From: Nitrosopumilaceae archaeon
Lineage (GTDB): Archaea; Thermoproteota; Nitrososphaeria; Nitrososphaerales; Nitrosopumilaceae
NCBI GenBank assembly: GCA_965214835.1
Contig: CBDCCK010000002.1
Span: 96,001 to 160,000 of the forward strand
Direction of reading: 5' to 3'
Length of the DNA stretch: 64,000 bases
The notes under the pieces were generated by a model that did not search any database, was not told the origin of the DNA, and saw only the letters and a list, made by a program, of their open reading frames with translations. Shown here in pieces: positions 1 through 64,000 of this stretch (the first letter of the stretch is position 1; every line of letters begins with the position of its first letter). A program made the translations under genes and the position numbers.

Positions 1-235
1 CACCCCCACGTGAGTGGAGCGCCTCGCCGACCTCATAGTCTATCATCTCCTCAAATCCCTGGCCGTACTCGCCAAGGACGGCATCAGGCAGCTTTTTCCT
101 GAGGCGGTCAAACACCTTCAGGACTTGCTCTTGCGAAGGCTCCTGGTTTGTTCCGTCGCACGTCATGCGCTCATGGACATCCTGCCACGTAAGCGTCAGG
201 ATTGGTACTGGTTCTGGCATGTTTTCATAATTCAT
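1..235 (-). CDS. Hypothetical protein (3' end runs off the window), paralogue of 3803..4108
   Basis: Reads MNYENMPEPVPILTLTWQDV..., nearly identical to the ENMPEPVPVLVLTWQDV segment of 3803..4108; GGAGG-like RBS upstream. Confidence 0.6.
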   Translation of the reverse strand, partial: MNYENMPEPVPILTLTWQDVHERMTCDGTNQEPSQEQVLKVFDRLRKKLPDAVLGEYGQGFEEMIDYEVGEALHSRGG

Positions 236-326
236 TTTCTTCCTCCATTGGTTTTTTCTGCGGGGATGATCCCGCCGGTGCCATGCTGGTGGCACATAGT
301 CTGACAGGGACAGTTGTCGGACCCCG

Positions 327-584
327 TCATGGTGGCGCGGTCTCCTCTATCTCGGCTATGCGCATATGGCCTGCCTGCCCGTTGCCAATGCACATCAGGC
401 AGCATCCGTTCGGATGCTGGCCTGTGTCAGTCGCACCAATTGTGGGCGCATGGGCGGCAGGGTATATCTTTACAGTGACATAGTCGCAGCTGTCGCATCT
501 TGAGGTTGCCAAAAGGTTTGATGCAGGCCGGACTCTGCAGTCACGCGGTCCGGGAACATGGCAGTCGACTTTTTTCCCGGCCAT
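327..584 (-). CDS. Small Cys-rich hypothetical protein
   Basis: CDSC and CLMC motifs; part of a chain of abutting minus-strand ORFs. Confidence 0.45.
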   Translation of the reverse strand: MAGKKVDCHVPGPRDCRVRPASNLLATSRCDSCDYVTVKIYPAAHAPTIGATDTGQHPNGCCLMCIGNGQAGHMRIAEIEETAPP

Positions 585-763
585 CAGTCGAACTTGTCTC
601 CTGCGTCGCTTGCCAGATCCGCGATCATCTCTGCCGCGTCTGCAATCCGCAGGGCCTGGACCCTGACGGCCCCGGGATCCGCGTCCTCCTTGAGTTTTTT
701 CAGGTGTGACTCGATCTCCCCGATCTTCTCTGTCAGGTGCCTGTCATAATACTCCTTTTTCAT
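584..763 (-). CDS. Small coiled-coil hypothetical protein
   Basis: MKKEYYDRHL start overlaps the stop of 760..1005 (ATGA). Confidence 0.5.
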   Translation of the reverse strand: MKKEYYDRHLTEKIGEIESHLKKLKEDADPGAVRVQALRIADAAEMIADLASDAGDKFD

Positions 764-1005
764 CGGCTGCCGGCCTCCTGGTACACATAGACGGCGCTGC
801 CGATGACGGCATCGTGCGCCTTGCCTGTCTTTGCGTACTCTGAGCAGTACATGTCGATGTTCCGGTATCCGGGTATCTTCTCCGGGAACGGCGTGTCCGA
901 GTCGCGGCGCATCTGGTGCCTGACAAACACCTTGCCCCACAGCAGCTCGATCCTGGCGTCTGGAAACGCCTTGGAGAACGCCGCCATACATTTTTTTGAA
1001 TCCAT
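760..1005 (-). CDS. Hypothetical protein, paralogue of 3516..3806
   Basis: AAFSKAFPDARIE resembles AAFARAYPNARIS; translationally coupled to neighbours. Confidence 0.55.
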   Translation of the reverse strand: MDSKKCMAAFSKAFPDARIELLWGKVFVRHQMRRDSDTPFPEKIPGYRNIDMYCSEYAKTGKAHDAVIGSAVYVYQEAGSR

Positions 1006-1343
1006 CAGTATCCGGCCTCAGTCATCATCGGCGGATCCCTCGATTCCGAATCCTCTTCTGCCGCATCTTCCTCGACCCTTTCGCTGAAAAACCTTCCAGC
1101 CCAGATTGAATCTGGAACGAGTTTGTATTCCAGTTCAATCCCGTTGGCATTCCACTGAATTGCCGGACATTCGTAGCAGTGTATTGTCTTTGCAGCAAAG
1201 CAATTACGTTTATGCACCTGTACCTGTACATTCCCGTTCCTCGCAATGAAGATCTCAAAGTGTTTTCTGCCCAGCATTTCGTTGAACTCCCTTTCGAATA
1301 CCTTCTTGATCACTGCACGATCTGTTTCAACCAGTGAGGCCAT
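1005..1343 (-). CDS. Hypothetical protein with acidic tail
   Basis: Start and stop overlap neighbouring ORFs on both sides. Confidence 0.55.
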   Translation of the reverse strand: MASLVETDRAVIKKVFEREFNEMLGRKHFEIFIARNGNVQVQVHKRNCFAAKTIHCYECPAIQWNANGIELEYKLVPDSIWAGRFFSERVEEDAAEEDSESRDPPMMTEAGY

Positions 1344-1588
1344 TAAGAGTCGGCCTCCCTGATTCCAAATGCAGCAAGTCCGGCCTCTACCTCCTCGGCT
1401 GCCTCTTCTGCCTCAAACATGGTGATCGCCTCCAGGGTCAGCTCCTCTGCGTTCTTGCCGCACTTTATGCGGTCCCGGATCAGGACGTCGTGTGCCGACT
1501 TGCCGCCGGGGGTTTTCGGCTTTTGGAGCCGCTCCCAAAAGTCGACGCCCTTTCTGACTATAATCTCCGAGTCGATAACGAAGATCAT
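1343..1588 (-). CDS. Hypothetical protein
   Basis: MIFVIDSE start preceded by AAGGA; coupled to the downstream ORF. Confidence 0.5.
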   Translation of the reverse strand: MIFVIDSEIIVRKGVDFWERLQKPKTPGGKSAHDVLIRDRIKCGKNAEELTLEAITMFEAEEAAEEVEAGLAAFGIREADS

Positions 1589-1892
1589 GTCCTTGTTATA
1601 CTGCGTGAGGCGGCTCAATCCGTGTCGTCCCCGGCGTAGGAGAGGGTCACCACGTCCCCGGACTTGGAATTGCAAATCCCGGACAGCGTGTATGACCGTG
1701 CGCCGCGACGCACGCGGTACGGGATGTCGCGGATCTCGATTTCCGGGATTGTGACATCCACGGAGCTGCCGACGACATACACGCCTGACACGAAGCATCC
1801 GAACGATCTGCGAAAGAGACCCTTGACACCCTTCAGGTAGTCGTATCTCTCTTGCAAAACGTCGCCAATGCCTGGCAGTGCCGGCTGGACGC

Positions 1893-2366
1893 TCAATTCG
1901 CGTTCCCGGCTGCCGGTATCGGGTCTGCCACCTTCGGCAGGATTATGCCTGCGCTCTTTAGAAGGAACGCGGCAGGCCCGTAGCCTGACAGATGGCAAGT
2001 CATGCCAGGCGGCAGCCCCACGATTACGGCCCGAAGCCTGTTACAGGCATCGGCACTCCATGAGTATCTGGTGCGCCTGCCACGTGTGATGACGCGGCAG
2101 TCATCCTCTGATATGCAGGCCGGAATCATATGGTTGATGCGGCTTTTGGCGGCATCCAGTATGATCTGGTAGGCAGTCTCCGTCGGATCGGCATTGTCCA
2201 GCGAGCGAAAGGTGTCATTCTCCGCATGCAGTTTCTCTGCCAGATCAAACGCCGTCAATCCGGCCTCCTTGACGGCCCCCAGGGCCTCATTTACATCCTC
2301 TGGATCCCACGCGGGGTGGAACCATCCGTAAAAGTCCTCGATGTCCTGTTCTGATATCTCGTTCAT
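1893..2366 (-). CDS. Hypothetical protein
   Basis: MNEISEQ start preceded by GGAGGG; globular-looking composition. Confidence 0.55.
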   Translation of the reverse strand: MNEISEQDIEDFYGWFHPAWDPEDVNEALGAVKEAGLTAFDLAEKLHAENDTFRSLDNADPTETAYQIILDAAKSRINHMIPACISEDDCRVITRGRRTRYSWSADACNRLRAVIVGLPPGMTCHLSGYGPAAFLLKSAGIILPKVADPIPAAGNAN

Positions 2367-2797
2367 TTTATCCCTCCAATGGTGGGTGGTTGTCACACAG
2401 ATGCAGTTCCGGTCTGTCGCCGGTGGCGCATCCGTGTCCTGCTTCCTTGGCATTCTCATGGCTGCTCCACGCCCTCCTGAGCCTGCCGATAAGCGACAGC
2501 TCAAGCCTGATTACGCCCCTCAAGGAGGCGTTGAGCATGGCAAGCTCCTGGTCCGAGGAGCAGACAGCCATCTCGCTGAGAATGCGGGTGCGCCGCCTGT
2601 ACGCGTCATATAGGCGCCCAAGCAGCTTTACGTTATCTGCCAGGAGATGGCGGCGTGGGTTGTGCGTCTCGCGGACGCAGGCAGATGACGCGCTCAATCC
2701 TGGCTGTTCCTGGTCATCGCTGTGACAAGGCACGTCTCCCTCTGGAACATCTCAAGGATACGCGCGTTGTGTCCTGCCAGCTCCTCATCGGCCAGCC

Positions 2798-3256
2798 TCA
2801 TGATGATCCCTCCAGCTGGCGCGAGTCATAGTCGGTATGGGTATTGACCTTGTAGGCCGTCCATTCCAGGTATTTTCTGCTCATCTTTGTCTCCTCGCCC
2901 ACGAGCCGGGCTGCCAGCTCGGCTGCCATGGAGGCGGGATTATCCGGCATGCGTAACAGTCCTGCCCACTCGGCCAGGCCGGATTTTGCGTCCAGGCCGG
3001 CACGGGTCAGATCCCCCTCGATCTTTTTGAGCCGGGAGTATCCGTCAGGATGTATAGAGCGGTGCAGAATGTCCCAGACGGCATACATGTATGCATTTGT
3101 ATCGGCCTGCCTTGCGGCAGACGTGCCAGTGCCATTGATGCCTCCGGCCTTTTTTCGGCCGGATGGCCGCCTGCTGCAGGGACAGCCGCCGTTTCCGGGG
3201 CCTCCTGACATGTTCTCCAGGGCGTCATGAATCCCGCATATGTCGTGGCCGCTCAA
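2798..3256 (-). CDS. Hypothetical protein
   Basis: ATGA overlap with 3253..3519. Confidence 0.5.
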   Translation of the reverse strand: MSGHDICGIHDALENMSGGPGNGGCPCSRRPSGRKKAGGINGTGTSAARQADTNAYMYAVWDILHRSIHPDGYSRLKKIEGDLTRAGLDAKSGLAEWAGLLRMPDNPASMAAELAARLVGEETKMSRKYLEWTAYKVNTHTDYDSRQLEGSS

Positions 3257-3519
3257 TTCAGGACCTCCTGCAGCGTGTTGCCGATCACGTCAAGCTCAAG
3301 GCGGGCATTCCGGATGATGCAGTCGCATTCACCGCACTTCCAGACGAGTCTGGGGGAAGGCTCGCCTTCATTCAGCGGACCAATCTCCAGCTTTGCACTG
3401 ACGTTTCTGCCGCAGCCCGCGCAGTGCCGTGTTCTTACCGTATCCCCGGGGACATTGAGCGTCCTTTTCAGGGATCCGCCGGTGCCGTCAGTCGCGTATC
3501 CCCTTATCGTGCCAGTCAA
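3253..3519 (-). CDS. Zinc-ribbon protein
   Basis: CAGC...CGEC pair; ATGA overlaps at both ends. Confidence 0.55.
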   Translation of the reverse strand: MTGTIRGYATDGTGGSLKRTLNVPGDTVRTRHCAGCGRNVSAKLEIGPLNEGEPSPRLVWKCGECDCIIRNARLELDVIGNTLQEVLN

Positions 3520-3806
3520 GGCTTTTTCGCCTTCTTGTAGATGATGTACGCCTTTGGTCCGGCAGAGTCCACGGCGTAGATGCGCCAGCCCGGTATTCCG
3601 TCAGGCACGCGTATGGACGCGGCCGAAACGGTGACGGTATCCTCGTTGATCATGGAGATCCTGGCATTCGGATATGCCCTGGCAAAGGCGGCCTCCGTCT
3701 CTTTCCTGCCGGCAGTTGCATGGCCTATACCGATAGTGGCAAGATATGCCCTGGCAAAGGCGGCCTCCGTATGCCTCCGGTGTTCCTCTGTTTGTGTCAT
3801 GCTCAT
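3516..3806 (-). CDS. Hypothetical protein with internal TEAAFARAY repeat
   Basis: Motif duplicated within the ORF; paralogue at 760..1005. Confidence 0.55.
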   Translation of the reverse strand: MSMTQTEEHRRHTEAAFARAYLATIGIGHATAGRKETEAAFARAYPNARISMINEDTVTVSAASIRVPDGIPGWRIYAVDSAGPKAYIIYKKAKKP

Positions 3807-4108
3807 TCTGATTCCTCCTCATGTGTGGTTGCATATGTCGCGGGCATCTCACAGGACATGGCCCCATCAAAGTCAGACCAATACTCCTGCAGAAACGACT
3901 TTGGAAGCCTCCGCTTGAGGTGGTCAAACACGGTTATGACCTCCTCGCGCGTCGGCATCCCACCGCCTGTCTTGTGGCGCCTTATCTGATCGTAGACGTC
4001 CTGCCAGGTCAGCACCAGGACTGGTACCGGTTCAGGCATGTTCTCAAAGTTTTTCATGTCTTGTGGCTCCTCCACGGAATGTGGTGATCCTTCGGCATGC
4101 ATGCTCAT
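3803..4108 (-). CDS. Hypothetical protein
   Basis: Paralogue at 1..235; ATGA overlaps. Confidence 0.6.
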   Translation of the reverse strand: MSMHAEGSPHSVEEPQDMKNFENMPEPVPVLVLTWQDVYDQIRRHKTGGGMPTREEVITVFDHLKRRLPKSFLQEYWSDFDGAMSCEMPATYATTHEEESE

Positions 4109-4356
4109 TTTCCGGCCTCCCCAGCTTTTTGGGAAAGCGACTGCCTTTCTGCAAGATCAAGGTCGGCCTGCAGGACGTACTCCCGCAGGACGGGGTGGCG
4201 ATCGTGCGCCTTGAGGCGCGCAGCACAGCCCGGATGGGAGCACGTAAGGAGGTGCTCTGCGTTGCGCAGCCGCTGCGCGTCGCTCTGATCCTTGCTGAAT
4301 CTGCCGCCCTCGGCAAGCAGATGCTCCCAGACCGTGCATTCTTTGGTGCCGCTCAT
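4105..4356 (-). CDS. Small hypothetical protein
   Basis: ATGA overlaps on both sides. Confidence 0.5.
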   Translation of the reverse strand: MSGTKECTVWEHLLAEGGRFSKDQSDAQRLRNAEHLLTCSHPGCAARLKAHDRHPVLREYVLQADLDLAERQSLSQKAGEAGK

Positions 4357-4739
4357 TTTTCCACGACCTCCCAGGCTGCAAAGTCGTTTACGGTATCGGC
4401 GACTATCAGATCTTCACGCTGCCGTAATTCTTGGTCGCCGCGCAGGGCTGTAACACAGCTGTTGAAGATGTGTGCGAGCTCAGCCTTGGTCGGCTCGCGG
4501 TGCAGTGCATCGGCAAGCGCGAGACGGATGCTCTCTGGATCCAGTACTCGGATCTGTGTTATTTCCAGGGTAATCGGTCGTCTGCCTCCGGCCAGGAATG
4601 AATCCCCGGCAATCTCGGCAGCATCGATGTCGTACCTGCCACTGGACAGCAGATCACTGGCATTCGAACACGCCTCCTCCCAGGTATCGGCAAGGATGTC
4701 CGGAAGGTCGATAGTAACTTCCCATTTTTTCTGGCTCAT
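4353..4739 (-). CDS. Hypothetical protein
   Basis: MSQKKWEV start overlaps the stop of 4736..5050. Confidence 0.55.
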   Translation of the reverse strand: MSQKKWEVTIDLPDILADTWEEACSNASDLLSSGRYDIDAAEIAGDSFLAGGRRPITLEITQIRVLDPESIRLALADALHREPTKAELAHIFNSCVTALRGDQELRQREDLIVADTVNDFAAWEVVEK

Positions 4740-5050
4740 TGTATCAGCTCCGTTGATACTGTTCTTACAGGTACTGGCACGTGTGGCCGCAGACCTGATC
4801 CTCCGGCAACTGCCGGAATGCCGCATATCTGGCCGGAGTGGTCCCGGACAAGCTCGGCGTCTTCTGGGACAAGCTGTCCCAGCATGCAGCCGTACACCTG
4901 GTTGTCATATCTGACAAAGAGCGCGGCCGTGTTCTTTTGCAGGGCCTTCTCCTTTAGTAGGGAGCCGGCCATAACTTTCCTGACAGTCTGCGGGATCGCA
5001 GTGCCGTCCAGGAATTTTCCGTTGTATTTTGCTACTGTTTTCTGCCCCAT
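4736..5050 (-). CDS. QKTV-family hypothetical protein, copy 1 (short)
   Basis: About 85-aa N-terminus nearly identical to 8247..8894 and similar to 11589..12401; AAGGAG RBS. Confidence 0.6.
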   Translation of the reverse strand: MGQKTVAKYNGKFLDGTAIPQTVRKVMAGSLLKEKALQKNTAALFVRYDNQVYGCMLGQLVPEDAELVRDHSGQICGIPAVAGGSGLRPHVPVPVRTVSTELIQ

Positions 5051-5099
5051 AACATCCTCTCCTTGTAGTCTATAAAAGCATCCTGTCCCTGCGACCATC

Positions 5100-7247
5100 T
5101 CATGATGATGATGCAGATGACAGCTTCCGGTCAAGCCCGGCCAGTATGTTCCCGATGGCGACATGATTGTTCTTTGCGTCAAGTATGGCAGCGTAGGCCT
5201 CCCTGATGTCCGCATTCGATATCGACTCGTATGCGTCAGACACCGAAAGCATGTGCCTTGTCACGCTGCCGCCATCCATCGCATCACCCCACATCCTTTT
5301 CAGAAGCGGGGGGCTACCGTCGGCAAGGTCGTCGACGCACAGTCTGTCGAGGAGCCTGCCGGCTGCCACGCACAGCTCAAGCGGGTGCGACCCAAGGTCG
5401 ACCAGTATCTTCCCGTCGGGGATCCGGAGATCCCCGCATTCTTCGAGGGAGACCTCGTCGAGTACGACGACCTCAAGGCCGGTCTGAGCGATATCCCATC
5501 CGGACATGACGCCAAGGCTGGTATTGTACAGTATCCTGCCGCACATCCTCCTGAACGCATCCAGGGTGATTGCGCGGGGAGGGGGGCTGTTGCGCACGCA
5601 CATTCTGTATTTTTCGCCATAGCTTGCGTCGAAAAACGGCGTTTTTCTGAAGTAGTCGAACCTGTGTGAAGAGTGTGGATAGCGGGTGTAATGGCTCTCC
5701 CATATCGATGACAGCATCTTCATCTCGTCATTTGTGACGCAGATGACGCCGTCATCCACGTCTCTCTCGTACTTGTCGCAAAGCTTGGCGCCCATCATGG
5801 AATACATCACTATCCTTCTTCCACCGCTAGCCGAAGGCTTTAGGCCGTGACGCCTGATATAGCCGTCAATGGTCTCAATCCCAGAGCCTGCAACGAGCGG
5901 ATCGTCTACGATTCCTGCGTCGTCCGGACGGAAGACGCGGACGTCAGGAGAGTGCTTGTAGACCGCAACAAGCTTGATGCGGCTCGGATTTTTTGCGAGC
6001 AGCAGGCGCCACTGGTGGCCGCCACGATCCATTAGATCCCCGAGACGGCAGGAGGTGCCGTCGACAACCCCGCCCTCGCACAGGACAATCTCCGAGTACC
6101 GGCGGTTGTGTCCCGGGATGTCAATGCCCTGGTCCACTGCCAGGTCAAGAATGCAGTTTTCAGGGCGGTTTATGTGCTCCCTGAAGGATGGGGCGGCCAT
6201 CGAGGACAGCTTTTCTGTGATCATAGAGTCGATGTGCCTGTCAATTCTCATGCCGGTATCTGCAGGAAACCCGTCCCTGTTTGGCAGCGGTCGAAACCTG
6301 CGCTCGTCCTTGACGTGCACTACCATGTCGCCTGCTATGTGCTCAAACGCGCCGGCATACGTGTAGTTGATCGGCATTCGCGCAAGAAACGACGCGACTG
6401 ATGATACGGGACGTCCGGCATCGGCTGCCACCTCGATCAGGTCGTCAGACATGTGAAGCAGCGGCCGCAGTTCAAGCCGTGAATTTGCAGGCGCCCTGCC
6501 GGAAGGACGCGCCATCTCCAGGACCGAGCTTGGCTGCGTGCACATATCAGACAGTATGTTTCCTGACGCGCCAGCCACGGTAATACTCGTTGCGACGCCG
6601 CTGAGCGCGGCGCAGTGGCCTATATACGACTCGAGGGGCTCCCCGACAGCATCAGAACGCATTGTCATCGTGATGCGCGTGCCGTACGAGTCAAGATCTG
6701 CAGGAGCATCCAGGATCTCAAAGCCGAGCCCGCCCTTTCCCATTACTCCGTATTTCTCGCCGGTCTCGCGGGAATACGTCTCGACGATACACACGTCTGA
6801 TATGGTCATGTAGCTGGCAAAGCCCATGCCGAACTGGCCTGACTCTTCCCCGTCAAAGTTGTCGCTGCGGCCCAGCACGGACACCACCTCAAGGAAGCGC
6901 TCCTGGGATATACCCATCGAGTCCACACCGTGTATTACCAACTGGCGGGTCTGCTCGTTTATACTAATATGTATCTCGGGACTGGCGCCGTGCTCTTTTT
7001 TTGCGGTCCGGCAGGCGCGCGCCTCGTTTGCATACATCTCGCGTATTCCGGACAGCGGGCCCGTGTACAGGTCGCGTGAGACGCGCTGTATCATGACGTC
7101 GTGCTCCATGCGGACCGGTATGAGCCCCGTCTTTGGATTTACGGCGCCTGCAAGCCTTTTGGCATGCGAGGAGTCAACGCCAGCAACACATGCGGACTCG
7201 GCGGCAATTACGGGCTTTGATATCCTGATGCCGCTCATTGCCTGCAT
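5100..7247 (-). CDS. HtpG/Hsp90-like GHKL ATPase-domain protein
   Basis: IREMYANEARA (N box), DSMGIS (G1), GQFGMGFASY (G2), GTRI (G3). Confidence 0.8.
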   Translation of the reverse strand: MQAMSGIRISKPVIAAESACVAGVDSSHAKRLAGAVNPKTGLIPVRMEHDVMIQRVSRDLYTGPLSGIREMYANEARACRTAKKEHGASPEIHISINEQTRQLVIHGVDSMGISQERFLEVVSVLGRSDNFDGEESGQFGMGFASYMTISDVCIVETYSRETGEKYGVMGKGGLGFEILDAPADLDSYGTRITMTMRSDAVGEPLESYIGHCAALSGVATSITVAGASGNILSDMCTQPSSVLEMARPSGRAPANSRLELRPLLHMSDDLIEVAADAGRPVSSVASFLARMPINYTYAGAFEHIAGDMVVHVKDERRFRPLPNRDGFPADTGMRIDRHIDSMITEKLSSMAAPSFREHINRPENCILDLAVDQGIDIPGHNRRYSEIVLCEGGVVDGTSCRLGDLMDRGGHQWRLLLAKNPSRIKLVAVYKHSPDVRVFRPDDAGIVDDPLVAGSGIETIDGYIRRHGLKPSASGGRRIVMYSMMGAKLCDKYERDVDDGVICVTNDEMKMLSSIWESHYTRYPHSSHRFDYFRKTPFFDASYGEKYRMCVRNSPPPRAITLDAFRRMCGRILYNTSLGVMSGWDIAQTGLEVVVLDEVSLEECGDLRIPDGKILVDLGSHPLELCVAAGRLLDRLCVDDLADGSPPLLKRMWGDAMDGGSVTRHMLSVSDAYESISNADIREAYAAILDAKNNHVAIGNILAGLDRKLSSASSS

Positions 7248-7254
7248 CCGGGTC

Positions 7255-7740
7255 TCACAGCTTTTTCCGGGAGGAGGCCGCCTCTTCGAACTCCTTTTTG
7301 CGCCGGGACGCGCCGTCTGCTACAAACCCGCAGCTCTCGGCGCATGCCTTCATGATCCTCACAAAGTCCTCGCCGTGGACGGTAAGCTCGCCGGTCGAGT
7401 ATACAATGCATGCTATCTCGTAGCTTACGGATCCTTCTATCATCAGGTACGCAAGGGCGATATCCTGAGAAAAGTCCGAACCGCAGGCAGTCAGCGCCAG
7501 ATAGTGCGCCTCGTCATTGAGGTTGTACACTACAGTCAGGTTTGTCCTCTCGTGTATGAGGGATATCGTCTTGCCGTCAGGCTTGTCTACCAGCCGGTAG
7601 GCAGCATTGTATATGGGAATGTACTCGTCGTACAGCTCGTCAATCTGCTCGTCGGTCATCTTTGACTCCTCGTGGTTTCTGCCGGTCATCTCCCATGTCT
7701 CGCTGTCTGACCAGTCATCTACTTCTATAATACGGTTCAT
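7255..7740 (-). CDS. Hypothetical protein
   Basis: GGAGG RBS; fills the gap between two confident genes. Confidence 0.55.
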   Translation of the reverse strand: MNRIIEVDDWSDSETWEMTGRNHEESKMTDEQIDELYDEYIPIYNAAYRLVDKPDGKTISLIHERTNLTVVYNLNDEAHYLALTACGSDFSQDIALAYLMIEGSVSYEIACIVYSTGELTVHGEDFVRIMKACAESCGFVADGASRRKKEFEEAASSRKKL

Positions 7741-7771
7741 TGCATTTCCTCCATTTTTTTCATCATGCCGG

Positions 7772-8266
7772 TCATGCTATCATTCCGCGGCATCGAAGCT
7801 CCTCCCGGGACGGCTTGTGGATGTTATCCTCGGTGACGTCCCCGTTTGAGATGGTCATGCCGCCTACAAAAAAGCCGGCCTCCTCCTCAGAGTCTACTAT
7901 ACGTATGGTCACATCCGGATGGATGCGGCTCAGGTGCCTGAGGATCCCCACTGGCAGACTCCATGCGGTGACCAGGTCTGCCTGTATTTTGGTATCAGTC
8001 GAGTCGTGCATCTTGACTTCTGCGATCCACTTTGTGCCCCACTTTTCGAGCCTCCAGTCGTACCAGTTGTCATGCCCGTATTTGCTCGTGAGGGCGGCAC
8101 GATGCTCCGCCTCCTCGTCGGATTTGGGAGTCGAAAAGCCGTCTACCTCATCCAGCTCCGGCGGAGTCGGAAGTATCTTCTCAAAGTCAAGCCCGGTGGC
8201 CAGTATCTTTTCTATCTGTTCCTTGGGGCCCGTAATTTTTAGTTGGCTAAATACCCAGTTTGGCAT
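7772..8266 (-). CDS. YubB/Api92 (DUF1281)-like ferredoxin-fold protein
   Basis: MPNW...LDFEKILPTP...WYDWRLEKWGTKW...TAWSLP signature, typical of mobile elements. Confidence 0.8.
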   Translation of the reverse strand: MPNWVFSQLKITGPKEQIEKILATGLDFEKILPTPPELDEVDGFSTPKSDEEAEHRAALTSKYGHDNWYDWRLEKWGTKWIAEVKMHDSTDTKIQADLVTAWSLPVGILRHLSRIHPDVTIRIVDSEEEAGFFVGGMTISNGDVTEDNIHKPSREELRCRGMIA

Positions 8267-8894
8267 TGTTTTTTCCTCCGTTTTTGTCGTTTGCTGCCGT
8301 CTTGCGGCAGGCGCACGCGGGGATGTTGTCCTCGCGATCATAGAAGAGCTTGGTGTCGTCTCCTTCCTCGATGCGTATGGTTGCAACCCTGTAGCCGTGC
8401 AGCTCGGCGGGAATGTCGATGAACTCGATTCCATCCTGCAGCGTGACGATTACGGAATCCTCATAGGCATAGACGCGCCGTGCAGTATCGCCGAATCTCT
8501 TACGGAACGACTCTTCTGCTGCAGTCAGGAACGTCTTTGCGCCGGAGCCGCAGCGATCGCCGCCTGTGGCAGGCTCCCGTACGCAGGGTGCGCACATGGT
8601 GCCGGCGACAGCGGGTACGCACGACAGGCCGGATCCTCCGGCAACTGCCGGAATGCCGCAGACCTGGCCGGAGTTATCCCGGACAAGCTCCGCATCCTCT
8701 GGGACAAGCTGTCCCAGCATGCAGCCGTACACCCTACCGTCATATCTGACAAAGAGCGCGGCCGTGTTCTTTTGCAGGGCCTTCTCCTTTAGTAGGGAGC
8801 CGGCCATAACTTTCCTGACAGTCTGCGGGATTGCAGTGCCGTCCAGGAATTTTCCGTTGTATTTTGCTACTGTTTTCTGGTCTATGATAACCAT
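8247..8894 (-). CDS. QKTV-family hypothetical protein, copy 2
   Basis: Shared N-terminal domain; AAGGAG RBS. Confidence 0.6.
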   Translation of the reverse strand: MVIIDQKTVAKYNGKFLDGTAIPQTVRKVMAGSLLKEKALQKNTAALFVRYDGRVYGCMLGQLVPEDAELVRDNSGQVCGIPAVAGGSGLSCVPAVAGTMCAPCVREPATGGDRCGSGAKTFLTAAEESFRKRFGDTARRVYAYEDSVIVTLQDGIEFIDIPAELHGYRVATIRIEEGDDTKLFYDREDNIPACACRKTAANDKNGGKNNAKLGI

Positions 8895-8901
8895 CTCCTT
8901 A

Positions 8902-11181
8902 TTATTTGTCGTTTCCAAGCCTTGCATCGGCGTCAAGCGCCAGTGCAAGCATCTTCTCTACATTTTCGGTGTCGGCGTTGCGGTTTGCCAGCAGCCAGAA
9001 CATCCTGCTTATGGTCTTGTCGCGTATCCCGAGCTCCCCGTGAAGGTACAGCATCTTGTGGCGCGACGTGACATAACTCAGGCACTCGCCGGAGTGCTCC
9101 TTCATGTTATTACTCATGACGTCTTTGATGTCGCAGTACTTGTCGGCGGACTTGCCGGTTCTGTCATACCAGGCAGTAGAGATCTTGTAGGGGATGCGCC
9201 TGGCGCTGAGGCACGCCTCCAGTTCAAAGAGGCGGTCACCGGTCTCGATGACGAGCAGCTTTTTGTCTGATTTGACAAGCTCTGCAAGCCTGGGCCAGTT
9301 ATGGAGTACAAGGACTATGTCCTTGCCGGCAGCAGGCATATGCGCAGGGAGCATCGGCCCCTCGCTTGTGACATACGCCGAGCCTTCGGCAGTCCTGATA
9401 AGATCGTCCTCCCGTATGCAGGAGCCGGAGAGCGCACTGGAGGGCTTGGTCAGGCAGTATCCGGTGTCCCAGCGCCCGAGGATTTTGCGCATGACAGGCA
9501 TCCTGCCGTTGTTTACGACGACAGTCATCCTGCCAACGTCTGCAACGCCCCTTCTCTCAGAGAGTACCACGCCTTTTTCCCCGGCCCTTTCCCTGTGGAA
9601 GTGGACTGGGACCTCGGTGACCGCAGGCGGCGCCATACGTTTGACTGCCAGGCCGTGCCTTTTGATGTACCCGTCAAGCGTCTCAATTCCAAGACCCGTG
9701 AACCTGTCCATCCAGACAGACGGATCATCGGGCCGGACGACCTCGATGCCGGGATCATGGCAGCGTACGGCATCGACCTTGGACTTTTCCATCTTTTCGG
9801 CTGCCAGGAACCGGCTGCCGCTGCAGAGTCCGAGCCTTGTGCGGCCGCCTCTGCTGTTACGAACCTGGTGTCTTGCGACTGCCAGGATCTCCTGCATCTG
9901 CTGATCGGACTCACTCCAGAGATTCTCGTCAATGCATGTCATCAGCGTCCGTTTTGGGTGGGAGAGATACTCCTCAAGCGTACCAACGCAGAACTGCTCT
10001 TTGAAGCATTTCTTGAATGCGGCATCAATGCCTGCGGTGATCCTTTTAGACGAGCCGTCGCTGAGCCTCTCCCGGTCAGGGGTAGGCGGGTACTTGCGCT
10101 CGTCAAGTATGTTGACAAACATCCTGGCGCAGTGGTATTTCAAGAAGCCGCCATAACCGTACTCGATTGGAATCCTTGCAAGAAACGTCTGCGCCGCAAA
10201 ATTGTAATGTGGGGTCTCGATTTTGCCGTTCTTCGTCCGTATGATTCTGAACACACAGGCAGCATCAAAGTCGTCATCGCCGAACTCAAAGACGTATGAT
10301 CCCAGAGACTGGTTGCCATTACAGGAGTTGAACAGGGGCTCGTCTTCCGCGCATCTTCCGGCCATCCCGGATATGGTTTCGGGCAGATAGGAGTGCGTTC
10401 CCTCCTCATACGTGTTGGCATACTCGGCACTGACGCGGGATCTGAGGTTCAGGATTGTGGGAACCCCGCTGAGTCGTGAGAGGAACTTTATCATGTCGCA
10501 TAGATGCACCATGTCGATCTTCTCGTACAGGGTGAGGCTTATCCTGGTTCCAAAGTGATCCATGTCAGGCTCCGGCAGCCCCGTCTGGAACCCCATCCCG
10601 TTCTTTCCCAGGACCGAGTACTTTTTGCCGGTCTCCCTAGAGTGGACGTCCATGATCATTATCTCTGACAAACACAGGTATGCGGCGCGTCCGAACCCGA
10701 ACTGCCCGTTCTCCGTTCCCTCAAAGTTGGTGGAGCGGCCAAGGACGGTATACACGTCGGTAAACGTCTCCCAGCTCATACCCATCGAGTCGATGCCCTC
10801 TATTGCCAGGCTGCGGTTTACAGGATCAAGGGTTATCTCTATGCGGGAGTCGGCGCCGTGATGTTTCATTGCGTGGCGGCACGCGCGGGCCTCGTTTGCG
10901 TACAGCTCCCGCAGGCCCGAACTGGCATGCTCGTACAGGTCGTGCGATATCCTCTGGATTACCACGTCCTCCTCCAGGGACGTCCTGATGAACCCGTCCT
11001 TTGTGCCGTCAGGCAGGGAGCCTGTACTGCCGGGGTTTGGGATAGGAAGCGGCTTTTCTGATATTATCTCCGGCTTGTAGTATTTTGTCCCGCTCAAGCC
11101 AGAGCAGTCATCAGAGTCACCCATCGTACGGCACCGGTCCGGATCGCGGGATCGTGGTGCGGCCAGGGGACTTTCCGTCAT
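8902..11181 (-). CDS. HtpG/Hsp90-like GHKL ATPase-domain protein (paralogue of 5100..7247)
   Basis: LRELYANEARA, DSMGMS, GQFGFGRAAY, GTRI; true start may lie further downstream. Confidence 0.8.
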   Translation of the reverse strand: MTESPLAAPRSRDPDRCRTMGDSDDCSGLSGTKYYKPEIISEKPLPIPNPGSTGSLPDGTKDGFIRTSLEEDVVIQRISHDLYEHASSGLRELYANEARACRHAMKHHGADSRIEITLDPVNRSLAIEGIDSMGMSWETFTDVYTVLGRSTNFEGTENGQFGFGRAAYLCLSEIMIMDVHSRETGKKYSVLGKNGMGFQTGLPEPDMDHFGTRISLTLYEKIDMVHLCDMIKFLSRLSGVPTILNLRSRVSAEYANTYEEGTHSYLPETISGMAGRCAEDEPLFNSCNGNQSLGSYVFEFGDDDFDAACVFRIIRTKNGKIETPHYNFAAQTFLARIPIEYGYGGFLKYHCARMFVNILDERKYPPTPDRERLSDGSSKRITAGIDAAFKKCFKEQFCVGTLEEYLSHPKRTLMTCIDENLWSESDQQMQEILAVARHQVRNSRGGRTRLGLCSGSRFLAAEKMEKSKVDAVRCHDPGIEVVRPDDPSVWMDRFTGLGIETLDGYIKRHGLAVKRMAPPAVTEVPVHFHRERAGEKGVVLSERRGVADVGRMTVVVNNGRMPVMRKILGRWDTGYCLTKPSSALSGSCIREDDLIRTAEGSAYVTSEGPMLPAHMPAAGKDIVLVLHNWPRLAELVKSDKKLLVIETGDRLFELEACLSARRIPYKISTAWYDRTGKSADKYCDIKDVMSNNMKEHSGECLSYVTSRHKMLYLHGELGIRDKTISRMFWLLANRNADTENVEKMLALALDADARLGNDK

Positions 11182-11346
11182 ATATGGTTGCTGTTTTCTG
11201 GTTCATAACATCATCTCCTTTGTTTTTTGAAATGGCGGCAGACATGCTGCCGGGACATCCGGTGCCGTGTGGCACTGGCTGATCCGGCAGGCGCGGCCGA
11301 CGCGCTGGAAGGGAGGAGTTCGTTGTGTATGAAACATTTCCTCACC

Positions 11347-11491
11347 TTCCATACATGCGCTGCAGCCGTCTGGTGGCTGTGGGCGCATGTTTCGGCCTTC
11401 CCCTTTTTCAGAGAAGGAGAAGGCCAACCCGGATTGCTACTCCGAGCGTTCCACATGACACGCAAAGGTGCCGTGGAACTCATCAGTGGAA
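11347..11491 (-). ncRNA. Type I hammerhead ribozyme variant with a large insertion (copy A)
   Basis: TTCCA-CTGATGA-[2 hairpins]-GGCCTTC..GAAGGCC-GAAA-CATGCGC..GCGCATG-TA-TGGAA. Confidence 0.65.
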
Positions 11492-11588
11492 TTTTCCCTT
11501 TTTGACTTGTGGCCGGCATGGATGCCGGACGGATTGGGCGCACCGCCGCCGCCGTCATGGCAATGGCCGGTGCTGGCTTGGCGGACAT

Positions 11589-12401
11589 TTACCTGTCTGC
11601 CACGTACCACAGGGTATTCCTGTGGCGGCCAGACATCGGCCACGGCATGCCGGATCGCGAAACCGTAACACCGCAGCCGGGTGCCTGCCAGCTGTCAAGC
11701 GTGAACCGGCCTATCCTTTCCGGTGCCTGTCCGTGATTTGCAGCCCGTGTCAGGTCTACTGTGACGCCGCTGCTGGTTACGACCATCGTGTCAATCCTGT
11801 CGCCAAACACGTCCTCAAAGAGGTGTCTGGTACGGGCCTCGTCGCACAGCTCGTAGTACAGGTTCACGTGGCGGCTGCCAAGTACCCAGTAGTCAAGCTT
11901 GTACAGGCCTATCACTTCAGGAATCCGCCGGTGGCCTGTCACGCGATGCAGCTTTTCAAGGAATTCCTCGGCAGAAGCAAACCCCCTGCTGGGAAGGTGA
12001 TCGATGCTGCCAGCCGGTTTCAGGGTTACATGGACGCCCCAGCCGCGTATGTCGATGTAGGTGCAGAGGGGGTTGTCGCCAAACTCGGCCTCAAAGAGGC
12101 GCCGGGCACAGGCCTTTATGTCGTCTATGACACGCGACCCTCCGGGTGCGGCTGGAACGCCGCACACCCTGCCGTGCCTGTCACGGACAAGCTCCGAGCC
12201 CGCTGGAACGTACATGCCTAGGTTGCAGCAGCCGTACACCTTTCTGCCGTATTTGATAAAGAGCGCGGCAGTGTTCTTTTTCAGGGCATGCTGCTTCCCA
12301 AGAAGTGAGCCTGCAGCGATACACTCGGCAGTATCCGGTACCGAGGTTGATGGCAGGAATTTGCCGTCATACATTGTCACTGTTTTTTGGTCCATGATCA
12401 T
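11589..12401 (-). CDS. QKTV-family hypothetical protein, copy 3
   Basis: MIMDQKTVTMYDGKFL... homologous N-terminus; AAGGAG RBS. Confidence 0.6.
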   Translation of the reverse strand: MIMDQKTVTMYDGKFLPSTSVPDTAECIAAGSLLGKQHALKKNTAALFIKYGRKVYGCCNLGMYVPAGSELVRDRHGRVCGVPAAPGGSRVIDDIKACARRLFEAEFGDNPLCTYIDIRGWGVHVTLKPAGSIDHLPSRGFASAEEFLEKLHRVTGHRRIPEVIGLYKLDYWVLGSRHVNLYYELCDEARTRHLFEDVFGDRIDTMVVTSSGVTVDLTRAANHGQAPERIGRFTLDSWQAPGCGVTVSRSGMPWPMSGRHRNTLWYVADR

Positions 12402-12529
12402 CTCCTTTTTTGCAGGTGCGGCAGTCACGCTGCCGGGACATCCGGTGCCGTGCGGCACTGGCTGATCCGGCAGGCGCGGCCGATGCGCTGGAAGGGAGGA
12501 GTCCGCTGTGTGTGAAACATTTCCTCACC

Positions 12530-12675
12530 TTCCATACATGCATCCACTGCCGTCTGACGGCTGTGGGTGCATGTTTCGACCTTCCCCTTTTTCAGGGACG
12601 GAGAAGGCCAACCCGGATTGCTGCTCCGAGCGTTCCACATGACACGCAAAGGTGCCGTGGAACTCATCAGTGGAA
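12530..12675 (-). ncRNA. Type I hammerhead ribozyme variant with a large insertion (copy B)
   Basis: Same core as copy A; stem III covaries (CATGCA/TGCATG versus CATGCG/CGCATG). Confidence 0.65.
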
Positions 12676-13080
12676 TTTTCCCTTTTGATTCATGACCGGC
12701 AGAGGCGCCGGTTCAGGCTGTCTGTTCTGGCGCGATGCCTGAATCATGGCACGCGCATCCGGACTGCACCATCCTGCGATGCGTCCGAGGTTTCCTATAC
12801 TGGAGGCGCACATGGCGCGCACCAGATCGACGCGGTCGTCCCGCGCAAGCGCGTTGAGAACGCGCACTGCGACGCGGGGGTCCACCCTGTTCTTATGGGT
12901 GACGCACCCGGCTACTGCCAGGGACGCGTTCCCGGAAAGGGACTTGCGCGCGCCCTGCCAGTTGTGGCCGCAGCAGGAATAGAACTCGGCTGCAAGGCCG
13001 GAGTGGCCGTTAATGACCAGGGCGTTGATGATGCCCGATACGTTCTTTGCGCTTAGCAATGCCAGGTGGTGCTGCAGCAG

Positions 13081-14976
13081 TTATACTGCAGGCATGGCAC
13101 TGTGAACCGGGCCCTGGCGGCCGTCCTGCGGAAGCGTTCTGCGACTGGAACGGCCGGCATGACTGCCGCGCTTGCCGCCGGCACCACTGCCGGAGCCCCT
13201 GGACTTTAGGAGGGTCCTGGCAAGACCGGCCTCCGTGCCTTTGCGGTCCACCGATTCCAGGGCAGATGACAGCTGCCTGAGGGATCCGGTGTCAAGCGAC
13301 CTCATCGAGGCGAGGACGTCGACTGTGGAGGAGTGTGTGTCCGGATAATCCGAATCCTCCGGCAGGGGCAGATCCATTCCGGACTCTGCCACATATGCGC
13401 CGTACTCCTTGACAAGCCTGTCGACTGCGCCGTTTTTGTGGCCACTTGCGGGCCTGCCGGCAGAATCCCTTGCGGGCCTGCCGCCGAGGATGCGGTATGC
13501 AAGCTTTGCCTCGGTTCCGCGACAGCCGGAGTTACGGAGATCGGCTGCCAGCCTCTTCAGGGAGTCCCTCTCAAGGCTTCTCAGTGATGCCATCGTCTCC
13601 TCGATGGAAGACTCGACGTCAGGGTATGCGTACTCGAACTCTGACTCTGTAGAGTCGATTCCGGATTCCGTCACATACTTGCTGCATTCGGCAATCGCTG
13701 CCGCGTTGGCATTCATTGCAGAGCCGTGGCGGCTGCCTGCAGCGGTCTTTTTGGCCCTGCCGCCTGCCGACTGCTTTCGGGCTGCCGGCGCGGTGCCTTG
13801 GCATCTGGCATGCGCGATTATGGCAGACGGATCAAAGGTTCTTTTGCCGCCCAGTCCTGCCTTTGACTTGGCGCGACTGAGAGTGCCCCATCCGGAGCGG
13901 CCGTCAGCAGAAGATGACGGCGACCGGTTACTGCGACTTTTGGATCTTGCCGCCATAGGCTGGTGCACCCTGCGTACGGGGAGCTCCTCCGGAGAGTCGT
14001 CCATGACCTCGGAGTAGAACTGTACCAGTGAGGCCTGCTCGTCGAGCTCAGAGGCGCTTGCCTTGAGATACTCGGCAGTTGCGGCGTCCTTTTCTTCTGC
14101 CAGTATGCCGGAGAACGTCTCGCGAACCTCATCAGACATCTCTGCCACGCATGCAAGGCTGCACACGCTGTCCTGCACGGCAGGATCAGCCGCCGTTGAC
14201 ACGACGGAAGGCTCGCAGGTCTTGACAGACATCCTGTCAAACTTGGATCCGGTACTGCTGATCTTTCTCCAGGATCCACTGCGGTCGCGGATTGCAAACG
14301 CTATCTCCGCTTTCCTGCAGCTGTCAATGTATTGCTGCCACGGTGATGCGGAGCGTTCGCGCCTTGTAAGCAGTGCCTGGCCGGCCGGCACCATTCCGTC
14401 AACGCCTGATGCGTGAGACGGGGTATCGGCATGAGATGACACGTGGGAGTGCACATCGTTGATGCCTGCAAGGACGCCGGTGTCGGTGACTGTGCTCACG
14501 GAGCCGTCATCCATGCGGGCCGCAAGGAGGGACAATCGCCTGTGACAGTCCTCCATGGCGTAGATCTCGCCGGGACACCCGTCGTCTGCAGGGTTCAGTG
14601 CAGATGATACCGTCTCATCGAGCATGCACTCTGCTGTAAGCTCGGTCCACTCGTCGCACATTGACTGTGCAAGCGATTTGGCCCGGGCTATCCTTACGTG
14701 GCGCGGTTCCCGCATCCTGACGGGGTTGCCAGTGTCCACAAGGATTATACTCCCGTTGGACATGACTGCGACAATCTCGCCACGTGACATGAACATATGC
14801 GTTTTACCGCCGCCTGCACCGGACGTCTTGTAGTAGACGGCCCCGCGGACGTTGGCGGATCTTCTCACCTGTCGGCAGACGCTGTTCACGTCGTGTTTTT
14901 TGCCGTCGACACTTATCGCGTCGAGGCGCGTATCTGTTTGTTTTGGTTTTTGTTTTTGTTTTTGTATTTGACTCAT
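13081..14976 (-). CDS. Large hypothetical protein with a duplicated C-terminal module
   Basis: About 630-aa ORF from MSQIQKQKQK; repeated YVxESG...YPD...ASxRSL...GTEA module. Confidence 0.65.
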   Translation of the reverse strand: MSQIQKQKQKPKQTDTRLDAISVDGKKHDVNSVCRQVRRSANVRGAVYYKTSGAGGGKTHMFMSRGEIVAVMSNGSIILVDTGNPVRMREPRHVRIARAKSLAQSMCDEWTELTAECMLDETVSSALNPADDGCPGEIYAMEDCHRRLSLLAARMDDGSVSTVTDTGVLAGINDVHSHVSSHADTPSHASGVDGMVPAGQALLTRRERSASPWQQYIDSCRKAEIAFAIRDRSGSWRKISSTGSKFDRMSVKTCEPSVVSTAADPAVQDSVCSLACVAEMSDEVRETFSGILAEEKDAATAEYLKASASELDEQASLVQFYSEVMDDSPEELPVRRVHQPMAARSKSRSNRSPSSSADGRSGWGTLSRAKSKAGLGGKRTFDPSAIIAHARCQGTAPAARKQSAGGRAKKTAAGSRHGSAMNANAAAIAECSKYVTESGIDSTESEFEYAYPDVESSIEETMASLRSLERDSLKRLAADLRNSGCRGTEAKLAYRILGGRPARDSAGRPASGHKNGAVDRLVKEYGAYVAESGMDLPLPEDSDYPDTHSSTVDVLASMRSLDTGSLRQLSSALESVDRKGTEAGLARTLLKSRGSGSGAGGKRGSHAGRSSRRTLPQDGRQGPVHSAMPAV

Positions 14977-15160
14977 TAAAACACCTTTTTTTGGTTGTCT
15001 CTTGGCACTGTCGTCATGACAGTGCAACGGCACGGCATTCTTTCCCGCGCCCGGTGTGATGCTGTAAAAAAACACATGATATGGGCCAGGTGACATCCGG
15101 CCCAAATGACACATGATAGAATCTTCATGCGCCGCTATACTGCGGAAAACTGTTCTCGGA

Positions 15161-15230
15161 CTCCCACACCTGCCTGCCTGTCAGCCTACAATAGTAGGTA
15201 ATGCAGGATTTGGAGGCCGCTGTCAGGTCA
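15161..15230 (-). ncRNA. Unknown structured motif X, copy 1
   Basis: TGACCTG..CTCC-AAAT-CCTGC-ATTA-hairpin-CTGACAGGCAG-GCAGG-TGTG-GGAG, following a T-tract. Confidence 0.6.
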
Positions 15231-15314
15231 CGAAAAAATTGGGGTTTGGACCGTCTACATGCGGCCCGTGTTCAGATACGCACAGTTGGGACATGCCGTC
15301 ACATGCCTCCTGCC

Positions 15315-15379
15315 TTCCACACCTGCCTGCCTGTCAGCCCTTTCGGGTATTGCAGGGTTTGAAAACAGTTGCCAGGTCA
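15315..15379 (-). ncRNA. Unknown structured motif X, copy 2
   Basis: Same conserved blocks with a shorter apical hairpin (CCC-GAAA-GGG). Confidence 0.6.
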
Positions 15380-15410
15380 CTAAAAATGTTGGATGCGTGC
15401 AGCCCCGAGG

Positions 15411-15758
15411 TCAGTTGCTCTTTCTCAGATACCCGGCGATCTCCCTGAGAATTGCCGTGATGTCATCCAGCTTGTCCAGCTTGGTGTCGATTCGATCCAG
15501 CTTGTCCAGCTTGGTGTTAATCCGGTCAAACCGCTTGTGTATCTTGGAGACCTCGTCATGTGTAAGAAGCAGCATCGTAATCCCTACGATCGCAGGCATT
15601 ATAAAGACTCCGTACACGGGCCACTCTCTTAGCAGCTCCAGCACGTCAGATTCCCCGCCAAACATGAGGAAGAATCCGAACAGAAGCATGCTTACAAATA
15701 CGACTCCCATCGGTCTTCTGAAGAGGAGCTGTACCTTTGCAGTAACGTGTTTGTTCAT
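15411..15758 (-). CDS. Two-TM protein with LDKLD heptad coiled-coil tail
   Basis: Hydrophobic segments then RFDRINTKLDKLDRIDTKLDKLD; tandem duplicate of 15877..16191. Confidence 0.75.
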   Translation of the reverse strand: MNKHVTAKVQLLFRRPMGVVFVSMLLFGFFLMFGGESDVLELLREWPVYGVFIMPAIVGITMLLLTHDEVSKIHKRFDRINTKLDKLDRIDTKLDKLDDITAILREIAGYLRKSN

Positions 15759-15776
15759 GTTGTTTGTTCCTTCGGA

Positions 15777-15845
15777 CTCCCACACCTGCCTGCCTGTCAG
15801 CCTACAAAGTAGGTAATGCAGGATTTGGAGACCGCTGTCAGGTCA
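15777..15845 (-). ncRNA. Unknown structured motif X, copy 3
   Basis: Ends about 19 nt upstream of the ATG at 15758. Confidence 0.6.
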
Positions 15846-15876
15846 CGAAAAAATGTTGGATGCGTTGCCCTTGATG

Positions 15877-16191
15877 TCAGTCCTTCTTCAGATACCCTGC
15901 GATTTCCCGCAGAACGGCGGTAATCTCGTCAAGCTTGTCAAGCTTGGTGTCAATCCGGTCAAACCGCTTGTGTATCTTGGAGACCTCGTCATGTGTAAGA
16001 AGCAGCATCGTAATCCCTACGATCGCAGGCATTATAAAGACTCCGTACACGGGCCACTCTCTTAGCAGCTCCAGCACGTCGGACTCCCCGCCAAACATGA
16101 GGAAGAATCCGAACAGAAGCATGCTTACAAATACGACTCCCATCGGTCTTCTGAAGAGGAGCTGTACCTTTGCAGTAACGTGTTTGTTCAT
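15877..16191 (-). CDS. Two-TM protein with LDKLD heptad tail (one repeat fewer)
   Basis: Nearly identical to 15411..15758. Confidence 0.75.
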   Translation of the reverse strand: MNKHVTAKVQLLFRRPMGVVFVSMLLFGFFLMFGGESDVLELLREWPVYGVFIMPAIVGITMLLLTHDEVSKIHKRFDRIDTKLDKLDEITAVLREIAGYLKKD

Positions 16192-16209
16192 GTTGTTTGT
16201 TCCTTCGGA

Positions 16210-16277
16210 CTCCCACACCTGCCTGCCTGTCAGCCTACAAAGTAGGTAATGCAGGATTTGGAGCCCTTGTCAGGTCA
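16210..16277 (-). ncRNA. Unknown structured motif X, copy 4
   Basis: Ends about 19 nt upstream of the ATG at 16191. Confidence 0.6.
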
Positions 16278-16312
16278 CTAAAAAATTTATGGTGTTTGAA
16301 GGAACAGGATTC

Positions 16313-16741
16313 CTACGGCACCCGCCTGTCCATGGCCGACTTTATGCCTCCCAGAACAGACAGTATTTCCTTTAGCACGACGCGCGTCATCTCGCCGTCG
16401 TCTTTGAGTGTCTTGCGCGTCATCTCGCCGTCGTCTTTGAGTGTCTTGCGCGTCATCTCGCCGTCCTTTCTGATGGCCTCCGTGAGTGTCTTGCGCGTCA
16501 TCTCGCCGTCCTTTCTGATGGTATCCTTGATTCCGGATGCGACATCGGCCGTAAGGAATGACATTATCAGTCCTACGAAGCCGGCGATAATAAAGGCTAT
16601 GCCCTCGCCGATCATGTCGATTCCGTCATTGATATGGGAGGACACGGCCATGACGACGCCGGTGCCGGTTATCCATCCGAACACGATGTTGGCGCGCCTG
16701 ATGATCCTGTCCTTGATTCTCTTCCTCATGTTCACGTTCAT
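16313..16741 (-). CDS. Two-TM protein with DGEMTRKTL repeats
   Basis: Two hydrophobic helices followed by four DGEMTR repeats. Confidence 0.7.
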   Translation of the reverse strand: MNVNMRKRIKDRIIRRANIVFGWITGTGVVMAVSSHINDGIDMIGEGIAFIIAGFVGLIMSFLTADVASGIKDTIRKDGEMTRKTLTEAIRKDGEMTRKTLKDDGEMTRKTLKDDGEMTRVVLKEILSVLGGIKSAMDRRVP

Positions 16742-16775
16742 TTTTTCTCCATTTGGCGTCTCACTCGCCGTGCAT

Positions 16776-16852
16776 TTCCCACACCGGCCTGCCTGTCAGC
16801 CCCGTGCCGCAATGGGACGGGATGATGCCGGTTTGGAATGGTTGGCAGGTCA
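16776..16852 (-). ncRNA. Unknown structured motif X, copy 5 (covarying)
   Basis: CCTGC/GCAGG becomes CCGGC/GCCGG and CTCC/GGAG becomes TTCC/GGAA, while the loop blocks are unchanged. Confidence 0.65.
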
Positions 16853-16883
16853 TAAAAAAAATAAAGGGGTGTTACGGCCTTTT

Positions 16884-17555
16884 TCAGCAGCCGTATGACT
16901 GTGCCCACGCTTCTCGCGCGAACTCGCTTTTTGTGCAGAACCTTTCCAGTATCTCGGCATGCCCGGAGGTGACAAGCATCTCGTTGATCGAGACCGCATC
17001 GGAGCTGTAATGACAGATCACCTTTGCTATCACCCTGTCATACGAGCCGCCGGGCTGGCCGTCGTCCACGTCGTATACCGCGACGCTTCCGACCGGGCAC
17101 TTGGAGCTGACGTATGCCGTGGCATCCTTGTACCCGAACTCCCCCCTCTCGGGGGTGTTGACTAGTGCAAGCCTGACCCGCTTGCCCTCAACGTCCAGCG
17201 TGTCGCCGTCGATGATCCTCGTTACCGCACCGGCCTTCAGGCCGATTACCGATGACAGCCCGGTGCCGCTCTGGTTGAGATACACCTGGTGACGCCCAAG
17301 GGGGTCTGCAGGCCTGTCCTTGTCGTCTGCCTGCTGGCTGTCTGGCGTGCTGTGCCAGTTGCCGGATCCGCGGCGGCTTTCTGCTGCGCCTGTGAACTGG
17401 GAATCAACGGCATGGCCTATGCTGTCAACAACGCTGTCCACGCCGCCTGAAACGACTGGCGTGAAATGGGCCGAGATTGCCGGCGCCACAACGATGATGG
17501 CCATCATAAGCACCATTCCGATGATGATGGTTCCTGTTGTTCTTAGTTTGGTCAT
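16884..17555 (-). CDS. Membrane-anchored thermonuclease (SNase family)
   Basis: RIIDGDTL, RVRLALVNTPE, YDRVIA and INEMLVTSGHA motifs; N-terminal TM helix. Confidence 0.9.
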   Translation of the reverse strand: MTKLRTTGTIIIGMVLMMAIIVVAPAISAHFTPVVSGGVDSVVDSIGHAVDSQFTGAAESRRGSGNWHSTPDSQQADDKDRPADPLGRHQVYLNQSGTGLSSVIGLKAGAVTRIIDGDTLDVEGKRVRLALVNTPERGEFGYKDATAYVSSKCPVGSVAVYDVDDGQPGGSYDRVIAKVICHYSSDAVSINEMLVTSGHAEILERFCTKSEFAREAWAQSYGC

Positions 17556-17623
17556 AGACGCCCAAAAATTTGGCGTTTCGGGTCTGCATAGCCCAGTCGG
17601 GCTGACCCAATCCTCAGTATGAC
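17551..17623 (-). ncRNA. Type I hammerhead ribozyme overlapping the thermonuclease start codon
   Basis: GTCATA-CTGAGGA-TT-GGGTC..GACCC-GAAA-CGCC..GGCG-TC-TATGAC. Confidence 0.88.
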
Positions 17624-17673
17624 TGCGTTGAGTGGAAATGAAAACAAGAAAAAAGAAGGGGCGGGCGTGAGCC

Positions 17674-17919
17674 CTAGTGGAAGTCGCATCGCCGGCGGTG
17701 AAAACCGTCCCAGCGGCAGCGGGGGCATGGCAGAATCTCCGGATCGCTCAGTACCCACCGGGCAATCCAGAGATAATCGTACCTGATCAGCCAGCGTACG
17801 GCCATCCGCATGCCGCCCCTGCGGACTGCGGAGCCAAAGCACCTGAACTCCTTGAGGATGTTCCAGAGCACGCGCGCCGAGACGTGCGTGTATACGCTGC
17901 TGTTTTTGCTAGAAGTCAT
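17674..17919 (-). CDS. Small Cys-containing hypothetical protein
   Basis: ATG lies in hammerhead stem I; CPRC...CDFH end shared with 18262..18636. Confidence 0.6.
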   Translation of the reverse strand: MTSSKNSSVYTHVSARVLWNILKEFRCFGSAVRRGGMRMAVRWLIRYDYLWIARWVLSDPEILPCPRCRWDGFHRRRCDFH

Positions 17920-17991
17920 AGACGCCCAAAAGTTTGGCGTTTCGGGCTTGCATGAACCCCTGGAGGGGGCTGGCCCAATCGTCAGTATGAC
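17915..17991 (-). ncRNA. Type I hammerhead ribozyme overlapping a start codon
   Basis: GTCATA-CTGACGA-TT-GGGC..GCCC-GAAA-CGCC..GGCG-TC-TATGAC. Confidence 0.88.
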
Positions 17992-18063
17992 CGTTGAGTG
18001 AAAGGAAGAAAAAGAATGGGTGGGGAGGACTTGAGGATCCTCCCGGATCGAGGAGCGAATGAC

Positions 18064-18192
18064 TCACCGGTCTGCCGGTACAGTACGTCCCAGGTTCCTG
18101 AGATAACATTCGTCCTTGAAATCTGCTATGGCTGCCAGCTCATCGGAGGTCTCAAAGTCCTCTGCTGCGCCTGTATCATAGATGTAATCCAT
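18064..18192 (-). CDS. 42-aa acidic micropeptide (MDYIY family), copy 1
   Basis: MDYIYDTGAAEDFETSDELAAIADFKDECYLRNLGRTVPADR; frame and length conserved across three full copies. Confidence 0.55.
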   Translation of the reverse strand: MDYIYDTGAAEDFETSDELAAIADFKDECYLRNLGRTVPADR

Positions 18193-18261
18193 GAGTGTAA
18201 TGTGGAAATTCTTGCAAAGTGTAAATTGTAAAAAGAAAAAAGGGGGTTGTGACTGCGGCCG

Positions 18262-18636
18262 CTAATGGAAGTTACACCACGTCCAGTACGAGCCCCAGTT
18301 CTCATCTTCCTGAACCCAGACTTTGTAACAATGGGGACACTTCACGTCAAACGGCGCCTCACGAGCCAATCGGAGAACCTCCCGGGTGCAATCCCAGAAA
18401 CGGCGCCATTTGGTTCTCAGGCTACAACCATAGCCATACCAGAGGCGCAGTTCGCAAAGGCGTTCTGCATGGCGCAGGGTACAACCGTGCAGACATGCAC
18501 ACGACTCAGGCCTGAAATTACGGTAGAGTTGATAGCAGACGCGCACCCACAGGTGTGAATAGATGCCTCTTTTTTTCACACGAGGGTATTTTGCCAGTGC
18601 TGTCTTTTCGTCGTAATAGATGCTTTTCGAAGTCAT
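18262..18636 (-). CDS. Cys-rich hypothetical protein
   Basis: Starts MTSKSIYY at the hammerhead; CPHC...CNFH end. Confidence 0.65.
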   Translation of the reverse strand: MTSKSIYYDEKTALAKYPRVKKRGIYSHLWVRVCYQLYRNFRPESCACLHGCTLRHAERLCELRLWYGYGCSLRTKWRRFWDCTREVLRLAREAPFDVKCPHCYKVWVQEDENWGSYWTWCNFH

Positions 18637-18707
18637 AGACGCCCAAAAATCTGGCGTTTCGGGCTTGCGTGAGCCCCTTGCGGGACTGGCCCAATCATCA
18701 GTATGAC
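18632..18707 (-). ncRNA. Type I hammerhead ribozyme overlapping a start codon
   Basis: GTCATA-CTGATGA-TT-GGGC..GCCC-GAAA-CGCC..GGCG-TC-TATGAC. Confidence 0.9.
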
Positions 18708-18790
18708 CGTTGAGTGAAAGTAAGAAGAAGGAAAAAAGAATGGGAGGGGAGGCCATGAGAGGGCCATCCCCGATCAAAGGTTCGAACGGC

Positions 18791-18919
18791 TCACCGGTAT
18801 ACCGGTACGGTACGCCCCAGGTTCCGGAGGTAGCATTCATCCTTGAAATCTGCTATGGCTGCCAGCTCATCGGACTTCTCAAGGTCCTCTGCTGCGCCTG
18901 TTTCATAGATGTAATCCAT
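18791..18919 (-). CDS. MDYIY micropeptide, copy 2
   Basis: MDYIYETGAAEDLEKSDELAAIADFKDECYLRNLGRTVPVYR. Confidence 0.55.
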   Translation of the reverse strand: MDYIYETGAAEDLEKSDELAAIADFKDECYLRNLGRTVPVYR

Positions 18920-18978
18920 GAGCGTAATGTGGAAATTCTTGTAAAGTGTAAATTGTAAAAAGAAAAAAAAAGGGGGGA

Positions 18979-19533
18979 TCAGTCTCTGCCGAAGAGACTG
19001 TTCCATTGTGCCAGGAGGCGACCAAAGACAGGCCACGAATACCCGTCGTCGTGACAAGGATGCGCGCCATACCTTCCAACGAAGAGATCGGCCCATACCT
19101 CGCTGGCAAAACTCTCACGATTCATGAGTCCATCGGCCATCTCCCGATGGCAGTGCCTCGTGAGCGCAGAGAGGTTCATGCCGTGTTTGATGGCGTGCCC
19201 TATCCACTCGGGATCGCCGGAGCGCGGCAGCAGGTTGGCCTCGTGATGCCCAAGCTCGTGGTAGAGTGTGTTCCTGACACACGCGCCGCAGTGCTGAATG
19301 CCGCAGATGGCAATCTCCATTGAGGAAGGGTCATAGTACCCGTAACAGTCAGGTCTCGAATCTTCCACGTAAAGGAGGCAGACGCCGCGCCTCAGGTACG
19401 ACGGTATGCGAAAATACTCCTCACGGATCATCTCGACTTCGTGGACGTACGGGCGCATCTCCGCGCAGACGGACACTGCCGTCTGTGGTTGCTCGCGGGG
19501 TCGGCTATTGAAGTGGTGAACAGATGTGTTCAT
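18979..19533 (-). CDS. Zincin-like HExxH metallopeptidase
   Basis: GYYDP...YHELGH...SEVWAD (gluzincin-type third ligand). Confidence 0.75.
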   Translation of the reverse strand: MNTSVHHFNSRPREQPQTAVSVCAEMRPYVHEVEMIREEYFRIPSYLRRGVCLLYVEDSRPDCYGYYDPSSMEIAICGIQHCGACVRNTLYHELGHHEANLLPRSGDPEWIGHAIKHGMNLSALTRHCHREMADGLMNRESFASEVWADLFVGRYGAHPCHDDGYSWPVFGRLLAQWNSLFGRD

Positions 19534-19601
19534 TGTAATGTGTAACATGGAAAAAATGGGGGATGGGATGCGACAAACAGCCGCATCCGGATGAGGGGAC
19601 T

Positions 19602-19691
19602 TTAGTCCCAGATTTCCCGGTCTTCGGGATCCTCTTCGAACTCGCGGATTATGCGAGGGTAAAAGGGTGTCTTTTTCTTTTTGGAATTCAT
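19602..19691 (-). CDS. Possible 29-aa micropeptide (MNSKKKK...)
   Basis: Short ORF followed by hairpins and a T-tract; identical copy at 21411..21500. Confidence 0.3.
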   Translation of the reverse strand: MNSKKKKTPFYPRIIREFEEDPEDREIWD

Positions 19692-19817
19692 TACTGAAAT
19701 TTCTGGAATCAGGAAATGCCAAAGTCCTCTGCTGCGCCTGTTTCATAGATGTAATCCATGAGCGTAATGTGGAAATTCTTGTAAAGTGTAAATTGTAAAA
19801 AGAAAAAAAAAGGGGGA

Positions 19818-20375
19818 TCAGTCTCTGCCGAAGAGACTGTTCCATTTGGGGAGCAGGCGCCTGTAGGTGTCCCACGAATAGTGGAAACAGCTCCATCTGG
19901 ATCCGTGCCTTCCAACGAAGAACTCTGCAAAGACTTCCCCTGCGAATGTGTGCGTGTCCATCTCGCCGCGCTCCATCTTCTGATGGCAGAACTCAGTGTA
20001 CCACGAAAGGCTCCTGCCAAACTCAAGGGATGCAGCAGTCCAGTCCGGGTGTGCCCAGAGCTTGTGCGTCTTGGAGCAGTGGTGCCCGAGCTCATGGTAG
20101 ATGAGAGACCTTACGCATCTGCGACAGTGCTGCAATCCACAGACGGTGATCGTCTGATCCGTCCAACAATAGAACCCTCCACCTTCCGGTCTGGGCCCTG
20201 CAATGTGCAGACAGCGGATACCGCGCCTGAGATCAGGGCGGACGCGAAAGTACTCCTTGCGGATTATTCTGACAGCATGCTCATGTACGAGCATTTCCTT
20301 GCTGACAGTGAACTTCGGCGTGTAGCGCTCCGGAGAGCGTCGGCATTTGAAGATGTTTGTAAACATGTTCACCAT
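19818..20375 (-). CDS. Zincin-like HExxH metallopeptidase (divergent paralogue)
   Basis: GFYCW...YHELGH...GEVFAEFF; ends WNSLFGRD like its paralogues. Confidence 0.75.
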   Translation of the reverse strand: MVNMFTNIFKCRRSPERYTPKFTVSKEMLVHEHAVRIIRKEYFRVRPDLRRGIRCLHIAGPRPEGGGFYCWTDQTITVCGLQHCRRCVRSLIYHELGHHCSKTHKLWAHPDWTAASLEFGRSLSWYTEFCHQKMERGEMDTHTFAGEVFAEFFVGRHGSRWSCFHYSWDTYRRLLPKWNSLFGRD

Positions 20376-20600
20376 AATGTAGAAAAATCGGGGTATCGTA
20401 GTGAGAGGTCTTGAAAAAACCTGTCACTCTGCGTTCTAGACTTTGGATTCGCGGAACCTGCGGCGGCCGGGACACTTCACACCAGCGCCGGTGCCACAGG
20501 GATTGTTGGAGGTTGTGATTCTGGAAAATCCTGAAAAACTGAAAGAAAAAGAATGGGTGGGGAGGACTTGAGGATCCTCCCGGATCGAGGAGCGAATGAC

Positions 20601-20729
20601 TCACCGGCTGGCTGGTACGGTACGTCCCAGGTTCCTGAGATAACATTCGTCCTTGAAATCTGCTATGGCTGCCAGCTCATCGGAGGTCTCAAAGTCCTCT
20701 GCTGCGCCTGTTTCATAGATGTAATCCAT
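20601..20729 (-). CDS. MDYIY micropeptide, copy 4 (copy 3 at 19709..19759 is truncated)
   Basis: MDYIYETGAAEDFETSDELAAIADFKDECYLRNLGRTVPASR. Confidence 0.55.
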   Translation of the reverse strand: MDYIYETGAAEDFETSDELAAIADFKDECYLRNLGRTVPASR

Positions 20730-20787
20730 GAGTGTAATGTGGAAATTCTTGTAAAGTGTAAATTGTAAAAAGAAAAAAAGGGGTGGA

Positions 20788-21342
20788 TCAGTCTCCGCCG
20801 AAGAGACTGTTCCATTGTGCCAGGAGGCGACCAAAGACAGGCCACGAATACCCGTCGTCGTGACAAGGATGCGCGCCATACCTTCCAACGAAGAGCTCGG
20901 CCCATACCTCGCTGGCAAAACTCTCACGATTCATGAGTCCATCGGCCATCTCCCGATGGCAGTGCCTCGTGAGCGCAGAGAGGTTCATGCCGTGTTTGAT
21001 GGCGTGCCCTATCCACTCGGGATCGCCGGAGCGCGGCAGCATGTTGGCCTCGTGATGCCCAAGCTCGTGGTAGAGTGTGTTCCTGACACACGCGCCGCAG
21101 TGCTGAATGCCGCAGATGGCAATCTCCATTGAGGAAGGGTCATAGTACCCGTAACAGTCAGGTCTCGAATCTTCCACGTAAAGGAGGCAGACGCCGCGCC
21201 TCAGGTACGACGGTGTGCGAAAATACTCCTCACGGATCATCTCGACTTCGTGGACGTACGGGCGCATCTCCGCGCAGACGGACACTGCCGTCTGTGGTTG
21301 CTCGCGGGGTCGGCTATTGAAGTGGTGAACAGATGTGTTCAT
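20788..21342 (-). CDS. Zincin-like HExxH metallopeptidase (near-identical to 18979..19533)
   Basis: Duplicated at a 1809-bp offset; YHELGH motif. Confidence 0.75.
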   Translation of the reverse strand: MNTSVHHFNSRPREQPQTAVSVCAEMRPYVHEVEMIREEYFRTPSYLRRGVCLLYVEDSRPDCYGYYDPSSMEIAICGIQHCGACVRNTLYHELGHHEANMLPRSGDPEWIGHAIKHGMNLSALTRHCHREMADGLMNRESFASEVWAELFVGRYGAHPCHDDGYSWPVFGRLLAQWNSLFGGD

Positions 21343-21577
21343 TGTAATGTGTAACATGGAAAAAATGGGGGATGGGATGCGACAAACAGCCGCATCCGGA
21401 TGAGGGGACTTTAGTCCCAGATTTCCCGGTCTTCGGGATCCTCTTCGAACTCGCGGATTATGCGAGGGTAAAAGGGTGTCTTTTTCTTTTTGGAATTCAT
21501 TACTGAAATTTCTGGAATCAGGAAATGCCAAAGTCGGCGGAGTTATATGGTGGGATAATTGTACAGGAAATGGTGAT

Positions 21578-23172
21578 GAGGGCTCAGACTGCTCCCTGTC
21601 TTCATTGCATCGCAGTGATGCTCAGAATGAATGGTGTCTCATCATCGCCCTCGTTTGTGTAGCAGAATAATGCGGGAATCTAATCGGCAAAGCAGGTTGG
21701 AGTTATATTACAGAATAATGATTCAGGAAATGGTGATGAGGGCTCAGACAACGCCAGATTCATCATGAATCAGACTGGGGGTGTCTCATCATCGCCCTCG
21801 TTTGTGTAGCAGAATAATGCGGGAATTTTCAAAGTCAGAATGGCTGGAGTTATATGGTGGAGTGTGGTACGAAACATGGTGATGAGGGCTCAGATGTCAC
21901 GGCTTTCTTCATAGCCACGACAGGCTCGGAGATTATTGCTGATCTCGGCCCTTTGTTCTTCATCATCGCCCTCGTTTGTGTAGCAGAATAATGCGGGAAT
22001 TTTCAAAGTCAGAATGGCTGGAGTTATATGGTGGAGTGTGGTACGAAACATGGTGATGAGGGCTCAGACAACGCCAGATTCATCATGAATCAGACTGTGT
22101 GTGTCTCATCATCGCCCTCGTTTGTGTAGCAGAATAATGCGGGAATTTTCAAAGTTGGAATGGCTGGAGTTATATGGTGGAGTGTGGTACGAAACATGGT
22201 GATGAGGGCTCAGACAACGCCAGATTCATCATGAATCAGACTGTTGGTGTCTCATCATCGCCCTCGTTTGTACAGCATAATTTGCAGAAGTTTCTGCTTC
22301 AAAGTTGGCTGGAGTTATATGGTGGAGTGTGGTACGAAACATGGTGATGAGGGCTCAGACTGATCTCTGTCGTCATTGCATCGCAGTGATGCTCAGTATG
22401 AATGGTGTCTCATCATCGCCCTCGTTTGTGTAGCGGAATAATGCGGGAATCTAATCGGCAAAGCAGGTTGGAGTTATATTACAGAATAATGATTCAGGAA
22501 ATGGTGATGAGGGCTCAGATAGGTAGCTGTCTTCATTCACGAAGTCAGAATAACAGGCTGTCATCATCGCCCTCGTCTGTGTAGCGGAACAATACGGGAA
22601 TCTCGGCGGCAAATCAGGTTGGAGTTATATGGTGGGATGATAATTCAGGAAATGGTGATGAGGGCTCAGACTGACTCGACCGTCATTGCATCACAATGAT
22701 GCTCCGGATGAATGGAACTCATCATCGCCCTTGTTTGTGTAGCGGAATAATACGAAAATCAAAAGTTAGAATGGCTGAAGTTATATGGTGGAGTGTGGTA
22801 CGAAACATGGTGATGAGGGCTCAGAATGCTAACTGTCTTCATTCGTGAAGTCAGTATAACAGGCTGTCATCATCGCCCTCGTTTGTGTAGCAGAATAATG
22901 CCGGAATGACCGGGTTGGAGTTATATTGCAGAATGATGATTCGGGAAATGGTGATGAGGGCTCAGACCTATAGCTGTCTTCATTCGTGAAGTCAGAATGA
23001 ATGGAACTCATCATCGCCCTCGTTTGTGTAGCAGAATAATGCGGGAATCTAATCGGCAAAGCAGGTTGGAGTTATATTGTGGAATGATAATTCAGGAAAT
23101 GGTGATGAGGGCTCAGATAGGTAGCTGTCTTCATTCGTGAAGTCAGAATGAATGGAACTCATCATCGCCCTC
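21578..23172 (-). ncRNA. Tandem array of 11 box C/D guide sRNAs
   Basis: Each unit reads GAGGGCG-ATGATGA(C)-guide-CTGA(D')-loop-ATGAAGA/ATGATGA/ATGACGR(C')-guide-CTGA(D)-GCCCTC. Units: 21578-21652, 21738-21799, 21884-21973, 22058-22119, 22204-22265, 22349-22423, 22509-22574, 22660-22732, 22815-22880, 22956-23021, 23107-23172. Confidence 0.9.
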
Positions 23173-23271
23173 GTTTGTGCAGCGTAATAATGCCGGGATG
23201 GATCTGTATCTCAATCAAGTCGGACAGTCAGTTGCAGGGGGGTATAATGCTCAAAAAATGGCTGGTTTTGC

Positions 23272-23509
23272 CGTCCTCGAATTCGGGGACGCTTGGCGGA
23301 TTTTTCGGCGTTTTTGAAGAGTTGTCTTAAAGATAGAGATTTTTCCTAATGTTGCAGTTCTGTTTTGTTTGGGATTATTCCCGGTTTTTTGTGCCTACCT
23401 CTGGATCTTTTGTATTAAGGACGTTTTGCGGGGGTATACTATCCAGTTTTTGGGGGCGTCCCCGATACCGGGGACGGAGGGGCAAAAGCGTCCCCGAATT
23501 CGGGGACGC
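23272..23509. promoter_or_regulatory. Three palindromic operator/centromere-like sites
   Basis: Perfect 22-bp palindrome GCGTCCCCGAATTCGGGGACGC at 23488..23509; variants at 23272..23292 and 23456..23476. Confidence 0.65.
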
Positions 23510-23547
23510 CTTTTTGGCCATTAAATGCAAACCGTGCTGCGGTATGC

Positions 23548-24459
23548 ATGGGAAGAAGCACAGAGTCCACGCCGGCCGGCGGGAAGGCGGCATCTCTAGG
23601 AGGCGCCGACATCGCCGTCGGGCTGGACATCGGGACAGGATCAGTCAAGGTCGCGACCAGAAGGCACCGCTTCAAGTTCCCGTCGGTCGTGGCAAGGGGC
23701 CGGGCAATATCCGTCGACGGCTCGGAGCCCGAGTCCGTGTTTGTCGGGGAGCAGGCAATGCGGCAGGAGCACGTCAGGTCCATGCTGCTCAAGACGCCAG
23801 TATACCGGGGGGTGCCGACTGCGATGGACGACTATATCGAGCTGGTGCGGCACGCCCTCGACCTGGTGATCAGGGCCGACAGGAACACGGTCTGGCACGG
23901 GCCGTCAGGATACTCGGAGATGGCAATAGTGGCAGGCATCCCGTACAACTCGCGGGACAGGGTGGAGGCCATAAAGAAGGCAGTGCAGGCCGAGTTTGCC
24001 CCGCACAGGTTCGGCGTGATGTTCCAGGCCAGGGCAACGCTTGAAAACGAGGGGATGAGGGACGGAATAGTGTGCCATATCGGCCACGGGACGACAGAGA
24101 TGATGGCGGTAATCGGCGGGAACACCGCATACGGGGAGACCGTGCCTCACGGCGTGGGAGACGTCGTCATGGCAGTCACGGGATCCAGGACAGGATACAC
24201 CGACCACTCGGTGTTTGCTTCGGGCTCGCAGCTGCTGGCAGAAAACAGGCGCATACTTGCCGGCCACATAGCCGACAGCCTTGAGAAGATAGTCATAGAC
24301 TATCCGGGGCTGGACGTGGTGTTTGCAGGCGGCGGGGCGCTTGTACCGAAGCTGGTAGGCGAGATACGGGTCAGGACGTCGGGGACTGTCAGGACGGCAG
24401 ACGAGCCGGTGTTTTCAAACGCCCTGGGAATGCTGAAGAAGGCGACGGGGCTGTGCTGA
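23548..24459 (+). CDS. ParM/StbA-like actin-family ATPase
   Basis: GLDIGTGSVK (phosphate 1), HIGHGTTE (phosphate 2), AGGGA (adenosine), NALG (connect 2). Confidence 0.85.
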   Translation: MGRSTESTPAGGKAASLGGADIAVGLDIGTGSVKVATRRHRFKFPSVVARGRAISVDGSEPESVFVGEQAMRQEHVRSMLLKTPVYRGVPTAMDDYIELVRHALDLVIRADRNTVWHGPSGYSEMAIVAGIPYNSRDRVEAIKKAVQAEFAPHRFGVMFQARATLENEGMRDGIVCHIGHGTTEMMAVIGGNTAYGETVPHGVGDVVMAVTGSRTGYTDHSVFASGSQLLAENRRILAGHIADSLEKIVIDYPGLDVVFAGGGALVPKLVGEIRVRTSGTVRTADEPVFSNALGMLKKATGLC

Positions 24460-24707
24460 CGCCGCGAGACCGCCGGTACCTGGAGTCCCCGGGATCGCTG
24501 TCAGGCGAGGCAAGGAGGAAGGCAAGGTACAGGATGAGGGCTAGGATTGCGGCAGTGATGGATGATGCGCGGCTGCTCATGAGCAATGCCGAGACGGTGA
24601 GGCGGGAGTTTGGAATCGACGTGCGCGGGATCCTGCAGGACGGGGCTGAGGAGGCGCAACAGGAAAAGGAAGCCGTGGAGGCCGGAGGGGATCCGGATCT
24701 GCTGTAG
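24453..24707 (+). CDS. Small basic protein, candidate partition adaptor
   Basis: Overlaps the end of the ParM-like gene; basic helical N-terminus and acidic tail. Confidence 0.55.
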   Translation: MLTPRDRRYLESPGSLSGEARRKARYRMRARIAAVMDDARLLMSNAETVRREFGIDVRGILQDGAEEAQQEKEAVEAGGDPDLL

Positions 24708-24720
24708 CGGGGATGCCGGA

Positions 24721-25578
24721 ATGCGGGAAATGACTGCCGGATCCGGGGATCGTGGCGCCGGAGGTGCCAAAAAACTTGAGACGGTAAGGGAGAGGGTAGG
24801 CAGGCCGTATTACGGGGATGACAGGGTGCTGCTGTACAACCTTGACTGCCAGGAGCTGATGCGCAGGATAGGATCACCGGTAGTCGACCTGACGGTGACA
24901 TCCCCGCCGTACAACATCGGAAAGGAGTACGAGCGCGTTCGGAGGCCGGAGGACTATCTTGCGTGGTGCGGCGCATGGATGAGGCAGATCTTCGAGATAA
25001 CGGACGGGCGCGGTGCCTTCTGGCTCAACCTTGGGTACTTTGAGCTGCCGGGGAGGGCAAGGGCGGTCCCCATAAGCTACCTACTGTGGGACAGGACACC
25101 GTTTTACCTGATGCAGGAGATCGTGTGGCACTACAGGGCCGGGGTGTCGGCAAAGAGGCGCTTTGCGCCAAGGAACGAGAAATACCTGTGGTATGTCAAG
25201 AACGGGGACTCGTACACGTTCAATCTGGACGCCGTAAGGGATCCGGACGTGGCGTATCCTAAACAGAAAAAGAACGGCAAGCTAAGGTGCAACCCGCTCG
25301 GGAAGAACCCGACAGACGTGTGGGAGATTCCAAAGGTCACATCAGGCAGAAACAGATCGTCCCCGGAGCGGGCTGAACATCCGGCGCAGTCGCCCCTTGC
25401 CGTCCTTGACAGGATAATAAGGGCCTCAAGCAATATCGGCGACCTTGTCTTTGATCCGTTCGTCGGCTCCGGCAGTACGGTTATCTCATGTGTGGCCAGC
25501 GGCAGGAAGGTGATAGGATGCGATACCAACGCGGGATACCTGGACGTGGCCGTGGAGCGGATCCGGGCTGCGGGCTGA
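24721..25578 (+). CDS. N4C/N6A DNA methyltransferase (beta arrangement)
   Basis: TSPPY precedes HPAQSP and DPFVGSGS. Confidence 0.9.
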   Translation: MREMTAGSGDRGAGGAKKLETVRERVGRPYYGDDRVLLYNLDCQELMRRIGSPVVDLTVTSPPYNIGKEYERVRRPEDYLAWCGAWMRQIFEITDGRGAFWLNLGYFELPGRARAVPISYLLWDRTPFYLMQEIVWHYRAGVSAKRRFAPRNEKYLWYVKNGDSYTFNLDAVRDPDVAYPKQKKNGKLRCNPLGKNPTDVWEIPKVTSGRNRSSPERAEHPAQSPLAVLDRIIRASSNIGDLVFDPFVGSGSTVISCVASGRKVIGCDTNAGYLDVAVERIRAAG

Positions 25579-26018
25579 CTGCCGCCCTCGGGGAATAATG
25601 CGGCATCCGGGCCTGAAACTGCAGGACACGGAACGTCAGGCAGCGCCTGTATCCGGGGCGCCAACCGGATCCACTGCAAGCTCAAAACCGGACTCTTCCA
25701 TGGACGCGGCGATCCTCTTTGAGGTATCCACGCAAAGCATGCACGTCTCGTCGGATATGACGCCGAGCCCCCCTGCGCGACCTTTTTCCATAGACCCGTG
25801 ACGATGGCACGTCATACGGCGGGGCCATCATATCGTCCACGTCGCGATCGCATTTCCGGCTACGGCGGTATCCTGCGCGCCGGGCGGTTCCGGTGCCTAC
25901 GAGCCAGGCCATGTTGCAGATACCCTGAACTCCTTTAGTGTAACAGGTCGGGCTCTGGAAGTTCAGGCATGAATTTTACCACCAAAGAGGCCTCCGCAGA
26001 TGTAATTCGTGCCTAAAA

Positions 26019-27218
26019 TCACAAGTCACTTCCAAAGTCCGAGCTGTTACCCTTTAGTTCCTTTTTCGAGTTTCGCTTTCTGATTGCCGTTGTCGTGACG
26101 TCGCAAAAACCGTAATGCGACATCATGTCTGCATAAATCCTCTCGGTCGGAACTACGGTCCCGTAGAACGTGGAGTTTCCTATTATATAGTGGGCCCTGG
26201 CACCCGGCCTGAGTACGCGTCGCACGGACTCAAAATGCCTCGACATGTCGTCGCAGTACTTGCCCACGTAGTTTGACAGGACCTTCCCGCTGCGGTCGTT
26301 TCCTGCAATGCTGCGCAGTATCTTCCCGACATATTCAGGGATCCACGACCTTCCACCAGTCCAGCCTGCAAGCCTGCTGGTGGCAATTCCCCACGTCCCG
26401 CCGATGGTACGCCAGTCCATCTCGCCTGCATCGCGCCCGCTTGAAAGGTGGCCAAGCCAGTACATGAACGGACGCAGTTCGCGTATGTATGACATTCTGT
26501 TGGCGTACGGCGGGGACGTAATTATGACGTCAAACATGGATGCGGCGTCCGAAAACTCGCGGGAATCCCCGAGCATGACGCTTACCTTCCCGTATACCGG
26601 CCGTCCAGCGCCGGCGATGACAAAGTCCAGGTTACGCAGAAAGACATCCCTCATCCCGGCACTGGACTGCACGCTGTTCGGCGCGTCCTTGAACGACATG
26701 GACTGGTGGCCGAAATCGGCGCAGGAGAGCTGGATCAGCGTCCTGCAGAATGCGACGTAAAGCAGGTCAGACACGCCGCCCCCGGTCCGCATTATCCCGG
26801 TCTTGAGGCGCCTGATGAACATCTCGGCGTCACATGACCACCACCGGCGCATGTTGTGGATCGGGGGGGACGGCTCTGGCTGTACATGTGGCCCGTCTTC
26901 CAGGATGAGACGTCCAGCCCTTTTGGCGGATCTTATCGTGTCTGCACCGTAATGCCCCGTCTTTGCTCTGGCCAGCCACACCAGGAACGGGTTTACGTCT
27001 ATCGTGGTCGCATCATGACCCCGGTCTGCCGCACATAGTGCAGTAGTACCCACGCCGCAGAACGGATCAAGTATCAGACTGCCTGCAGGACACCGTGATA
27101 TGATCTCGTCGACGATCCTGACAGAATATGCCGGGGTAAGACGCAGCCATCCGTGTCTGCCTGCATCCGTGTTGAATTTGTAGGTATAGTCGCTTCTCTG
27201 CTCTAGCGCAGCCATCAC
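26019..27218 (-). CDS. N4C DNA methyltransferase (alpha arrangement)
   Basis: DPFCGVGTT precedes TSPPY. Confidence 0.85.
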   Translation of the reverse strand: MMAALEQRSDYTYKFNTDAGRHGWLRLTPAYSVRIVDEIISRCPAGSLILDPFCGVGTTALCAADRGHDATTIDVNPFLVWLARAKTGHYGADTIRSAKRAGRLILEDGPHVQPEPSPPIHNMRRWWSCDAEMFIRRLKTGIMRTGGGVSDLLYVAFCRTLIQLSCADFGHQSMSFKDAPNSVQSSAGMRDVFLRNLDFVIAGAGRPVYGKVSVMLGDSREFSDAASMFDVIITSPPYANRMSYIRELRPFMYWLGHLSSGRDAGEMDWRTIGGTWGIATSRLAGWTGGRSWIPEYVGKILRSIAGNDRSGKVLSNYVGKYCDDMSRHFESVRRVLRPGARAHYIIGNSTFYGTVVPTERIYADMMSHYGFCDVTTTAIRKRNSKKELKGNSSDFGSDL

Positions 27219-27383
27219 TTGTCCCTCCCCAGCAATCCCCTCAATACAGACCGCGTTCCGTCTCTCAGCGCGGATTGATTGCGCCTGAAGAACCCGGCCA
27301 GATCATACCCCGTAATGTGATGTATAAAGTCAAACGTGGATGATGTCGGCTCCTGTATCCCGGCTCCGGCAGTCCCGTCCGGC

Positions 27384-27659
27384 CTACGGCCTATCCCGCC
27401 CATCCCCCAGCCTGTCCCTGAGGATGTCACGAATTTCATCGAGGGTAGATGACATACGGTCCAGCTTGTCCAGCTTGGCATCGATACGGTCCAGCTTGTC
27501 CAGCTTGGCATCGATACGGTCCAGCTTGCCTCCAAGCAGCTCCTCGGTCTTTCTGATTCTCCTTTCGCTCAACCACAAGTTGATTCCAAATAACGGCAAA
27601 GCAAATAAAGCCGAAAAGAACAGCCACGTCCGGATGGCCTCGCCGTAGACGGCATGCAT
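27384..27659 (-). CDS. LDKLD heptad-repeat membrane protein (5'-truncated copy)
   Basis: HAVYGEAIRTWLFFSAL matches the middle of 63127..63555. Confidence 0.6.
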   Translation of the reverse strand: MHAVYGEAIRTWLFFSALFALPLFGINLWLSERRIRKTEELLGGKLDRIDAKLDKLDRIDAKLDKLDRMSSTLDEIRDILRDRLGDGRDRP

Positions 27660-27695
27660 GCCCCTCGCCCTGCCTGCCAGAGCACGGATTCACGT

Positions 27696-28154
27696 CTATT
27701 TCAGCTTGCCGCTTATCTCATTCAGCTTGCCGCTTATCTCATTCAGCTTGCCGTTCATCTCCCTGAGGGTGTCGCGCATCTCCTTGAGGGTCTCTGATAT
27801 GTCGTCCAGCTTGTCCAGCTTCTTGTCCATCGTCTCAAGCTTGTCCAGCTTGTCCAGCTTCTTGTCCATCGTCTCAAGCTTGTCCAGCTTCTTGTCTATT
27901 ACGTCCAGCTTGCCTCCAAGCAGCTCCTCGGTCTTTTTAATCCTCCTTTCGCCCAACAACAAGTTGAATATGAAAAGCGGCAAAGTAGATAAAGCCGAAA
28001 CTGGGGCCGCAATCTGCACTGCCCAGTCATATGCGGCCGCTATCTCCGGGAAGAATCTCACGACAATGGCGGTTCCTACCAGTGTGGAGATTGATCCTGC
28101 CAGGAATGCTCGCACTATTCTCAATGCAATATCCAGCCGATCGCGCTTGGCCAT
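27696..28154 (-). CDS. LDKLD heptad-repeat membrane protein
   Basis: Two TM helices plus LDKLETMDKKLDKLD repeats; TTAATT box about 24 nt upstream. Confidence 0.75.
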   Translation of the reverse strand: MAKRDRLDIALRIVRAFLAGSISTLVGTAIVVRFFPEIAAAYDWAVQIAAPVSALSTLPLFIFNLLLGERRIKKTEELLGGKLDVIDKKLDKLETMDKKLDKLDKLETMDKKLDKLDDISETLKEMRDTLREMNGKLNEISGKLNEISGKLK

Positions 28155-28354
28155 GACACATTGCCGGTATGGGAGCCAATTAAGGTGGCGATCACTGCCG
28201 GCCAGATTGCCACCTTGTTTCACATGTGCCTGCTGCGGCCTTCAAATCCGCGCGATGCCATCCGGCAGGGCGTGCAAGAGGACGGAAGTTCAAAAGAGCG
28301 CAGGTCGTACCATATACAAACCTCTGTTTAATAGCAAACGGCAGTAAATATGAC

Positions 28355-28468
28355 ATGTCGTTGACGGCAATGCATGGGGACATATCCACGCTTGCGATAG
28401 CTGCCGGCGTAGCCGCACTGCTGGCAGGTTACGCGGTTCACATACTTGGGATAGGCCCGCACAGCTGA
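28355..28468 (+). CDS. 37-aa single-TM peptide, copy 1
   Basis: MSLTAMHGDISTLAIAAGVAALLAGYAVHILGIGPHS; paralogue at 39675..39788; TTAATA box upstream. Confidence 0.6.
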   Translation: MSLTAMHGDISTLAIAAGVAALLAGYAVHILGIGPHS

Positions 28469-28537
28469 AGATGTCACACCAATGGAGGTGTCACGATATC
28501 CGGCATTCTGCTAGGGGCAATCCGGTCACCATCAAAG

Positions 28538-31324
28538 TCATGGGCATGATACAGTCGTGTTGTATGCCGATATCATACTGTTTATCTGCTCATGCTGTAC
28601 GGCATCGGCATCATCAAGCATCCGGCACACTTGGTCGGCATTTGCATTTGCAACAGCAAGTGACAGTTCTTGAATCGATGTCATTGCATGCCGAGCCGAG
28701 CCTTGAGACTCGTCAGACGCAGGAGGGGTGGTGCCAAGATAAAAGTTGTCAAAATATGCCTTTTGTCGCCAGTCGGCAATCCATGAATCAGTCAATCCAA
28801 GCCACACAGAAACGTCGTCATGTCCGGACACCGCATCAGTCACATTGGCACTGAATGACTGCCAACCGGTGTTAAACGTGCCGCCCCGGTTAAGCCATGT
28901 GGTGTATATGGAACTTCCATGAGAATCAAATATCTGCAGCATGGCATTAGTCACAGACGAAGAAGCAAAGTTGGAAGTGGCCTTGTAGTCAACTCCGATA
29001 AACAGGGAATCATCTTCATCCAGGTTGCGCAGATCAACAGTCTGTTTCATGCCGGCAGTGGCAACAAAACCGTCACCGCTGATGAGGCCCGAAGGTGCCG
29101 GATTGCCATCGTTCGAATCCAGCCCCAATACATACCGGTTATTGGAAGTGTCATAGTCAGACGAAGCAGTCCTGTGCAGGGTCCAGGAATCAACATCTGA
29201 ATAGTCATCAGTTATGGCCTCAAAAGATGGGGTGGGCTCGGTTGCAACCCTGACAAAGTTAGACTGATCAGACAGTCCAGCGCTGTTGATTGCCTTTACC
29301 CTGTACACGTATATGGCATCTGCAAGTACGTTCACATCAACAAATGTGGTGTCGGTGTTTTGCGTGTTTTCAACATAAACGGAGAGGGCAGCCTGTGCCG
29401 GTACGGCCCGCTTGAGTATCTGATATCCTGAAACATCTCCATCAGGCGCATCCCAGCTGAGTGTCACCGAATTGTGAGATGAGACGGCTTTAAGGTTCTG
29501 GGGTGCATCAGGTATGGTGGTAGCACTGGCAGGCAAAGTCATGACACGAATGAACGCAGAGCGGGGCGAATCGCCAAAATCATTTGACGCAACCACACGA
29601 TAGACGTATTCCGTGTCTGAATTTACGTTTCCATCAACGTAGGAGGGAGCAGAAACAGTGTCAATGACGGCAAGATCAGGGGTTCCAACCAGCTTTCTCA
29701 AGACATCATACGAGGTGGCTGACTCGGATGGAGACCAGCGCAAATTCACGGAATCAAAAGCTACAGATTCTGCACGCAGGTCAAGGGGAGCATCAGGTGC
29801 GGCAGGCTGCACAGAAACGACAACATCAAAGCCCACGCTGGCAGAGTTGTCATGATCGTCAGTTGCAGTACAGGTGACAGTGGTGGTACCGACAGGGAAC
29901 ACAGAGTTTGGTGCCGGAATGCAGGACACGTCGACATCATCATCTGTAAGATCCGTGGCAGCCGGAATGGCATAGTCGACTGCAAGAGAGCCGGACTCGG
30001 TCATAACAGATACATCATCAGGCGTAGAGTCAAATACAGGGGGTGTCGTATCTTGGACCGTGATTATCTGGGAATCAGTTGCAGAATTTCCAGAGGCATC
30101 AGTTGCAGTCCACGTGACCGTGATGGTGCCAAGCGGGAAGGATGCGGGGGCATCATTGGTTATGGTCGGAGATAAATCCTGATTGTCATCTGCGGTGGCA
30201 GTACCAAGGGATACCTGTGTAAGTGTGTCTGAGGCCTCAACTGTAATGTCATCAGGCGCAGTAATGGTTGGCGGAGTACTGTCGATACCGGAAGAATATT
30301 GCAGGGTAATGACGCCGTTGTCTGAGAATTCGCCGTCAGATACGGAATAGGTAATGGAATCAGTATCAGTCAGGCTGACAGGCGTGTAAACCAGCTGTGA
30401 GGACTCGGGGCCCTGATTCGGGATTTCCTGGGCCCTGTTGTTGTGATCCAGGGTACCGTATGTCGGGAAGCTGATCAGGTTGAACTCGATGTGCTGGCGG
30501 TTGGGCTGGGCCACCTCCAAAGGTATGGTTACAGGCTGGTCTTGGACCTGAACCGTCTTGTCAACTGCGACAGGGGCCGTATTCTGGGAAGGCAGGTCGT
30601 CACAATCCAACTCCGTCACGATTCCTGCAACAAACGTATTGTGAGAACCGCATTTTGTCAGCTTGTAGCCCTGGGACGTCGAAATACGGGTATTGTCCAA
30701 TCTGTTATCAGACCATTCCCCGTCTTGCAGTTTTTCTGAATCTGCGAATTTGGCAACCCCGATGGAAGAGTACTGGTCAGACCGCAGTGTTCCTTCCAGA
30801 CCAGATTGGATGTCATTTCCCTTGTCACCAAACATATCAAAACTGGCTATTGGAAGGGAGGAATACTCGTGTAGGTACAGCAGCCAATTGTGGTCTTGCG
30901 TGCCGCGTCTAATCTCAAAATTCAACGTGTCGCCAACATCAAAGTCATGTGAAATGGTATATTCAGAATATTGTGTAGTCATTTCCATCATATAATAATA
31001 ATTAAAACCATAATACACGCGTTCATCTGAAATACAGACATCTCCGGTTCCATCACCGTCTGAATCTTGCAAGCCGCCTTGTGTAACTCCCAATTCAATC
31101 CATTCGTTTTTAGGTAAGATAATCCATTGCGTAGCCACTGCAACATTAGTCAGACAGTCATCTGATTTGATAAACATGTCAGGCACATGGAGTTGATATT
31201 TTATTCCCTGATAAGAAGCAGGAACATCTGATTGGCTTACTTGGGCATAACAATGAGGAGACACACAAAGAGACGCATCTGCATATTGCAATCCTACAAG
31301 AGTGGAGGAAACCACAAACATCAA
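28538..31324 (-). CDS. Large secreted/surface protein with HYR and FN3 domains
   Basis: DSTPPTITAPDDITVEA...ATDASGN (HYR-like, twice) and PDAPxxL...W...Y.YRV.A.N..G.S (FN3, twice). Confidence 0.85.
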   Translation of the reverse strand: MMFVVSSTLVGLQYADASLCVSPHCYAQVSQSDVPASYQGIKYQLHVPDMFIKSDDCLTNVAVATQWIILPKNEWIELGVTQGGLQDSDGDGTGDVCISDERVYYGFNYYYMMEMTTQYSEYTISHDFDVGDTLNFEIRRGTQDHNWLLYLHEYSSLPIASFDMFGDKGNDIQSGLEGTLRSDQYSSIGVAKFADSEKLQDGEWSDNRLDNTRISTSQGYKLTKCGSHNTFVAGIVTELDCDDLPSQNTAPVAVDKTVQVQDQPVTIPLEVAQPNRQHIEFNLISFPTYGTLDHNNRAQEIPNQGPESSQLVYTPVSLTDTDSITYSVSDGEFSDNGVITLQYSSGIDSTPPTITAPDDITVEASDTLTQVSLGTATADDNQDLSPTITNDAPASFPLGTITVTWTATDASGNSATDSQIITVQDTTPPVFDSTPDDVSVMTESGSLAVDYAIPAATDLTDDDVDVSCIPAPNSVFPVGTTTVTCTATDDHDNSASVGFDVVVSVQPAAPDAPLDLRAESVAFDSVNLRWSPSESATSYDVLRKLVGTPDLAVIDTVSAPSYVDGNVNSDTEYVYRVVASNDFGDSPRSAFIRVMTLPASATTIPDAPQNLKAVSSHNSVTLSWDAPDGDVSGYQILKRAVPAQAALSVYVENTQNTDTTFVDVNVLADAIYVYRVKAINSAGLSDQSNFVRVATEPTPSFEAITDDYSDVDSWTLHRTASSDYDTSNNRYVLGLDSNDGNPAPSGLISGDGFVATAGMKQTVDLRNLDEDDSLFIGVDYKATSNFASSSVTNAMLQIFDSHGSSIYTTWLNRGGTFNTGWQSFSANVTDAVSGHDDVSVWLGLTDSWIADWRQKAYFDNFYLGTTPPASDESQGSARHAMTSIQELSLAVANANADQVCRMLDDADAVQHEQINSMISAYNTTVSCP

Positions 31325-31343
31325 TGAAAAAATGAAAAAGAGA

Positions 31344-32240
31344 TCATTCAGGTATGATCACACCTTGAATCGAATTGGCAATTTTTATGCCCTCGTCATA
31401 AGGCAGGGCTTCACTTTTATAGCCCAAATCAACATAATATGTTTCAAAGTGCAATTTGGTATGGAATCCAAGGTATTCGTTATCAGGTTTCTTCATACCG
31501 AAATAACCATTTGTCTGATTTACAACCGTATCTGAGATAGTTTGTTCAGAATAATTGCCTGGCAAGCGATACAGAAGAGAACGCATTTCATCATATGTCA
31601 GATGAGAAGTCGCCGTGGAATCATGAGGGGATACATAATAAATTATCCCTCCGGTGTTTCTAACATCATTTTCAGTGGTTGAATTTGTATAAACAAATGA
31701 CACGGGTACAAAGTGCATGATCAATCCGTGCTTGGTAGAATTGGCAGAGGTATGCCAGCCATGTACGGAATAACCAAGCTTGTATCCCGTTGGAACATAG
31801 TCAGGTACCCAGTCAGTCACCACAAACTCGTCAGAGGTTGTATGTCTGGCTGACAGCTGTGATATCTGCTTGGCAGTCTGCAGTTCCTTTAGTGTCTGGG
31901 TCATGATTTCGTGCGGGTTTGAAAAGTTCTTTTGCAGTATTGGTATGTCAATCGGCCCTCTTCGAAGAACAGTAGACTCTTCCCTTTGTATCTGCAACGG
32001 GTTTGCAATGGCAAAGCCGGATTTTTTCTCCAGTCGCTCAACTGAGCTCCAGTTCACACAGACAGGCGTCCCCCTGTTGGTCTCCATCAGTATTTTGGAA
32101 TCCCTGCACTGTATCTCCTGCAGCGGCGTTCCGTTTTGAAATTGCGTGTGAGGAGCGTCAGTCTCTGCAAGTGCATGAATCGTGATTGATCCGACTGCCA
32201 AAACCGCTGCCAGCCCCAGCATTGCCACTACGGTCATCAT
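31344..32240 (-). CDS. Secreted protein with a Nitrosopumilaceae-type Cys-pair N-terminal module
   Basis: Signal peptide; QFQNGTPLQEIQC...GTPVCV motif. Confidence 0.7.
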   Translation of the reverse strand: MMTVVAMLGLAAVLAVGSITIHALAETDAPHTQFQNGTPLQEIQCRDSKILMETNRGTPVCVNWSSVERLEKKSGFAIANPLQIQREESTVLRRGPIDIPILQKNFSNPHEIMTQTLKELQTAKQISQLSARHTTSDEFVVTDWVPDYVPTGYKLGYSVHGWHTSANSTKHGLIMHFVPVSFVYTNSTTENDVRNTGGIIYYVSPHDSTATSHLTYDEMRSLLYRLPGNYSEQTISDTVVNQTNGYFGMKKPDNEYLGFHTKLHFETYYVDLGYKSEALPYDEGIKIANSIQGVIIPE

Positions 32241-32553
32241 ATTTCATGCAAAATCAAGCCTATTAAGGGAACTGTCAAGTCAACGGGCGGAATTTGGCTG
32301 TCAGAAAACTTCCGCAAAGCGTCCTGACATTGCGCCCTGCAGGGGATTCGTAACCTGCCGAGGAGATCCCCCGGCATTCCGCCGAGTCCCTGAAGTCAAA
32401 GTACCGGACGTCGATTGCGGCCGCCGAGTACTGCAACGGGGCCTGCCAGGTAACCGATGATGCCGACATCCGGCTGTCTGCCGCAGAGATACCGGATGCC
32501 TCCAGGGGAATGCTGCGCGTAATCCGTGCGCCGGCCGTCATTTGACATGCATG

Positions 32554-32799
32554 CTATGAGGCAGGCGCATTCCTGCTGCCGTGAACCTGGGTGCCGAGCC
32601 ACACGCCTGCCTTTGGTATGTACTGCACTACCGGCGAGCTCCCACACCTGTCGTATACGGCCACCACCTTGCTGATGTTCTTCTCAGTCCTGGAATGGTG
32701 GACCACCATGTCATTTACGACGACTATCCAGTGACCTGCGTATCTCCTCCTGTCCTCCTCGCTCATGTTGTCGATGTACTTCCTGCTAGGGACTTTCAT
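32554..32799 (-). CDS. DUF5678-like small protein
   Basis: RYAGHWIVVVNDMVV pattern. Confidence 0.55.
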   Translation of the reverse strand: MKVPSRKYIDNMSEEDRRRYAGHWIVVVNDMVVHHSRTEKNISKVVAVYDRCGSSPVVQYIPKAGVWLGTQVHGSRNAPAS

Positions 32800-33050
32800 G
32801 ACCGCACATCAATGCGGGTTTGGTATTTAAAATTCACTTGGGTGCCTGTATTGCACGGCCTGTGGGGGTCGGGTCTCTTGGCGTAGATCCACGCCCTCTC
32901 CCCGCCATTCAATGTGACTGTAACCCTGGAGTAGGCATCCGTCTCCCATTTGTCAGGTGCGGCAGTCCCCCAGCCTTGTGAAGCCCCGCGCACAGTACCC
33001 GGAAGCCGCCAACTTAGAACCGACCGGCCATGAAAAATCAGATCATGCAT
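32796..33050 (-). pseudogene. Gamma-glutamylcyclotransferase/AIG2-like remnant
   Basis: TVRG...DKWETDAYSRVTVTL...AWIY is the C-terminal half of the fold; the N-terminal YG motif is missing. Confidence 0.4.
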
Positions 33051-33871
33051 TCGCTGCCGCAGGGGCTATCGACCCGGACGGACGGCAGTCCCTTCCCGCC
33101 CTTCATGATCCTGCCAAGCTCCCTCAGTGTGTAGCCCTTTGGCGCCAGGTGCTGCCTTCCAAAGTGCTTCCCGCCCTCCTCGAGCTCCACGGCCTGCCTG
33201 TACAGATCCGGGTGGTTTTCATGGATCTCGGCCCACCTTTCCATGCTGTTGAACGGGCACATCGTGCATCCGCTCTTTACGGGAACCGCAAGTCCGGCAT
33301 CCCCTATCAGATCGATGCATCCCCTCCTGTCAATCCGCGAGTCAACCAGGGGATACAGGTTGGTTATCCAGTCCTCCCCCGACGGTTTCATCCTGCGGAC
33401 CTCGCCATAGTCTATCCCCATGTACTGGTATACGTGTGATTTCAGCGCGCGATAAAACGCGTGAATCGGGGTCACCTTCATGTCGCGCGTGCACCAGCGC
33501 CAGACCTGCGACGGAATAACCCTTCGCTTCTGGCACCGGTCTGACAGCGAGGTCTTGTTTCTGGTGCTGACAATTTCAAACGGTATGTCCCTCCTTTGTA
33601 GATATCCCTTCATCACCTTCAGGTACCCGTATGTCTCAGGCATCTCGTTGCCGGTATCAGAAAAGACCACATAGTCCAGGGGAAGCCCGTTGTTTACCAG
33701 GTGGATGATCATGGCAGTGGAATTGACTCCTCCACCATAGCTTGCCACGTATCTTGCATCGGACTCACGCTCCATTCCGACGGTGCTGAGGATCCTTTTC
33801 TGGATCACAGTCTGCCGTTCAGGGTTTAGCTTGCCTGCTCTTCTGCCTTTATGCATTCTATCCAGAATCAA
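33038..33871 (-). CDS. PAPS-reductase-family (PP-loop) protein
   Basis: SYGGGVNSTAM, SDTGNEMPETY, WCTRDMK, SGCTMCPF. Confidence 0.85.
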   Translation of the reverse strand: MILDRMHKGRRAGKLNPERQTVIQKRILSTVGMERESDARYVASYGGGVNSTAMIIHLVNNGLPLDYVVFSDTGNEMPETYGYLKVMKGYLQRRDIPFEIVSTRNKTSLSDRCQKRRVIPSQVWRWCTRDMKVTPIHAFYRALKSHVYQYMGIDYGEVRRMKPSGEDWITNLYPLVDSRIDRRGCIDLIGDAGLAVPVKSGCTMCPFNSMERWAEIHENHPDLYRQAVELEEGGKHFGRQHLAPKGYTLRELGRIMKGGKGLPSVRVDSPCGSECMI

Positions 33872-34076
33872 TAATTTTTGCTTAAAAACCGGGTTTTCTT
33901 ACGCAGAAATTTTGAATCGATTGGCAGACATGGCGTCATAACAGGCAGGGCTCTGGAAGTTAAGGCGTGAGTCTTGTCAAAGGCACCGCTCAAACATAAT
34001 TTGCGCCTAAAATGGCAGGTCATTTCCAGAACCATACTGCTGCCATCATCAGTACAGAAGAAACAACATCCTTATC

Positions 34077-35261
34077 ATGTGTCATGCTGATCGTGATTAT
34101 ATGGGCGTGGATGCATGGCATGAGAGGATGGCAGAATGGCTGGGGATGAATCCTGCCCATAGGCCAAACCGCCTCGTCTGCGTGCTTGAGGACGGCGGCG
34201 GGGATGACGGTATACATGAGGACGCCAGGCGTCTGGGGGTCATGGCGTGTGATGTAGGTGACGAGAGATGGATGATGGCGCCGTCCTCACCTGCCGTCAT
34301 AACGGGCACGCATGATGAGATCTTCTCTAGGGCCCTCAACAGGGGATACGGGGTGCGAGCAGACATGTGGAACATGCAGTTCGGACTGCTCAACAATGAC
34401 TGCCTGTGGGTTGACGGGACGGACAGCGGGCTGCACGCAGCCCTGTCTGATCTGCGCAGCAGGCTTCCCACGTTTCGCACGCCGGAAACTGTAGATCCGT
34501 CACAGTGTCATACCCAAGACATTCCGATTCACGGGCTGTTCGGCACCGGTAACATGTCTGACATAGCCAGGTTCATGCCAAAAGACATGATAGATCAGGA
34601 CGGGTCAATCATTTTAGGTGATATATCTGACATAGCCAGGTTCATGCGGAGACCGGTGGACGGCTGGGAAGGGATACGACCGCCGGCAGGAAGACATCTT
34701 GGAACGCAATGGATTACCCTTGCCGAACACCTCTCCATGACAGAGCGTCTGATATCAGACGTGTGTCCTGCAGGCGTGCCGGACATTGGCTCTCTGAGGA
34801 CTGCTGCCAGGTACCACGACTACGGCAAGGCGCATCCGGAGTTTCAGCGGTGGCTCTTGCAGGGGCTCCCACAAAACGAACATGAGTCAAGGGCGGCCAC
34901 GGCATGGGCAAAGAGAAGACCAAAGGCGGCACTTGGCAGGATAGATTACAGTCACGAGATTGCAGGAGCGGGTGCTCTTCTGCGGCTCCACCCAGGGGAT
35001 CATCTGGCCGCATACCTCGTCATGTCGCACCACGGCAGGTTCAGATCAGACATACCGGATACCACAGGCAGTCTTCCAAGAACGGATCTGGGTGACGGGA
35101 TGGTGGCCGACGAGGTATCATTTATGGTGACATCAGAAGGATGGAGAAAGACATTCGGTGGACTCTACAGGAGGTACGGACCGTTCCTTTTGTCATATTA
35201 CGAGGCGCTGTTGCGCACAGCAGACATGATTGCAAGTGATTCGGATGAGCGCAGACAGTGA
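34077..35261 (+). CDS. cas3: Internally deleted type I-G (I-U) Cas3: helicase remnant plus C-terminal HD nuclease
   Basis: PAVITGT..SRALNRGYG..GLLNND is the I-G Cas3 signature but DEAH is lost; HD domain EHL..HDYGK..HE..HHG..LRTAD is intact. Confidence 0.75.
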   Translation: MCHADRDYMGVDAWHERMAEWLGMNPAHRPNRLVCVLEDGGGDDGIHEDARRLGVMACDVGDERWMMAPSSPAVITGTHDEIFSRALNRGYGVRADMWNMQFGLLNNDCLWVDGTDSGLHAALSDLRSRLPTFRTPETVDPSQCHTQDIPIHGLFGTGNMSDIARFMPKDMIDQDGSIILGDISDIARFMRRPVDGWEGIRPPAGRHLGTQWITLAEHLSMTERLISDVCPAGVPDIGSLRTAARYHDYGKAHPEFQRWLLQGLPQNEHESRAATAWAKRRPKAALGRIDYSHEIAGAGALLRLHPGDHLAAYLVMSHHGRFRSDIPDTTGSLPRTDLGDGMVADEVSFMVTSEGWRKTFGGLYRRYGPFLLSYYEALLRTADMIASDSDERRQ

Positions 35262-36846
35262 TCTCCCAAGGGTATTTTCCAAAAAAGCCGTGCCGTTTTG
35301 GATTGCGGGGTTTGCCGTAACCTGCGCCATGCTGCAGATATTCGGCGGCGACCACCTGCGGCCGGGAAGCCCAGAGGAGGCAATAGCATTCATCACTGTA
35401 AACGTCGAGATACTGGTGACCATGCTGACGGTCACCATGGGCGTGACGCTTCTGGGCCTGCAGTTCAGAGCCCAATCCTATACCATGATGGCACTTGTTC
35501 GATACATCAAGGATCGCGTGGTGTACGGATTCATCTCCGTCTTTACGGCACTGATAGTCTTCAGCATGTCAGTCATGATAATTCCTGGAATAGATCCGGT
35601 AGCAGTCTCACCGTTTGCATTTGCCGGAACGTCGTTTTCAATCGTTTATCTTATAGGGTATGTCTATTACATGGTTCACGAAATCCAGCCTACGCGGACG
35701 ATGGCACACATCAAAACTCAGATAGACGGAATCAGGACATCGGAGATGATACCCGATATCATGGCAGGACGGGATACGGAGTCGGGCTGGATTGAGCGGT
35801 TTGTAGTATGGGAGCAGATAATGCTGCGTGCAGTGGAAACGGACAACCTTTACGTTTACCGGACAGGACTTGACGTCATCTTCGACAAACTCCACCGATG
35901 CCTGGAGGCCTGCAAGGACGACACAAGGGATCCGGTCTATGCATTCTTCTTCCAATACGTGTCGGCCGTAACGCTTGCAGGGGTCAGGGAAAACAGGGAC
36001 AGGTTCGTCAGAATAACAATGGACAAGCTGAAGACCGTGGACGAGGCGATTCCCGAAAGCCGTGACAAGTTCAGCTCGAGACGCATGATGGTGTTTCACA
36101 TGTGGCAGCATGTCATGAGGGAGTCGATACGAATTGGAAACGTCCGCATGTCGCATTACGGAATGCTCGTGATAAGACAACTTCTTGACAGATACCTCAA
36201 AAGGCATCCCAAGGATGCCGGGCACATCCTGACATTTTTCCACATGTACATGTCACGCGCAGTGGATACAGCCATCACAAACAACAACACCGACTATCTG
36301 TTTGACTACGTGAGGATCATTGGAGAGATGGTCTTTCCAGAGAGGCGAGCCGCCGACGAACACACCCCGCTTGAGGCCTGGATAATGATAATGAAATACG
36401 CGATCCGCACGGAACGCATAGGCATGCTTGAGTATGGCATAGGCAGGCTCTTTTCTGTCTTTGGGAGTGCCAAACATGGTACGGATGCCATAAAACACAC
36501 TCACCGCGCCATTGAGGCGGTGGCCATCGAATGTGGATCGGATGAAAGATGCGTGCGTGTCCTGATGGACTCGTATCGGAAGCTGCCGCCGGAGCGATGG
36601 CCGGTACGCGCGTGGAAGCACGTCATGTTTGACTCGATCCACTCTTCTAGGGATGTGATCTTTGATCTGTGTGTGAGTGCCATCCATGACGAGCTGTCAG
36701 ATTCGGATGCGGGGTTCTTTGCCGGGGTTGCACCGGAAATGAGGAGCAACTCCCGGTTGGGCGTGAGCATGCCATCTGAGAGAATACGGGAGATTGGCGC
36801 ACACATTGACATGTGCCTTCACAAATCGGGCGTTCCCCCGGACTGA
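35248..36846 (+). CDS. DUF2254-like membrane protein with helical C-terminus
   Basis: Four N-terminal TM helices; LQFRAQSY..P pattern. Confidence 0.65.
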   Translation, partial: SADSDLPRVFSKKAVPFWIAGFAVTCAMLQIFGGDHLRPGSPEEAIAFITVNVEILVTMLTVTMGVTLLGLQFRAQSYTMMALVRYIKDRVVYGFISVFTALIVFSMSVMIIPGIDPVAVSPFAFAGTSFSIVYLIGYVYYMVHEIQPTRTMAHIKTQIDGIRTSEMIPDIMAGRDTESGWIERFVVWEQIMLRAVETDNLYVYRTGLDVIFDKLHRCLEACKDDTRDPVYAFFFQYVSAVTLAGVRENRDRFVRITMDKLKTVDEAIPESRDKFSSRRMMVFHMWQHVMRESIRIGNVRMSHYGMLVIRQLLDRYLKRHPKDAGHILTFFHMYMSRAVDTAITNNNTDYLFDYVRIIGEMVFPERRAADEHTPLEAWIMIMKYAIRTERIGMLEYGIGRLFSVFGSAKHGTDAIKHTHRAIEAVAIECGSDERCVRVLMDSYRKLPPERWPVRAWKHVMFDSIHSSRDVIFDLCVSAIHDELSDSDAGFFAGVAPEMRSNSRLGVSMPSERIREIGAHIDMCLHKSGVPPD

Positions 36847-37087
36847 CGGAAATCTGCCATGTCGGATTTGCGGTTTTTATGCAAAGCACGTACCGTAAGT
36901 GTGGCAGACAGGGACGACACGGATCCAAATGACAGGCTGGACAGGATCGAGGAAAGACTGGTCAGGCTGGAGGGCATGGTCAGGGACGGAGGTCTGCAGG
37001 GATCGCAGGCCGGCGCACCGGATTCGGAGCCGTCACGTGAAGGCATTGGGGATTTCATTTCGCATACAATAAGGCTGGAGCGCCTCA

Positions 37088-37897
37088 TTGGAAGGGGATA
37101 GGACGTCACGCGGGGGAATCGCACAGTTGTCAGACAGCAGACAGGCCGACGGGAGCACGATAATCAACGACGACTGCATCGACGGGATGAGATCACTTGA
37201 CGACGGGTCGGTGGATCTGATAGTTACTGATCCCCCGTTTGCCATAGGCTTCGGGGCCAGAAGATCAAACTACAACCGCAGACCGGACAACGTCCTGGAC
37301 GGATACGGCGAAATCAGGCAAAGGGACTATCTTTCCTTCAGCCGGAGCTGGATCAGCGAGGCATATGGGGTTCTCAGGGAGTCCGGAAGCATGTTTGTCT
37401 TTTCGGGATGGAGCAACCTGAAGGACGTCCTGATTGCACTGGATGAGGCCGGTTTCATCACGGTCAACCACATAATCTGGAGATACCAGTTCGGGGTCGT
37501 TACAAAGAAAAGGTACGTCACATCCCATTATCACTGCCTCTATGTCTGCAAGGACGACAAAAAAAGAAGGTTCTACCCGGATTCCCGCTTCGGGCCCGGC
37601 AGCGAAAGGTACAGGGACATGGAGGACGTATGGTACATCAGGCGCGAGTACTGGAGGAACGAAAAGAAGACGCCCACCAAGCTGCCTTCGGAGATAATAA
37701 GAAAGATTCTCCAGTACGCAAGCAGGCCCGGTGATCTGGTCCTGGATCCCTTTCTGGGATCTGGCCAGGTGGCGGCAGTCAGCAAGGAGATGGGAAGGTG
37801 CTATCTGGGGTTTGAGATCATCAGGGAATACTTTGACTTTGCCAAAAGGCACATAGGGAAGACCCGGGCGCAGGAGACCTCAGGCAGCCGGTCATGA
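37088..37897 (+). CDS. N6A DNA methyltransferase (beta arrangement)
   Basis: VTDPPF precedes PTKLP and DPFLGSG; exact start uncertain. Confidence 0.9.
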   Translation: MEGDRTSRGGIAQLSDSRQADGSTIINDDCIDGMRSLDDGSVDLIVTDPPFAIGFGARRSNYNRRPDNVLDGYGEIRQRDYLSFSRSWISEAYGVLRESGSMFVFSGWSNLKDVLIALDEAGFITVNHIIWRYQFGVVTKKRYVTSHYHCLYVCKDDKKRRFYPDSRFGPGSERYRDMEDVWYIRREYWRNEKKTPTKLPSEIIRKILQYASRPGDLVLDPFLGSGQVAAVSKEMGRCYLGFEIIREYFDFAKRHIGKTRAQETSGSRS

Positions 37898-38030
37898 TGG
37901 CGGGGCAGGCCCGACCGCAGCGGGGATTCCGCTTTGCATGATCCGGATCCCGTGGTTGACAATTATTACTCGTTTTGTGATTAATTTTAAATCAAGCCTG
38001 CCAAGTCGCGTCATATAGATCTGACACGGG

Positions 38031-38732
38031 TTGACACAAAGACGAATCGCTGATCATCGCAGGTTTGTGCCGGTGATTGCGGCACTGGTGCTGGCGTTAT
38101 CGGGCCCTGCATGCGTGCACGCCTCAGACGGGGCCGACGGCGGTGAGCTGGCAGGTGAGCTGAGAGGCATCCGAGAGTCGCTTGATGCCATCAACCTTAG
38201 CAATTCGCTGAACTTTATGATTGGGATCACAATCGCCTTCATAGCTATAATTGCCACCATCTATAACAGCAAAAAACTGAACAGGCAGCTGGCAATACAC
38301 GAGCGGGAGATCAAGTACAGGACAAGGCCTGTTCTTGTAAGGGGGCGCTATGATGACGGCAACACGTTCAGCATAAGGGATGCAGACCGCCGGTTATGGA
38401 TCAAGGTCACAAACGTCGGACCACTTCCGGCAGTCGGCATAAAACGTCGGATGCGATCAGGAATAGCCAGAAAGGACCGCAGCGCGGAGACGCTGGAGGA
38501 GATGCAGTATGTGTCAACCGACATGCCGTCAATAGGCCCCGACGAGTATGTCGACAACATAATACGCATGTCAGAGGAGGAATACGGCGAGCTGTGCGGC
38601 GGCGAGCGTTATTTCTTCGAGCTTGAAATAGAGTATGCAGAGCCAGAGAACAGGGAGAAGAGGTACCGCTATCACATACGCGGGCATTTTGAGAAGAGGA
38701 ACCTGATCCAGGATCATGTTGACATGAGCTAG
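38031..38732 (+). CDS. Membrane-anchored hypothetical protein
   Basis: Signal peptide, TM helix, then RPVL...NVGPLPA beta-rich domain. Confidence 0.65.
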   Translation: MTQRRIADHRRFVPVIAALVLALSGPACVHASDGADGGELAGELRGIRESLDAINLSNSLNFMIGITIAFIAIIATIYNSKKLNRQLAIHEREIKYRTRPVLVRGRYDDGNTFSIRDADRRLWIKVTNVGPLPAVGIKRRMRSGIARKDRSAETLEEMQYVSTDMPSIGPDEYVDNIIRMSEEEYGELCGGERYFFELEIEYAEPENREKRYRYHIRGHFEKRNLIQDHVDMS

Positions 38733-39568
38733 GACCTTGTGCGCCCAGACCTGCACGAGTGGTACATCATGCCGGTATTGTATGATACGCCGGTCCTCCC
38801 CGTATAATCGACGGTTATCAGTCCTCCCAGGCCGCCGCGCATGCAGCCAAGCTCCCTTATTGCGAGATCTGCGGCCGCCTGTGCCGCCGCCCCGGATTCC
38901 ATTATATCGCACGCCCTTTTTGCGGCGCATGATTTCATCAGGACGTCCCCGTTTCCAGTAGTCACGGCCGCACCGGCCCCGTTTTTGGCGTAATATCCGG
39001 CACCCACTATTGCAGAGTCTCCGACCCTGCCGGGAGTCTTGCCCCACACTCCTCCGGTTGAGACTGCGGCGGCAAGGTCGCCATCCTTGTCGAGCACGAC
39101 ACATCCGACGGTTCCGTACTTTTCCCTTGCGGCCTCAAGCCCTCTCAGTTGCACTCTTCCTGGCGCCATCTCGTGCTTCTGTATCCCATGGGAGCGTGCA
39201 AACTCGGATGCGCCGCCGCCTGTAACGAGGGAATGGGCAGATCCGGACATGACGTACCATGCCACCCTTATGGGGTTCCTGACATGCTTGATGGCCCCGA
39301 CACCCCCGCATTCCATGGTTTTCCCGTTCATCATCCCGGCATCCATCTCGATGGTGCCGTCGCTGGTGAGGCAGGAGCCTGCCCCCGCGTTGAATGCGCC
39401 GTCATCCTCCATCCTGGTAATGCAGTGGAGTGCCACATCAACTGCGCGTCCTCCGCCATCGAGGATTGAGTAGGACTCGTCGGCAATGCAGTTGATTGTA
39501 ATTAACACACCGTCATCAGGCGTTCCATCCCCTGCCCCGCCGTGAACTAGGATGCCGTGTTTTGACAT
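38729..39568 (-). CDS. Isoaspartyl peptidase/L-asparaginase (Ntn hydrolase)
   Basis: VHGGAG, FNAGAG, EMDAG, GTVG (catalytic Thr), STGG...GRVGDS, TGNG. Confidence 0.92.
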   Translation of the reverse strand: MSKHGILVHGGAGDGTPDDGVLITINCIADESYSILDGGGRAVDVALHCITRMEDDGAFNAGAGSCLTSDGTIEMDAGMMNGKTMECGGVGAIKHVRNPIRVAWYVMSGSAHSLVTGGGASEFARSHGIQKHEMAPGRVQLRGLEAAREKYGTVGCVVLDKDGDLAAAVSTGGVWGKTPGRVGDSAIVGAGYYAKNGAGAAVTTGNGDVLMKSCAAKRACDIMESGAAAQAAADLAIRELGCMRGGLGGLITVDYTGRTGVSYNTGMMYHSCRSGRTRS

Positions 39569-39674
39569 GTATCTACAACTCGCGACGATCATATTTAACC
39601 TATCAATGCCGGCACCGTGCAAGTTCATCCCATGCACAAACCGCGGCTTAATAGCAAACGGCAGTGAATATGAC

Positions 39675-39788
39675 ATGGCGTCGACTGTGATACATGGGGG
39701 CATATCTACACTTGCGATAGCTGCCGGCGTGGCAACACTGCTGGTAGGTTACGCGGTGCACATACTTGGGATAGGCCCGCGCAATTGA
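39675..39788 (+). CDS. 37-aa single-TM peptide, copy 2
   Basis: MASTVIHGGISTLAIAAGVATLLVGYAVHILGIGPRN. Confidence 0.6.
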   Translation: MASTVIHGGISTLAIAAGVATLLVGYAVHILGIGPRN

Positions 39789-39820
39789 AGATGTCATACC
39801 AATGTCGGTGTCTGATATTA

Positions 39821-40367
39821 GCTTCAATGGGACCACGACATTATCGTCGCGGAAATGGATGATGGCGCCGTCTTCGCCTGCCGTCATAACGGGCTTCAAT
39901 GGGGCCGCAACTTTATCGTCGCGGAAAGATATAATGCGAGATTTAACACAGGAACTCGGAAACTTGCTTCAATGGGGCCGCAACTTTATCGTCGCGGAAA
40001 GGTCGGAACCATGGGACGGATTGGCGGGACGGGAGGACGCTTCAATGGGGCCGCAACTTTATCGTCGCGGAAAGGTCGGAACCATGGGACGGATTGGCGG
40101 GACGGGAGGACGCTTCAATGGGGCCGCGACATTACCGTCGCGGAAATTCGTGAGGGCCCTGGAAATGATGATGCGTATATCACAGCTTCAATGGGGCCGC
40201 GACATTACCGTCGCGGAAATAGCTTTCTGCATATGCCGTTACATGCATCGTCATTACGCTTCAATGGGGCCGCGACATTACCGTCGCGGAAATTGGGTAA
40301 TGACGTGACTACCATATCCCTGCAGGGCAACGCTTCAATGGGGCCGCGACATTACCGTCGCGGAAAT
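39821..40367 (-). CRISPR. Type I-G-like CRISPR array, 8 repeats and 7 spacers
   Basis: 36-bp repeat GCTTCAATGGGGCCGCGACATTACCGTCGCGGAAAT (two variants) at 39821, 39893, 39966, 40039, 40112, 40185, 40258, 40332; spacers 36-38 bp, spacers 3 and 4 identical; minus orientation ends in ATTGAAGC. Confidence 0.97.
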
Positions 40368-40593
40368 ACTGCAATGCCGACAGGTTCGGCCATTGCCTGT
40401 GCGTGACAGGCATCTTTTTTGTACAGCCCTTGCGTTTTTCGCACCACACATGCCGCGATGGCATGCGTCCTCACACTCACATATAATACATTTTCAAGCG
40501 CCTCCTCACAGCGGTGGTACCCAGGATCCCTCGCATGCCACGCCTGCCGGTGACACCAGAGACATACGTGACGATCTGACGCATATGCAGGAT

Positions 40594-40821
40594 CTACCAC
40601 GCATCCGGAACCGACAGAGCAAGTATGACCATCAGGAATCCGTAAATGACAATCGGAATCCAGAGCGAGTGGATGAGGTGTTTTTTTGCGGCATCGTTGT
40701 TGCGGTCCTTCCATACCAGATAGCATATCAGCCCCGATATTACCCAGAAGAACACGTGCGCGACCCACCACAGCCTTGACGGGGCCTGCCTGGCGTCACC
40801 GTGGATATCTTCGTCTGACAT
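40594..40821 (-). CDS. Small membrane protein
   Basis: WW...GLICYLVWKDRN..AK pattern with hydrophobic helices. Confidence 0.6.
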   Translation of the reverse strand: MSDEDIHGDARQAPSRLWWVAHVFFWVISGLICYLVWKDRNNDAAKKHLIHSLWIPIVIYGFLMVILALSVPDAW

Positions 40822-41422
40822 GCCATCCCAAACCGGGTTTTGTTAATAAACGCAGAAACGGCGGATTCGGAAGCAGGGCAGCTGTTACACCTTCTTGCAT
40901 CACTCGGCGGCCAACATCAGGAATTATCATGCCATGAGTTGACAGAACCTTTTCTCGAACAAGTTATAACCGGCAGTGGCGCCATGTACCGCATACTGTC
41001 ATGACGCAAAGAACCGAATCCAGTCTTGAAAAAACAGTTCTGGACATATATGCCAGTGATCAAAGCATCCTGAAATACCTCGTACAGTCGCACGGCAGGG
41101 TAAGATATCGAAAAAGAACGCGATGACATCCCGTCAGATAAGGCGTGACGGGTTGCCGCTTTTGTCTGGTTGCCGGGGCGTCGTGCCTCCAGTCCGGCCT
41201 CGGTTTTACACGATTTTTTGTATGAATTCGTCCCTAATGGCAAATCCAGACAAAACCCACAGTCAATTTCGGATCTATCTGTGATCAAAATCAGGTGCTT
41301 TTTTTAAAACGAGAAACGAAGTCATGCATCCAACAAACTAGAAGCCAGGCAATCCTTTTAATTTGGCAGATTACAGTCAATGCATGGCTGTAACGCCTGC
41401 TGTCTCAGGTAATCCTCAATCC

Positions 41423-41992
41423 ATGCCAGGATCACCCCTGATCGAGATAAGGGACATCTCCGGGATTGCGGCACGGCAGCTTCTGCAGGCAGTGAAGATT
41501 TACAGGAATTCGTTTCCGGCAAACGAGTCAAGGCCCGTAGGCGACGTCATGGAGTTACTGGAGCGCGGCGTCTACACGATGTATGCCGCCGTCGATGGCA
41601 GCGGGGCCGACGCGCCGGTCGCCGGATTCATGCTGCTGTATCCGCTGGACTCTGATTGTGTATTGCTTGACTATATGGCCGTGCGGGCAGGCGCTCGCGG
41701 GCGCGGCACAGGCAGCATCATGATGGGATATCTGAGGGATCACGTCCTGGGAACGTACGGGACTGTCCTGCTTGAGATTCAGCTGCCGCAGGGCGACGGC
41801 ATCCAGGCCAAGCGCGACAGGATCAGGTTTTATGTCTCGCACGGCGTCAGGCCGCTGACTGACAGCTATGTGATGCCAGGGTACGGCAGGGACGGCAGCG
41901 AGGTGATGAGCCTGATGTATATGGGCAGAAGGCCGGAGGATATTGGGCAGGTGACTGCAAGTATTCACTTTCGGGTATACGGCAAGGATTAG
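41423..41992 (+). CDS. GNAT-family acetyltransferase
   Basis: LDYMAV..ARGRGTGS..RIRFY. Confidence 0.85.
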   Translation: MPGSPLIEIRDISGIAARQLLQAVKIYRNSFPANESRPVGDVMELLERGVYTMYAAVDGSGADAPVAGFMLLYPLDSDCVLLDYMAVRAGARGRGTGSIMMGYLRDHVLGTYGTVLLEIQLPQGDGIQAKRDRIRFYVSHGVRPLTDSYVMPGYGRDGSEVMSLMYMGRRPEDIGQVTASIHFRVYGKD

Positions 41993-42026
41993 TTCAGAGG
42001 CAGCGGCGGGGAAGGAAGGGACTGGC

Positions 42027-42425
42027 TCACCGTATCTCGACTACCTTGGTCCTGACTATGGTGCTGCCGTCGGTCCCCGACGCATCCACTATGAGCGTTA
42101 TATGCGTGGCCCCTTCTGCGCCGTCCACTATTCCAGATATCAGTCCGGACGATCTTCCTGCGGGCAGGGAGGCGCCGGGCTGGTCCACTGCCAGATCAGA
42201 CGGGGTGCTGACCGACAGGCCGGATATGTCCACGTTGCCTATGTTGTGCAGCGAGTAGCTCAGCAGCACGTCGCCGGACTGGGACAGGCGCCTGGCCTCG
42301 GCGCTCACCTGCAGGTCAAGCCGGTCAATGTCAAACTGCCCGGAGCTGAATGCAACTGCCAGCACGACGGGAACGATGACGCCGGCCGCAAGAAAAATCG
42401 CCAGGTATTCAGAAGAGAGGTTCAT
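42027..42425 (-). CDS. Pilin-like/surface protein
   Basis: Short N-terminus with Glu, a hydrophobic helix, then NIGNVDI beta-sandwich. Confidence 0.55.
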   Translation of the reverse strand: MNLSSEYLAIFLAAGVIVPVVLAVAFSSGQFDIDRLDLQVSAEARRLSQSGDVLLSYSLHNIGNVDISGLSVSTPSDLAVDQPGASLPAGRSSGLISGIVDGAEGATHITLIVDASGTDGSTIVRTKVVEIR

Positions 42426-42928
42426 TTCCTTACGTACCTTTTCAGCCTGGAGACGGCGGCCAGTATCTCGTCCATGCTACGGCCCCCGACTACTGCGTGA
42501 TACCCGTACGCCTTGACGTCGCAGCCGCCGATGCGGATCTGGACGCGCGCAAACCTCTCGTTGGATCTTATGTATCCCGGGGCGCCGCGCAGCCTGTCTA
42601 GGTCCAGCATCCTGCCGTCAAAGGAGACGTGCGTCACCACGTACCGCACGGTGAACTTTTCGACGGTCCTGATCTTCATGCCGAGCCTTTTGAGCAGCGA
42701 GACGAACGCCCTTGCCGCGCCGACTGCCGCCTTCTCGGAGGTGGAGCCGACCGACGTCACCCTTCCGGAATCGTACAGGTATATCATGGCGCCGCCGGAC
42801 GGCACGTACAGGGCAGGAAGGCCGTTGGGGCGGTACTGGGCATCGCGGACGCTGCGGACTATGGCCTCCGGGTCGTGCCCGGATATCATGCCGGCGGCAA
42901 TTACGTTGTCCACCTTTACCATCATCAT
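42422..42928 (-). CDS. tbp: Divergent TATA-box-binding protein
   Basis: VKVDNVIA, YRPNGLPALY, YDSGRVTSVGSTSE and a second repeat (VRYVVT..LDLDRL..ERFA..VVGGRS); ATGA overlap with the upstream gene. Confidence 0.7.
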   Translation of the reverse strand: MMMVKVDNVIAAGMISGHDPEAIVRSVRDAQYRPNGLPALYVPSGGAMIYLYDSGRVTSVGSTSEKAAVGAARAFVSLLKRLGMKIRTVEKFTVRYVVTHVSFDGRMLDLDRLRGAPGYIRSNERFARVQIRIGGCDVKAYGYHAVVGGRSMDEILAAVSRLKRYVRK

Positions 42929-43329
42929 TTCCCGGGATTCTCCATCCTCCTCTTGACGATGATCGACCTGACGGCCTCTATGTTGTTGGCAACGGCGCAC
43001 AGGTGGATCATGCCGACAAAGAACGGCAGGAACGCGTCGGCCATTATGACGTACCATCCGAGGCAGACCGCTATGCCTGCCGAGAATATCACCATGATTG
43101 CATGGTACGGGCCCATGTGGCGGCGGAGGATGCCGAACATGGCGTTCTTCTCGTACCGTTCAAAGTCGCGCACCCGTATGGTGGTAAAGGCGTCAGCCGC
43201 AAAGCAGACCGTGTAAAACGACATGGCCACTGCCATCCCGTGGCCGCCAAGCAGCGTGTGCGCAAACACCCCGGTCACAAACGAGAAGGAAAGCGTTATG
43301 ATTCCGATAAAAAGGGGGATGAGGTTCAT
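42925..43329 (-). CDS. Membrane protein
   Basis: Four hydrophobic segments; EKN motif. Confidence 0.6.
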   Translation of the reverse strand: MNLIPLFIGIITLSFSFVTGVFAHTLLGGHGMAVAMSFYTVCFAADAFTTIRVRDFERYEKNAMFGILRRHMGPYHAIMVIFSAGIAVCLGWYVIMADAFLPFFVGMIHLCAVANNIEAVRSIIVKRRMENPGK

Positions 43330-43338
43330 GCCGGGCTC

Positions 43339-43698
43339 TCACCTGGCACGTGCCACGTATGCTGTAGTACCGGCTGCCGCCGTCCGCATCCTGGCGGCGC
43401 AGTGTCTGCACGGAGTGTCCATGCGAAGGGTTATTCCGACCATGACGGATCCGCCTATGATGACCAGGTATATTGCCATCTGCATGTACACCTTCATCTC
43501 AGAAAAGAAGTCAGTCATGAATCCGCCGAAGATCCTGTCGTCCTCGTCGGCCAGATCCGTCGTGTCGACTGCAAACAGGCTGTCGGCCGCATAAAGTGAT
43601 CCCGCTATGATCACGATGCCGATTATCATGTACATCGGCGATCCGCGTAGCGCGTCTGACAGATCCTCGCCCTTTCGTTTTTCTATCATGGAATCCAC
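43339..43698 (-). CDS. Membrane protein
   Basis: Two TM helices; lies within the transfer operon. Confidence 0.55.
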   Translation of the reverse strand: MDSMIEKRKGEDLSDALRGSPMYMIIGIVIIAGSLYAADSLFAVDTTDLADEDDRIFGGFMTDFFSEMKVYMQMAIYLVIIGGSVMVGITLRMDTPCRHCAARMRTAAAGTTAYVARAR

Positions 43699-43712
43699 AG
43701 GACGGTTAGAAT

Positions 43713-46709
43713 TTAAACCCTAGATTGACTGTCTTCCCTCTTTTTTCCCATCCTGTACAGGTGCGCCCTGCCGCCCTTCCTCATGCGTATGGCATACCCC
43801 ATATCGGCTATCTGGCCTGCGATATAGTCGACCTCGTCGCGCTTTGAGGGATCGTTCCTGTTGGATTCCCACATCTGCAGGAGCCGCTGGCAGTGCAGCC
43901 GCTCGGCGTCTGCCTGCGGGCGGTCCCCGTCACCGTCGTCCTCCTTTGCTACAGCCGCTGCTGCTGCTTCTGCGTCATGCGGCCCGTCCTCGCAGTCCGG
44001 AGCCGGAAGCGCCGGAATCCTTTCCTGCGCGGCATCTGCTGCAGTGGTGGCGTCGTTGCCGTCATTATCACCGTCGGCATCGACATCAGCTGCATCCGTT
44101 GTGGCATCTGCAAATGTCACCGGTCCGGCGGATTCTTCTGCGGTATCCGGAGTGCCGTGGGGGATATGAGAACCGGACGGGGTCGCCGCCTCCGCTGCAG
44201 GCTGCTGCCCGGAGCCCTCATTCGCGACACCGCCGCCATCATCTGCGGTGTCGCCGGCATCCGCAGGCCGCCGTCCCGCCTTCAGGTGCTCATACCATCC
44301 GGCCTTGTTGTACGTGTCAACCCTGTCAGTGTCACGACCGCTGGCGACGGCCCCGTCCCTGGCAGCTGTATGGAGGGGGACCGGATCATCATCGTTCTGG
44401 CCGCCACCGTCCGCGTCTCCGCCGCCGGCATCAGCAGGGGGCGACACGCTGCCGCGTCCCCTGTACAGCACGTCCATGTCCTCGGGCCCGAGATCGCCGG
44501 ACTTGTCGGGGAGCAGCGGCCTGACTCCCGGCAGCGACCAGACGACATACAGCGACGGATCCTGCACGCGCCTGCCGTCCGCATCTCCGCCCCGGCCGGT
44601 GATGCCGCTCCTTTCCAGCCTGCCTTCCAGCCCCTGCAGCGACGCGATGACGTCTGCCTCGTCAAACTGCCATACTGAGTCGCAGACGAACCGCTGGGTG
44701 GCAGTCCCGCCTGCGCCCGAGAGCACCTCCATGATGCGGGCCTCACAGGCCGACATTGATCTTATGTTCTCGGATTTCGTATCAGTCAGGTGTGTCCTGT
44801 CCATTACCGTGAGCCGGTACTTGTCGCGCGAGACGCCGTTCTGCTTCATTGTATCGTGCATCCTCTCGGCCGTTGCCGCATCAAAGACGACAAACCAGAC
44901 TGAGTGGCCCAGCGCAGACGACTTTTGCCAGTTTACATACACCTGCTCCCAGTGCTTGCCTGGCCCCGTCTCGACCTCGACTGCCGTGATATCATCAGAC
45001 CACTCCGACGGGTTGAACAGTACGTCTTTGCGGCCGTCCCTGTCCCTGACGGGCTTGGGCGAGTATATCACGAGGTCTGCCTGCTTGGCCGCCCCCCTCC
45101 CGAGATCGGGAACGCAGTACCTCCCGTTGTTGACGTTGATCTCCATTATGGCAAATATGGCAGACAGGTGGAGGTCCCCTCCGGCCCTGCGGCCTGCGGC
45201 CGACCTCGAGAACAGGTTGTGCATGGCAGACTTTGTTATGGTGTATCTTGACTCGAACTTTTCGTCGCCGTCATCGCTTACCGTGTCGTGCTGGGAGACG
45301 TACCCGTTTGTGGCAATCAGCGTGTCGTGCAGCGCCGAGGAGACGTGCCGGGCGTCAGTCGCGTACCTGCGCAGCATGGCATCCGTTATCTCCTTTTTTG
45401 TCATGTCTCGGCTTTCTGTGCGCAGCAGGTTGAGTATCCCGAACTCCAGCGGCGTCAACTGCACGTCTGCGCCCCCGCCGCTCTGCGTGTAGTATTTGTC
45501 AAGGGAGACGAACTTGCCCAGCCGCATGACGCTGTGCCGCGAGGCCTCCTCGGAGCGGTCAGGTATCTCCATGTGGCGCGTCTTTGCCACCGCCTTTACC
45601 GGATTCGTGCCCCCCGACCAGAACGAAAAGTGGTGGAACGGCAGCTGCGTCTGCCGCTCGGGCTTTATCGGCAGTATGGACTTGAGCGAGGCGGCAGTCG
45701 TCGCGTCGCACCTGAAACAGGCGATTGCGCGGCACAGCGTCGGCAGCTCGGCTGCAAACTCGCGCTCTATGGCAGACGTTGACTGGGTGGCAATGGTCGC
45801 CTTGATGCCGTACTTGCGGACGGTATTGAGCAGCTCCCTGATCATGGGCTCTGAGAACATCTGCACCTCGTCCAGGTACAGGTTAAACGGCGCAAACCCC
45901 CCGCCGGGCTGGCGCTGTCTCTTGAGGTACGCGGTATAGAACAGGTGAAGAAACACGTTTCCCAGAAACTTTGTCATGTCGTTTGTCACCCCGCCAAAGT
46001 CCAGCACCACGTACATTCCCCGGTTCAGTATGTCCTCAAACGTTATGGAGGAGCGGCGCGTGTTGAACATCGCATCAAGCTCCGGGACGGTAAGCATCTT
46101 GTTGAGCTTGTTGAAGATGACGCCGCCTGCCTCCTTTGGATACTGCTCCCAGTATACCCTGGTGAAAAAGTCGCGGGCCTGCCGGTTCTGTATCTGTCCG
46201 ACGAACCCCTCGGAGAACTCCTTGTCCGTAAGAAGGCGGATCATGGCGCCAAGCGTGTCTGACTGCGTCCCGATTACGGCAAGTGCGCCGTTTCTGGCGC
46301 ACGTCTCCACGCGGGCCCCCCACGAGTCCGAGAACGCCTTTGCCAGGCATTCTGTGAACGTCAGCGAGACCATTCCCGCCTCGTGGGGATCGTCTATCTG
46401 CAGCGGGTTGAACCTTAGCGTCTTGTCAAGCTTCTTGATCGAGGAGAGGCTGACGTACACTATCCGGTCGTACTGCTCTGGCGGTATCAGCGAGAGGACC
46501 TCGCGGGACAGCTCCGAGTGGTTCTCTGCAAGCAGAAAGCCCCTTCCGGCCTTGATATCCTGCAGGATGAGCAGCCTCAGGACGCTTGACTTGCCGGAGC
46601 CTATCTCGCCGAGTATCAGCATGTTCTGCCGGGCCCTGTACGGCATCGTGAGGACCTTGCGGCCTGCCAGGTATCCGATTACCGAGTGATCGTGCGGGTT
46701 GACCGACAT
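43713..46709 (-). CDS. VirD4/TraD-like coupling ATPase with wHTH and PD-(D/E)xK-like C-terminal extension
   Basis: GEIGSGKS, FNPL, LYLDEVQ, RKYG..ATQ; then ADLVIY..AVEVETG. Confidence 0.8.
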   Translation of the reverse strand: MSVNPHDHSVIGYLAGRKVLTMPYRARQNMLILGEIGSGKSSVLRLLILQDIKAGRGFLLAENHSELSREVLSLIPPEQYDRIVYVSLSSIKKLDKTLRFNPLQIDDPHEAGMVSLTFTECLAKAFSDSWGARVETCARNGALAVIGTQSDTLGAMIRLLTDKEFSEGFVGQIQNRQARDFFTRVYWEQYPKEAGGVIFNKLNKMLTVPELDAMFNTRRSSITFEDILNRGMYVVLDFGGVTNDMTKFLGNVFLHLFYTAYLKRQRQPGGGFAPFNLYLDEVQMFSEPMIRELLNTVRKYGIKATIATQSTSAIEREFAAELPTLCRAIACFRCDATTAASLKSILPIKPERQTQLPFHHFSFWSGGTNPVKAVAKTRHMEIPDRSEEASRHSVMRLGKFVSLDKYYTQSGGGADVQLTPLEFGILNLLRTESRDMTKKEITDAMLRRYATDARHVSSALHDTLIATNGYVSQHDTVSDDGDEKFESRYTITKSAMHNLFSRSAAGRRAGGDLHLSAIFAIMEINVNNGRYCVPDLGRGAAKQADLVIYSPKPVRDRDGRKDVLFNPSEWSDDITAVEVETGPGKHWEQVYVNWQKSSALGHSVWFVVFDAATAERMHDTMKQNGVSRDKYRLTVMDRTHLTDTKSENIRSMSACEARIMEVLSGAGGTATQRFVCDSVWQFDEADVIASLQGLEGRLERSGITGRGGDADGRRVQDPSLYVVWSLPGVRPLLPDKSGDLGPEDMDVLYRGRGSVSPPADAGGGDADGGGQNDDDPVPLHTAARDGAVASGRDTDRVDTYNKAGWYEHLKAGRRPADAGDTADDGGGVANEGSGQQPAAEAATPSGSHIPHGTPDTAEESAGPVTFADATTDAADVDADGDNDGNDATTAADAAQERIPALPAPDCEDGPHDAEAAAAAVAKEDDGDGDRPQADAERLHCQRLLQMWESNRNDPSKRDEVDYIAGQIADMGYAIRMRKGGRAHLYRMGKKREDSQSRV

Positions 46710-46721
46710 CGGCCGGGCCCC

Positions 46722-48563
46722 TCACCTCGGCCTGAACAGCTCCAGCTGCTCCTGGTCGGGAAGCACGTCGACCGGGACCACGGAGTTGCCAAAGCGCACG
46801 AGCGCCTGCCCGCGCCGCATCCGCATCAGCCAGTTGCTCATCTCGCCAGACAGCACAAAGTGCTCGTTGAGGGCGCGCGACGTGGCCTCGGACTGGCGCA
46901 GAAACATCACGGTGTCCGAGTTGACCAGGACGTTGCGGGCCGCCTCGTTTGCTGTCATGTCCTCGATGTTCTGCGTTGCCATGAGCATGTTGATGTTGTA
47001 CTTTCTTCCTCGGCGGGAGAGGTGCTGTATATAGTCTCCCAGCGGCCCGTGCTGGAGGAGCATCCACACCTCGTCGAGCATGAACAGCTTGGGGACTGTC
47101 TTTGACATCATCAGCGAGCGGCCAAGCGCGTACGACAGAGCTATCTGGGTTATCAGGCGGTGGACCGTCCCGCCCGCGGAGCCCACGTTCTTGAGGGAGA
47201 GTATGACGCGCTTTGTGTCCGGCGCCATGCCCCGGAAAAAGTCCTCGTACGGGTGGTGGCACAGCATCCTGAACTGGCCGAGCACCTGCCTGTCCTCGGG
47301 CTCCGTGTGCTTTTCCACCGCATCCACAAATCTGAAAAAGCTGCGCTCCTCCATCGGCATGTTCGACATGTCGGTGGCCGCCATGTTCGCGGGCATCCTC
47401 TTTTCCTCGGGTATGAGCAGCGCGTCGCACAGCGTCTCGGAGGCCGCAAAGGCGTCGGGCACCATCCGGAATAAATCGAGGCCCATCTGCTTGCCCGTCG
47501 AATAGTCCAGGTACGTAAAGCCCATCGAGTCGCCCAGCGCGCGGTACTCGGACTCGGGGTCTATCCCGAATATGAACGCCTCCGGATACATCCGGTCAAA
47601 GGCGTGTATTATCATCATTGCAAGCGTCGTCTTGCCGGATCCTGACAGCGCCGCAAGCACGGTGTTGCGGTTTATGCGGTTGTTGATGTTCCACCGGAAC
47701 GGGTTGCCGGTTACCGTATTGACTCCGAGCAGTATGCCGCCGTCCTCGTAGAGCTCCGACGTCGAGAACGGGACGAGCGCCGCAAAGGTCTCCGTTATGG
47801 CAAGCATCTGCTGGCCCTGCTCCCCTGCAAGCATCTGCGACTGGACGTGGCGCGCAGTCTCCACCCCGGGTACCCCGCGCATGTCTGCCTCGAATACGCG
47901 GGCGCGCTCCCTCAGCTTCTGGTAGTCAAGGGCAAACACCAGCGGTATTATCCGCATCGTATACAGCGACGTCTGGTTTCCGGTTATCATCTCCTTGATT
48001 GCCCGCGCGCTTGCGGCCACGTCGACGCCGCTTGCCGACGAGTCCGTGCTTGAGGAGGCCATGTGGCTTGCAACAACGGAATGCCGCTTTTCGGGTGGGA
48101 TCGGGTTCACGAACATCCTGACGGCATCGGCCTTGGAGTATATGCCGTATATCCACCCTGGGGGCAGCTCGTCGGCAAGCATCCCGATGGTGTACGCCTT
48201 GCAGTATATCCCCGACTTTAGCACGGTACAGTCGGTGTGCTCCCTCTCGACGTCCCATCGGCGGACCTCCGCCGGGCCCGACGATATCGGGGCGACGATA
48301 TGTTCTGCCTCCTTTTCTGCGGTTGTCAGCATGACAGTATCCATCGGGCACCTGCGGACCGTCTTGTTGAATGACAGCTCCTCATAGTCGCGTATGACGT
48401 CCACCGTGAACGGCTCGCGCAGCCTTGAGAGCACGCCGGTATAGTTTGACACCAGGACGTCGCGCTCTGAAACGTCCGATACGGTGCTCTCCGGGTTTGA
48501 GAACATGATGTTTATCGGGCTCAGCCTGAATGCCCTGGGCTTGCCGCGCGTCCTTTTTGGCAT
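46722..48563 (-). CDS. VirB4-like conjugative ATPase
   Basis: GILLGVN, LSGSGKT, IDPESEY, LDEVW, RRGRKY..ATQ. Confidence 0.88.
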   Translation of the reverse strand: MPKRTRGKPRAFRLSPINIMFSNPESTVSDVSERDVLVSNYTGVLSRLREPFTVDVIRDYEELSFNKTVRRCPMDTVMLTTAEKEAEHIVAPISSGPAEVRRWDVEREHTDCTVLKSGIYCKAYTIGMLADELPPGWIYGIYSKADAVRMFVNPIPPEKRHSVVASHMASSSTDSSASGVDVAASARAIKEMITGNQTSLYTMRIIPLVFALDYQKLRERARVFEADMRGVPGVETARHVQSQMLAGEQGQQMLAITETFAALVPFSTSELYEDGGILLGVNTVTGNPFRWNINNRINRNTVLAALSGSGKTTLAMMIIHAFDRMYPEAFIFGIDPESEYRALGDSMGFTYLDYSTGKQMGLDLFRMVPDAFAASETLCDALLIPEEKRMPANMAATDMSNMPMEERSFFRFVDAVEKHTEPEDRQVLGQFRMLCHHPYEDFFRGMAPDTKRVILSLKNVGSAGGTVHRLITQIALSYALGRSLMMSKTVPKLFMLDEVWMLLQHGPLGDYIQHLSRRGRKYNINMLMATQNIEDMTANEAARNVLVNSDTVMFLRQSEATSRALNEHFVLSGEMSNWLMRMRRGQALVRFGNSVVPVDVLPDQEQLELFRPR

Positions 48564-48608
48564 GTACCCTGCGACACGGCAGATATCATATAAAGCTGGA
48601 TTGGGGCC

Positions 48609-49694
48609 TTACGGTCCGTGCCCGTCGACGGAGCAGTTGTACTCTGCTGCTGCCGCGTTGTAGCTGTCGACTGCGTCGTTGTAGCTGTCCCCCAGGCGGT
48701 CATGGCCGGCGGCGGCCTCCTCCATCTGCGCCTCGACGCCCCTTATCCTTTCCAGAAGATCCCCGAGCTGGACGTACAGCGATTCTGCCTGCCCGTGGTC
48801 TCCTGCTCCTGTTGCGGCTGCGGCCAGCCGCTCGTACCTGCCGCCAAGCTGCTCGTACCGCTCCACGAGCCTCCCGTGCTCTGTCTCCATGCGATCAAGA
48901 CTCCTGACGATTCCGTCCATTTCTTCCTCAAGCCCTGCCATCTGCGACTCTGATGCCTGCATCCTGGCAAGTATCGGGGTTACCGCGTCAAACTGCAGGT
49001 GCTCGGCTGCCTGCGGTATGTCGTACCCGAGATCGTCAAAGGATTCCGGCAGTACACCCGGCGGGTCGCGCGTCCCGTACATCAGGTGGGACTCGTCTGT
49101 GACGTGTCCCAGTCCCAGGTGGTGGCCCAGCTCGTGGGCTATGGTGTCTGCCATCATCTCCCCGGAGTACGGGCGGAACGTGCCGTCGCACCACGGCCTG
49201 CCGGTCTCGACTGTTATCGTTGCAGGCCGGCCCGGAAGCGACGGGTGCTCGTACAGCCCGACTGTATCGCCCTCTATCCTGTCTGTAAGCACTATCACGA
49301 CGTCGCCGTCTGCCACATCCCCCACCAGGCGTACCGTTCCCGGATTGTCAGCGTTCCACATGGCGGCCGCCTGCCTTGCGGCAGCACCGGCTGCAGCAGC
49401 AGCAGCGGCGGCGGCGGCACCGTCTCCTGCCGACTCCCGGTCGACTGCCATTCTTACCGGAGGCCCGCCGCTCTCCTGGGCGCCGGCATTGACGGATGCG
49501 TGATGATGCGCCGGAGGCTGCCTGTCATGCGCGCCCGGCTCCACCGCGCTCTGCTGCCTGTCTGCGGCAGTCTCCCCCGGCCCGGCCCCGCCGCCGTCCG
49601 TGCCTCCTCCCGTGCCGCTTATCCCGAACCACGCGATTCCGGATATCACCGCGACCACTATGATCCCGGTTATTATTCCAGACATGCCATACAT
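48609..49694 (-). CDS. Membrane-anchored matrixin-type metzincin with coiled-coil tail
   Basis: HELGHHLGLGH plus Met-turn HLMY; N-terminal TM helix. Confidence 0.85.
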   Translation of the reverse strand: MYGMSGIITGIIVVAVISGIAWFGISGTGGGTDGGGAGPGETAADRQQSAVEPGAHDRQPPAHHHASVNAGAQESGGPPVRMAVDRESAGDGAAAAAAAAAAGAAARQAAAMWNADNPGTVRLVGDVADGDVVIVLTDRIEGDTVGLYEHPSLPGRPATITVETGRPWCDGTFRPYSGEMMADTIAHELGHHLGLGHVTDESHLMYGTRDPPGVLPESFDDLGYDIPQAAEHLQFDAVTPILARMQASESQMAGLEEEMDGIVRSLDRMETEHGRLVERYEQLGGRYERLAAAATGAGDHGQAESLYVQLGDLLERIRGVEAQMEEAAAGHDRLGDSYNDAVDSYNAAAAEYNCSVDGHGP

Positions 49695-49867
49695 GAGGCA
49701 TTCCCGCTATTAAGGCCCGTGGCATGCCCGGGACAGTTGCGCGTTTATATCGAATTTGCTGTACGGATGGCAGGCCGCCGCCAAAAACATTCATTCGTTC
49801 ATTCTGGCGATGTTCTCACGTGCGGCGGTGGTCCCGCATTCCGCATGGCTGCCGTCGTTGCCGGCGG

Positions 49868-51805
49868 CTAGCATCCGACGCTTTCGTTGAACTTCCAGTG
49901 GGGTATGACGTGCACGCCGTCGCCGGCTTCCAGGGCTCCTGCAAGGATGGTTGCAAGGTCGGTGTCGTTGGAGAGGAGGATGACGTTGCCGCCTTCCGAC
50001 CTTGCTATGGCCATCGCCTGCGCCATTATCCTCATGTCCCCCTTCCCTATGCGGTCTGTCAGGATCTCGACTGCCTGATCCCTCCGCGCCTTGCTGTCGC
50101 AGATTGCCGGAATGACTGAGTCGTATACCTCGTTGTGGTTGTCCATGTCACTGTCATGCAGCACCGAGTTGAGATCCGCGTATTTCTGCGGATTCTGCGC
50201 CGCGTATTTCTGCAGATCCCTTCTCTTGGCCTTTATCCATTTCTCCGCCTCTTCCTTGGAGTCGGCTATGCCTTTCACGTGGCGCTGCAGGCGCGGCATA
50301 TGCTCCATGTATTGATCCCACTCGGCATCCGTCTCCCTGCCGCCAAACACCCTGTCAAATTCCGGCTTTAGGCGCTCCCATCTCCTGGAGTCGATTTCAC
50401 GGCGGGCCCCGGACGGCACCATTACCCTGTCCAGGTTGTCAAGCACGTATGCTATCTCCGCCTTTAGGCCGTCTGACTCCAGGCCGGTCGGATACTGCAG
50501 GATGTCGATTATCATGTTGGAATCGGGCACTATTGCCTCCCTTCCCGTTATCCTGTAGGCTGGCTCGGCGCCTGCCTGCCGCATGTCAGAAGAGGGTGAG
50601 TAGGATCTTACCGGCGTCCTGTCTTTCTGGCCATGCTGCATGGGAGTCTGGGAGCCGTGCGTGTCGGCTGGGGCTCCGGAGGATGGTACCGGCCGTGGCG
50701 GTGGTGGTGGTAGCGATGATTCCTGCGGTACGGTATCCGTCCACACACCGCCTGCACCTGCGGAATATGCCTGGTTCTCCTCCCCCGGACCGCCCCCTGT
50801 TGGTTTGCGCCTCCGCGATGCCGCCGCAACGACTGCTATTATGATCACTGCCAGGATGACGACGGCCGCAACCAGCATGATCATCGGATTGATGCCGGCT
50901 TCCGGCATGAGGCCGGACAGCAGGCCGATTACTGGATCCGCCGGGCTGTTGCGATCTGCGCCGGCCGCAGGCGCCGCGCCGAACGTAAACGCGGTAGTTG
51001 CCGGCCCTGACGGCCCCGACGAGCCGACCCATACCTCGTGGGTCCCGTCTGCGAGCCCCCTCCTTCCGGCAGTCTCTATCTCCAGGAGGTACGTGCCGTC
51101 GGGATGCACGCCGACTGACTCGTATACGGATCCCAGCGTGGCCCGTATCATGACGGTCTCCGACATTTCTGCCGTTCCGTATATGCGGACCGTATCGCCC
51201 GGATGGTAATGCGGCCTGTCAGTGTATACCGTCAGTCCCCTGCCGCCTGCCGGGGGCTGCGGCGGCCGCATCTGGTTGCCGTCTGACTGCGGCAGGACCG
51301 TGCCTCTGCCGGCATCCTCCCGTCCGGCCCCTGTCTGATCCCCGTGCCGCACGTCCGGCGGCCCTCCCATGTATCGCATCTCAAAGCCCACCTGTCCCAG
51401 CACCTTCCCGTCTGCCCGTGCCGAGACGTAATACGTCCCTGTCTGGCTCGTGTGATAGTCCAGGATGTGGTGGTGGACAAACGCGCCGTCTCGCGAAGAC
51501 CTGACTGTATGCGTCTCCGGGTGCCCGTCAGGATGCGTTATCGTTATATCTATTTTTGTCCGCCCCGCATCGTACACCTCGCCGGAGATGGCGACCATCA
51601 CGTTCTTCCCCTGCCCGACGGCATATCCGAACTGGTCAACGCCCACCTCGCCGTGTGCTGTGCTGCCGACGTTGGCCGCATGTGCCGTATCGCCGCCCGC
51701 AAGCATTACTGCCAGCGCGCACAGTGCCGTTGCACACGATACTGCGGCAGCTCTGCGTGCCGTCATTCCTGCCATCCCCGGCTCACCCCCTCCTCCTGCC
51801 CGCAC
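49868..51805 (-). CDS. Single-pass protein with extracellular Ig-like domains and a cytoplasmic PIN-like domain
   Basis: Signal peptide; TDRPHYHPGDTVRIYG; TM helix; IVPDSNMIID..E..GDMRI..SNDTDL. Confidence 0.7.
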   Translation of the reverse strand: MRAGGGGEPGMAGMTARRAAAVSCATALCALAVMLAGGDTAHAANVGSTAHGEVGVDQFGYAVGQGKNVMVAISGEVYDAGRTKIDITITHPDGHPETHTVRSSRDGAFVHHHILDYHTSQTGTYYVSARADGKVLGQVGFEMRYMGGPPDVRHGDQTGAGREDAGRGTVLPQSDGNQMRPPQPPAGGRGLTVYTDRPHYHPGDTVRIYGTAEMSETVMIRATLGSVYESVGVHPDGTYLLEIETAGRRGLADGTHEVWVGSSGPSGPATTAFTFGAAPAAGADRNSPADPVIGLLSGLMPEAGINPMIMLVAAVVILAVIIIAVVAAASRRRKPTGGGPGEENQAYSAGAGGVWTDTVPQESSLPPPPPRPVPSSGAPADTHGSQTPMQHGQKDRTPVRSYSPSSDMRQAGAEPAYRITGREAIVPDSNMIIDILQYPTGLESDGLKAEIAYVLDNLDRVMVPSGARREIDSRRWERLKPEFDRVFGGRETDAEWDQYMEHMPRLQRHVKGIADSKEEAEKWIKAKRRDLQKYAAQNPQKYADLNSVLHDSDMDNHNEVYDSVIPAICDSKARRDQAVEILTDRIGKGDMRIMAQAMAIARSEGGNVILLSNDTDLATILAGALEAGDGVHVIPHWKFNESVGC

Positions 51806-51827
51806 GCAGCAGGCGCCAGTGCCGCTC

Positions 51828-52019
51828 CACGTCTGCGTACATTCTCCGGCTGTCCCGGGCCCAGTGCGGCGCGGTACTGCACTGGAAGCGCACGATCATT
51901 CTGTGGGGCGAGGTCTGGCGGCGCGGATGCGGGTTCACGTCTGCGTACCTTCTCCAGTCGTCCCGGGCCCAGTGTGGTGCTTTATCGCACCGGAGGCGCA
52001 CGATCATCTTGTGGGGCGA
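51828..52019. repeat. Two-copy direct repeat (about 83 bp, about 110-bp period)
   Basis: CACGTCTGCGTAC...GCGCACGATCAT..TGTGGGGCGA occurs twice, within minus ORF 51783..52208. Confidence 0.7.
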
Positions 52020-52333
52020 AAGTGGGGGGAGGCGGCTCCGCGCTGTTGTAACCGGGACACCGGCATGTCCGTTACGATACACGGTACTGCGTCCGGCGGT
52101 ATTGCCGTATGCATCTACCGGCACACCGCTGCCGCCGTCCCACTCTGGGTGTGCCTCCCTGGCCGCCTTTTTTTCTGTCCGTTTTTTCGTGTCCGGCATT
52201 ATGAGCATGTTTGGAGGGCGCAGGTTATAAGGATAAAATCGCGAAGGTGCCCCGACCTGGAGGATTGCGCGTTACCGGTGTGATTACTGACTCTGGAAGT
52301 TCAGGCATGGGTTTTGTTACTGATTGTAAGTTA

Positions 52334-52418
52334 CGTGGAAGGCGGGATTCGAACCCGCGGATCGGTTAGAATCAATTGCTTAGGAGACAACCGCTATACC
52401 TGGCTAAGCGACTTCCAC
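52334..52418 (-). tRNA. tRNA with anticodon CCT (nominally Arg) and a long variable arm
   Basis: Acceptor GTGGAAG/CTTCCAC plus G73; D arm GCTT-AGCCAGGTA-TAGC; loop CTCCTAA; variable GATT-CTAACC-GATC; T arm GCGGG-TTCGAAT-CCCGC; TTTTAT box upstream. Confidence 0.88.
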
Positions 52419-52713
52419 ATGATTCTGTCTTTACGTAATGATAAAAATGTTCTAGGGCTGATCCTAACCTTTGTCTCCCACCCTAGAACCGCCTAATCGA
52501 TTAATCCAATCTGCATGACAGAGAGGACCGCGAGCGCGAAGGCAATATTGGATTTCAAAGGCTATTATATAATTATTTGTTAGCCCAGGAGCTGGGACAT
52601 TAACGGGTGTTTATTCTCCTTGGGACATGCTGGGTGCTGGAAATCTCAGATTTTGAAGACTTAAAAACAGCATGGTCGTATGCAATTATCAGTATGGTGA
52701 TGACCTTAACTGG

Positions 52714-55577
52714 TCAATCAGGTGTCAGGGTTTCTCTGGCACTTTTCATTTTAGGTTTCCTAACGCTTGGCTCGGCACACCACAATTTTGTGACCGACCT
52801 TGCGTCATAGTTTCCAAACCCCATCATGGCCGATACCTTCTCGTTTATCTCATCGCGCACCTTGTCTGAATCCGCCTGGTTGGTTATTGCCAGCTCCTTT
52901 TCTGACAGTCTGTCAAACTCTGAGGATATGGCATCAAGCCTTTTGTCTCCAAATGATGAAAAGTCCGGGCATTTAAGACTCCCCAGTGCCCCCACTTGAA
53001 GCCTGCTTCTGCGTGTCTGGGCCCTCCCTCCAATGGACCAGTAGGTCATCATTCCGTATATCGAGTTGGCCCACATTGCAAACGCCTTTTTGACCCGCTC
53101 GTCCTTATGTCCTAGACTCGTATATGAGGGCCCTCCCATCACATCATTGCTTGTTATTGCTGCTACGAGTTTTTGTGAGGTCCATCTCACATTCCTGCAA
53201 ATAAAGAGGTTCGACCGCGTATCCCACATGGCATCTGCCTTTTCATCCCTGTACCTCACTCCCTTGTGTGTTGCATGTGTCATCATGCTGGTCTGAACCT
53301 TGCTGTCAACGGACCACAGCGACCTGTATCTTCCCATCGAATCGTTGTCCCCCAGCACCCTGTTGAATGTAAAGGCCCCTATGTCATCCTTGCCACTGAT
53401 GTGGCCTATGAGATGATGCGTCGGACCAACATCAAAAAGGGCATCCAGCCTCGTTATGGGAATCGTTCCGATGACCTCTCCGTCCAGACCAATCAGTTTT
53501 CCCTCGCGAAGCTTTATGCTGATGTCGTTGATACTGTCCCCGACTACCCCTACCGAGCTCCACGGGGCGCCCCCTCCTGCGCCATCCAGCGTCTTGAACA
53601 TCCTGGAGACTCCAATCTCCGAGCCTATAATCACCGGCCCGTCCTTTGGTGCAGCCCTGACGGCCTTTGCCATCTCTATGGCAACACCAAGCCGCAGTAT
53701 GGGCTCGTAAAGCGTAACACACCGTACATCGGATCGCTGCCCGTCTGACTCGGCTTTCTTTCTGGCAACAAGGAACATCTCCTCCATGTTGGTGTCAGCA
53801 GATATGGCATTCCTGCCTATTGCCTTGCCGGACTGTGTCGCGACTACTGTGATGTCCTCAAACTCACACTCTATCATATTCCTTGTGACCTTCCAGGTGT
53901 CTGCATATGCGGCAGTCCTTGGAAGCACGAACCCCATCATCCCGCCAGGCCTGATCTTCCTTCTTGCTATGCACAGGTACGTGGCGGCCATTCCAGCCGT
54001 CTTTACACACGGCTCCTCTTTTACCAGATCCCCCCATTTCTCCTGGCACAGCTTGCGCTCCTCCTCACTCAGGCCTGCAATGTCAAACGCACTCTGGCCG
54101 CCGCGTGTCCTACTGTATGGCGGATTCATCAGTATCACGTCAAAGGCGCCGTCTGCAATCTTTACAGATGAAAAGTGCTCGTCAAGCGATTCCCTGCCGG
54201 TGGAGTGCCCGAACATGCCGTGCGCCATGTCGGTGATGGCGCTTGCCGTGATGTATTCTATGGAGCCGGTCTTGATCGCGCCAAAATCCCTCTTTTTTAT
54301 TTTCTGCTTCCTGTCATCCCTCATGTCCCCGACTGATACCCATCCTATGTTGCTCAGACTGTACGGGTTCGTGGATCGCATGGCAAGTCCGGCAGACGTA
54401 AGATGTGCCGCTATCGGGGAGACATCCACGCCGTACAGCCCGTGCTCCATGGCGTTCTTGTGGAGTTTTTCCACATTGGGCTTTTTTCTTCCCTTGAAGG
54501 CCTGGTGATACGCCTCTATCTGGGCATATGCGAACCTGAGCAGCGTGCCGGTTCCGCATGCAAGGTCGCATATCCTGAACCCGTCAAACAGCGCCGGATC
54601 CGACCAGTCTGCCATGTTGTCAGTTATCGTCATTGCCGAAAGGAACTCGGCATTGTGGGCCTGCGTGTAAAACGCGGCTGCCTCTTTTCTGTCAGAGGAC
54701 AGCTTTGGAAAGAGTTCTGCTCCGATGCTGATGTCAGTTCCGGTCTTTGTCGCATCAATAAGCTCGACAGCATCAAGCAGGCGCTCAAGTGATTCTGTCA
54801 CCGGTCCGGGACTCTCGGTTCTTATTTCATCTAGCACCCTGATGGCAGGCTCAAAGATCGGCTTCCAGTTTATTTGGAGCAGCTTTCTCCATGCCGATAC
54901 ACATTCACTGGGAGTCTTTGATGGGGGGGGGTGTCGTGATAGTGCATCAGCTTTCGCTGTACTATGAATGCATCAATCCACAATATGGCAGTCGTACGCA
55001 ACCCGTCAAACTGGGATCTCTGGTACAGTGTCTTGGATATTTTCTCCAGCCTGCTTTTAGGTATGGCATCCATCATCTTTGTGGCAGCCTCACCTACCTT
55101 TGATGCAACCTTGCCTCCGACAATTTCGAGCTCCTCCTTGGGAATTGATGCCGATGTTGCAAGTCGGGAGATGTCAGCATACGTGCCCTTCATGAATCCG
55201 GAGCTTGGAAACCTAAAGTTTCCATTAGGCGTCTGCTGGTGCAGTGCGTAACTGAACACGTCATCCCTTTTCAGCTTCTTTGACTTGCGGTATTTTTTAT
55301 CCAGTTCGACTGATATGGCGGTTCTGATGGTGTCACCCGTCCTCGCGTGACATTTTCCAAGTCTGGCAATCGCGTCATTGTCGGCATCCCCTGGGAGGTA
55401 TGATGTCTCTATTATGACTGCCGGTAGCCCTTCAATGTCAAGCAGTATGTCGGGTCTAAGGCCCCTTGATTCTTTGAGCATTCCGGTCTCCTCGATGTGC
55501 ACGCGCCCGCCAAGTCTCTGGTTGGTACGTTCCATGGCCTCCCCAAGTATTCTGTTGAACTCGCCTTCCTGCTTCAT
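52714..55577 (-). pseudogene. Type IIG-like restriction-modification fusion, frameshifted at a C9 tract (54923..54931)
   Basis: N-part: PDILL..IIETS nuclease motif. C-part: FYT, DLACGTGT, NPPY. One extra C fuses the frames (..DTPPPSKTPSECVSAWRKLLQINWKPIF..). Confidence 0.85.
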
Positions 55578-56132
55578 TCAATCATCCTATCCTTTCTTTT
55601 TGATTATCATAATCCAGGAACCCTTTATCTTATCAATGTCCCATTCTAAATGATCCCCCTGAGACAGTACCGAGTCTTTTTCGGGACTGCTTTTTGCTAT
55701 TTCCGCCTGGAGTCCCTTGTCTGCGACATCCTGTCTTGATTTGAATGCCGGAAGAAGGTCATCAAATTGTTTGTCTATGTAATTTAGACGAAAGTGGATG
55801 AACGCGATAAAAACGGCAACTATTGAGGCGACTATGGCTAAAAATTCAACACCCAAACTGTTGGTCTGACATGAATGTCAAAGTTAAACCTTGCTGATGC
55901 CTTCATCGTACGAGTTTACCCCTCAGGAGACAAGGCTGGCCCGAACCTTCATGATCGTGCCTGCTACGCCGTATTCCTCGAGATGGGGTAAACTCATACG
56001 CCTTCATCAGGAGGGCCAATTAAGGTGGCGATCACTGCCGGCCCTGTACCGCCGCCTGTTTTCACATGTGCCGGCAGGATGTCAAATCCGCGCGATTTTA
56101 TCCTTATAACCTACGGGCTCTAAACATATCAC

Positions 56133-58313
56133 ATGCTTACAAGACAGGCGACCGAAAGGGCGATAGCAGAGGAGATACCCCTCAAGAAGGGCAGGAAGCT
56201 CGACGTCACGAACCTCAAGGTGTCCGTGTACACGGACGACGGCATCACCGTCTCTGTTCCGGCGCCGTCGCTGCGCTGCATCATTCCGCTTGACAAGAAA
56301 AAGGTGCGCATCCAGTACTGGGCGCCGGTCGCAGGAAACCCCGAGCCGCAGAGGCAGTACACAGACATCGAGCTGCACAAGCCCGAACGCGAGGCAGTCC
56401 ACCTGTGCCGCCAGATAAAGGACGCATACGAGAAGGCCGGTATATTTTCCCACAACCCCCGGGGGTTCGTTCTTCTCGTGCCCGACGAGCGCATCGTGAC
56501 CGTATACGATGACATACGCACCGAGCACGGGCGCGGCATGATGTACATTACAAACGTCGGCGTAATAGTGGAGACCGGCGGCGGCGTAATGTACGAGATC
56601 CCGTTTGACTGCATCCAGATAATATCTGACCACAAAAAAGATTCCCTTAGGCTGGTCTGGACGGAGGGGAATGCCACCCACAAAGCCGACCTGCGCATGT
56701 CCGGCGCCGGGCTCCGCAACGAGGCAGGCGGCCTGATACGCCGCGAGCTGGACACGTACCGCTCGGGCAGCGGCTACGAGTTCCGTCAGCTTGACGCAAA
56801 GTACTCGCAGCTGTCAGTAACGGACATACGCGAGATGGTCGGCCGCTCGGACCCCGAGTACGCCAGGTACGTCCGGCTGCACGCCATCCAGGTGTTCGGG
56901 TTCGAGTCGTGGTCTGAGATCGACGCCTCGCACGTGCTTGCCTGCAAGATCCTGGGGGTTAACCCGGAGGTTCTGGTGCGCGACATGCCAGAGGACGAGC
57001 TGCGCGACCGCCGCAGGTACGTCACAAAGTTCACGCCGGAGCTTGAGCGCAAGCTGTACGAGTACGAGATGACGCTGACGTATGCCGGCAATATCAAGGG
57101 AAGCGCCCTCACACCCGAGACGACAAAGCAGCTGCTGGATACCGACGAGTGGAAGGAACTCGTCAAGACGGCCAATACAATGCTGGATGACGAGGATCTA
57201 AAGTGGTACTTTGGCGCCGAGTCAAAGAGGCTTGCGGCCTCCATGTTCCGCGCCGACATACGCATGACCGGCATATTATATGACATATGGCGCAAGGACC
57301 ACCCCCTTACCGACTTTCGGGACGGGTATGACACCAGGTGGATTGACTGGCTGCTAAAGGAGACCGACAGGCCCGAGTATGATTTGGTGTTTGGCCATCC
57401 GTACTTTGAGAGGGCGTCGCTGATAGAGATGATAAAGATTGCAGACCGCAACCGCGTAACCCTTGAAAGCTTTAGAAAGCCCGACGGCATACCCGACGAG
57501 GACATCTTCAACAACTGCTGGTACGACAAGAAGAACAAGATGTGGTGGGTACAGGACGACCACCTGCCGGACTGTGTTACCGAGCTTGCTGCATCAGACC
57601 CCGATCACTCGCAGGCGACCATCGGCAGGCGCGTCTGGGGGTTTGCCGAAAAGGACGTCCTGAAGGTGTATGACAAGTATCCCTCCATCCTTCTCGACCT
57701 GCCTGGCTGCGACTGGCTGGTTGACAGGCCTACCCAGAAATGGGATCCGGATACGGGTTACATCGGTATCGGCAAGGCCGTATCACGGATACGCCACTCC
57801 CTTGCCATACTCCGGGAGGGACAGATCCGGGCGATTGACACTCCCGTGATGGCCACATACATGCGATGGCAATCTCCGGAGCTTCATTACATTCCTGTGG
57901 CATCCGGTGGTATGACTACTGGCACACCTCTATCCATGTATGAGCATACACGGCTGTTCAGGCGTCCGTTCGTGCCCTTCAACGAGTGCCTCCGCAGGGT
58001 GCTGTTCTCGGCGTTCTGTGGTCTCGGGTTCAACGGTTACGTTCCGTACACCGAGGAGCAGCCGTACGCGTATGTCAGGCCGGAAAAGAGGCCCGGGTTC
58101 AGGGAGGACACAAAGTGGGAGAAAATGAGGATGGAGGTTTTGCGCCACCTGTATGCCGGAGACCTGGAGTGGCTCAAGCAGCATAAAAAGTCCAGGACTT
58201 TTTTCGATCCCAATGTACATGGCGACGTAAAGGCGCTGTATGAGACAGAGCCGGACGCCCGCAAAGACACGTTTGATTTTTACGGCATGACCCACCACGG
58301 AACCTACTATTAG
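56133..58313 (+). CDS. Large hypothetical protein
   Basis: 726-aa ORF with strong GC3 bias; TATA-like TTATAA about 25 nt upstream. Confidence 0.75.
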   Translation: MLTRQATERAIAEEIPLKKGRKLDVTNLKVSVYTDDGITVSVPAPSLRCIIPLDKKKVRIQYWAPVAGNPEPQRQYTDIELHKPEREAVHLCRQIKDAYEKAGIFSHNPRGFVLLVPDERIVTVYDDIRTEHGRGMMYITNVGVIVETGGGVMYEIPFDCIQIISDHKKDSLRLVWTEGNATHKADLRMSGAGLRNEAGGLIRRELDTYRSGSGYEFRQLDAKYSQLSVTDIREMVGRSDPEYARYVRLHAIQVFGFESWSEIDASHVLACKILGVNPEVLVRDMPEDELRDRRRYVTKFTPELERKLYEYEMTLTYAGNIKGSALTPETTKQLLDTDEWKELVKTANTMLDDEDLKWYFGAESKRLAASMFRADIRMTGILYDIWRKDHPLTDFRDGYDTRWIDWLLKETDRPEYDLVFGHPYFERASLIEMIKIADRNRVTLESFRKPDGIPDEDIFNNCWYDKKNKMWWVQDDHLPDCVTELAASDPDHSQATIGRRVWGFAEKDVLKVYDKYPSILLDLPGCDWLVDRPTQKWDPDTGYIGIGKAVSRIRHSLAILREGQIRAIDTPVMATYMRWQSPELHYIPVASGGMTTGTPLSMYEHTRLFRRPFVPFNECLRRVLFSAFCGLGFNGYVPYTEEQPYAYVRPEKRPGFREDTKWEKMRMEVLRHLYAGDLEWLKQHKKSRTFFDPNVHGDVKALYETEPDARKDTFDFYGMTHHGTYY

Positions 58314-58433
58314 GACTCGTCATTGCCGGACGAGTCAATTTGATCTGTGCGGATGCCCCTCCCCCACATGCCGCCTGTGGCCCGTCTCATCTCTTGTAAC
58401 ACCGACGCAGGGACAAGCCCCGGGAAACCTCAT

Positions 58434-60764
58434 CTAAGGATTCTGTTGATGTTGTATAGTGACTGTTGTTTTTGGAGCCGTTGTACTGACACCACCCGAC
58501 GCCAGCCCATCCAGCGGAGAAGTTCCGGAGGCTATGCCATTGCGGAGCCCCTCTGCCATCGCAACCCTCTCGTTGAACTGCTCTATCCCTGCCGTTTGTG
58601 GTGATACCAGCGGCATGTTGATCATTCCCATTGCCGGCAATATCTCGTGGTTGATGGGCAGGCGGCTTTTCATGGTGATGCCGGCGAGATCCTTCTCTGT
58701 CGCAATCATCCCGACAGCCGATGCCATGTCAGTTGCCTCGGCGCTGCCCGGTGTGTCTATGGCCCCGCCCCTGAGTGGCCTGCTGCCCTGGAAGGTCGCG
58801 CCACCGCCGCCAGAGTAACCCGCAGGAGCGTGACCCCCCGTAAACCACCGCTTCATGCGCGCCCACCTCGACTCAGGCTGTCCGGCATCGCCCGCAGGAG
58901 CGTGGCCCGGCGCCGGGACAAAGACGGCTCCCGGCGGCCTCACCGATGCGGCCGCCCTGTCGTATATCGCGTTGCCCGTGCGCGGCGGAGGCGGCGGCAG
59001 CTCGTCGCCCACGTGCGCCGGCGTCCCTATGGGCCCTGCCCGTACCGTTCCTGCCGCCGCTCGCGGCGGAGACTGCTGCTGCTGTACCGCCGGCGGCGCG
59101 TCGGCGCCCGGAGTCGCGGCCCTTGCCCCGTGCATCATCCCCGACGAGCCCTCGCCGAGCCCCATCGTGTTGGCGGCAAACCCGCCGCCGGCGCCTCGCC
59201 CCAGCCCCTTTGCCGCGCCGTACGCAAGCGATCCGAGGCCGGCCCTCGTCCCCAGCAGGTTGTGCATGCCCGCAAGGCCGCCCCCGCCGGCCGCTGCCGT
59301 CCCTCCAAAGACTCCCCGCGCAGCCGTCCCCATGCCGGCGGCAGCCCCGCTGACTGCCTGCGTGGTGGCCATGACCCCTGCCATGGTCCCCGTCATCACC
59401 ATCCGCTGGCCCATCGACGACACGGATCCCAGCATGGGTACGAACATGACGGGTGCCATCACCCCCAGCGACAGCGTGGCGACTGCGGCCACCCAGAACA
59501 GGAACCGCTCCTCGTAGACGTCCTTTGGAAGTATCTGGCAGGTGGCCGCAATGTCCGGCGGCAGGCTGTCGCGGTCAGTTACCGTTATCTGGCCGTCGGC
59601 TCCCTCGCAGCTGGCCGCAAACGTGGTGGCATCATCCTCCATGTTCAGAAGCGCGACCGCACCTGCCGAGATTATCAGCGCCGTAAAGAAGGGCACCATC
59701 AGTAAAGGCACAAAGGCCTGCAGCAGCATGTTTGAGAGCCGGTCGATGTGGAACAGCGGGATGCACCGCAGCGCAAGCAGTATGGGCAGCGATATCGCTA
59801 TGATATCCACCAGGACTATCCTGACCGTGGAGACGAACACGGCCATGGTGGCCACGAACAGCAGCATCGACATCTTTGCAATCCCTGCAAAGATCGCAGT
59901 GACTATCCCCTCCAGATACGTCTGGATGTATGCTGACAGCTGCGTGAACATGGCAGTCAGATCAAGATCGTCGCCGAATGCCCCCGTGTCCAGCTCGACT
60001 GAGGCCCCAAAACGCGCCTTTGCAAACAGGTACTCGGGCCGCAGGTTATAGTCGCACATGCCGTCTTCTGTCGGCGCGCCCAGGAACTCCTGGAGCGGGA
60101 TTCCTCCCGGATGGCTCCGGTCGTATATCTCGCGGTTTATGTCGGCTATCTGCGCCAGGTACCCGTTCCCGAGCGATCCTATATCGTACGCGCAGAGCGG
60201 GTCGTCGGGGCCGTCGGGAAACCCGTACAGCGGATTTAACATCCACAGCGCCGAGTTTGTCGAGGCGTCCGATATCGGATCCCAGACGTACGGGAACACC
60301 ATGATGAATATTATCCCGAATACGGCAGACTTGAACATGTTCTTCATGTCGTCGCCGGTGACTATCTCGGCCTTTTTGAGGATCATCAGCGCGCCGAACA
60401 GCAAAAACACGAATATGAAGAATACAAGCGAGGCCTCGCGCAGCATCGCGTACTGGACAAAGCTGCTGTTGCCCATCTCCCTGCCGTCGGGCGCCACGTG
60501 AAAATCAAATCCGGGGGTGGTGGTTATCAGCTCCGCATAGTGCGGCGCTATCATGTCGACGAAGGCGCCCAGCAGCGCGATGGTCAGCAGGTTGCCTCCG
60601 ACCAGAGTGGCGATATGGATTATGGCATCAAGGCCGGGCACCACTGCCGCAAGCGAGGGGGCCCGCGATGCGAATGCCGCCGATGCTGCCGTGCGCATCC
60701 GGCCGAGCGCGCCCCGCATCCGTCCCGGGTCGGCGTACAGCAGGCGCCCGAGGGATGCCGTCAT
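58434..60764 (-). CDS. VirB6/TrbL-like polytopic membrane protein
   Basis: Multiple TM helices and a Gly/Ala-rich C-terminal tail; co-oriented with the PrgI-like, VirB4 and VirD4 genes. Confidence 0.7.
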   Translation of the reverse strand: MTASLGRLLYADPGRMRGALGRMRTAASAAFASRAPSLAAVVPGLDAIIHIATLVGGNLLTIALLGAFVDMIAPHYAELITTTPGFDFHVAPDGREMGNSSFVQYAMLREASLVFFIFVFLLFGALMILKKAEIVTGDDMKNMFKSAVFGIIFIMVFPYVWDPISDASTNSALWMLNPLYGFPDGPDDPLCAYDIGSLGNGYLAQIADINREIYDRSHPGGIPLQEFLGAPTEDGMCDYNLRPEYLFAKARFGASVELDTGAFGDDLDLTAMFTQLSAYIQTYLEGIVTAIFAGIAKMSMLLFVATMAVFVSTVRIVLVDIIAISLPILLALRCIPLFHIDRLSNMLLQAFVPLLMVPFFTALIISAGAVALLNMEDDATTFAASCEGADGQITVTDRDSLPPDIAATCQILPKDVYEERFLFWVAAVATLSLGVMAPVMFVPMLGSVSSMGQRMVMTGTMAGVMATTQAVSGAAAGMGTAARGVFGGTAAAGGGGLAGMHNLLGTRAGLGSLAYGAAKGLGRGAGGGFAANTMGLGEGSSGMMHGARAATPGADAPPAVQQQQSPPRAAAGTVRAGPIGTPAHVGDELPPPPPRTGNAIYDRAAASVRPPGAVFVPAPGHAPAGDAGQPESRWARMKRWFTGGHAPAGYSGGGGATFQGSRPLRGGAIDTPGSAEATDMASAVGMIATEKDLAGITMKSRLPINHEILPAMGMINMPLVSPQTAGIEQFNERVAMAEGLRNGIASGTSPLDGLASGGVSTTAPKTTVTIQHQQNP

Positions 60765-60769
60765 CGCAG

Positions 60770-61486
60770 TCACTGCCCCCCTCCTCCTCCTCCCCCCTTC
60801 TTGGCAAAGCGGACGGTATCCCGGTACAGCTCCTCGCCGTCGGGGCCGGCTATCCTTATTCTCTTTGGTCCGTACCTGTCTATCATTACGGTCCACGAGA
60901 CCTTGCCGCCCTTTTCTGTCGGCGCGCTTGCGACCAGCTGCTCTTCTGCACCGTCTGGCTCTCCCATGTATATGGCGCATCTCGTGAACCTCTTTTCTGC
61001 GGACGTCCTGACCGTTATCGTCAGCGGCATCTCAATGTCGTCTATGTACATCGTATTTTCCGTGCCTGCTGCTGCCGACTTGGGCATCGCCGGGCTGCCG
61101 CCGGACTTGCCGCCTGCCGCCGCCGTTGCTGTTGTTGCTGCTGCCGCCTGCCCGTCAGCTGACCGCAGTCCCGCGCCTGCAAGCCTGGATGCCTCCGGCC
61201 TCCTCTTCTTTGTTCCCCTTCCCGATACCCCCAGATGGAACTGCAGCATCGCCGCTATCTGCCTCTCCGGCGCAAGAAACCCGCTGGGCTTGAGCCCTAT
61301 GACCAGGATGAACAGCCCGATGGCAGCCGACGCAGGATGCCAGGATCCGGAGACGGCCGCAGATATCAGCCCCAGCCCGAAGGTCAGCGACAGTATCTGG
61401 CGCGGCGAGAACCGGTACACCGATAAATCTACCCACCGTATGTCCATCAGCGACTTTGTGGGAACGGACAGTATTCTCATATCCAT
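60770..61486 (-). CDS. PrgI/VirB3-like membrane protein with an extra C-terminal domain
   Basis: VP...FSPRQI, two TM helices, KPSG..PE pattern. Confidence 0.55.
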   Translation of the reverse strand: MDMRILSVPTKSLMDIRWVDLSVYRFSPRQILSLTFGLGLISAAVSGSWHPASAAIGLFILVIGLKPSGFLAPERQIAAMLQFHLGVSGRGTKKRRPEASRLAGAGLRSADGQAAAATTATAAAGGKSGGSPAMPKSAAAGTENTMYIDDIEMPLTITVRTSAEKRFTRCAIYMGEPDGAEEQLVASAPTEKGGKVSWTVMIDRYGPKRIRIAGPDGEELYRDTVRFAKKGGGGGGGQ

Positions 61487-61633
61487 GACATCAGGATTTG
61501 TATTAAAGGACTAAATTGGTGCCAAAATGGGCATGTTTGGAGCCGAATCTGCAGGTAGTACACCAGGACTAATCCTGTATGGAATGGGACTCAAGTCATT
61601 GACGGTACCGCATCATCACAGGTACATGTGTGA

Positions 61634-62032
61634 CTATTTCAGCTTGCCGCTTATCTCATCCAGCTTGCCGTTCATCTCCCTGAGCGTGTCGCGCATATCC
61701 CTGAGGGTCTCTGATATGTCATCAAGCTTGTCCAGCTTCTTGTCCATAGTGTCCAGCTTGTCCAGCTTCTTGTCCATAGTGTCCAGCTTGTCCATGATCT
61801 TCTTCGTGTCACCCCTGCTTAGAAACATGTCAATCACAAAAACCGCGATTCCTATTAAAGCCCCAAAAATGATGCCTAGTGCAGGACTGTCAAACTGGTT
61901 CCAGAAAAAGAATGTGGCTATCAGGGCGGCGGCTACCACTATTGTACAATGTATCGTCAGTGCGATCCAGTCCCTAGTCCCTGGTGGCTCTTGGAGCTTT
62001 CTCCCCATCATGAGGAGTTGTTTGAGTGTCAT
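61634..62032 (-). CDS. LDKLD heptad-repeat membrane protein
   Basis: Two TM helices plus MDKLDTMDKKLDKLD. Confidence 0.75.
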   Translation of the reverse strand: MTLKQLLMMGRKLQEPPGTRDWIALTIHCTIVVAAALIATFFFWNQFDSPALGIIFGALIGIAVFVIDMFLSRGDTKKIMDKLDTMDKKLDKLDTMDKKLDKLDDISETLRDMRDTLREMNGKLDEISGKLK

Positions 62033-62075
62033 GCTAATATGTGATCATGTCAGAAGATGTCGTGGGAGCCTTGCG

Positions 62076-62453
62076 TTACTTTCTCTCCGGAAGGCGCTCG
62101 CGCAGGATGTCGCGAATCTCCTTTAGAATGTCTTTCATTTCAACCTGTGTCTCTATGATGTCGTCCAGCTTGCCGTCTATGCTGTCAAGCTTGGCATCCA
62201 TGCTGTCAAGCTTGGCATCCATGCTGTCAAACCTGTCCCTTACCTCGTCCATTGACTTTCTTGACAGAAACATTCCACCCACGAAAAAGGAGCTTGCTAT
62301 TAAAGCCGAAATGAAGAACGCTTCTGGCGGATCGATGCTCGGGAGAAGGTAGCTCAGCAGCAATGAGAGAAGGAAGAACAGTCCGATGGCCGCGAGCATC
62401 ATGTGATAGTTTATGTTGCTGCCCCTGTCATCCCTGCGGCCGTCTGTCTGCAT
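62076..62453 (-). CDS. LDKLD-like heptad-repeat membrane protein
   Basis: Two TM helices plus DSMDAKL repeats. Confidence 0.7.
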   Translation of the reverse strand: MQTDGRRDDRGSNINYHMMLAAIGLFFLLSLLLSYLLPSIDPPEAFFISALIASSFFVGGMFLSRKSMDEVRDRFDSMDAKLDSMDAKLDSIDGKLDDIIETQVEMKDILKEIRDILRERLPERK

Positions 62454-62843
62454 CAGTCTGTGTTGTGGCGAGGCCGTGTAAGTCTTTCCCCTGTACTCCC
62501 GGTTGCATGCAGCCTGCCCGCATTCGCATCACCCTGCGGTTCCGCGCTTCCCGGGGCCGCCGGCGACGTCCCGCAACGCGCAGCACCGTCAATTATTTCA
62601 GATTCCCATTCCCCACATGATCAATCCCGTGATGACGCCCAATACAAAGAATATGGCAACGCCCACGGCGGTGTCTTTCATTTCACCCATCAGCCTGCCG
62701 TCTTTCTGCCCATATGCCGCATTCCTCATATTGCCGCCATCTGAATGCCATCGGTTCTGTCCAGCAATCGGTTGAAACTGGACAGCCTGATGCCTACACG
62801 TGCGCGGCCCCTTCGCCCTGCCTGCCAGAGTGCGGATGCGCCG

Positions 62844-63116
62844 CTATTTCAGCTTCCGGCTGATCTCGCCAAGCTTTCCGTTTATCTCCCTGAGCGTGTC
62901 GCGCATCTCCTTTAGGGTCTCCGATATGTCGTCAAGCTTGTCCAGCTTCTTGTCAATGGTGTCCAGCTTCTTGTCCATCGTCTCAAGCTTGTCCAGCTTC
63001 TTGTCAATGGTATCAAGCTTGCCTCCAAGCAGCTCCTCGGTCTTTCTGATTCTCCTTTCGCTCAGCAACAAGTTGACTATGAAAAGCGGCAAGGCAAATA
63101 AAACCGAAAAGAACAC
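62844..63116 (-). pseudogene. 5'-truncated duplicate of an LDKLD membrane protein
   Basis: Begins mid-TM directly after the stop of 63127..63555. Confidence 0.55.
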
Positions 63117-63126
63117 GAATTCACGG

Positions 63127-63555
63127 CTATTTCAGCTTCCGGTTGATCTCGTTAAGGGTGTCGCGCATATCCCTGAGTATCTTCGATATGTCGTCAAGCT
63201 TGTCCAGCTTCTTGTCCATCGTCTCAAGCTTGTCCAGCTTCTTGTCAATGGTGTCCAGCTTCTTGTCCATCGTCTCAAGCTTGTCCAGCTTCCTGTCAAT
63301 GGTATCAAGCTTGCCTCCAAGCAGCTCCTCCGTCTTTTTGATCCTCCTCTCGCTCAGCAACAAGTTGATTACGAAAAGCGGCAAAGCAATTAAAGCCGAA
63401 AAGAACAGCCACGTCTGGATGGCCTCGCCGTAGACGGCGTGTATCTCCGGCCACAGCAGCCTGAGCACGACCGACAATGCGGCCGCCAGAAGGAACGACA
63501 CCGCCGCGATAATCAGCATCACAAAGTAAATCATCGGGCCGTTGAGTCCGGTCAT
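63127..63555 (-). CDS. LDKLD heptad-repeat membrane protein
   Basis: Two TM helices plus repeats; TTAATT box about 24 nt upstream. Confidence 0.8.
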   Translation of the reverse strand: MTGLNGPMIYFVMLIIAAVSFLLAAALSVVLRLLWPEIHAVYGEAIQTWLFFSALIALPLFVINLLLSERRIKKTEELLGGKLDTIDRKLDKLETMDKKLDTIDKKLDKLETMDKKLDKLDDISKILRDMRDTLNEINRKLK

Positions 63556-63737
63556 GACACACTGTCCACGCTAGGGCTAATTAAGGAGGCGGTCACCGTT
63601 TGTATCAAAGTCGTAACTTGCCCCCGAATCCGGGGATCCGGCGGCGGCTGTCCGGCGGCGCATGTGAGGACCGGCGGCAATACCTGGCCGACGTCCATGA
63701 TCGCCACCTTAATTGGCCCCGATGGGTGCAGGATGTC

Positions 63738-64000
63738 ATGGCGGGGCGCGACTGGTCGGATATAATGCACAGGATGGCCAGCATTGCGATAGCGGTCCCC
63801 ATTGCGATACTGCTTGCGGCCCACGTACTCGTATTCCTTTTTCCCGACTGGAAGGCCGCCTACTATGAAACGCTCCTGGCTGTAGCCTTCATTTCGTCTT
63901 TAATAGCATTGCCGCTATTCGGGTTCAACATGTGGCTTGGCAACAGCGGCAAGAAGGAGATCATGGACAAGCTTGAGACGATGGACAAGAAGCTGGACAA
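63738..64000 (+). CDS. LDKLD heptad-repeat membrane protein (runs off the window)
   Basis: MAGRDWSDIMHR...LIALPLFGFNMWLG..MDKLETMDKKLD; CGCCACCTTAATT promoter upstream. Confidence 0.75.
   Translation, partial: MAGRDWSDIMHRMASIAIAVPIAILLAAHVLVFLFPDWKAAYYETLLAVAFISSLIALPLFGFNMWLGNSGKKEIMDKLETMDKKLD

Follow-up and report, generated by a model that had tools for sequence, protein, structure and literature searches.

Eleven small RNA genes stand in a row on a contig of a Nitrosopumilaceae archaeon, and two of them carry a guide that seems to point at the catalytic centre of the large ribosomal subunit. The row lies in a 64,000-nucleotide stretch of contig CBDCCK010000002.1 (the window). The locus raises three questions: what the guides pair with, whether they belong to the cell or to a mobile element, and what they would do to the ribosome.

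Eleven box C/D sRNA genes in tandem

Box C/D sRNA genes, 11 in all, fill positions 21578-23172 of the window on the minus strand, head to tail with a period of 141-174 nt (Table 1). Box C (RUGAUGA), box D (CUGA) and the terminal stem are common to all 11 units, and the motifs flanking the units are observed 11 times against 0.33 expected. U7 and U9, the units with the guide in question, are 66 nt long and also on the minus strand. They read GAGGGC, box C GATGATGA, the guide CAGCCTGTTAT(T/A), box D' CTGA, an 8-nt loop, box C' ATGAAGA, an 11-nt guide, box D CTGA and GCCCTC. The RNA would run from GAGGGC-GAUGAUGA to CUGA-GCCCUC, with a 6-bp terminal stem joining its ends and guide spacers of 12 nt (C to D') and 11 nt (C' to D). 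Box C', as AUGAAGA, departs from UGAUGA in one place, namely the U paired with the U of D'.

A promoter-like spacer with a TATA-like motif lies upstream of each unit, and the solitary chromosomal paralogues of these genes have TATA-like runs at a similar distance. Each unit thus appears to have a promoter of its own. A C/D RNA on the plus strand was also considered, as GGTGATGA follows a TTATAT motif there at a distance of about 25 nt. Box D is missing, however, so an RNA from that strand would not be a C/D RNA.

Table 1. Units of the sRNA array and one representative spacer, in window coordinates
Feature	Position	Strand	Description
U1	21578..21652	-	75 nt; D' guide GACACCATTCATT, a diverged helix-71 guide with an 8-nt match; D guide orphan
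U2	21738..21799	-	62 nt; D guide ATCTGGCGTTGT to 16S 906-915 (10 nt); D' guide orphan
U3	21884..21973	-	90 nt, long and atypical; D guide AAGCCGTGACAT
U4	22058..22119	-	U2 class, with 16S C970 guide; D' guide variable
U5	22204..22265	-	U2 class, with 16S C970 guide; D' guide variable
U6	22349..22423	-	U1 class; two guides, both orphan or degenerate
U7	22509..22574	-	Peptidyl-transferase-centre D' guide CAGCCTGTTATT (22549-22560); box D' 22545-22548; D guide CAGCTACCTAT orphan
U8	22660..22732	-	D' guide GTTCCATTCATC, 11 nt paired with 23S 2073-2083; box D' is CGGA
U9	22815..22880	-	Peptidyl-transferase-centre D' guide CAGCCTGTTATA (22855-22866); box D' 22851-22854; D guide CAGTTAGCATT orphan
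U10	22956..23021	-	Scaffold as in U7 and U9; helix-71 D' guide GTTCCATTCATT, 11 Watson-Crick pairs
U11	23107..23172	-	First unit transcribed; helix-71 D' guide; D guide identical to that of U7
Spacer 5' of U7 (example)	22575..22650	-	Conserved spacer; TATA-like CCACCATATAACTCC about 50 nt upstream of the 5' end of the sRNA; conserved leader ...GCTACACA(A/G)ACG

In Rfam, U2 scores 45.7 bits with snoPyro_CD (RF00095), for which the gathering score is 45. U7 and U9 reach only 22-27 bits with families whose gathering scores are 40-45 (RF00213, RF00271, RF01152 and RF01304, all lineage-specific models), and every weaker Rfam match on the array units is to a C/D family. The protein partners of such RNAs are encoded on the chromosome, off the array: fibrillarin (PF01269, 287 bits) and Nop5 (PF01798, 230 bits) adjoin one another at G000:C2:360409-362029, and L7Ae (PF01248, 98 bits) lies at G000:C2:1297221-1297493.

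Pairing with the peptidyl-transferase-centre strand

The initial annotation held that U7 and U9 share the D' guide CAGCCTGTTAT(T/A) and that, by the N+5 rule and the E. coli 23S sequence, this guide addresses A2451. Its reading of the pairing is borne out. The two guides differ only at the base adjoining box D', which is T in U7 and A in U9; the E. coli segment that it quotes, 2447-2458, agrees with rrlH of strain K-12, GATAACAGGCTG; the guide aligns to the 23S rRNA of the organism itself with no mismatch around the +5 position; and the equivalent of A2451 in the 23S alignment is the partner of the guide base five places upstream of D'. That 23S gene (G000:C2:2956751-2959751, minus strand) reads GATAACAGGCTC at positions 2550-2561, and its A2554 aligns with E. 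coli A2451. Guide bases 2-11 form 10 contiguous Watson-Crick pairs with 23S 2551-2560 in both units, the N+5 pair being U-A. Guide base 1 makes a G·U pair in U7, where the duplex spans 23S 2550-2560, and a mismatch in U9. Guide base 12 gives a C·C mismatch because the organism's own 23S has C at the position of E. coli G2458.

Complementarity between the guides and rRNA exceeds chance. At least 10 contiguous complementary bases are found for 5 of the 17 distinct guide variants of the array against sense rRNA and for 0 of 17 against antisense rRNA. Random 4.47-kb segments of the genome, 2000 in number, gave 0.17 on average; the value of 5 was attained by a fraction of 0.001, the high values coming from segments that overlap the array itself.

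Several other guides have identifiable targets. The D guide of U2 has 16S C909, aligned with E. coli C970 (helix 31), at its N+5 position, and the D' guide of U8 has 23S A2076, aligned with E. coli A1969 (helix 71). H68-71 and the surroundings of the peptidyl-transferase centre are described as methylation hotspots in the consulted portions of a review and a survey (PMC4644070, PMC7994747). U3 is a paralogue of a solitary gene at G000:C2:1121378 with an identical D guide; this guide has a 10-nt complement in tRNA-Asp(GTC), and the 5' region of U3 has an 11-nt complement downstream of 23S. Apart from these U3 matches, the orphan guides have no complement of at least 9 nt in rRNA, the flanks of the rRNA operon or 65 tRNAs, and the D guides of U7 and U9 likewise have no target of that length in the same set. 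About half of the guides of the array are without an rRNA or tRNA target, so the array tolerates guides that do not target.

U7 and U9 differ at 7 of 66 nt, and in their spacers as well, while guide bases 2-12 are identical. Contigs from X5, a run of another study, have both guides unchanged and differ at two bases in the loop of U9. Between U7 and U11, 6 of 12 guide positions differ, versus 2 of 54 positions outside the guide, a pattern that looks like the swap of a guide onto a working scaffold and not like decay.

Recurrence of the guide in other genomes

The exact guide, in the exact register, is found in C/D sRNAs of three other genomes: G308 (three genes), G032 (one) and G400 (one, as a D guide). 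Counting the genome of the array, this makes 4 of the 401 genomes of the class, from three genera. The class-wide search gave one further match, inside a coding sequence, and its reversed-pattern control gave 1. Three of the recurring sRNA genes match records of Candidatus Nitrosocaldus schleperae, and of six matches in a metagenome scan two are Nitrosocaldus-type sRNAs and four are without C/D structure. The 23S of G308 and that of G032 carry U at E. coli position 2458, and with A at base 12 of their guide the duplex grows to 11 pairs. The orthologue of the G400 sRNA in G301 has its guide shifted by one base, with A2450 at N+5, and further orthologues carry unrelated guides. The exact base addressed is therefore not conserved.

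Within the family, a search of 200 other genomes at up to one mismatch found no sRNA with the guide, save for a doubtful half-unit in G003. The G004 type is a close non-carrier of the guide with a segment that is 99% identical. Exact matches in the family outside the genome of the array number six, in five genomes; five of them lack box C and the other is the G003 half-unit. Pattern matches with one mismatch are mostly due to chance. One such variant, GCCTGCTATTCTGA, is present in both G019 and G002, the G019 copy being without box C. At up to three mismatches, the guide occurs in 2 of 10 genomes of family f9. A distribution this patchy implies that the guide is dispensable.

Alternative explanations

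The initial annotation suggested that the guides are a device of a mobile element directed against a "host" ribosome. As cargo of this kind, they would act on A2451 of the host, by methylation or as a steric block, and so inhibit or tune translation for the element. Genes of mobile-element type abound in the window around the array: it has a ParM-like actin (23548-24459), TraG/VirD4-like ATPases (43713-48563) and four genes for DNA methylases, together with small CRISPR arrays and many ORFs that lack a family. Few relatives have the guide, and according to the parts consulted of PMC2919715 and PMC13215694, peptide-bond formation in vitro is crippled when the A2451 2'-OH is lost. Several features of the array go the other way. 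A strict two-guide C/D pattern run over the 3.2-Mb genome gives nine matches, all nine inside the array, so that most of the genome's C/D gene set lies here, and solitary chromosomal C/D paralogues carry the same GAGGGC/GCCCTC stem. The remaining guides aim at ordinary conserved rRNA sites. Arrays or units occur in 3 of 40 relatives searched with model R1 (G002, G004 and G019, from two genera); one G004 unit is aimed at the helix-71 site of the array, and in G002 the C/D units adjoin a homologue of the same DNA methylase, so that neighbouring elements recur along with the array in partial synteny. The three genes of G308 that carry the A2451-register guide are dispersed over its chromosome. 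Two pattern scans of viral contigs each returned a single match that has no C/D structure, blastn against phages gave 0 matches, and no borders of an element were found around the array. The claim of a mobile-element device is thus unsupported and very improbable. An inhibitory or tuning effect of the guides is conceivable, but none of these results demonstrates one.

It is also conceivable that the complementarity does nothing, with U7 and U9 as drifted copies within a duplicating array that evolves fast; they would match a universally conserved strand of 23S by accident and be either unexpressed or aimed at an inaccessible site. Orphan guides make up about half of the array, the helix-71 guides of U1 and U6 have decayed, guides turn over at orthologous loci, and in Pyrobaculum 28% of guides are orphans and replacement of guides is frequent (PMC6009581, in the portion consulted). 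The guide has, moreover, an equally good chance match (11 nt plus G·U) in the mRNA at G000:C2:485421. An accident is nevertheless unlikely, given that all 11 guide bases are kept in two otherwise diverged copies and again in a second population, that the register recurs in three other genomes (with three copies in one), that rRNA matches fall on the sense strand only, and that the differences between U7 and U11 are concentrated in the guide. That same mRNA, from the start of a short-chain-dehydrogenase-like gene, might instead be the real target, or some other RNA might be. Its duplex of 11 Watson-Crick pairs plus one G·U is one base better than that with 23S, and it holds the sole other exact complement of the 11-mer in the genome. 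In 6.4 Mb, both strands counted, chance alone would give about 1.5 matches to such an 11-mer, though, and the consulted portion of PMC6009581 knows of no conserved archaeal C/D targets outside rRNA and tRNA. The guide is also present in genomes of other families, and what these share is the 23S strand. A target other than rRNA is the least probable of the explanations considered.

Predicted action on the ribosome

It would appear, then, that U7 and U9 are the host's own rRNA-directed C/D guides, and probably ones that act at the peptidyl-transferase-centre strand of nascent 23S; the array as a whole is most likely part of the cell's own apparatus for making ribosomes. We infer that the units are expressed, assemble into RNPs and act on pre-23S rRNA. 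Each sRNA would bind L7Ae at the C/D and C'/D' kinks and would then recruit Nop5 and fibrillarin, presenting two guides of about 12 nt. The D' guide of U7 or U9 would pair with nascent 23S at E. coli 2447/2448-2457, in the central loop of domain V, and by the N+5 rule this pairing would place fibrillarin on the ribose of A2451.

Such pairing may have different outcomes. A2451 may be 2'-O-methylated in a measurable share of ribosomes, a possibility that we rate at a little under an even chance. It is also possible, if somewhat more doubtful, that the pairing serves mainly as a chaperone for folding or assembly, with little or no methylation. In the consulted parts of two papers (PMC2919715, PMC13215694), no group is held to be more critical for peptide-bond formation than the 2'-OH of A2451. 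Full methylation should therefore be harmful, and methylation at A2451 would be surprising because this 2'-OH is needed for peptide-bond formation. Lang, in 2008, reportedly found that a hydrogen-donor group is required at the 2' position of A2451.

Significance

C/D guide RNAs are as a kind already well known. For ammonia-oxidising archaea, however, there appears to be essentially no description of them; the portions of the literature covered by our search contain no description of C/D sRNAs from Nitrososphaeria or Thaumarchaeota, and no mention of A2451 methylation was found in the literature searched. Neither 2451 nor the "central loop" is mentioned in the main text of PMC4644070, and the same holds for helix 74 and helix 89; the predicted sites in its additional files may include the equivalent of A2451 in other archaea. 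Relative to those same portions of the literature, an archaeal tandem array of 11 genes with a promoter-like spacer for each unit and a shared terminal stem is new, and the array puts guide swapping on a constant scaffold on display.

A guide with A2451 at N+5 in three genera makes the natural modifiability of the catalytic ribose, and the indispensability of its 2'-OH, accessible to experiment. We tentatively suggest, though we lean against it, that some Nitrososphaeria, by means of multi-copy guide genes (two here, three in a Nitrosocaldus-like genome), 2'-O-methylate A2451, whose ribose is the only one in rRNA with a 2'-OH held to participate in peptide-bond formation. If so, the peptidyl-transferase centre may work with the 2'-OH of A2451 blocked, which would challenge the hydrogen-donor model; alternatively, the methylated fraction may be a built-in pool of silenced ribosomes, its size set by guide dosage. 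Should A2451 prove to be unmodified, the locus would offer a clean case of a C/D guide that pairs without methylating, in support of a chaperone role.

Comparison with known systems

The nearest known relatives of the array are the archaeal box C/D sRNAs (snoPyro_CD RF00095 and the Sulfolobus and Pyrococcus sR families), which guide the methyltransferase made up of L7Ae, Nop5 and fibrillarin. The array resembles them in its C-D'-C'-D order, guides of about 12 nt, terminal stem and N+5 geometry, and in targets within the conserved core of rRNA (here helix 71, helix 31 and the peptidyl-transferase-centre strand). Both, too, contain orphan guides and undergo duplication and guide replacement. The array differs from them in that eleven genes stand head to tail, each with its own promoter-like spacer, in that one guide is aimed at A2451 itself, and in that the carrier lineage is Nitrososphaeria of mesophile type. 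One 6-bp terminal stem serves all units of the genome while the related G004 uses another; a single stem per genome that is different in the other genome suggests concerted evolution.

The eukaryotic snoRNA R38 / snR38 (RF00213) is the best Rfam match of both U7 (25.9 bits) and U9 (27.3 bits). These scores are far below the RF00213 gathering score of 45, so the two units are not snoR38 members. The RF00213 consensus has the D' guide ACAGUUAUCCCUGU, followed by CUGA, and it pairs with an overlapping strand of the large subunit, about E. coli 2443-2453. The snoR38 guide is shifted by 5 nt relative to that of U7 and U9, so that the G found at N+5 is the counterpart of E. coli G2446, which we take to be Gm2815 of yeast. 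In this register snoR38 does not touch A2451, the base that stands at N+5 for U7 and U9.

Plant polycistronic C/D snoRNA clusters, as far as the consulted part of PMC7994747 describes them, share with the array the arrangement of genes in rows, paralogous units and diversified guides. In plants a cluster yields a single precursor transcript that is then processed, whereas the units of the array, as read from sequence alone, each have a TATA-like element about 50 nt upstream.

The U7 and U9 guides and their 23S target

U7 and U9, two of the eleven box C/D sRNA units (U1-U11, with U11 first in the direction of transcription), share one D' guide, the spacer before box D', whose sole variation is at the base beside the box. 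The initial annotation had seen this and had given the facing E. coli stretch; both are borne out, K-12 rrlH 2447-2458 being GATAACAGGCTG. The 23S rRNA of the genome under study (G000) reads GATAACAGGCTC at 2550-2561, with A2554 aligned with E. coli A2451. Guide bases 2-11 form 10 contiguous Watson-Crick pairs with this strand; base 1 is G·U-paired in U7 but mismatched in U9, and at base 12 two C residues face each other as a mismatch. At the fifth position upstream of box D', a U pairs with the A2451 equivalent, so the proposed assignment of A2451 by the N+5 rule (the target base facing the fifth guide base upstream of the box) was correct. Alignment to the host 23S, suggested as a check, shows no mismatch near +5 and therefore does not speak against this target. 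U7 and U9 differ at seven positions, none within guide bases 2-12, and contigs of a sequencing run from another study (X5) keep both guides, with two U9 loop bases changed.

One X5 contig joins 22549 to 22708, skipping 158 nt, which would fuse the D-guide side of U7 and the D'-guide side of U8 into one unit; array order or content therefore varies between populations. Outside the window, the AT-rich start of a short-chain-dehydrogenase-like ORF at G000:C2:485421 also reads GATAACAGGCTG, and the U7 guide pairs one base better there than with 23S (about 1.5 such matches expected by chance, by our arithmetic).

Coordinates of the array and of features around it (window positions unless prefixed with genome and contig)
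Feature	Position	Strand	Description
Array U1-U11	21578-23172	-	11 units head-to-tail, period 141-174 nt
U7	22509-22574	-	66 nt, D' guide CAGCCTGTTAT(T/A)
U9	22815-22880	-	66 nt, D' guide CAGCCTGTTAT(T/A)
U3 and associated loci	21884-21973; G000:C2:1121378-1121469; G000:C2:1337904-1337981		U3, its solitary paralogue and a further locus; D guide AAGCCGTGACAT shared by U3 and paralogue
~80-nt element, five copies	15156-15239, 15309-15388, 15772-15854, 16205-16287, 16771-16850		CCCACACCTGCCTGCCTGTCAGCC ... GTCAGGTCAC(G/T)AAAAA
Tandemly duplicated gene block	18979-19896, 19818-20375, 20788-21531		immediately ahead of array
Repeat-like stretch	25940-26053		~110 nt, between two DNA methylase genes
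In-frame tandem repeats	27454-27912, 61725-63313		many, short, GTCCAGCTTGTCCAGCTT type, periods 9-51
Cas3-HD-like ORF	34077-35261		near CRISPR-type arrays
Two short arrays	39966-40146, 40185-40368		period 73 nt, 2.5 copies each
Rfam CRISPR-DR16	40332-40369		38.6 bits, gathering score 35
tRNA gene	52334-52418	-	85 nt, Rfam tRNA 54.5 bits

Array anatomy and the other guides

The window, G000:C2:96001-160000, is part of a 3.21 Mb contig that also bears the single rRNA operon. Judged by sequence, the units of the array have the anatomy of archaeal box C/D sRNAs and the sequence-level features of that class, in the order GAGGGC, (G)AUGAUGA, guide of 12-13 nt, CUGA, loop, C'-like AUGA(A/C/U)GA, guide of 11-12 nt, CUGA, GCCCUC; box D' of U8 is CGGA instead of CUGA, and U3 is atypical and long. 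U2 reaches the gathering score of the Rfam Pyrococcus C/D model (45.7 bits against 45), and the weaker Rfam matches on the units are nearly all to C/D families and nearly all on the minus strand. The flanking motifs occur 11 times (0.33 expected), and every unit has CCACCATATAACTCC about 45-50 nt upstream; we infer that each has its own promoter and a short processed leader. On the plus strand of the spacers (e.g. 22620-22660), a TTATAT motif precedes GGTGATGA by about 25 nt; this sequence is complementary to the conserved ATCACC found after every 3' stem. An archaeal promoter and the start of an antisense RNA would be spaced in this way; the putative transcript has a box C and lacks box D.

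Sister guides also pair with rRNA. In U8, U10 and U11 the D' guide shows 11-nt pairing with 23S 2073-2083 (N+5 aligned with E. coli A1969, helix 71), and in U2, U4 and U5 the D guide (the spacer before box D) shows 10-nt pairing with 16S 906-915 (N+5 aligned with C970, helix 31). Of the 17 distinct guide variants, five are complementary to sense rRNA over 10 or more contiguous bases and none is to antisense rRNA, against a mean of 0.17 for 2000 random genome segments of equal length. Because the sister guides pair too, in the sense direction only and far above that mean, the U7/U9 match is no isolated coincidence. The remaining guides are orphans, save the D guide that U3 shares with its solitary paralogue: this guide is complementary over 10 nt to the anticodon arm of tRNA-Asp(GTC), which by our count puts N+5 at the third anticodon base. 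In U3, the 5' region is also complementary, over 11 nt, to sequence lying about 185 nt past the 3' end of 23S.

Recurrence and turnover of the guide

The distribution of the guide is patchy. An exact scan for box, guide and box, TGATGANNGCCTGTTATNCTGA, in one genome per species yields 10 loci. Four of these, three in a record titled Candidatus Nitrosocaldus schleperae and one on a short contig of a bin labelled Caldimicrobium, with the flanks of the Nitrosocaldus-type genes, have canonical C/D sRNA form and the D' guide AAGCCTGTTAT(T/G/A); the other six, in records titled as bacteria (five) or as an unclassified uncultured bacterium (one), have no C/D structure. Across 401 genomes of the class, the guide occurs in G000 (two genes) and its relatives G308 (three), G032 (one) and G400 (one, as D guide), with one extra match inside a coding sequence and one in a reversed-pattern control. 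G308 and G032 have U at E. coli 2458 and A at guide base 12, giving an 11-pair duplex; in G000 and G400 that position is C and base 12 is unpaired. Among 200 other genomes of the family, scanned with up to one mismatch, no sRNA with the guide was detected apart from a doubtful half-unit in G003, and in family f9 it is present in 2 of 10 genomes even with up to three mismatches allowed.

In a register scan, the A2451 register turns up in six genes and the A2450 register in one (AGCCTGTTATCT|CTGA, in the relative G301). This G301 gene and that of G400 are orthologous, with a common scaffold and downstream sequence, and the orthologues in two further relatives (G317, G366) have unrelated D guides. 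Pairing with this 23S strand has thus arisen or been kept several times, but the base predicted to be methylated slides. In the array, U7 and U11, whose D guides are identical, differ at 6 of 12 positions of the D' guide but only 2 of 54 others, which points to exchange of the guide while the scaffold stayed constant.

Function of the U7 and U9 guides

The initial annotation had suggested that the element may act against the host ribosome, a framing that the evidence does not support, although the surroundings do look mobile, with a ParM-like actin, DNA methylases, TraG/VirD4-like ATPases, small CRISPR arrays and many family-less ORFs. Several results nevertheless indicate that these C/D genes are the cell's own, and we regard a mobile-element device as very improbable. 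All nine genomic matches to a strict two-guide C/D pattern lie inside the array; a looser scan and a covariance model built from the units recover solitary genes at C2:1620631 and C2:1121378 (the latter a paralogue of U3) that have the array's GAGGGC/GCCCTC stem and TATA-like runs at the same upstream distance, and one further candidate at C2:1108957. The fibrillarin, Nop5 and L7Ae genes are elsewhere on the chromosome. A model (R1) detects units of this kind in 3 of the 40 relatives that were searched: G004, of the same genus, has at least seven in a row with a shared stem of their own (ATGGGC/GCCCAT, unlike that of G000), one of them with the helix-71 guide in the D-guide position; those of G019, of another genus, are clustered; and those of G002 adjoin a homologue of the methylase flanking the G000 array. 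Scans of viral contigs by guide and by family gave one match each, neither with C/D structure, and a phage blastn gave no match.

A host rRNA guide acting at this strand is the reading we consider probable; complementarity without function seems unlikely, and some other RNA target hardly credible. The best-supported mechanism is an ordinary one, in which U7 and U9 would form an L7Ae-Nop5-fibrillarin RNP that pairs with the nascent domain-V central-loop strand of 23S during 50S assembly, the predicted product being 2'-O-methyl-A2451. Lang et al. (2008) reportedly found that hydrogen-donor capacity is required at the 2' position of A2451. The predicted product is awkward because the A2451 2'-OH is, according to two sources, the rRNA group most critical for peptide-bond formation, its removal severely lowering synthesis (PMC2919715, PMC13215694). 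That two lineages retain the guide in several copies speaks against a lethal product, leaving partial methylation, methylation tolerated by these ribosomes, or a folding-chaperone duplex without methylation. Within the host-guide reading, measurable methylation of A2451 has, overall, somewhat less than an even chance, and pairing as a chaperone only is a little less likely. The latter fits the one-base slide between orthologues, and also a rule reported in PMC6009581, that hotspots are conserved and exact methylation sites are not.

Neighbourhood of the array

Each ~80-nt element adjoins a small minus-strand ORF with LDKLDKL-type repeats, and matches of about 70 nt to parts of the 15.3-16.6 kb stretch adjoin the C/D arrays of G004 and G019; the element could be a terminator, a further small RNA or the border of a cassette. 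In the duplicated block, two copies are 98% identical in protein and the third 40%, none with a Pfam family. The stretch between the methylase genes matches more than 30 places at 73-95% identity, spread over contigs of G002 (same genus), and looks like a MITE-like dispersed repeat. The GTCCAGCTTGTCCAGCTT-type repeats, also present in small ORFs at 15.4-16.0 kb, probably encode coiled-coil repeat proteins. The tRNA gene adjoins an Eco57I-type methylase gene and lies downstream of the TraG-like genes; its length suggests an intron, and it is a possible integration site.

Comparison with known systems

Our literature search turned up nothing on thaumarchaeal C/D sRNAs or on A2451 methylation; supplementary site tables of archaeal surveys might include an A2451 site. 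In Rfam, U7 and U9 match the eukaryotic snoR38 family best, though far under threshold; its consensus guide pairs with an overlapping stretch of rRNA in a register 5 nt off, with N+5 at the G2446 equivalent. Archaeal C/D genes form clusters of two or three only, according to a review (PMC7994747), whereas the G000 array has 11 units.

Follow-up and report, generated by a model that had tools for sequence, protein, structure and literature searches.

Eleven box C/D sRNA genes, with 22 guide slots between them, lie head to tail on the minus strand at 21570-23172 of the window (the whole 64,000-nt stretch of DNA that was analysed, from a marine ammonia-oxidising archaeon of the Nitrosopumilaceae), as found by reading the sequence and by a regular-expression search of the window. 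The segment is best read as an array of 11 canonical archaeal box C/D sRNA genes, guides for 2′-O-methylation, that sits in a variable island of the chromosome with plasmid- and virus-like genes; judged from sequence, the probability of this reading is about 85%. The host's own rRNA is matched by ten of the 22 slots, which fall into three guide families; eight of these slots pair over 10-11 bp and two over 8 bp. Genes for C/D guide RNAs are seen as dispersed housekeeping genes that reach their highest numbers in hyperthermophiles, and the Nitrosopumilaceae are ammonia oxidisers generally regarded as mesophilic. What is unusual here is that nearly all recognisable C/D sRNA genes of an archaeon from such a family are pooled in one 11-unit array among partition, conjugation and phage-type genes. 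The literature searched held no paper on Nitrosopumilaceae C/D sRNAs or on C/D arrays carried by mobile elements.

Architecture of the array

Units U1 to U11 span 21580-23170 (minus strand) at a repeat period of about 146-151 nt, with leaders that are themselves repeated. Each unit begins with GGGC-G-ATGATGA (box C), a spacer of 11-13 nt and CTGA or a variant of it (box D′); after a loop come box C′ (ATGATGA, ATGAAGA or ATGACG), a second spacer of 11-12 nt, CTGA (box D), GCCC and the tail TCATCACCAT. The exception is U9, which has 12 extra bases between C′ and the D guide. Box C (sought as RUGAUGA near the 5′ end) reads ATGATGA and box D (sought as CUGA near the 3′ end) reads CTGA in 11 of 11 units. 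Box D′ is CTGA in nine and degenerate in U4 (CCGG or CGGA) and U9 (CCGA). The spacer between C and D′ is 12 nt long in seven units, 11-12 nt in U4 (depending on how its D′ box is read), 13 nt in U6 and U11 and 11 nt in U9; that between C′ and D is 11-12 nt in ten units. The RNAs would range from 58 to 86 nt, with compact units of about 58-62 nt. In Rfam, model RF00095 (snoPyro_CD; gathering score 45) reports U10 at 45.7 bits and, just below that threshold, U8 at 40.7 and U7 at 39.8, and leaves the other eight units unreported.

A 6-bp terminal stem closes all 11 units and is paired in 99% of 96 cells. Below, G000 is the source genome, C2 is its contig and G001-G004 are genomes of the same genus, one of which, G004, has a diverged array of its own. 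At two pairs of the stem, both partners differ between the arrays of G000 and G004 in a compensatory way; this covariation is weak, because both changes date from the single lineage split between G000 and G004. The high similarity of some copies (U7, U8 and U10 are mutually 94-98% identical, 86 nt compared) and the degenerate D′ boxes of U4 and U9 would fit an array that arose recently by tandem duplication from one or two sRNA genes and is now drifting, with most units non-functional and the guides that lack a target (orphans) as debris. Such decay is very unlikely, however: every unit retains an intact box C, box D and terminal stem, and stem pairing has been kept by the compensatory changes relative to the G004 array.

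The features are as follows. Predicted targets follow the fifth-position rule, by which the nucleotide to be methylated pairs with the fifth base of the guide, counted upstream from box D or D′; E. coli numbers come from a MAFFT alignment with E. coli MG1655 rrsH and rrlH.

21570..23172, minus strand, whole array of 11 C/D sRNA genes; 11 of the 12 matches in the host genome of R1, a lineage model built from these array scaffolds, fall here
23109..23170, minus strand, U1; D′ guide GTTCCATTCATT, 11 bp with LSU 2073-2083, predicted target A2076 (E. coli A1969); D guide CAGCTACCTAT, orphan
22958..23019, minus strand, U2; D′ guide as in U1 (LSU A2076); D guide CAGCTATAGGT, orphan
22817..22878, minus strand, U3; D′ guide CAGCCTGTTATA, 10 bp with LSU 2551-2560, predicted target A2554 (E. 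coli A2451); D guide CAGTTAGCATT, orphan
22662..22730, minus strand, U4; D′ guide GTTCCATTCAT(C), 11 bp with LSU, predicted target A2076 or A2077 because the D′ box is degenerate; D guide GGTCGAGTCAGT, orphan
22511..22572, minus strand, U5; D′ guide CAGCCTGTTATT, 10 Watson-Crick pairs and one G-U with LSU, predicted target A2554 (E. coli A2451); D guide as in U1
22351..22421, minus strand, U6; 13-nt D′ spacer GACACCATTCATA, only 8 bp with LSU 2073-2080; D guide CAGAGATCAGT, orphan
22206..22263, minus strand, U7; D guide ATCTGGCGTTGT, 10 bp with SSU 906-915, predicted target C909 (E. coli C970); D′ guide GACACCAACAGT, orphan
22060..22117, minus strand, U8; D guide as in U7 (SSU C909); D′ guide GACACACACAGT, orphan
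21886..21971, minus strand, U9; long unit with degenerate D′ half; D guide AAGCCGTGACAT, 10 bp with tRNA-Asp(GUC) U33-U42
21740..21797, minus strand, U10; D guide as in U7 (SSU C909); D′ guide GACACCCCCAGT, orphan; identical in the contigs of run X5
21580..21650, minus strand, U11; 13-nt D′ spacer GACACCATTCATT, 8 bp with LSU 2073-2080; D guide CAGGGAGCAGT, weak SSU match

Guides that match ribosomal RNA

The predicted SSU target C909 (E. coli C970, helix 31) is shared by three slots; in the LSU, five slots are directed at A2076 (E. coli A1969, H70/71 region) and two at A2554 (E. coli A2451, peptidyl-transferase centre). Helix 31 is the P-site helix, and the H70/71 region belongs to domain IV. 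The first two families had been recognised in a first-pass annotation, which named matching strings of Nitrosopumilus-type 16S and archaeal 23S rRNA. Those strings are present in the host: GAGTCAACGCC at SSU 902, CAACGCCAGA at SSU 906 and GCATGAATGG at LSU 2071. The D guide that it described as shared by three units occurs in exactly U7, U8 and U10, and the alignment places the target at the C970 that it had predicted. It had also described five D′ guides with the complement of ATGAATGG, and these are followed by the complement of AAC (U1, U2, U4) or of TGTC (U6, U11). A1969 was likewise named correctly as the predicted 23S target. Of the five guides, those of U1, U2 and U4 have 11 bp each; those of U6 and U11 pair over only 8 bp with the LSU and are for that reason regarded as weak or decayed A1969 guides (a point in favour of the decay considered above). 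The third family, the D′ guides of U3 and U5 with 10 bp, matches a target that this entry of the annotation does not name. Nearly every unit combines one rRNA guide with one orphan.

Five of the 18 unique guides form an uninterrupted Watson-Crick duplex of at least 10 bp across the fifth position, and two form one of at least 11 bp. Shuffling the guides, the null that the annotation had proposed, gave means of 0.18 and 0.024, respectively, and the observed counts were reached in 0 of 2000 shuffles. Antisense rRNA, used as a control, was matched by none of the 18 guides, and among 500 random genome segments of equal length (mean 0.15) five matches were never reached. The five matching guides amount to three independent guide families, for which a Poisson estimate from the null mean is about 1e-3. 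The rRNA matches are far above chance. As to where they fall, passages of two reviews (PMC7994747, PMC4644070) describe archaeal methylation hotspots in helices 68-71 and in the surroundings of the peptidyl-transferase centre, and the cited reviews put helices 68, 69 and 71 where the two subunits meet.

Orphan guides

Half of the slots (11 of 22) have no host target above chance. When imperfect pairing with rRNA is allowed, the best match of the 11 unassigned guide sequences averages 8.18, against 8.19 for shuffled guides, and 56% of 300 shuffles equal or exceed the observed value. The earlier description of the remaining guides as orphans survives with respect to rRNA; through a tRNA, the D guide of U9 is probably an exception (see below). 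Second guides without a target are common in archaea, as stated in parts of PMC7994747 and PMC4644070.

Other host RNAs gave no candidates either. Against 5S rRNA, RNase P RNA and SRP RNA the guides formed no duplex of at least 9 Watson-Crick pairs, and against the pre-rRNA spacers (1393 nt) none of at least 8 bp. In the whole genome, exact matches of at least 11 nt on both strands numbered 0-7 per guide (about 3 are estimated by chance), and none of seven contexts examined resembled a C/D sRNA; at counts so near chance, mRNA targets cannot be called. Several individual matches were considered and set aside. The D′ guide of U8 matches a “tRNA-Thr(tgt)” at C2:87939 at 11 of 12 positions, but this gene was dropped because of its poor ARAGORN fold and because the real tRNA-Thr(UGU) lies elsewhere. 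The D guide of U6 is identical, not complementary, to positions 54-64 of SRP RNA, which was taken as a coincidence. The D guides of U1 and U2 end in six bases that are mutually reverse-complementary (ACCTAT and ATAGGT); targeting of two DNA strands was considered, and the match was judged compatible with chance given the number of comparisons. The D guide of U11 pairs with SSU 1324-1333 through 9 Watson-Crick pairs and one G-U, which by estimate is at chance level.

U9 and the dispersed sRNAs

The annotation could name no target for the D guide of U9 and suggested a comparison with the chromosomal C/D sRNAs of the host. That comparison shows that AAGCCGTGACAT recurs unchanged as the D guide of a paralogue of U9, a dispersed sRNA gene on the chromosome (C2:1121379-1121467); an orthologue of this paralogue with the same guide core occurs in another genus (genome G059). 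The guide can also form a 10-bp duplex with the tRNA-Asp(GUC) anticodon arm. From these sequence matches, AAGCCGTGACAT is probably not an orphan, and probably represents a tRNA-Asp guide copied from the chromosomal sRNA. In the tRNA scan, one of 18 guides reaches 10 bp, and shuffles do so in 12% of 2000 trials, so the pairing with tRNA-Asp is not significant by itself. By the fifth-position rule its target would be C36 of tRNA-Asp, which is not known to us as a ribose-methylation site.

Outside the array, only three or four C/D sRNAs were found in the host genome, and their targets are tRNAs: three of them can each form a duplex of at least 10 bp with the anticodon arm of a tRNA. The dispersed paralogues are of U9 and of U6/U11. 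Nearly all recognisable C/D sRNA genes of the host, including every rRNA-directed one found, thus sit in the array.

Genomic context and host machinery

An ALP/ParM-like partition protein is encoded about 380 nt from the array and VirB4/TraG-like ATPases at 43713-48563; further genes of the window encode several DNA methylases and phage-type metalloproteases. Little of the window DNA is conserved in the congeneric genomes G001-G004. The G004 array, too, has a ParM-like gene linked to it, homologous to the one here (30% identity, E 1e-31), as well as transposases. These neighbouring genes lead us to infer that the array lies within a mobile-element-like island, for which a tRNA-Arg gene (52333-52419) is a candidate landmark.

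The same surroundings bear on a more conservative possibility: that the host's own rRNA guide set was amplified in place as a housekeeping cluster, with the mobile-like neighbours a coincidence and no cargo involved. Such a cluster would use the host machinery and would modify sites within the hotspots that those passages describe for other archaea (PMC7994747, PMC4644070), as the array is predicted to do; it would fit the chromosomal paralogues of U9 and U6/U11, and also two negative results: no integrase was found among the 38 window ORFs scanned, and no flanking pair of attachment repeats was evident. Against it stand the ParM-like, metalloprotease, methylase and VirB4/TraG-like genes of the flanks, the ParM-like gene and transposases linked to the G004 array and the poor conservation of the window within the genus. 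We regard in-place amplification as possible, if rather unlikely, and the distribution of relatives described in the next section bears on it too.

The host encodes one Nop5 (C2:361373-362029), one fibrillarin (C2:360409-361068) and one L7Ae (C2:1297221-1297493), all above Pfam cut-offs. The Nop5 gene, beside fibrillarin and about 240 kb from the array, is the single Pfam Nop-domain gene of the genome; in sequence-level searches, the Nop domain was found in none of the 38 window ORFs with Pfam and none of 10 with PHROGs. This matters for the idea that the array is TIGR-like, that is, that its tandem guides serve a Nop-domain Tas effector in DNA targeting and that the orphan guides are the real spacers. 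Passages of PMC12045711 describe TIGR arrays as tandem arrays of dual-spacer guides, mostly on mobile elements, in which box C/D-like motifs flank the two spacers, and present TIGR-Tas as evolutionarily linked to C/D snoRNPs via the Nop domain. The present array is likewise regular and tandem, with two spacers per unit, a mobile-looking island, many guides without a host target and substitutions concentrated in the orphan guides (see below). Yet the same source gives TIGR alternating edge and loop repeats of 8-12 nt, spacers of about 9 nt and 36-nt RNAs, in contrast to the larger 58-86 nt RNAs, full kink-turn boxes, 12-nt spacers, 6-bp terminal stem and period of about 150 nt found here. Moreover, no Nop gene was found next to the array, and ten guide slots match rRNA far above chance. 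A TIGR-like role is scarcely credible.

Relatives and guide variation

Arrays occur in three of the five genus genomes (G000, G002 and G004), a distribution that housekeeping genes would allow, but R1 finds nothing in G001 (98% complete) or G003 (96% complete). More than one R1 match per genome was found in only six of 101 sampled family genomes (G000, G004, G002, G019, G059 and G115) and in two of 101 in the order sample (G000 and G004), counts in which other C/D sRNAs are under-represented because R1 was built on array scaffolds. The three rRNA guides, when required together with their boxes, are almost absent elsewhere among 121 family genomes: the SSU guide was found in G000 and G080 (in the latter between a C box and a D box, the second half being unrecognisable), that for A1969 in G000 and G002, and that for A2451 in no genome but G000. 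This patchiness also argues against amplification of a housekeeping set. Wider searches for the array added little. The 18-nt tail motif had two matches in viral contigs, both in unrelated context, and nine in genome contigs, of which eight were bacterial and one lay on a G002 contig; the full-unit pattern had none in metagenome contigs.

The diverged G004 array has seven units, and its first unit carries the same A1969-site guide, in the D slot instead of the D′ slot, where it pairs over 10 bp with G004's own LSU. In the lineage of G002 and run X5, the rRNA-matching guides are kept in all covered units (U1, U2, U3, U4 and U10), and all five guide substitutions lie in non-matching or weak guides. 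U1 has two base differences, both within the D guide; U11 in run X5 has two changed D′ guide bases, one of which lengthens the LSU pairing to 9 bp; and U4 in run X5 has one changed D′ box base. In the comparison of G000 with the G002 lineage (207 nt), all three differences fall in orphan D guides. Both the retention of the A1969 guide in G004 despite its change of slot and the way the substitutions avoid the rRNA-matching guides and scaffold, unlike an even neutral spread, speak against a decaying amplification. The clustering of lineage changes in orphan guides offers a handle on the origin of new guides.

Comparison with known guide clusters

The units share with archaeal C/D sRNAs (the Pyrococcus sR family, RF00095) the C, D′, C′ and D boxes, 12-nt guides, a terminal stem and the compact size of about 58-62 nt, as well as perfect rRNA duplexes of 10-11 bp placed for the fifth-position rule. 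The pairing of one functional with one orphan guide is also known in other archaea, as part of PMC7994747 records. They differ in that 11 genes with repeated leaders form a regular tandem array, in the redundancy of targets (three, five and two copies per site), in a D′-C′ loop hairpin in some units (U4 among them) and in the mesophilic host family. Clusters of two or three C/D sRNA genes have been found in archaea (Tripp et al. 2017, as summarised in a portion of PMC7994747). These small clusters and the polycistronic snoRNA clusters of plants resemble the array in the adjacency of guide genes, presumably co-expressed or processed from neighbouring units, whereas here 11 near-identical scaffolds recur at a fixed period, with the seven-unit array of G004 as a relative.

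Possible function

Given that an AT-rich leader precedes every unit and a short T-run tail ends it, each is probably transcribed or processed individually. The RNA would then fold by its 6-bp terminal stem and the C/D and C′/D′ kink-turns and load onto the host's single set of L7Ae, Nop5 and fibrillarin, and fibrillarin would methylate the ribose of the target nucleotide at the fifth guide base upstream of D or D′.

A bolder extension of the guide-array reading, speculative and in our view unlikely, is that the array is the cargo of a plasmid-like element and rewrites host ribosome modification through guides fed to the host methylation machinery. The A2451 family might then act as an RNA-guided brake or poison of translation or, by analogy with protective protein ribose methylases, as a shield against a drug that binds the peptidyl-transferase centre, and the fast-evolving second guides might be aimed at non-host RNAs such as those of competing viruses or plasmids. 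If true, the array would be the first example of a mobile C/D guide cassette that diversifies, and a functional bridge from housekeeping C/D sRNAs to TIGR-type arrays.

The A2451 guides deserve particular caution. We take yeast A2820, the catalytic adenine, to be the equivalent of E. coli A2451. Part of PMC2919715 calls the 2′-OH of A2451 the most critical group in peptide-bond formation, and when snoRNA methylation was forced on yeast A2820 no transformants were reportedly obtained (PMC5025663, which cites Liu and Fournier 2004). A natural guide for a site whose methylation yeast does not tolerate is unexpected, and both observations suggest that the D′ guide of U3 and U5 may not methylate its target, or may do so only partially. 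The literature searched contained no natural guide for A2451; the tables of predicted sites by species in PMC4644070 and PMC7994747 may list equivalents of C970, A1969 or A2451. The engineered yeast snoRNA resembles the D′ guides of U3 and U5 in that the fifth-position nucleotide is the peptidyl-transferase adenine. Here, by contrast, the guide is natural and present in two copies, and the U3 copy is unchanged in the run X5 variant.

Architecture of the C/D sRNA array

Positions 21570-23172 of the window form a tandem repeat that recurs about every 146-151 nt, and each of its 11 periods contains one minus-strand box C/D sRNA. Units are numbered along the minus strand, from U1 (23109-23170) through U11 (21580-21650), and each sRNA has the following parts, in order:

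Terminal stem: 6 bp, GAGGGC...GCCCTC
Box C: ATGATGA
C-to-D' spacer: 12 nt, except for U6 and U11 (13 nt), U9 (11 nt) and U4 (11-12 nt, varying with the reading of its D' box)
Box D': CTGA; the U4 and U9 copies are degenerate
D'-C' loop: 3-7 nt in seven units, a hairpin of about 15 nt in U4, U6 and U11, and a longer insert in U9
Box C': ATGATGA, ATGAAGA or ATGACG
C'-to-D spacer: 11-12 nt
Box D: CTGA
3' tail: conserved TCATCACCAT, then a short T-run

Repetition extends to the leaders between units, which fall into two subtypes with AT-rich TATA-like elements, and we infer that each unit may have its own promoter. With the Rfam model of Pyrococcus C/D RNAs, U10 scores above the gathering threshold and U8 and U7 fall slightly under it. 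In an alignment of 16 units from this genome and a sister genome of the same genus (G004), 99% of terminal-stem cells are paired, and two pairs of the stem have changed at both bases from one array to the other. By every sequence criterion tested, this is a C/D sRNA locus. The conserved tail that follows the terminal stem in all units (e.g., window 21570-21579), CTCATCACCAT, is complementary to a C-box-like string; GCCCTCATC is kept by the dispersed sRNAs and GCCCATCATAAC by G004. This tail may serve in processing or termination.

Predicted rRNA targets

The host genome (3.22 Mb in two contigs, 52.6% G+C), in which the window occupies C2:96001-160000, has a single rRNA operon. Its SSU and LSU rRNA were scanned with all 22 guide slots, which hold 18 unique sequences. 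Duplexes had to span the fifth base counted upstream from the box, and E. coli numbering was assigned by alignment with MG1655 rrsH and rrlH.

rRNA duplexes of the array guides and the nucleotides predicted by the fifth-position rule
D guide ATCTGGCGTTGT (U7, U8, U10): 10 bp, SSU 906-915; C909 = E. coli C970 (helix 31)
D' guide GTTCCATTCAT(T) (U1, U2, U4): 11 bp, LSU 2073-2083; A2076 = E. coli A1969
D' guide GACACCATTCAT(A/T) (U6, U11): 8 bp, same LSU site as the U1/U2/U4 guide; A2076 = E. coli A1969
D' guide CAGCCTGTTAT(A/T) (U3, U5): 10 bp, LSU 2551-2560; A2554 = E. coli A2451

The rRNA complementarity of the array guides is not due to chance. At least 10 contiguous Watson-Crick pairs with rRNA are formed by 5 of the 18 unique guides, against a mean of 0.18 for shuffled guides (five was reached in 0 of 2000 shuffles) and 0.15 for random genome segments of equal length (0 of 500); on the antisense rRNA strands, used as a control, none of the 18 does so. 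The five matching guides represent three independent guide families, and even when this is taken into account the result is about a thousand-fold unlikely by our Poisson estimate. A genome scan for box-flanked spacers with at least 9 nt of rRNA complementarity gave 21 in sense, 7 of them in the array, versus 12 in antisense, which served as control. Once the array is set aside, 14 versus 12 remain, which is background level. The first-pass annotation had named C970 of the SSU and A1969 of the LSU as targets and had expected more rRNA matches than shuffled guides would give. Both agree exactly with the computed targets, and its observation and interpretation are supported overall; the present analysis adds A2451 as a third target in rRNA, tRNA-Asp as a candidate target of one guide, and the context of a mobile-looking island and a sister array.

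The host encodes the three partner proteins (one Nop5 gene adjoining one fibrillarin gene, and one L7Ae gene). Together with the canonical guide-RNA architecture and perfect rRNA duplexes in the correct register, this points to a mechanism in which the array RNAs would be made and assembled with L7Ae, Nop5 and fibrillarin, and the resulting RNPs would direct ribose methylation at SSU C909 and LSU A2076. The guide to A2451 is puzzling. The 2'-OH of A2451 is described as the most critical rRNA group in peptide-bond formation (PMC2919715), and forced snoRNA-guided methylation of the equivalent nucleotide in yeast is reported to have yielded no transformants (PMC5025663). The A2451 guide may therefore be either inactive or only partially active in vivo, or act as a folding chaperone, or have a deliberately inhibitory or protective role.

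Orphan guides and tRNA candidates

Eleven slots have no assigned target: the D guides of U1 (identical to that of U5), U2, U3, U4, U6 and U11, and the D' guides of U7, U8, U9 and U10. The ten distinct orphan guides were scored against rRNA together with the U9 D guide, and the best imperfect complementarity of these 11 sequences equals that of shuffles (8.18 versus 8.19). The orphan guides likewise gave nothing beyond expectation in 5S, RNase P and SRP RNAs, pre-rRNA spacers or whole-genome 11-mers. The earlier description of the remaining guides as orphans stands with respect to rRNA, but the U9 D guide, AAGCCGTGACAT, is probably not an orphan; it forms 10 bp with U33-U42 of tRNA-Asp(GUC) (C2:1337904). 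By itself this match is not significant, as shuffles equal it in 12% of trials. The candidate target is supported because the guide is conserved: a dispersed paralogue of U9 (C2:1121379-1121467) has an identical D guide, and a genome of another genus (G059) has an orthologous sRNA with an identical guide core. The fifth-position rule points to C36, which is not known to be a ribose-methylation site.

Each of the host's three dispersed C/D sRNAs can pair with the anticodon arm of a tRNA over at least 10 bp. The second, at C2:1620632-1620699, pairs over 10 bp with that of tRNA-Ala(UGC); the Asp and Ala guides both point to position 36, which is unusual. The third, at C2:1108956-1109015, pairs over 12 contiguous positions (11 Watson-Crick and one G-U) with a class-II tRNA that has CAA in its anticodon loop, and its fifth-position nucleotide is C34, a target type reported for Pyrococcus (PMC7994747). 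The 11-nt D guide of U6 (22351-22421) is identical to positions 54-64 of the SRP RNA (C2:1104539-1104850); this is probably a coincidence, since the identity is in sense rather than complementary.

Relatives and distribution

A second genome of the genus (G002) has the first two units at a contig end with 98% identity, and its three differences over 207 aligned bases all lie within the orphan D guides of these two units. Contigs of the same lineage from another study (run X5) repeat this variant, with extra changes confined to loops, a single D' box and the weak U11 D' guide; those rRNA-matching guides that the contigs cover are free of them. Within the array, U10 and U8 (21730-21815 and 22050-22135) share 98% identity across 86 nt, and the two bases that differ both lie mid-D' guide, 5-7 positions from the D' box; U7 (22196-22281) likewise differs at the centre of its D' guide. 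Substitutions cluster in orphan guides in both comparisons.

G004 has a diverged 7-unit array (C1:1450208-1451782). In its first unit the A1969-site guide sits in the D slot and forms 10 bp with the LSU of G004 itself, and a further unit forms 10 bp near E. coli positions 748-757. Genes linked to the G004 array comprise a ParM-like homologue (30% identity, E 1e-31), transposases, and PIN and Fic genes. Among 101 family genomes, a lineage model built from these array scaffolds matched 12 times in the host, 7 in G004, 4 in G019 (three clustered on one contig), 3 in G115, 2 each in G002 and G059, once in 4 genomes and never in 91, counts that are lower bounds for C/D sRNAs generally because the model is biased to the array scaffold. 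Among 101 genomes of the order, only the host and G004 had more than one match. Searches of 121 family genomes for guide plus box pattern recovered the SSU guide only in the host and G080, the A1969 guide only in the host and G002 (G004 was missed since its C' box differs), and the A2451 guide only in the host.

Identity as a TIGR array, as outlined in PMC12045711, was rejected: unit size and spacer length do not fit, the locus has kink-turn boxes, and no Nop-domain gene adjoins it at Pfam sensitivity. Compared with described archaeal C/D genes, the array is longer and regular, is situated among mobile-element genes, and holds every rRNA-directed guide detected in the genome. Mobile features of C/D sRNA genes are, according to one published account, still awaiting discovery.

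A mobile-looking neighbourhood

The neighbours of the array look like mobile-element cargo:

About 380 nt beyond U1: ParM/ALP actin-like partition protein, homologous to a PHROG partition family
18979-19896 and 20788-21357: two phage-type metalloprotease-like ORFs, downstream of U11
39819-40379: small CRISPR array of 8 repeats spaced 73 nt apart, one of which matches Rfam CRISPR-DR16
43713-48563: VirB4/TraG-like ATPases
Elsewhere in the window: staphylococcal-nuclease-like endonuclease, several DNA methylases, Eco57I-like restriction-modification gene

Many ORFs in the window have no family, its DNA is hardly conserved across the four genus relatives, and no integrase or attachment repeats were found in it. 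The window also has a Cas3-HD-like ORF (34077-35261) and an extra TATA-binding-protein-like ORF on the minus strand (42422-43057; Pfam TBP, E 3.5e-7), the latter adjoining the VirB4/TraG-like ATPases. The two metalloprotease-like ORFs are paralogous, arising from segmental duplications of 160-300 nt (79-98% identity) at 18006-21066. A 29-aa micro-ORF (MNSKKKKTPFYPRIIREFEEDPEDREIWD, 21411-21500, minus strand) is found some 80 nt downstream of U11, with an identical second copy 1.8 kb off (19602-19691, minus strand) and a homologue directly after G004's own array (L030, about 15874-15963, plus strand), which suggests that array and peptide form a conserved module. A structured-looking repeat of about 75 nt (CCCACACCTGCCTGCCTGTCAGCC ... 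CAGGTCACTAAAAA) occurs in three plus-strand copies (15315-15386, 16213-16286 and 16773-16862), in another genus relative (G001) and near the G004 array, and may represent a further small RNA or an element resembling a terminator. Finally, an element of about 110 nt at 25940-26050 has dozens of dispersed copies in G002 contigs (73-95% identity) and looks like a miniature mobile repeat.
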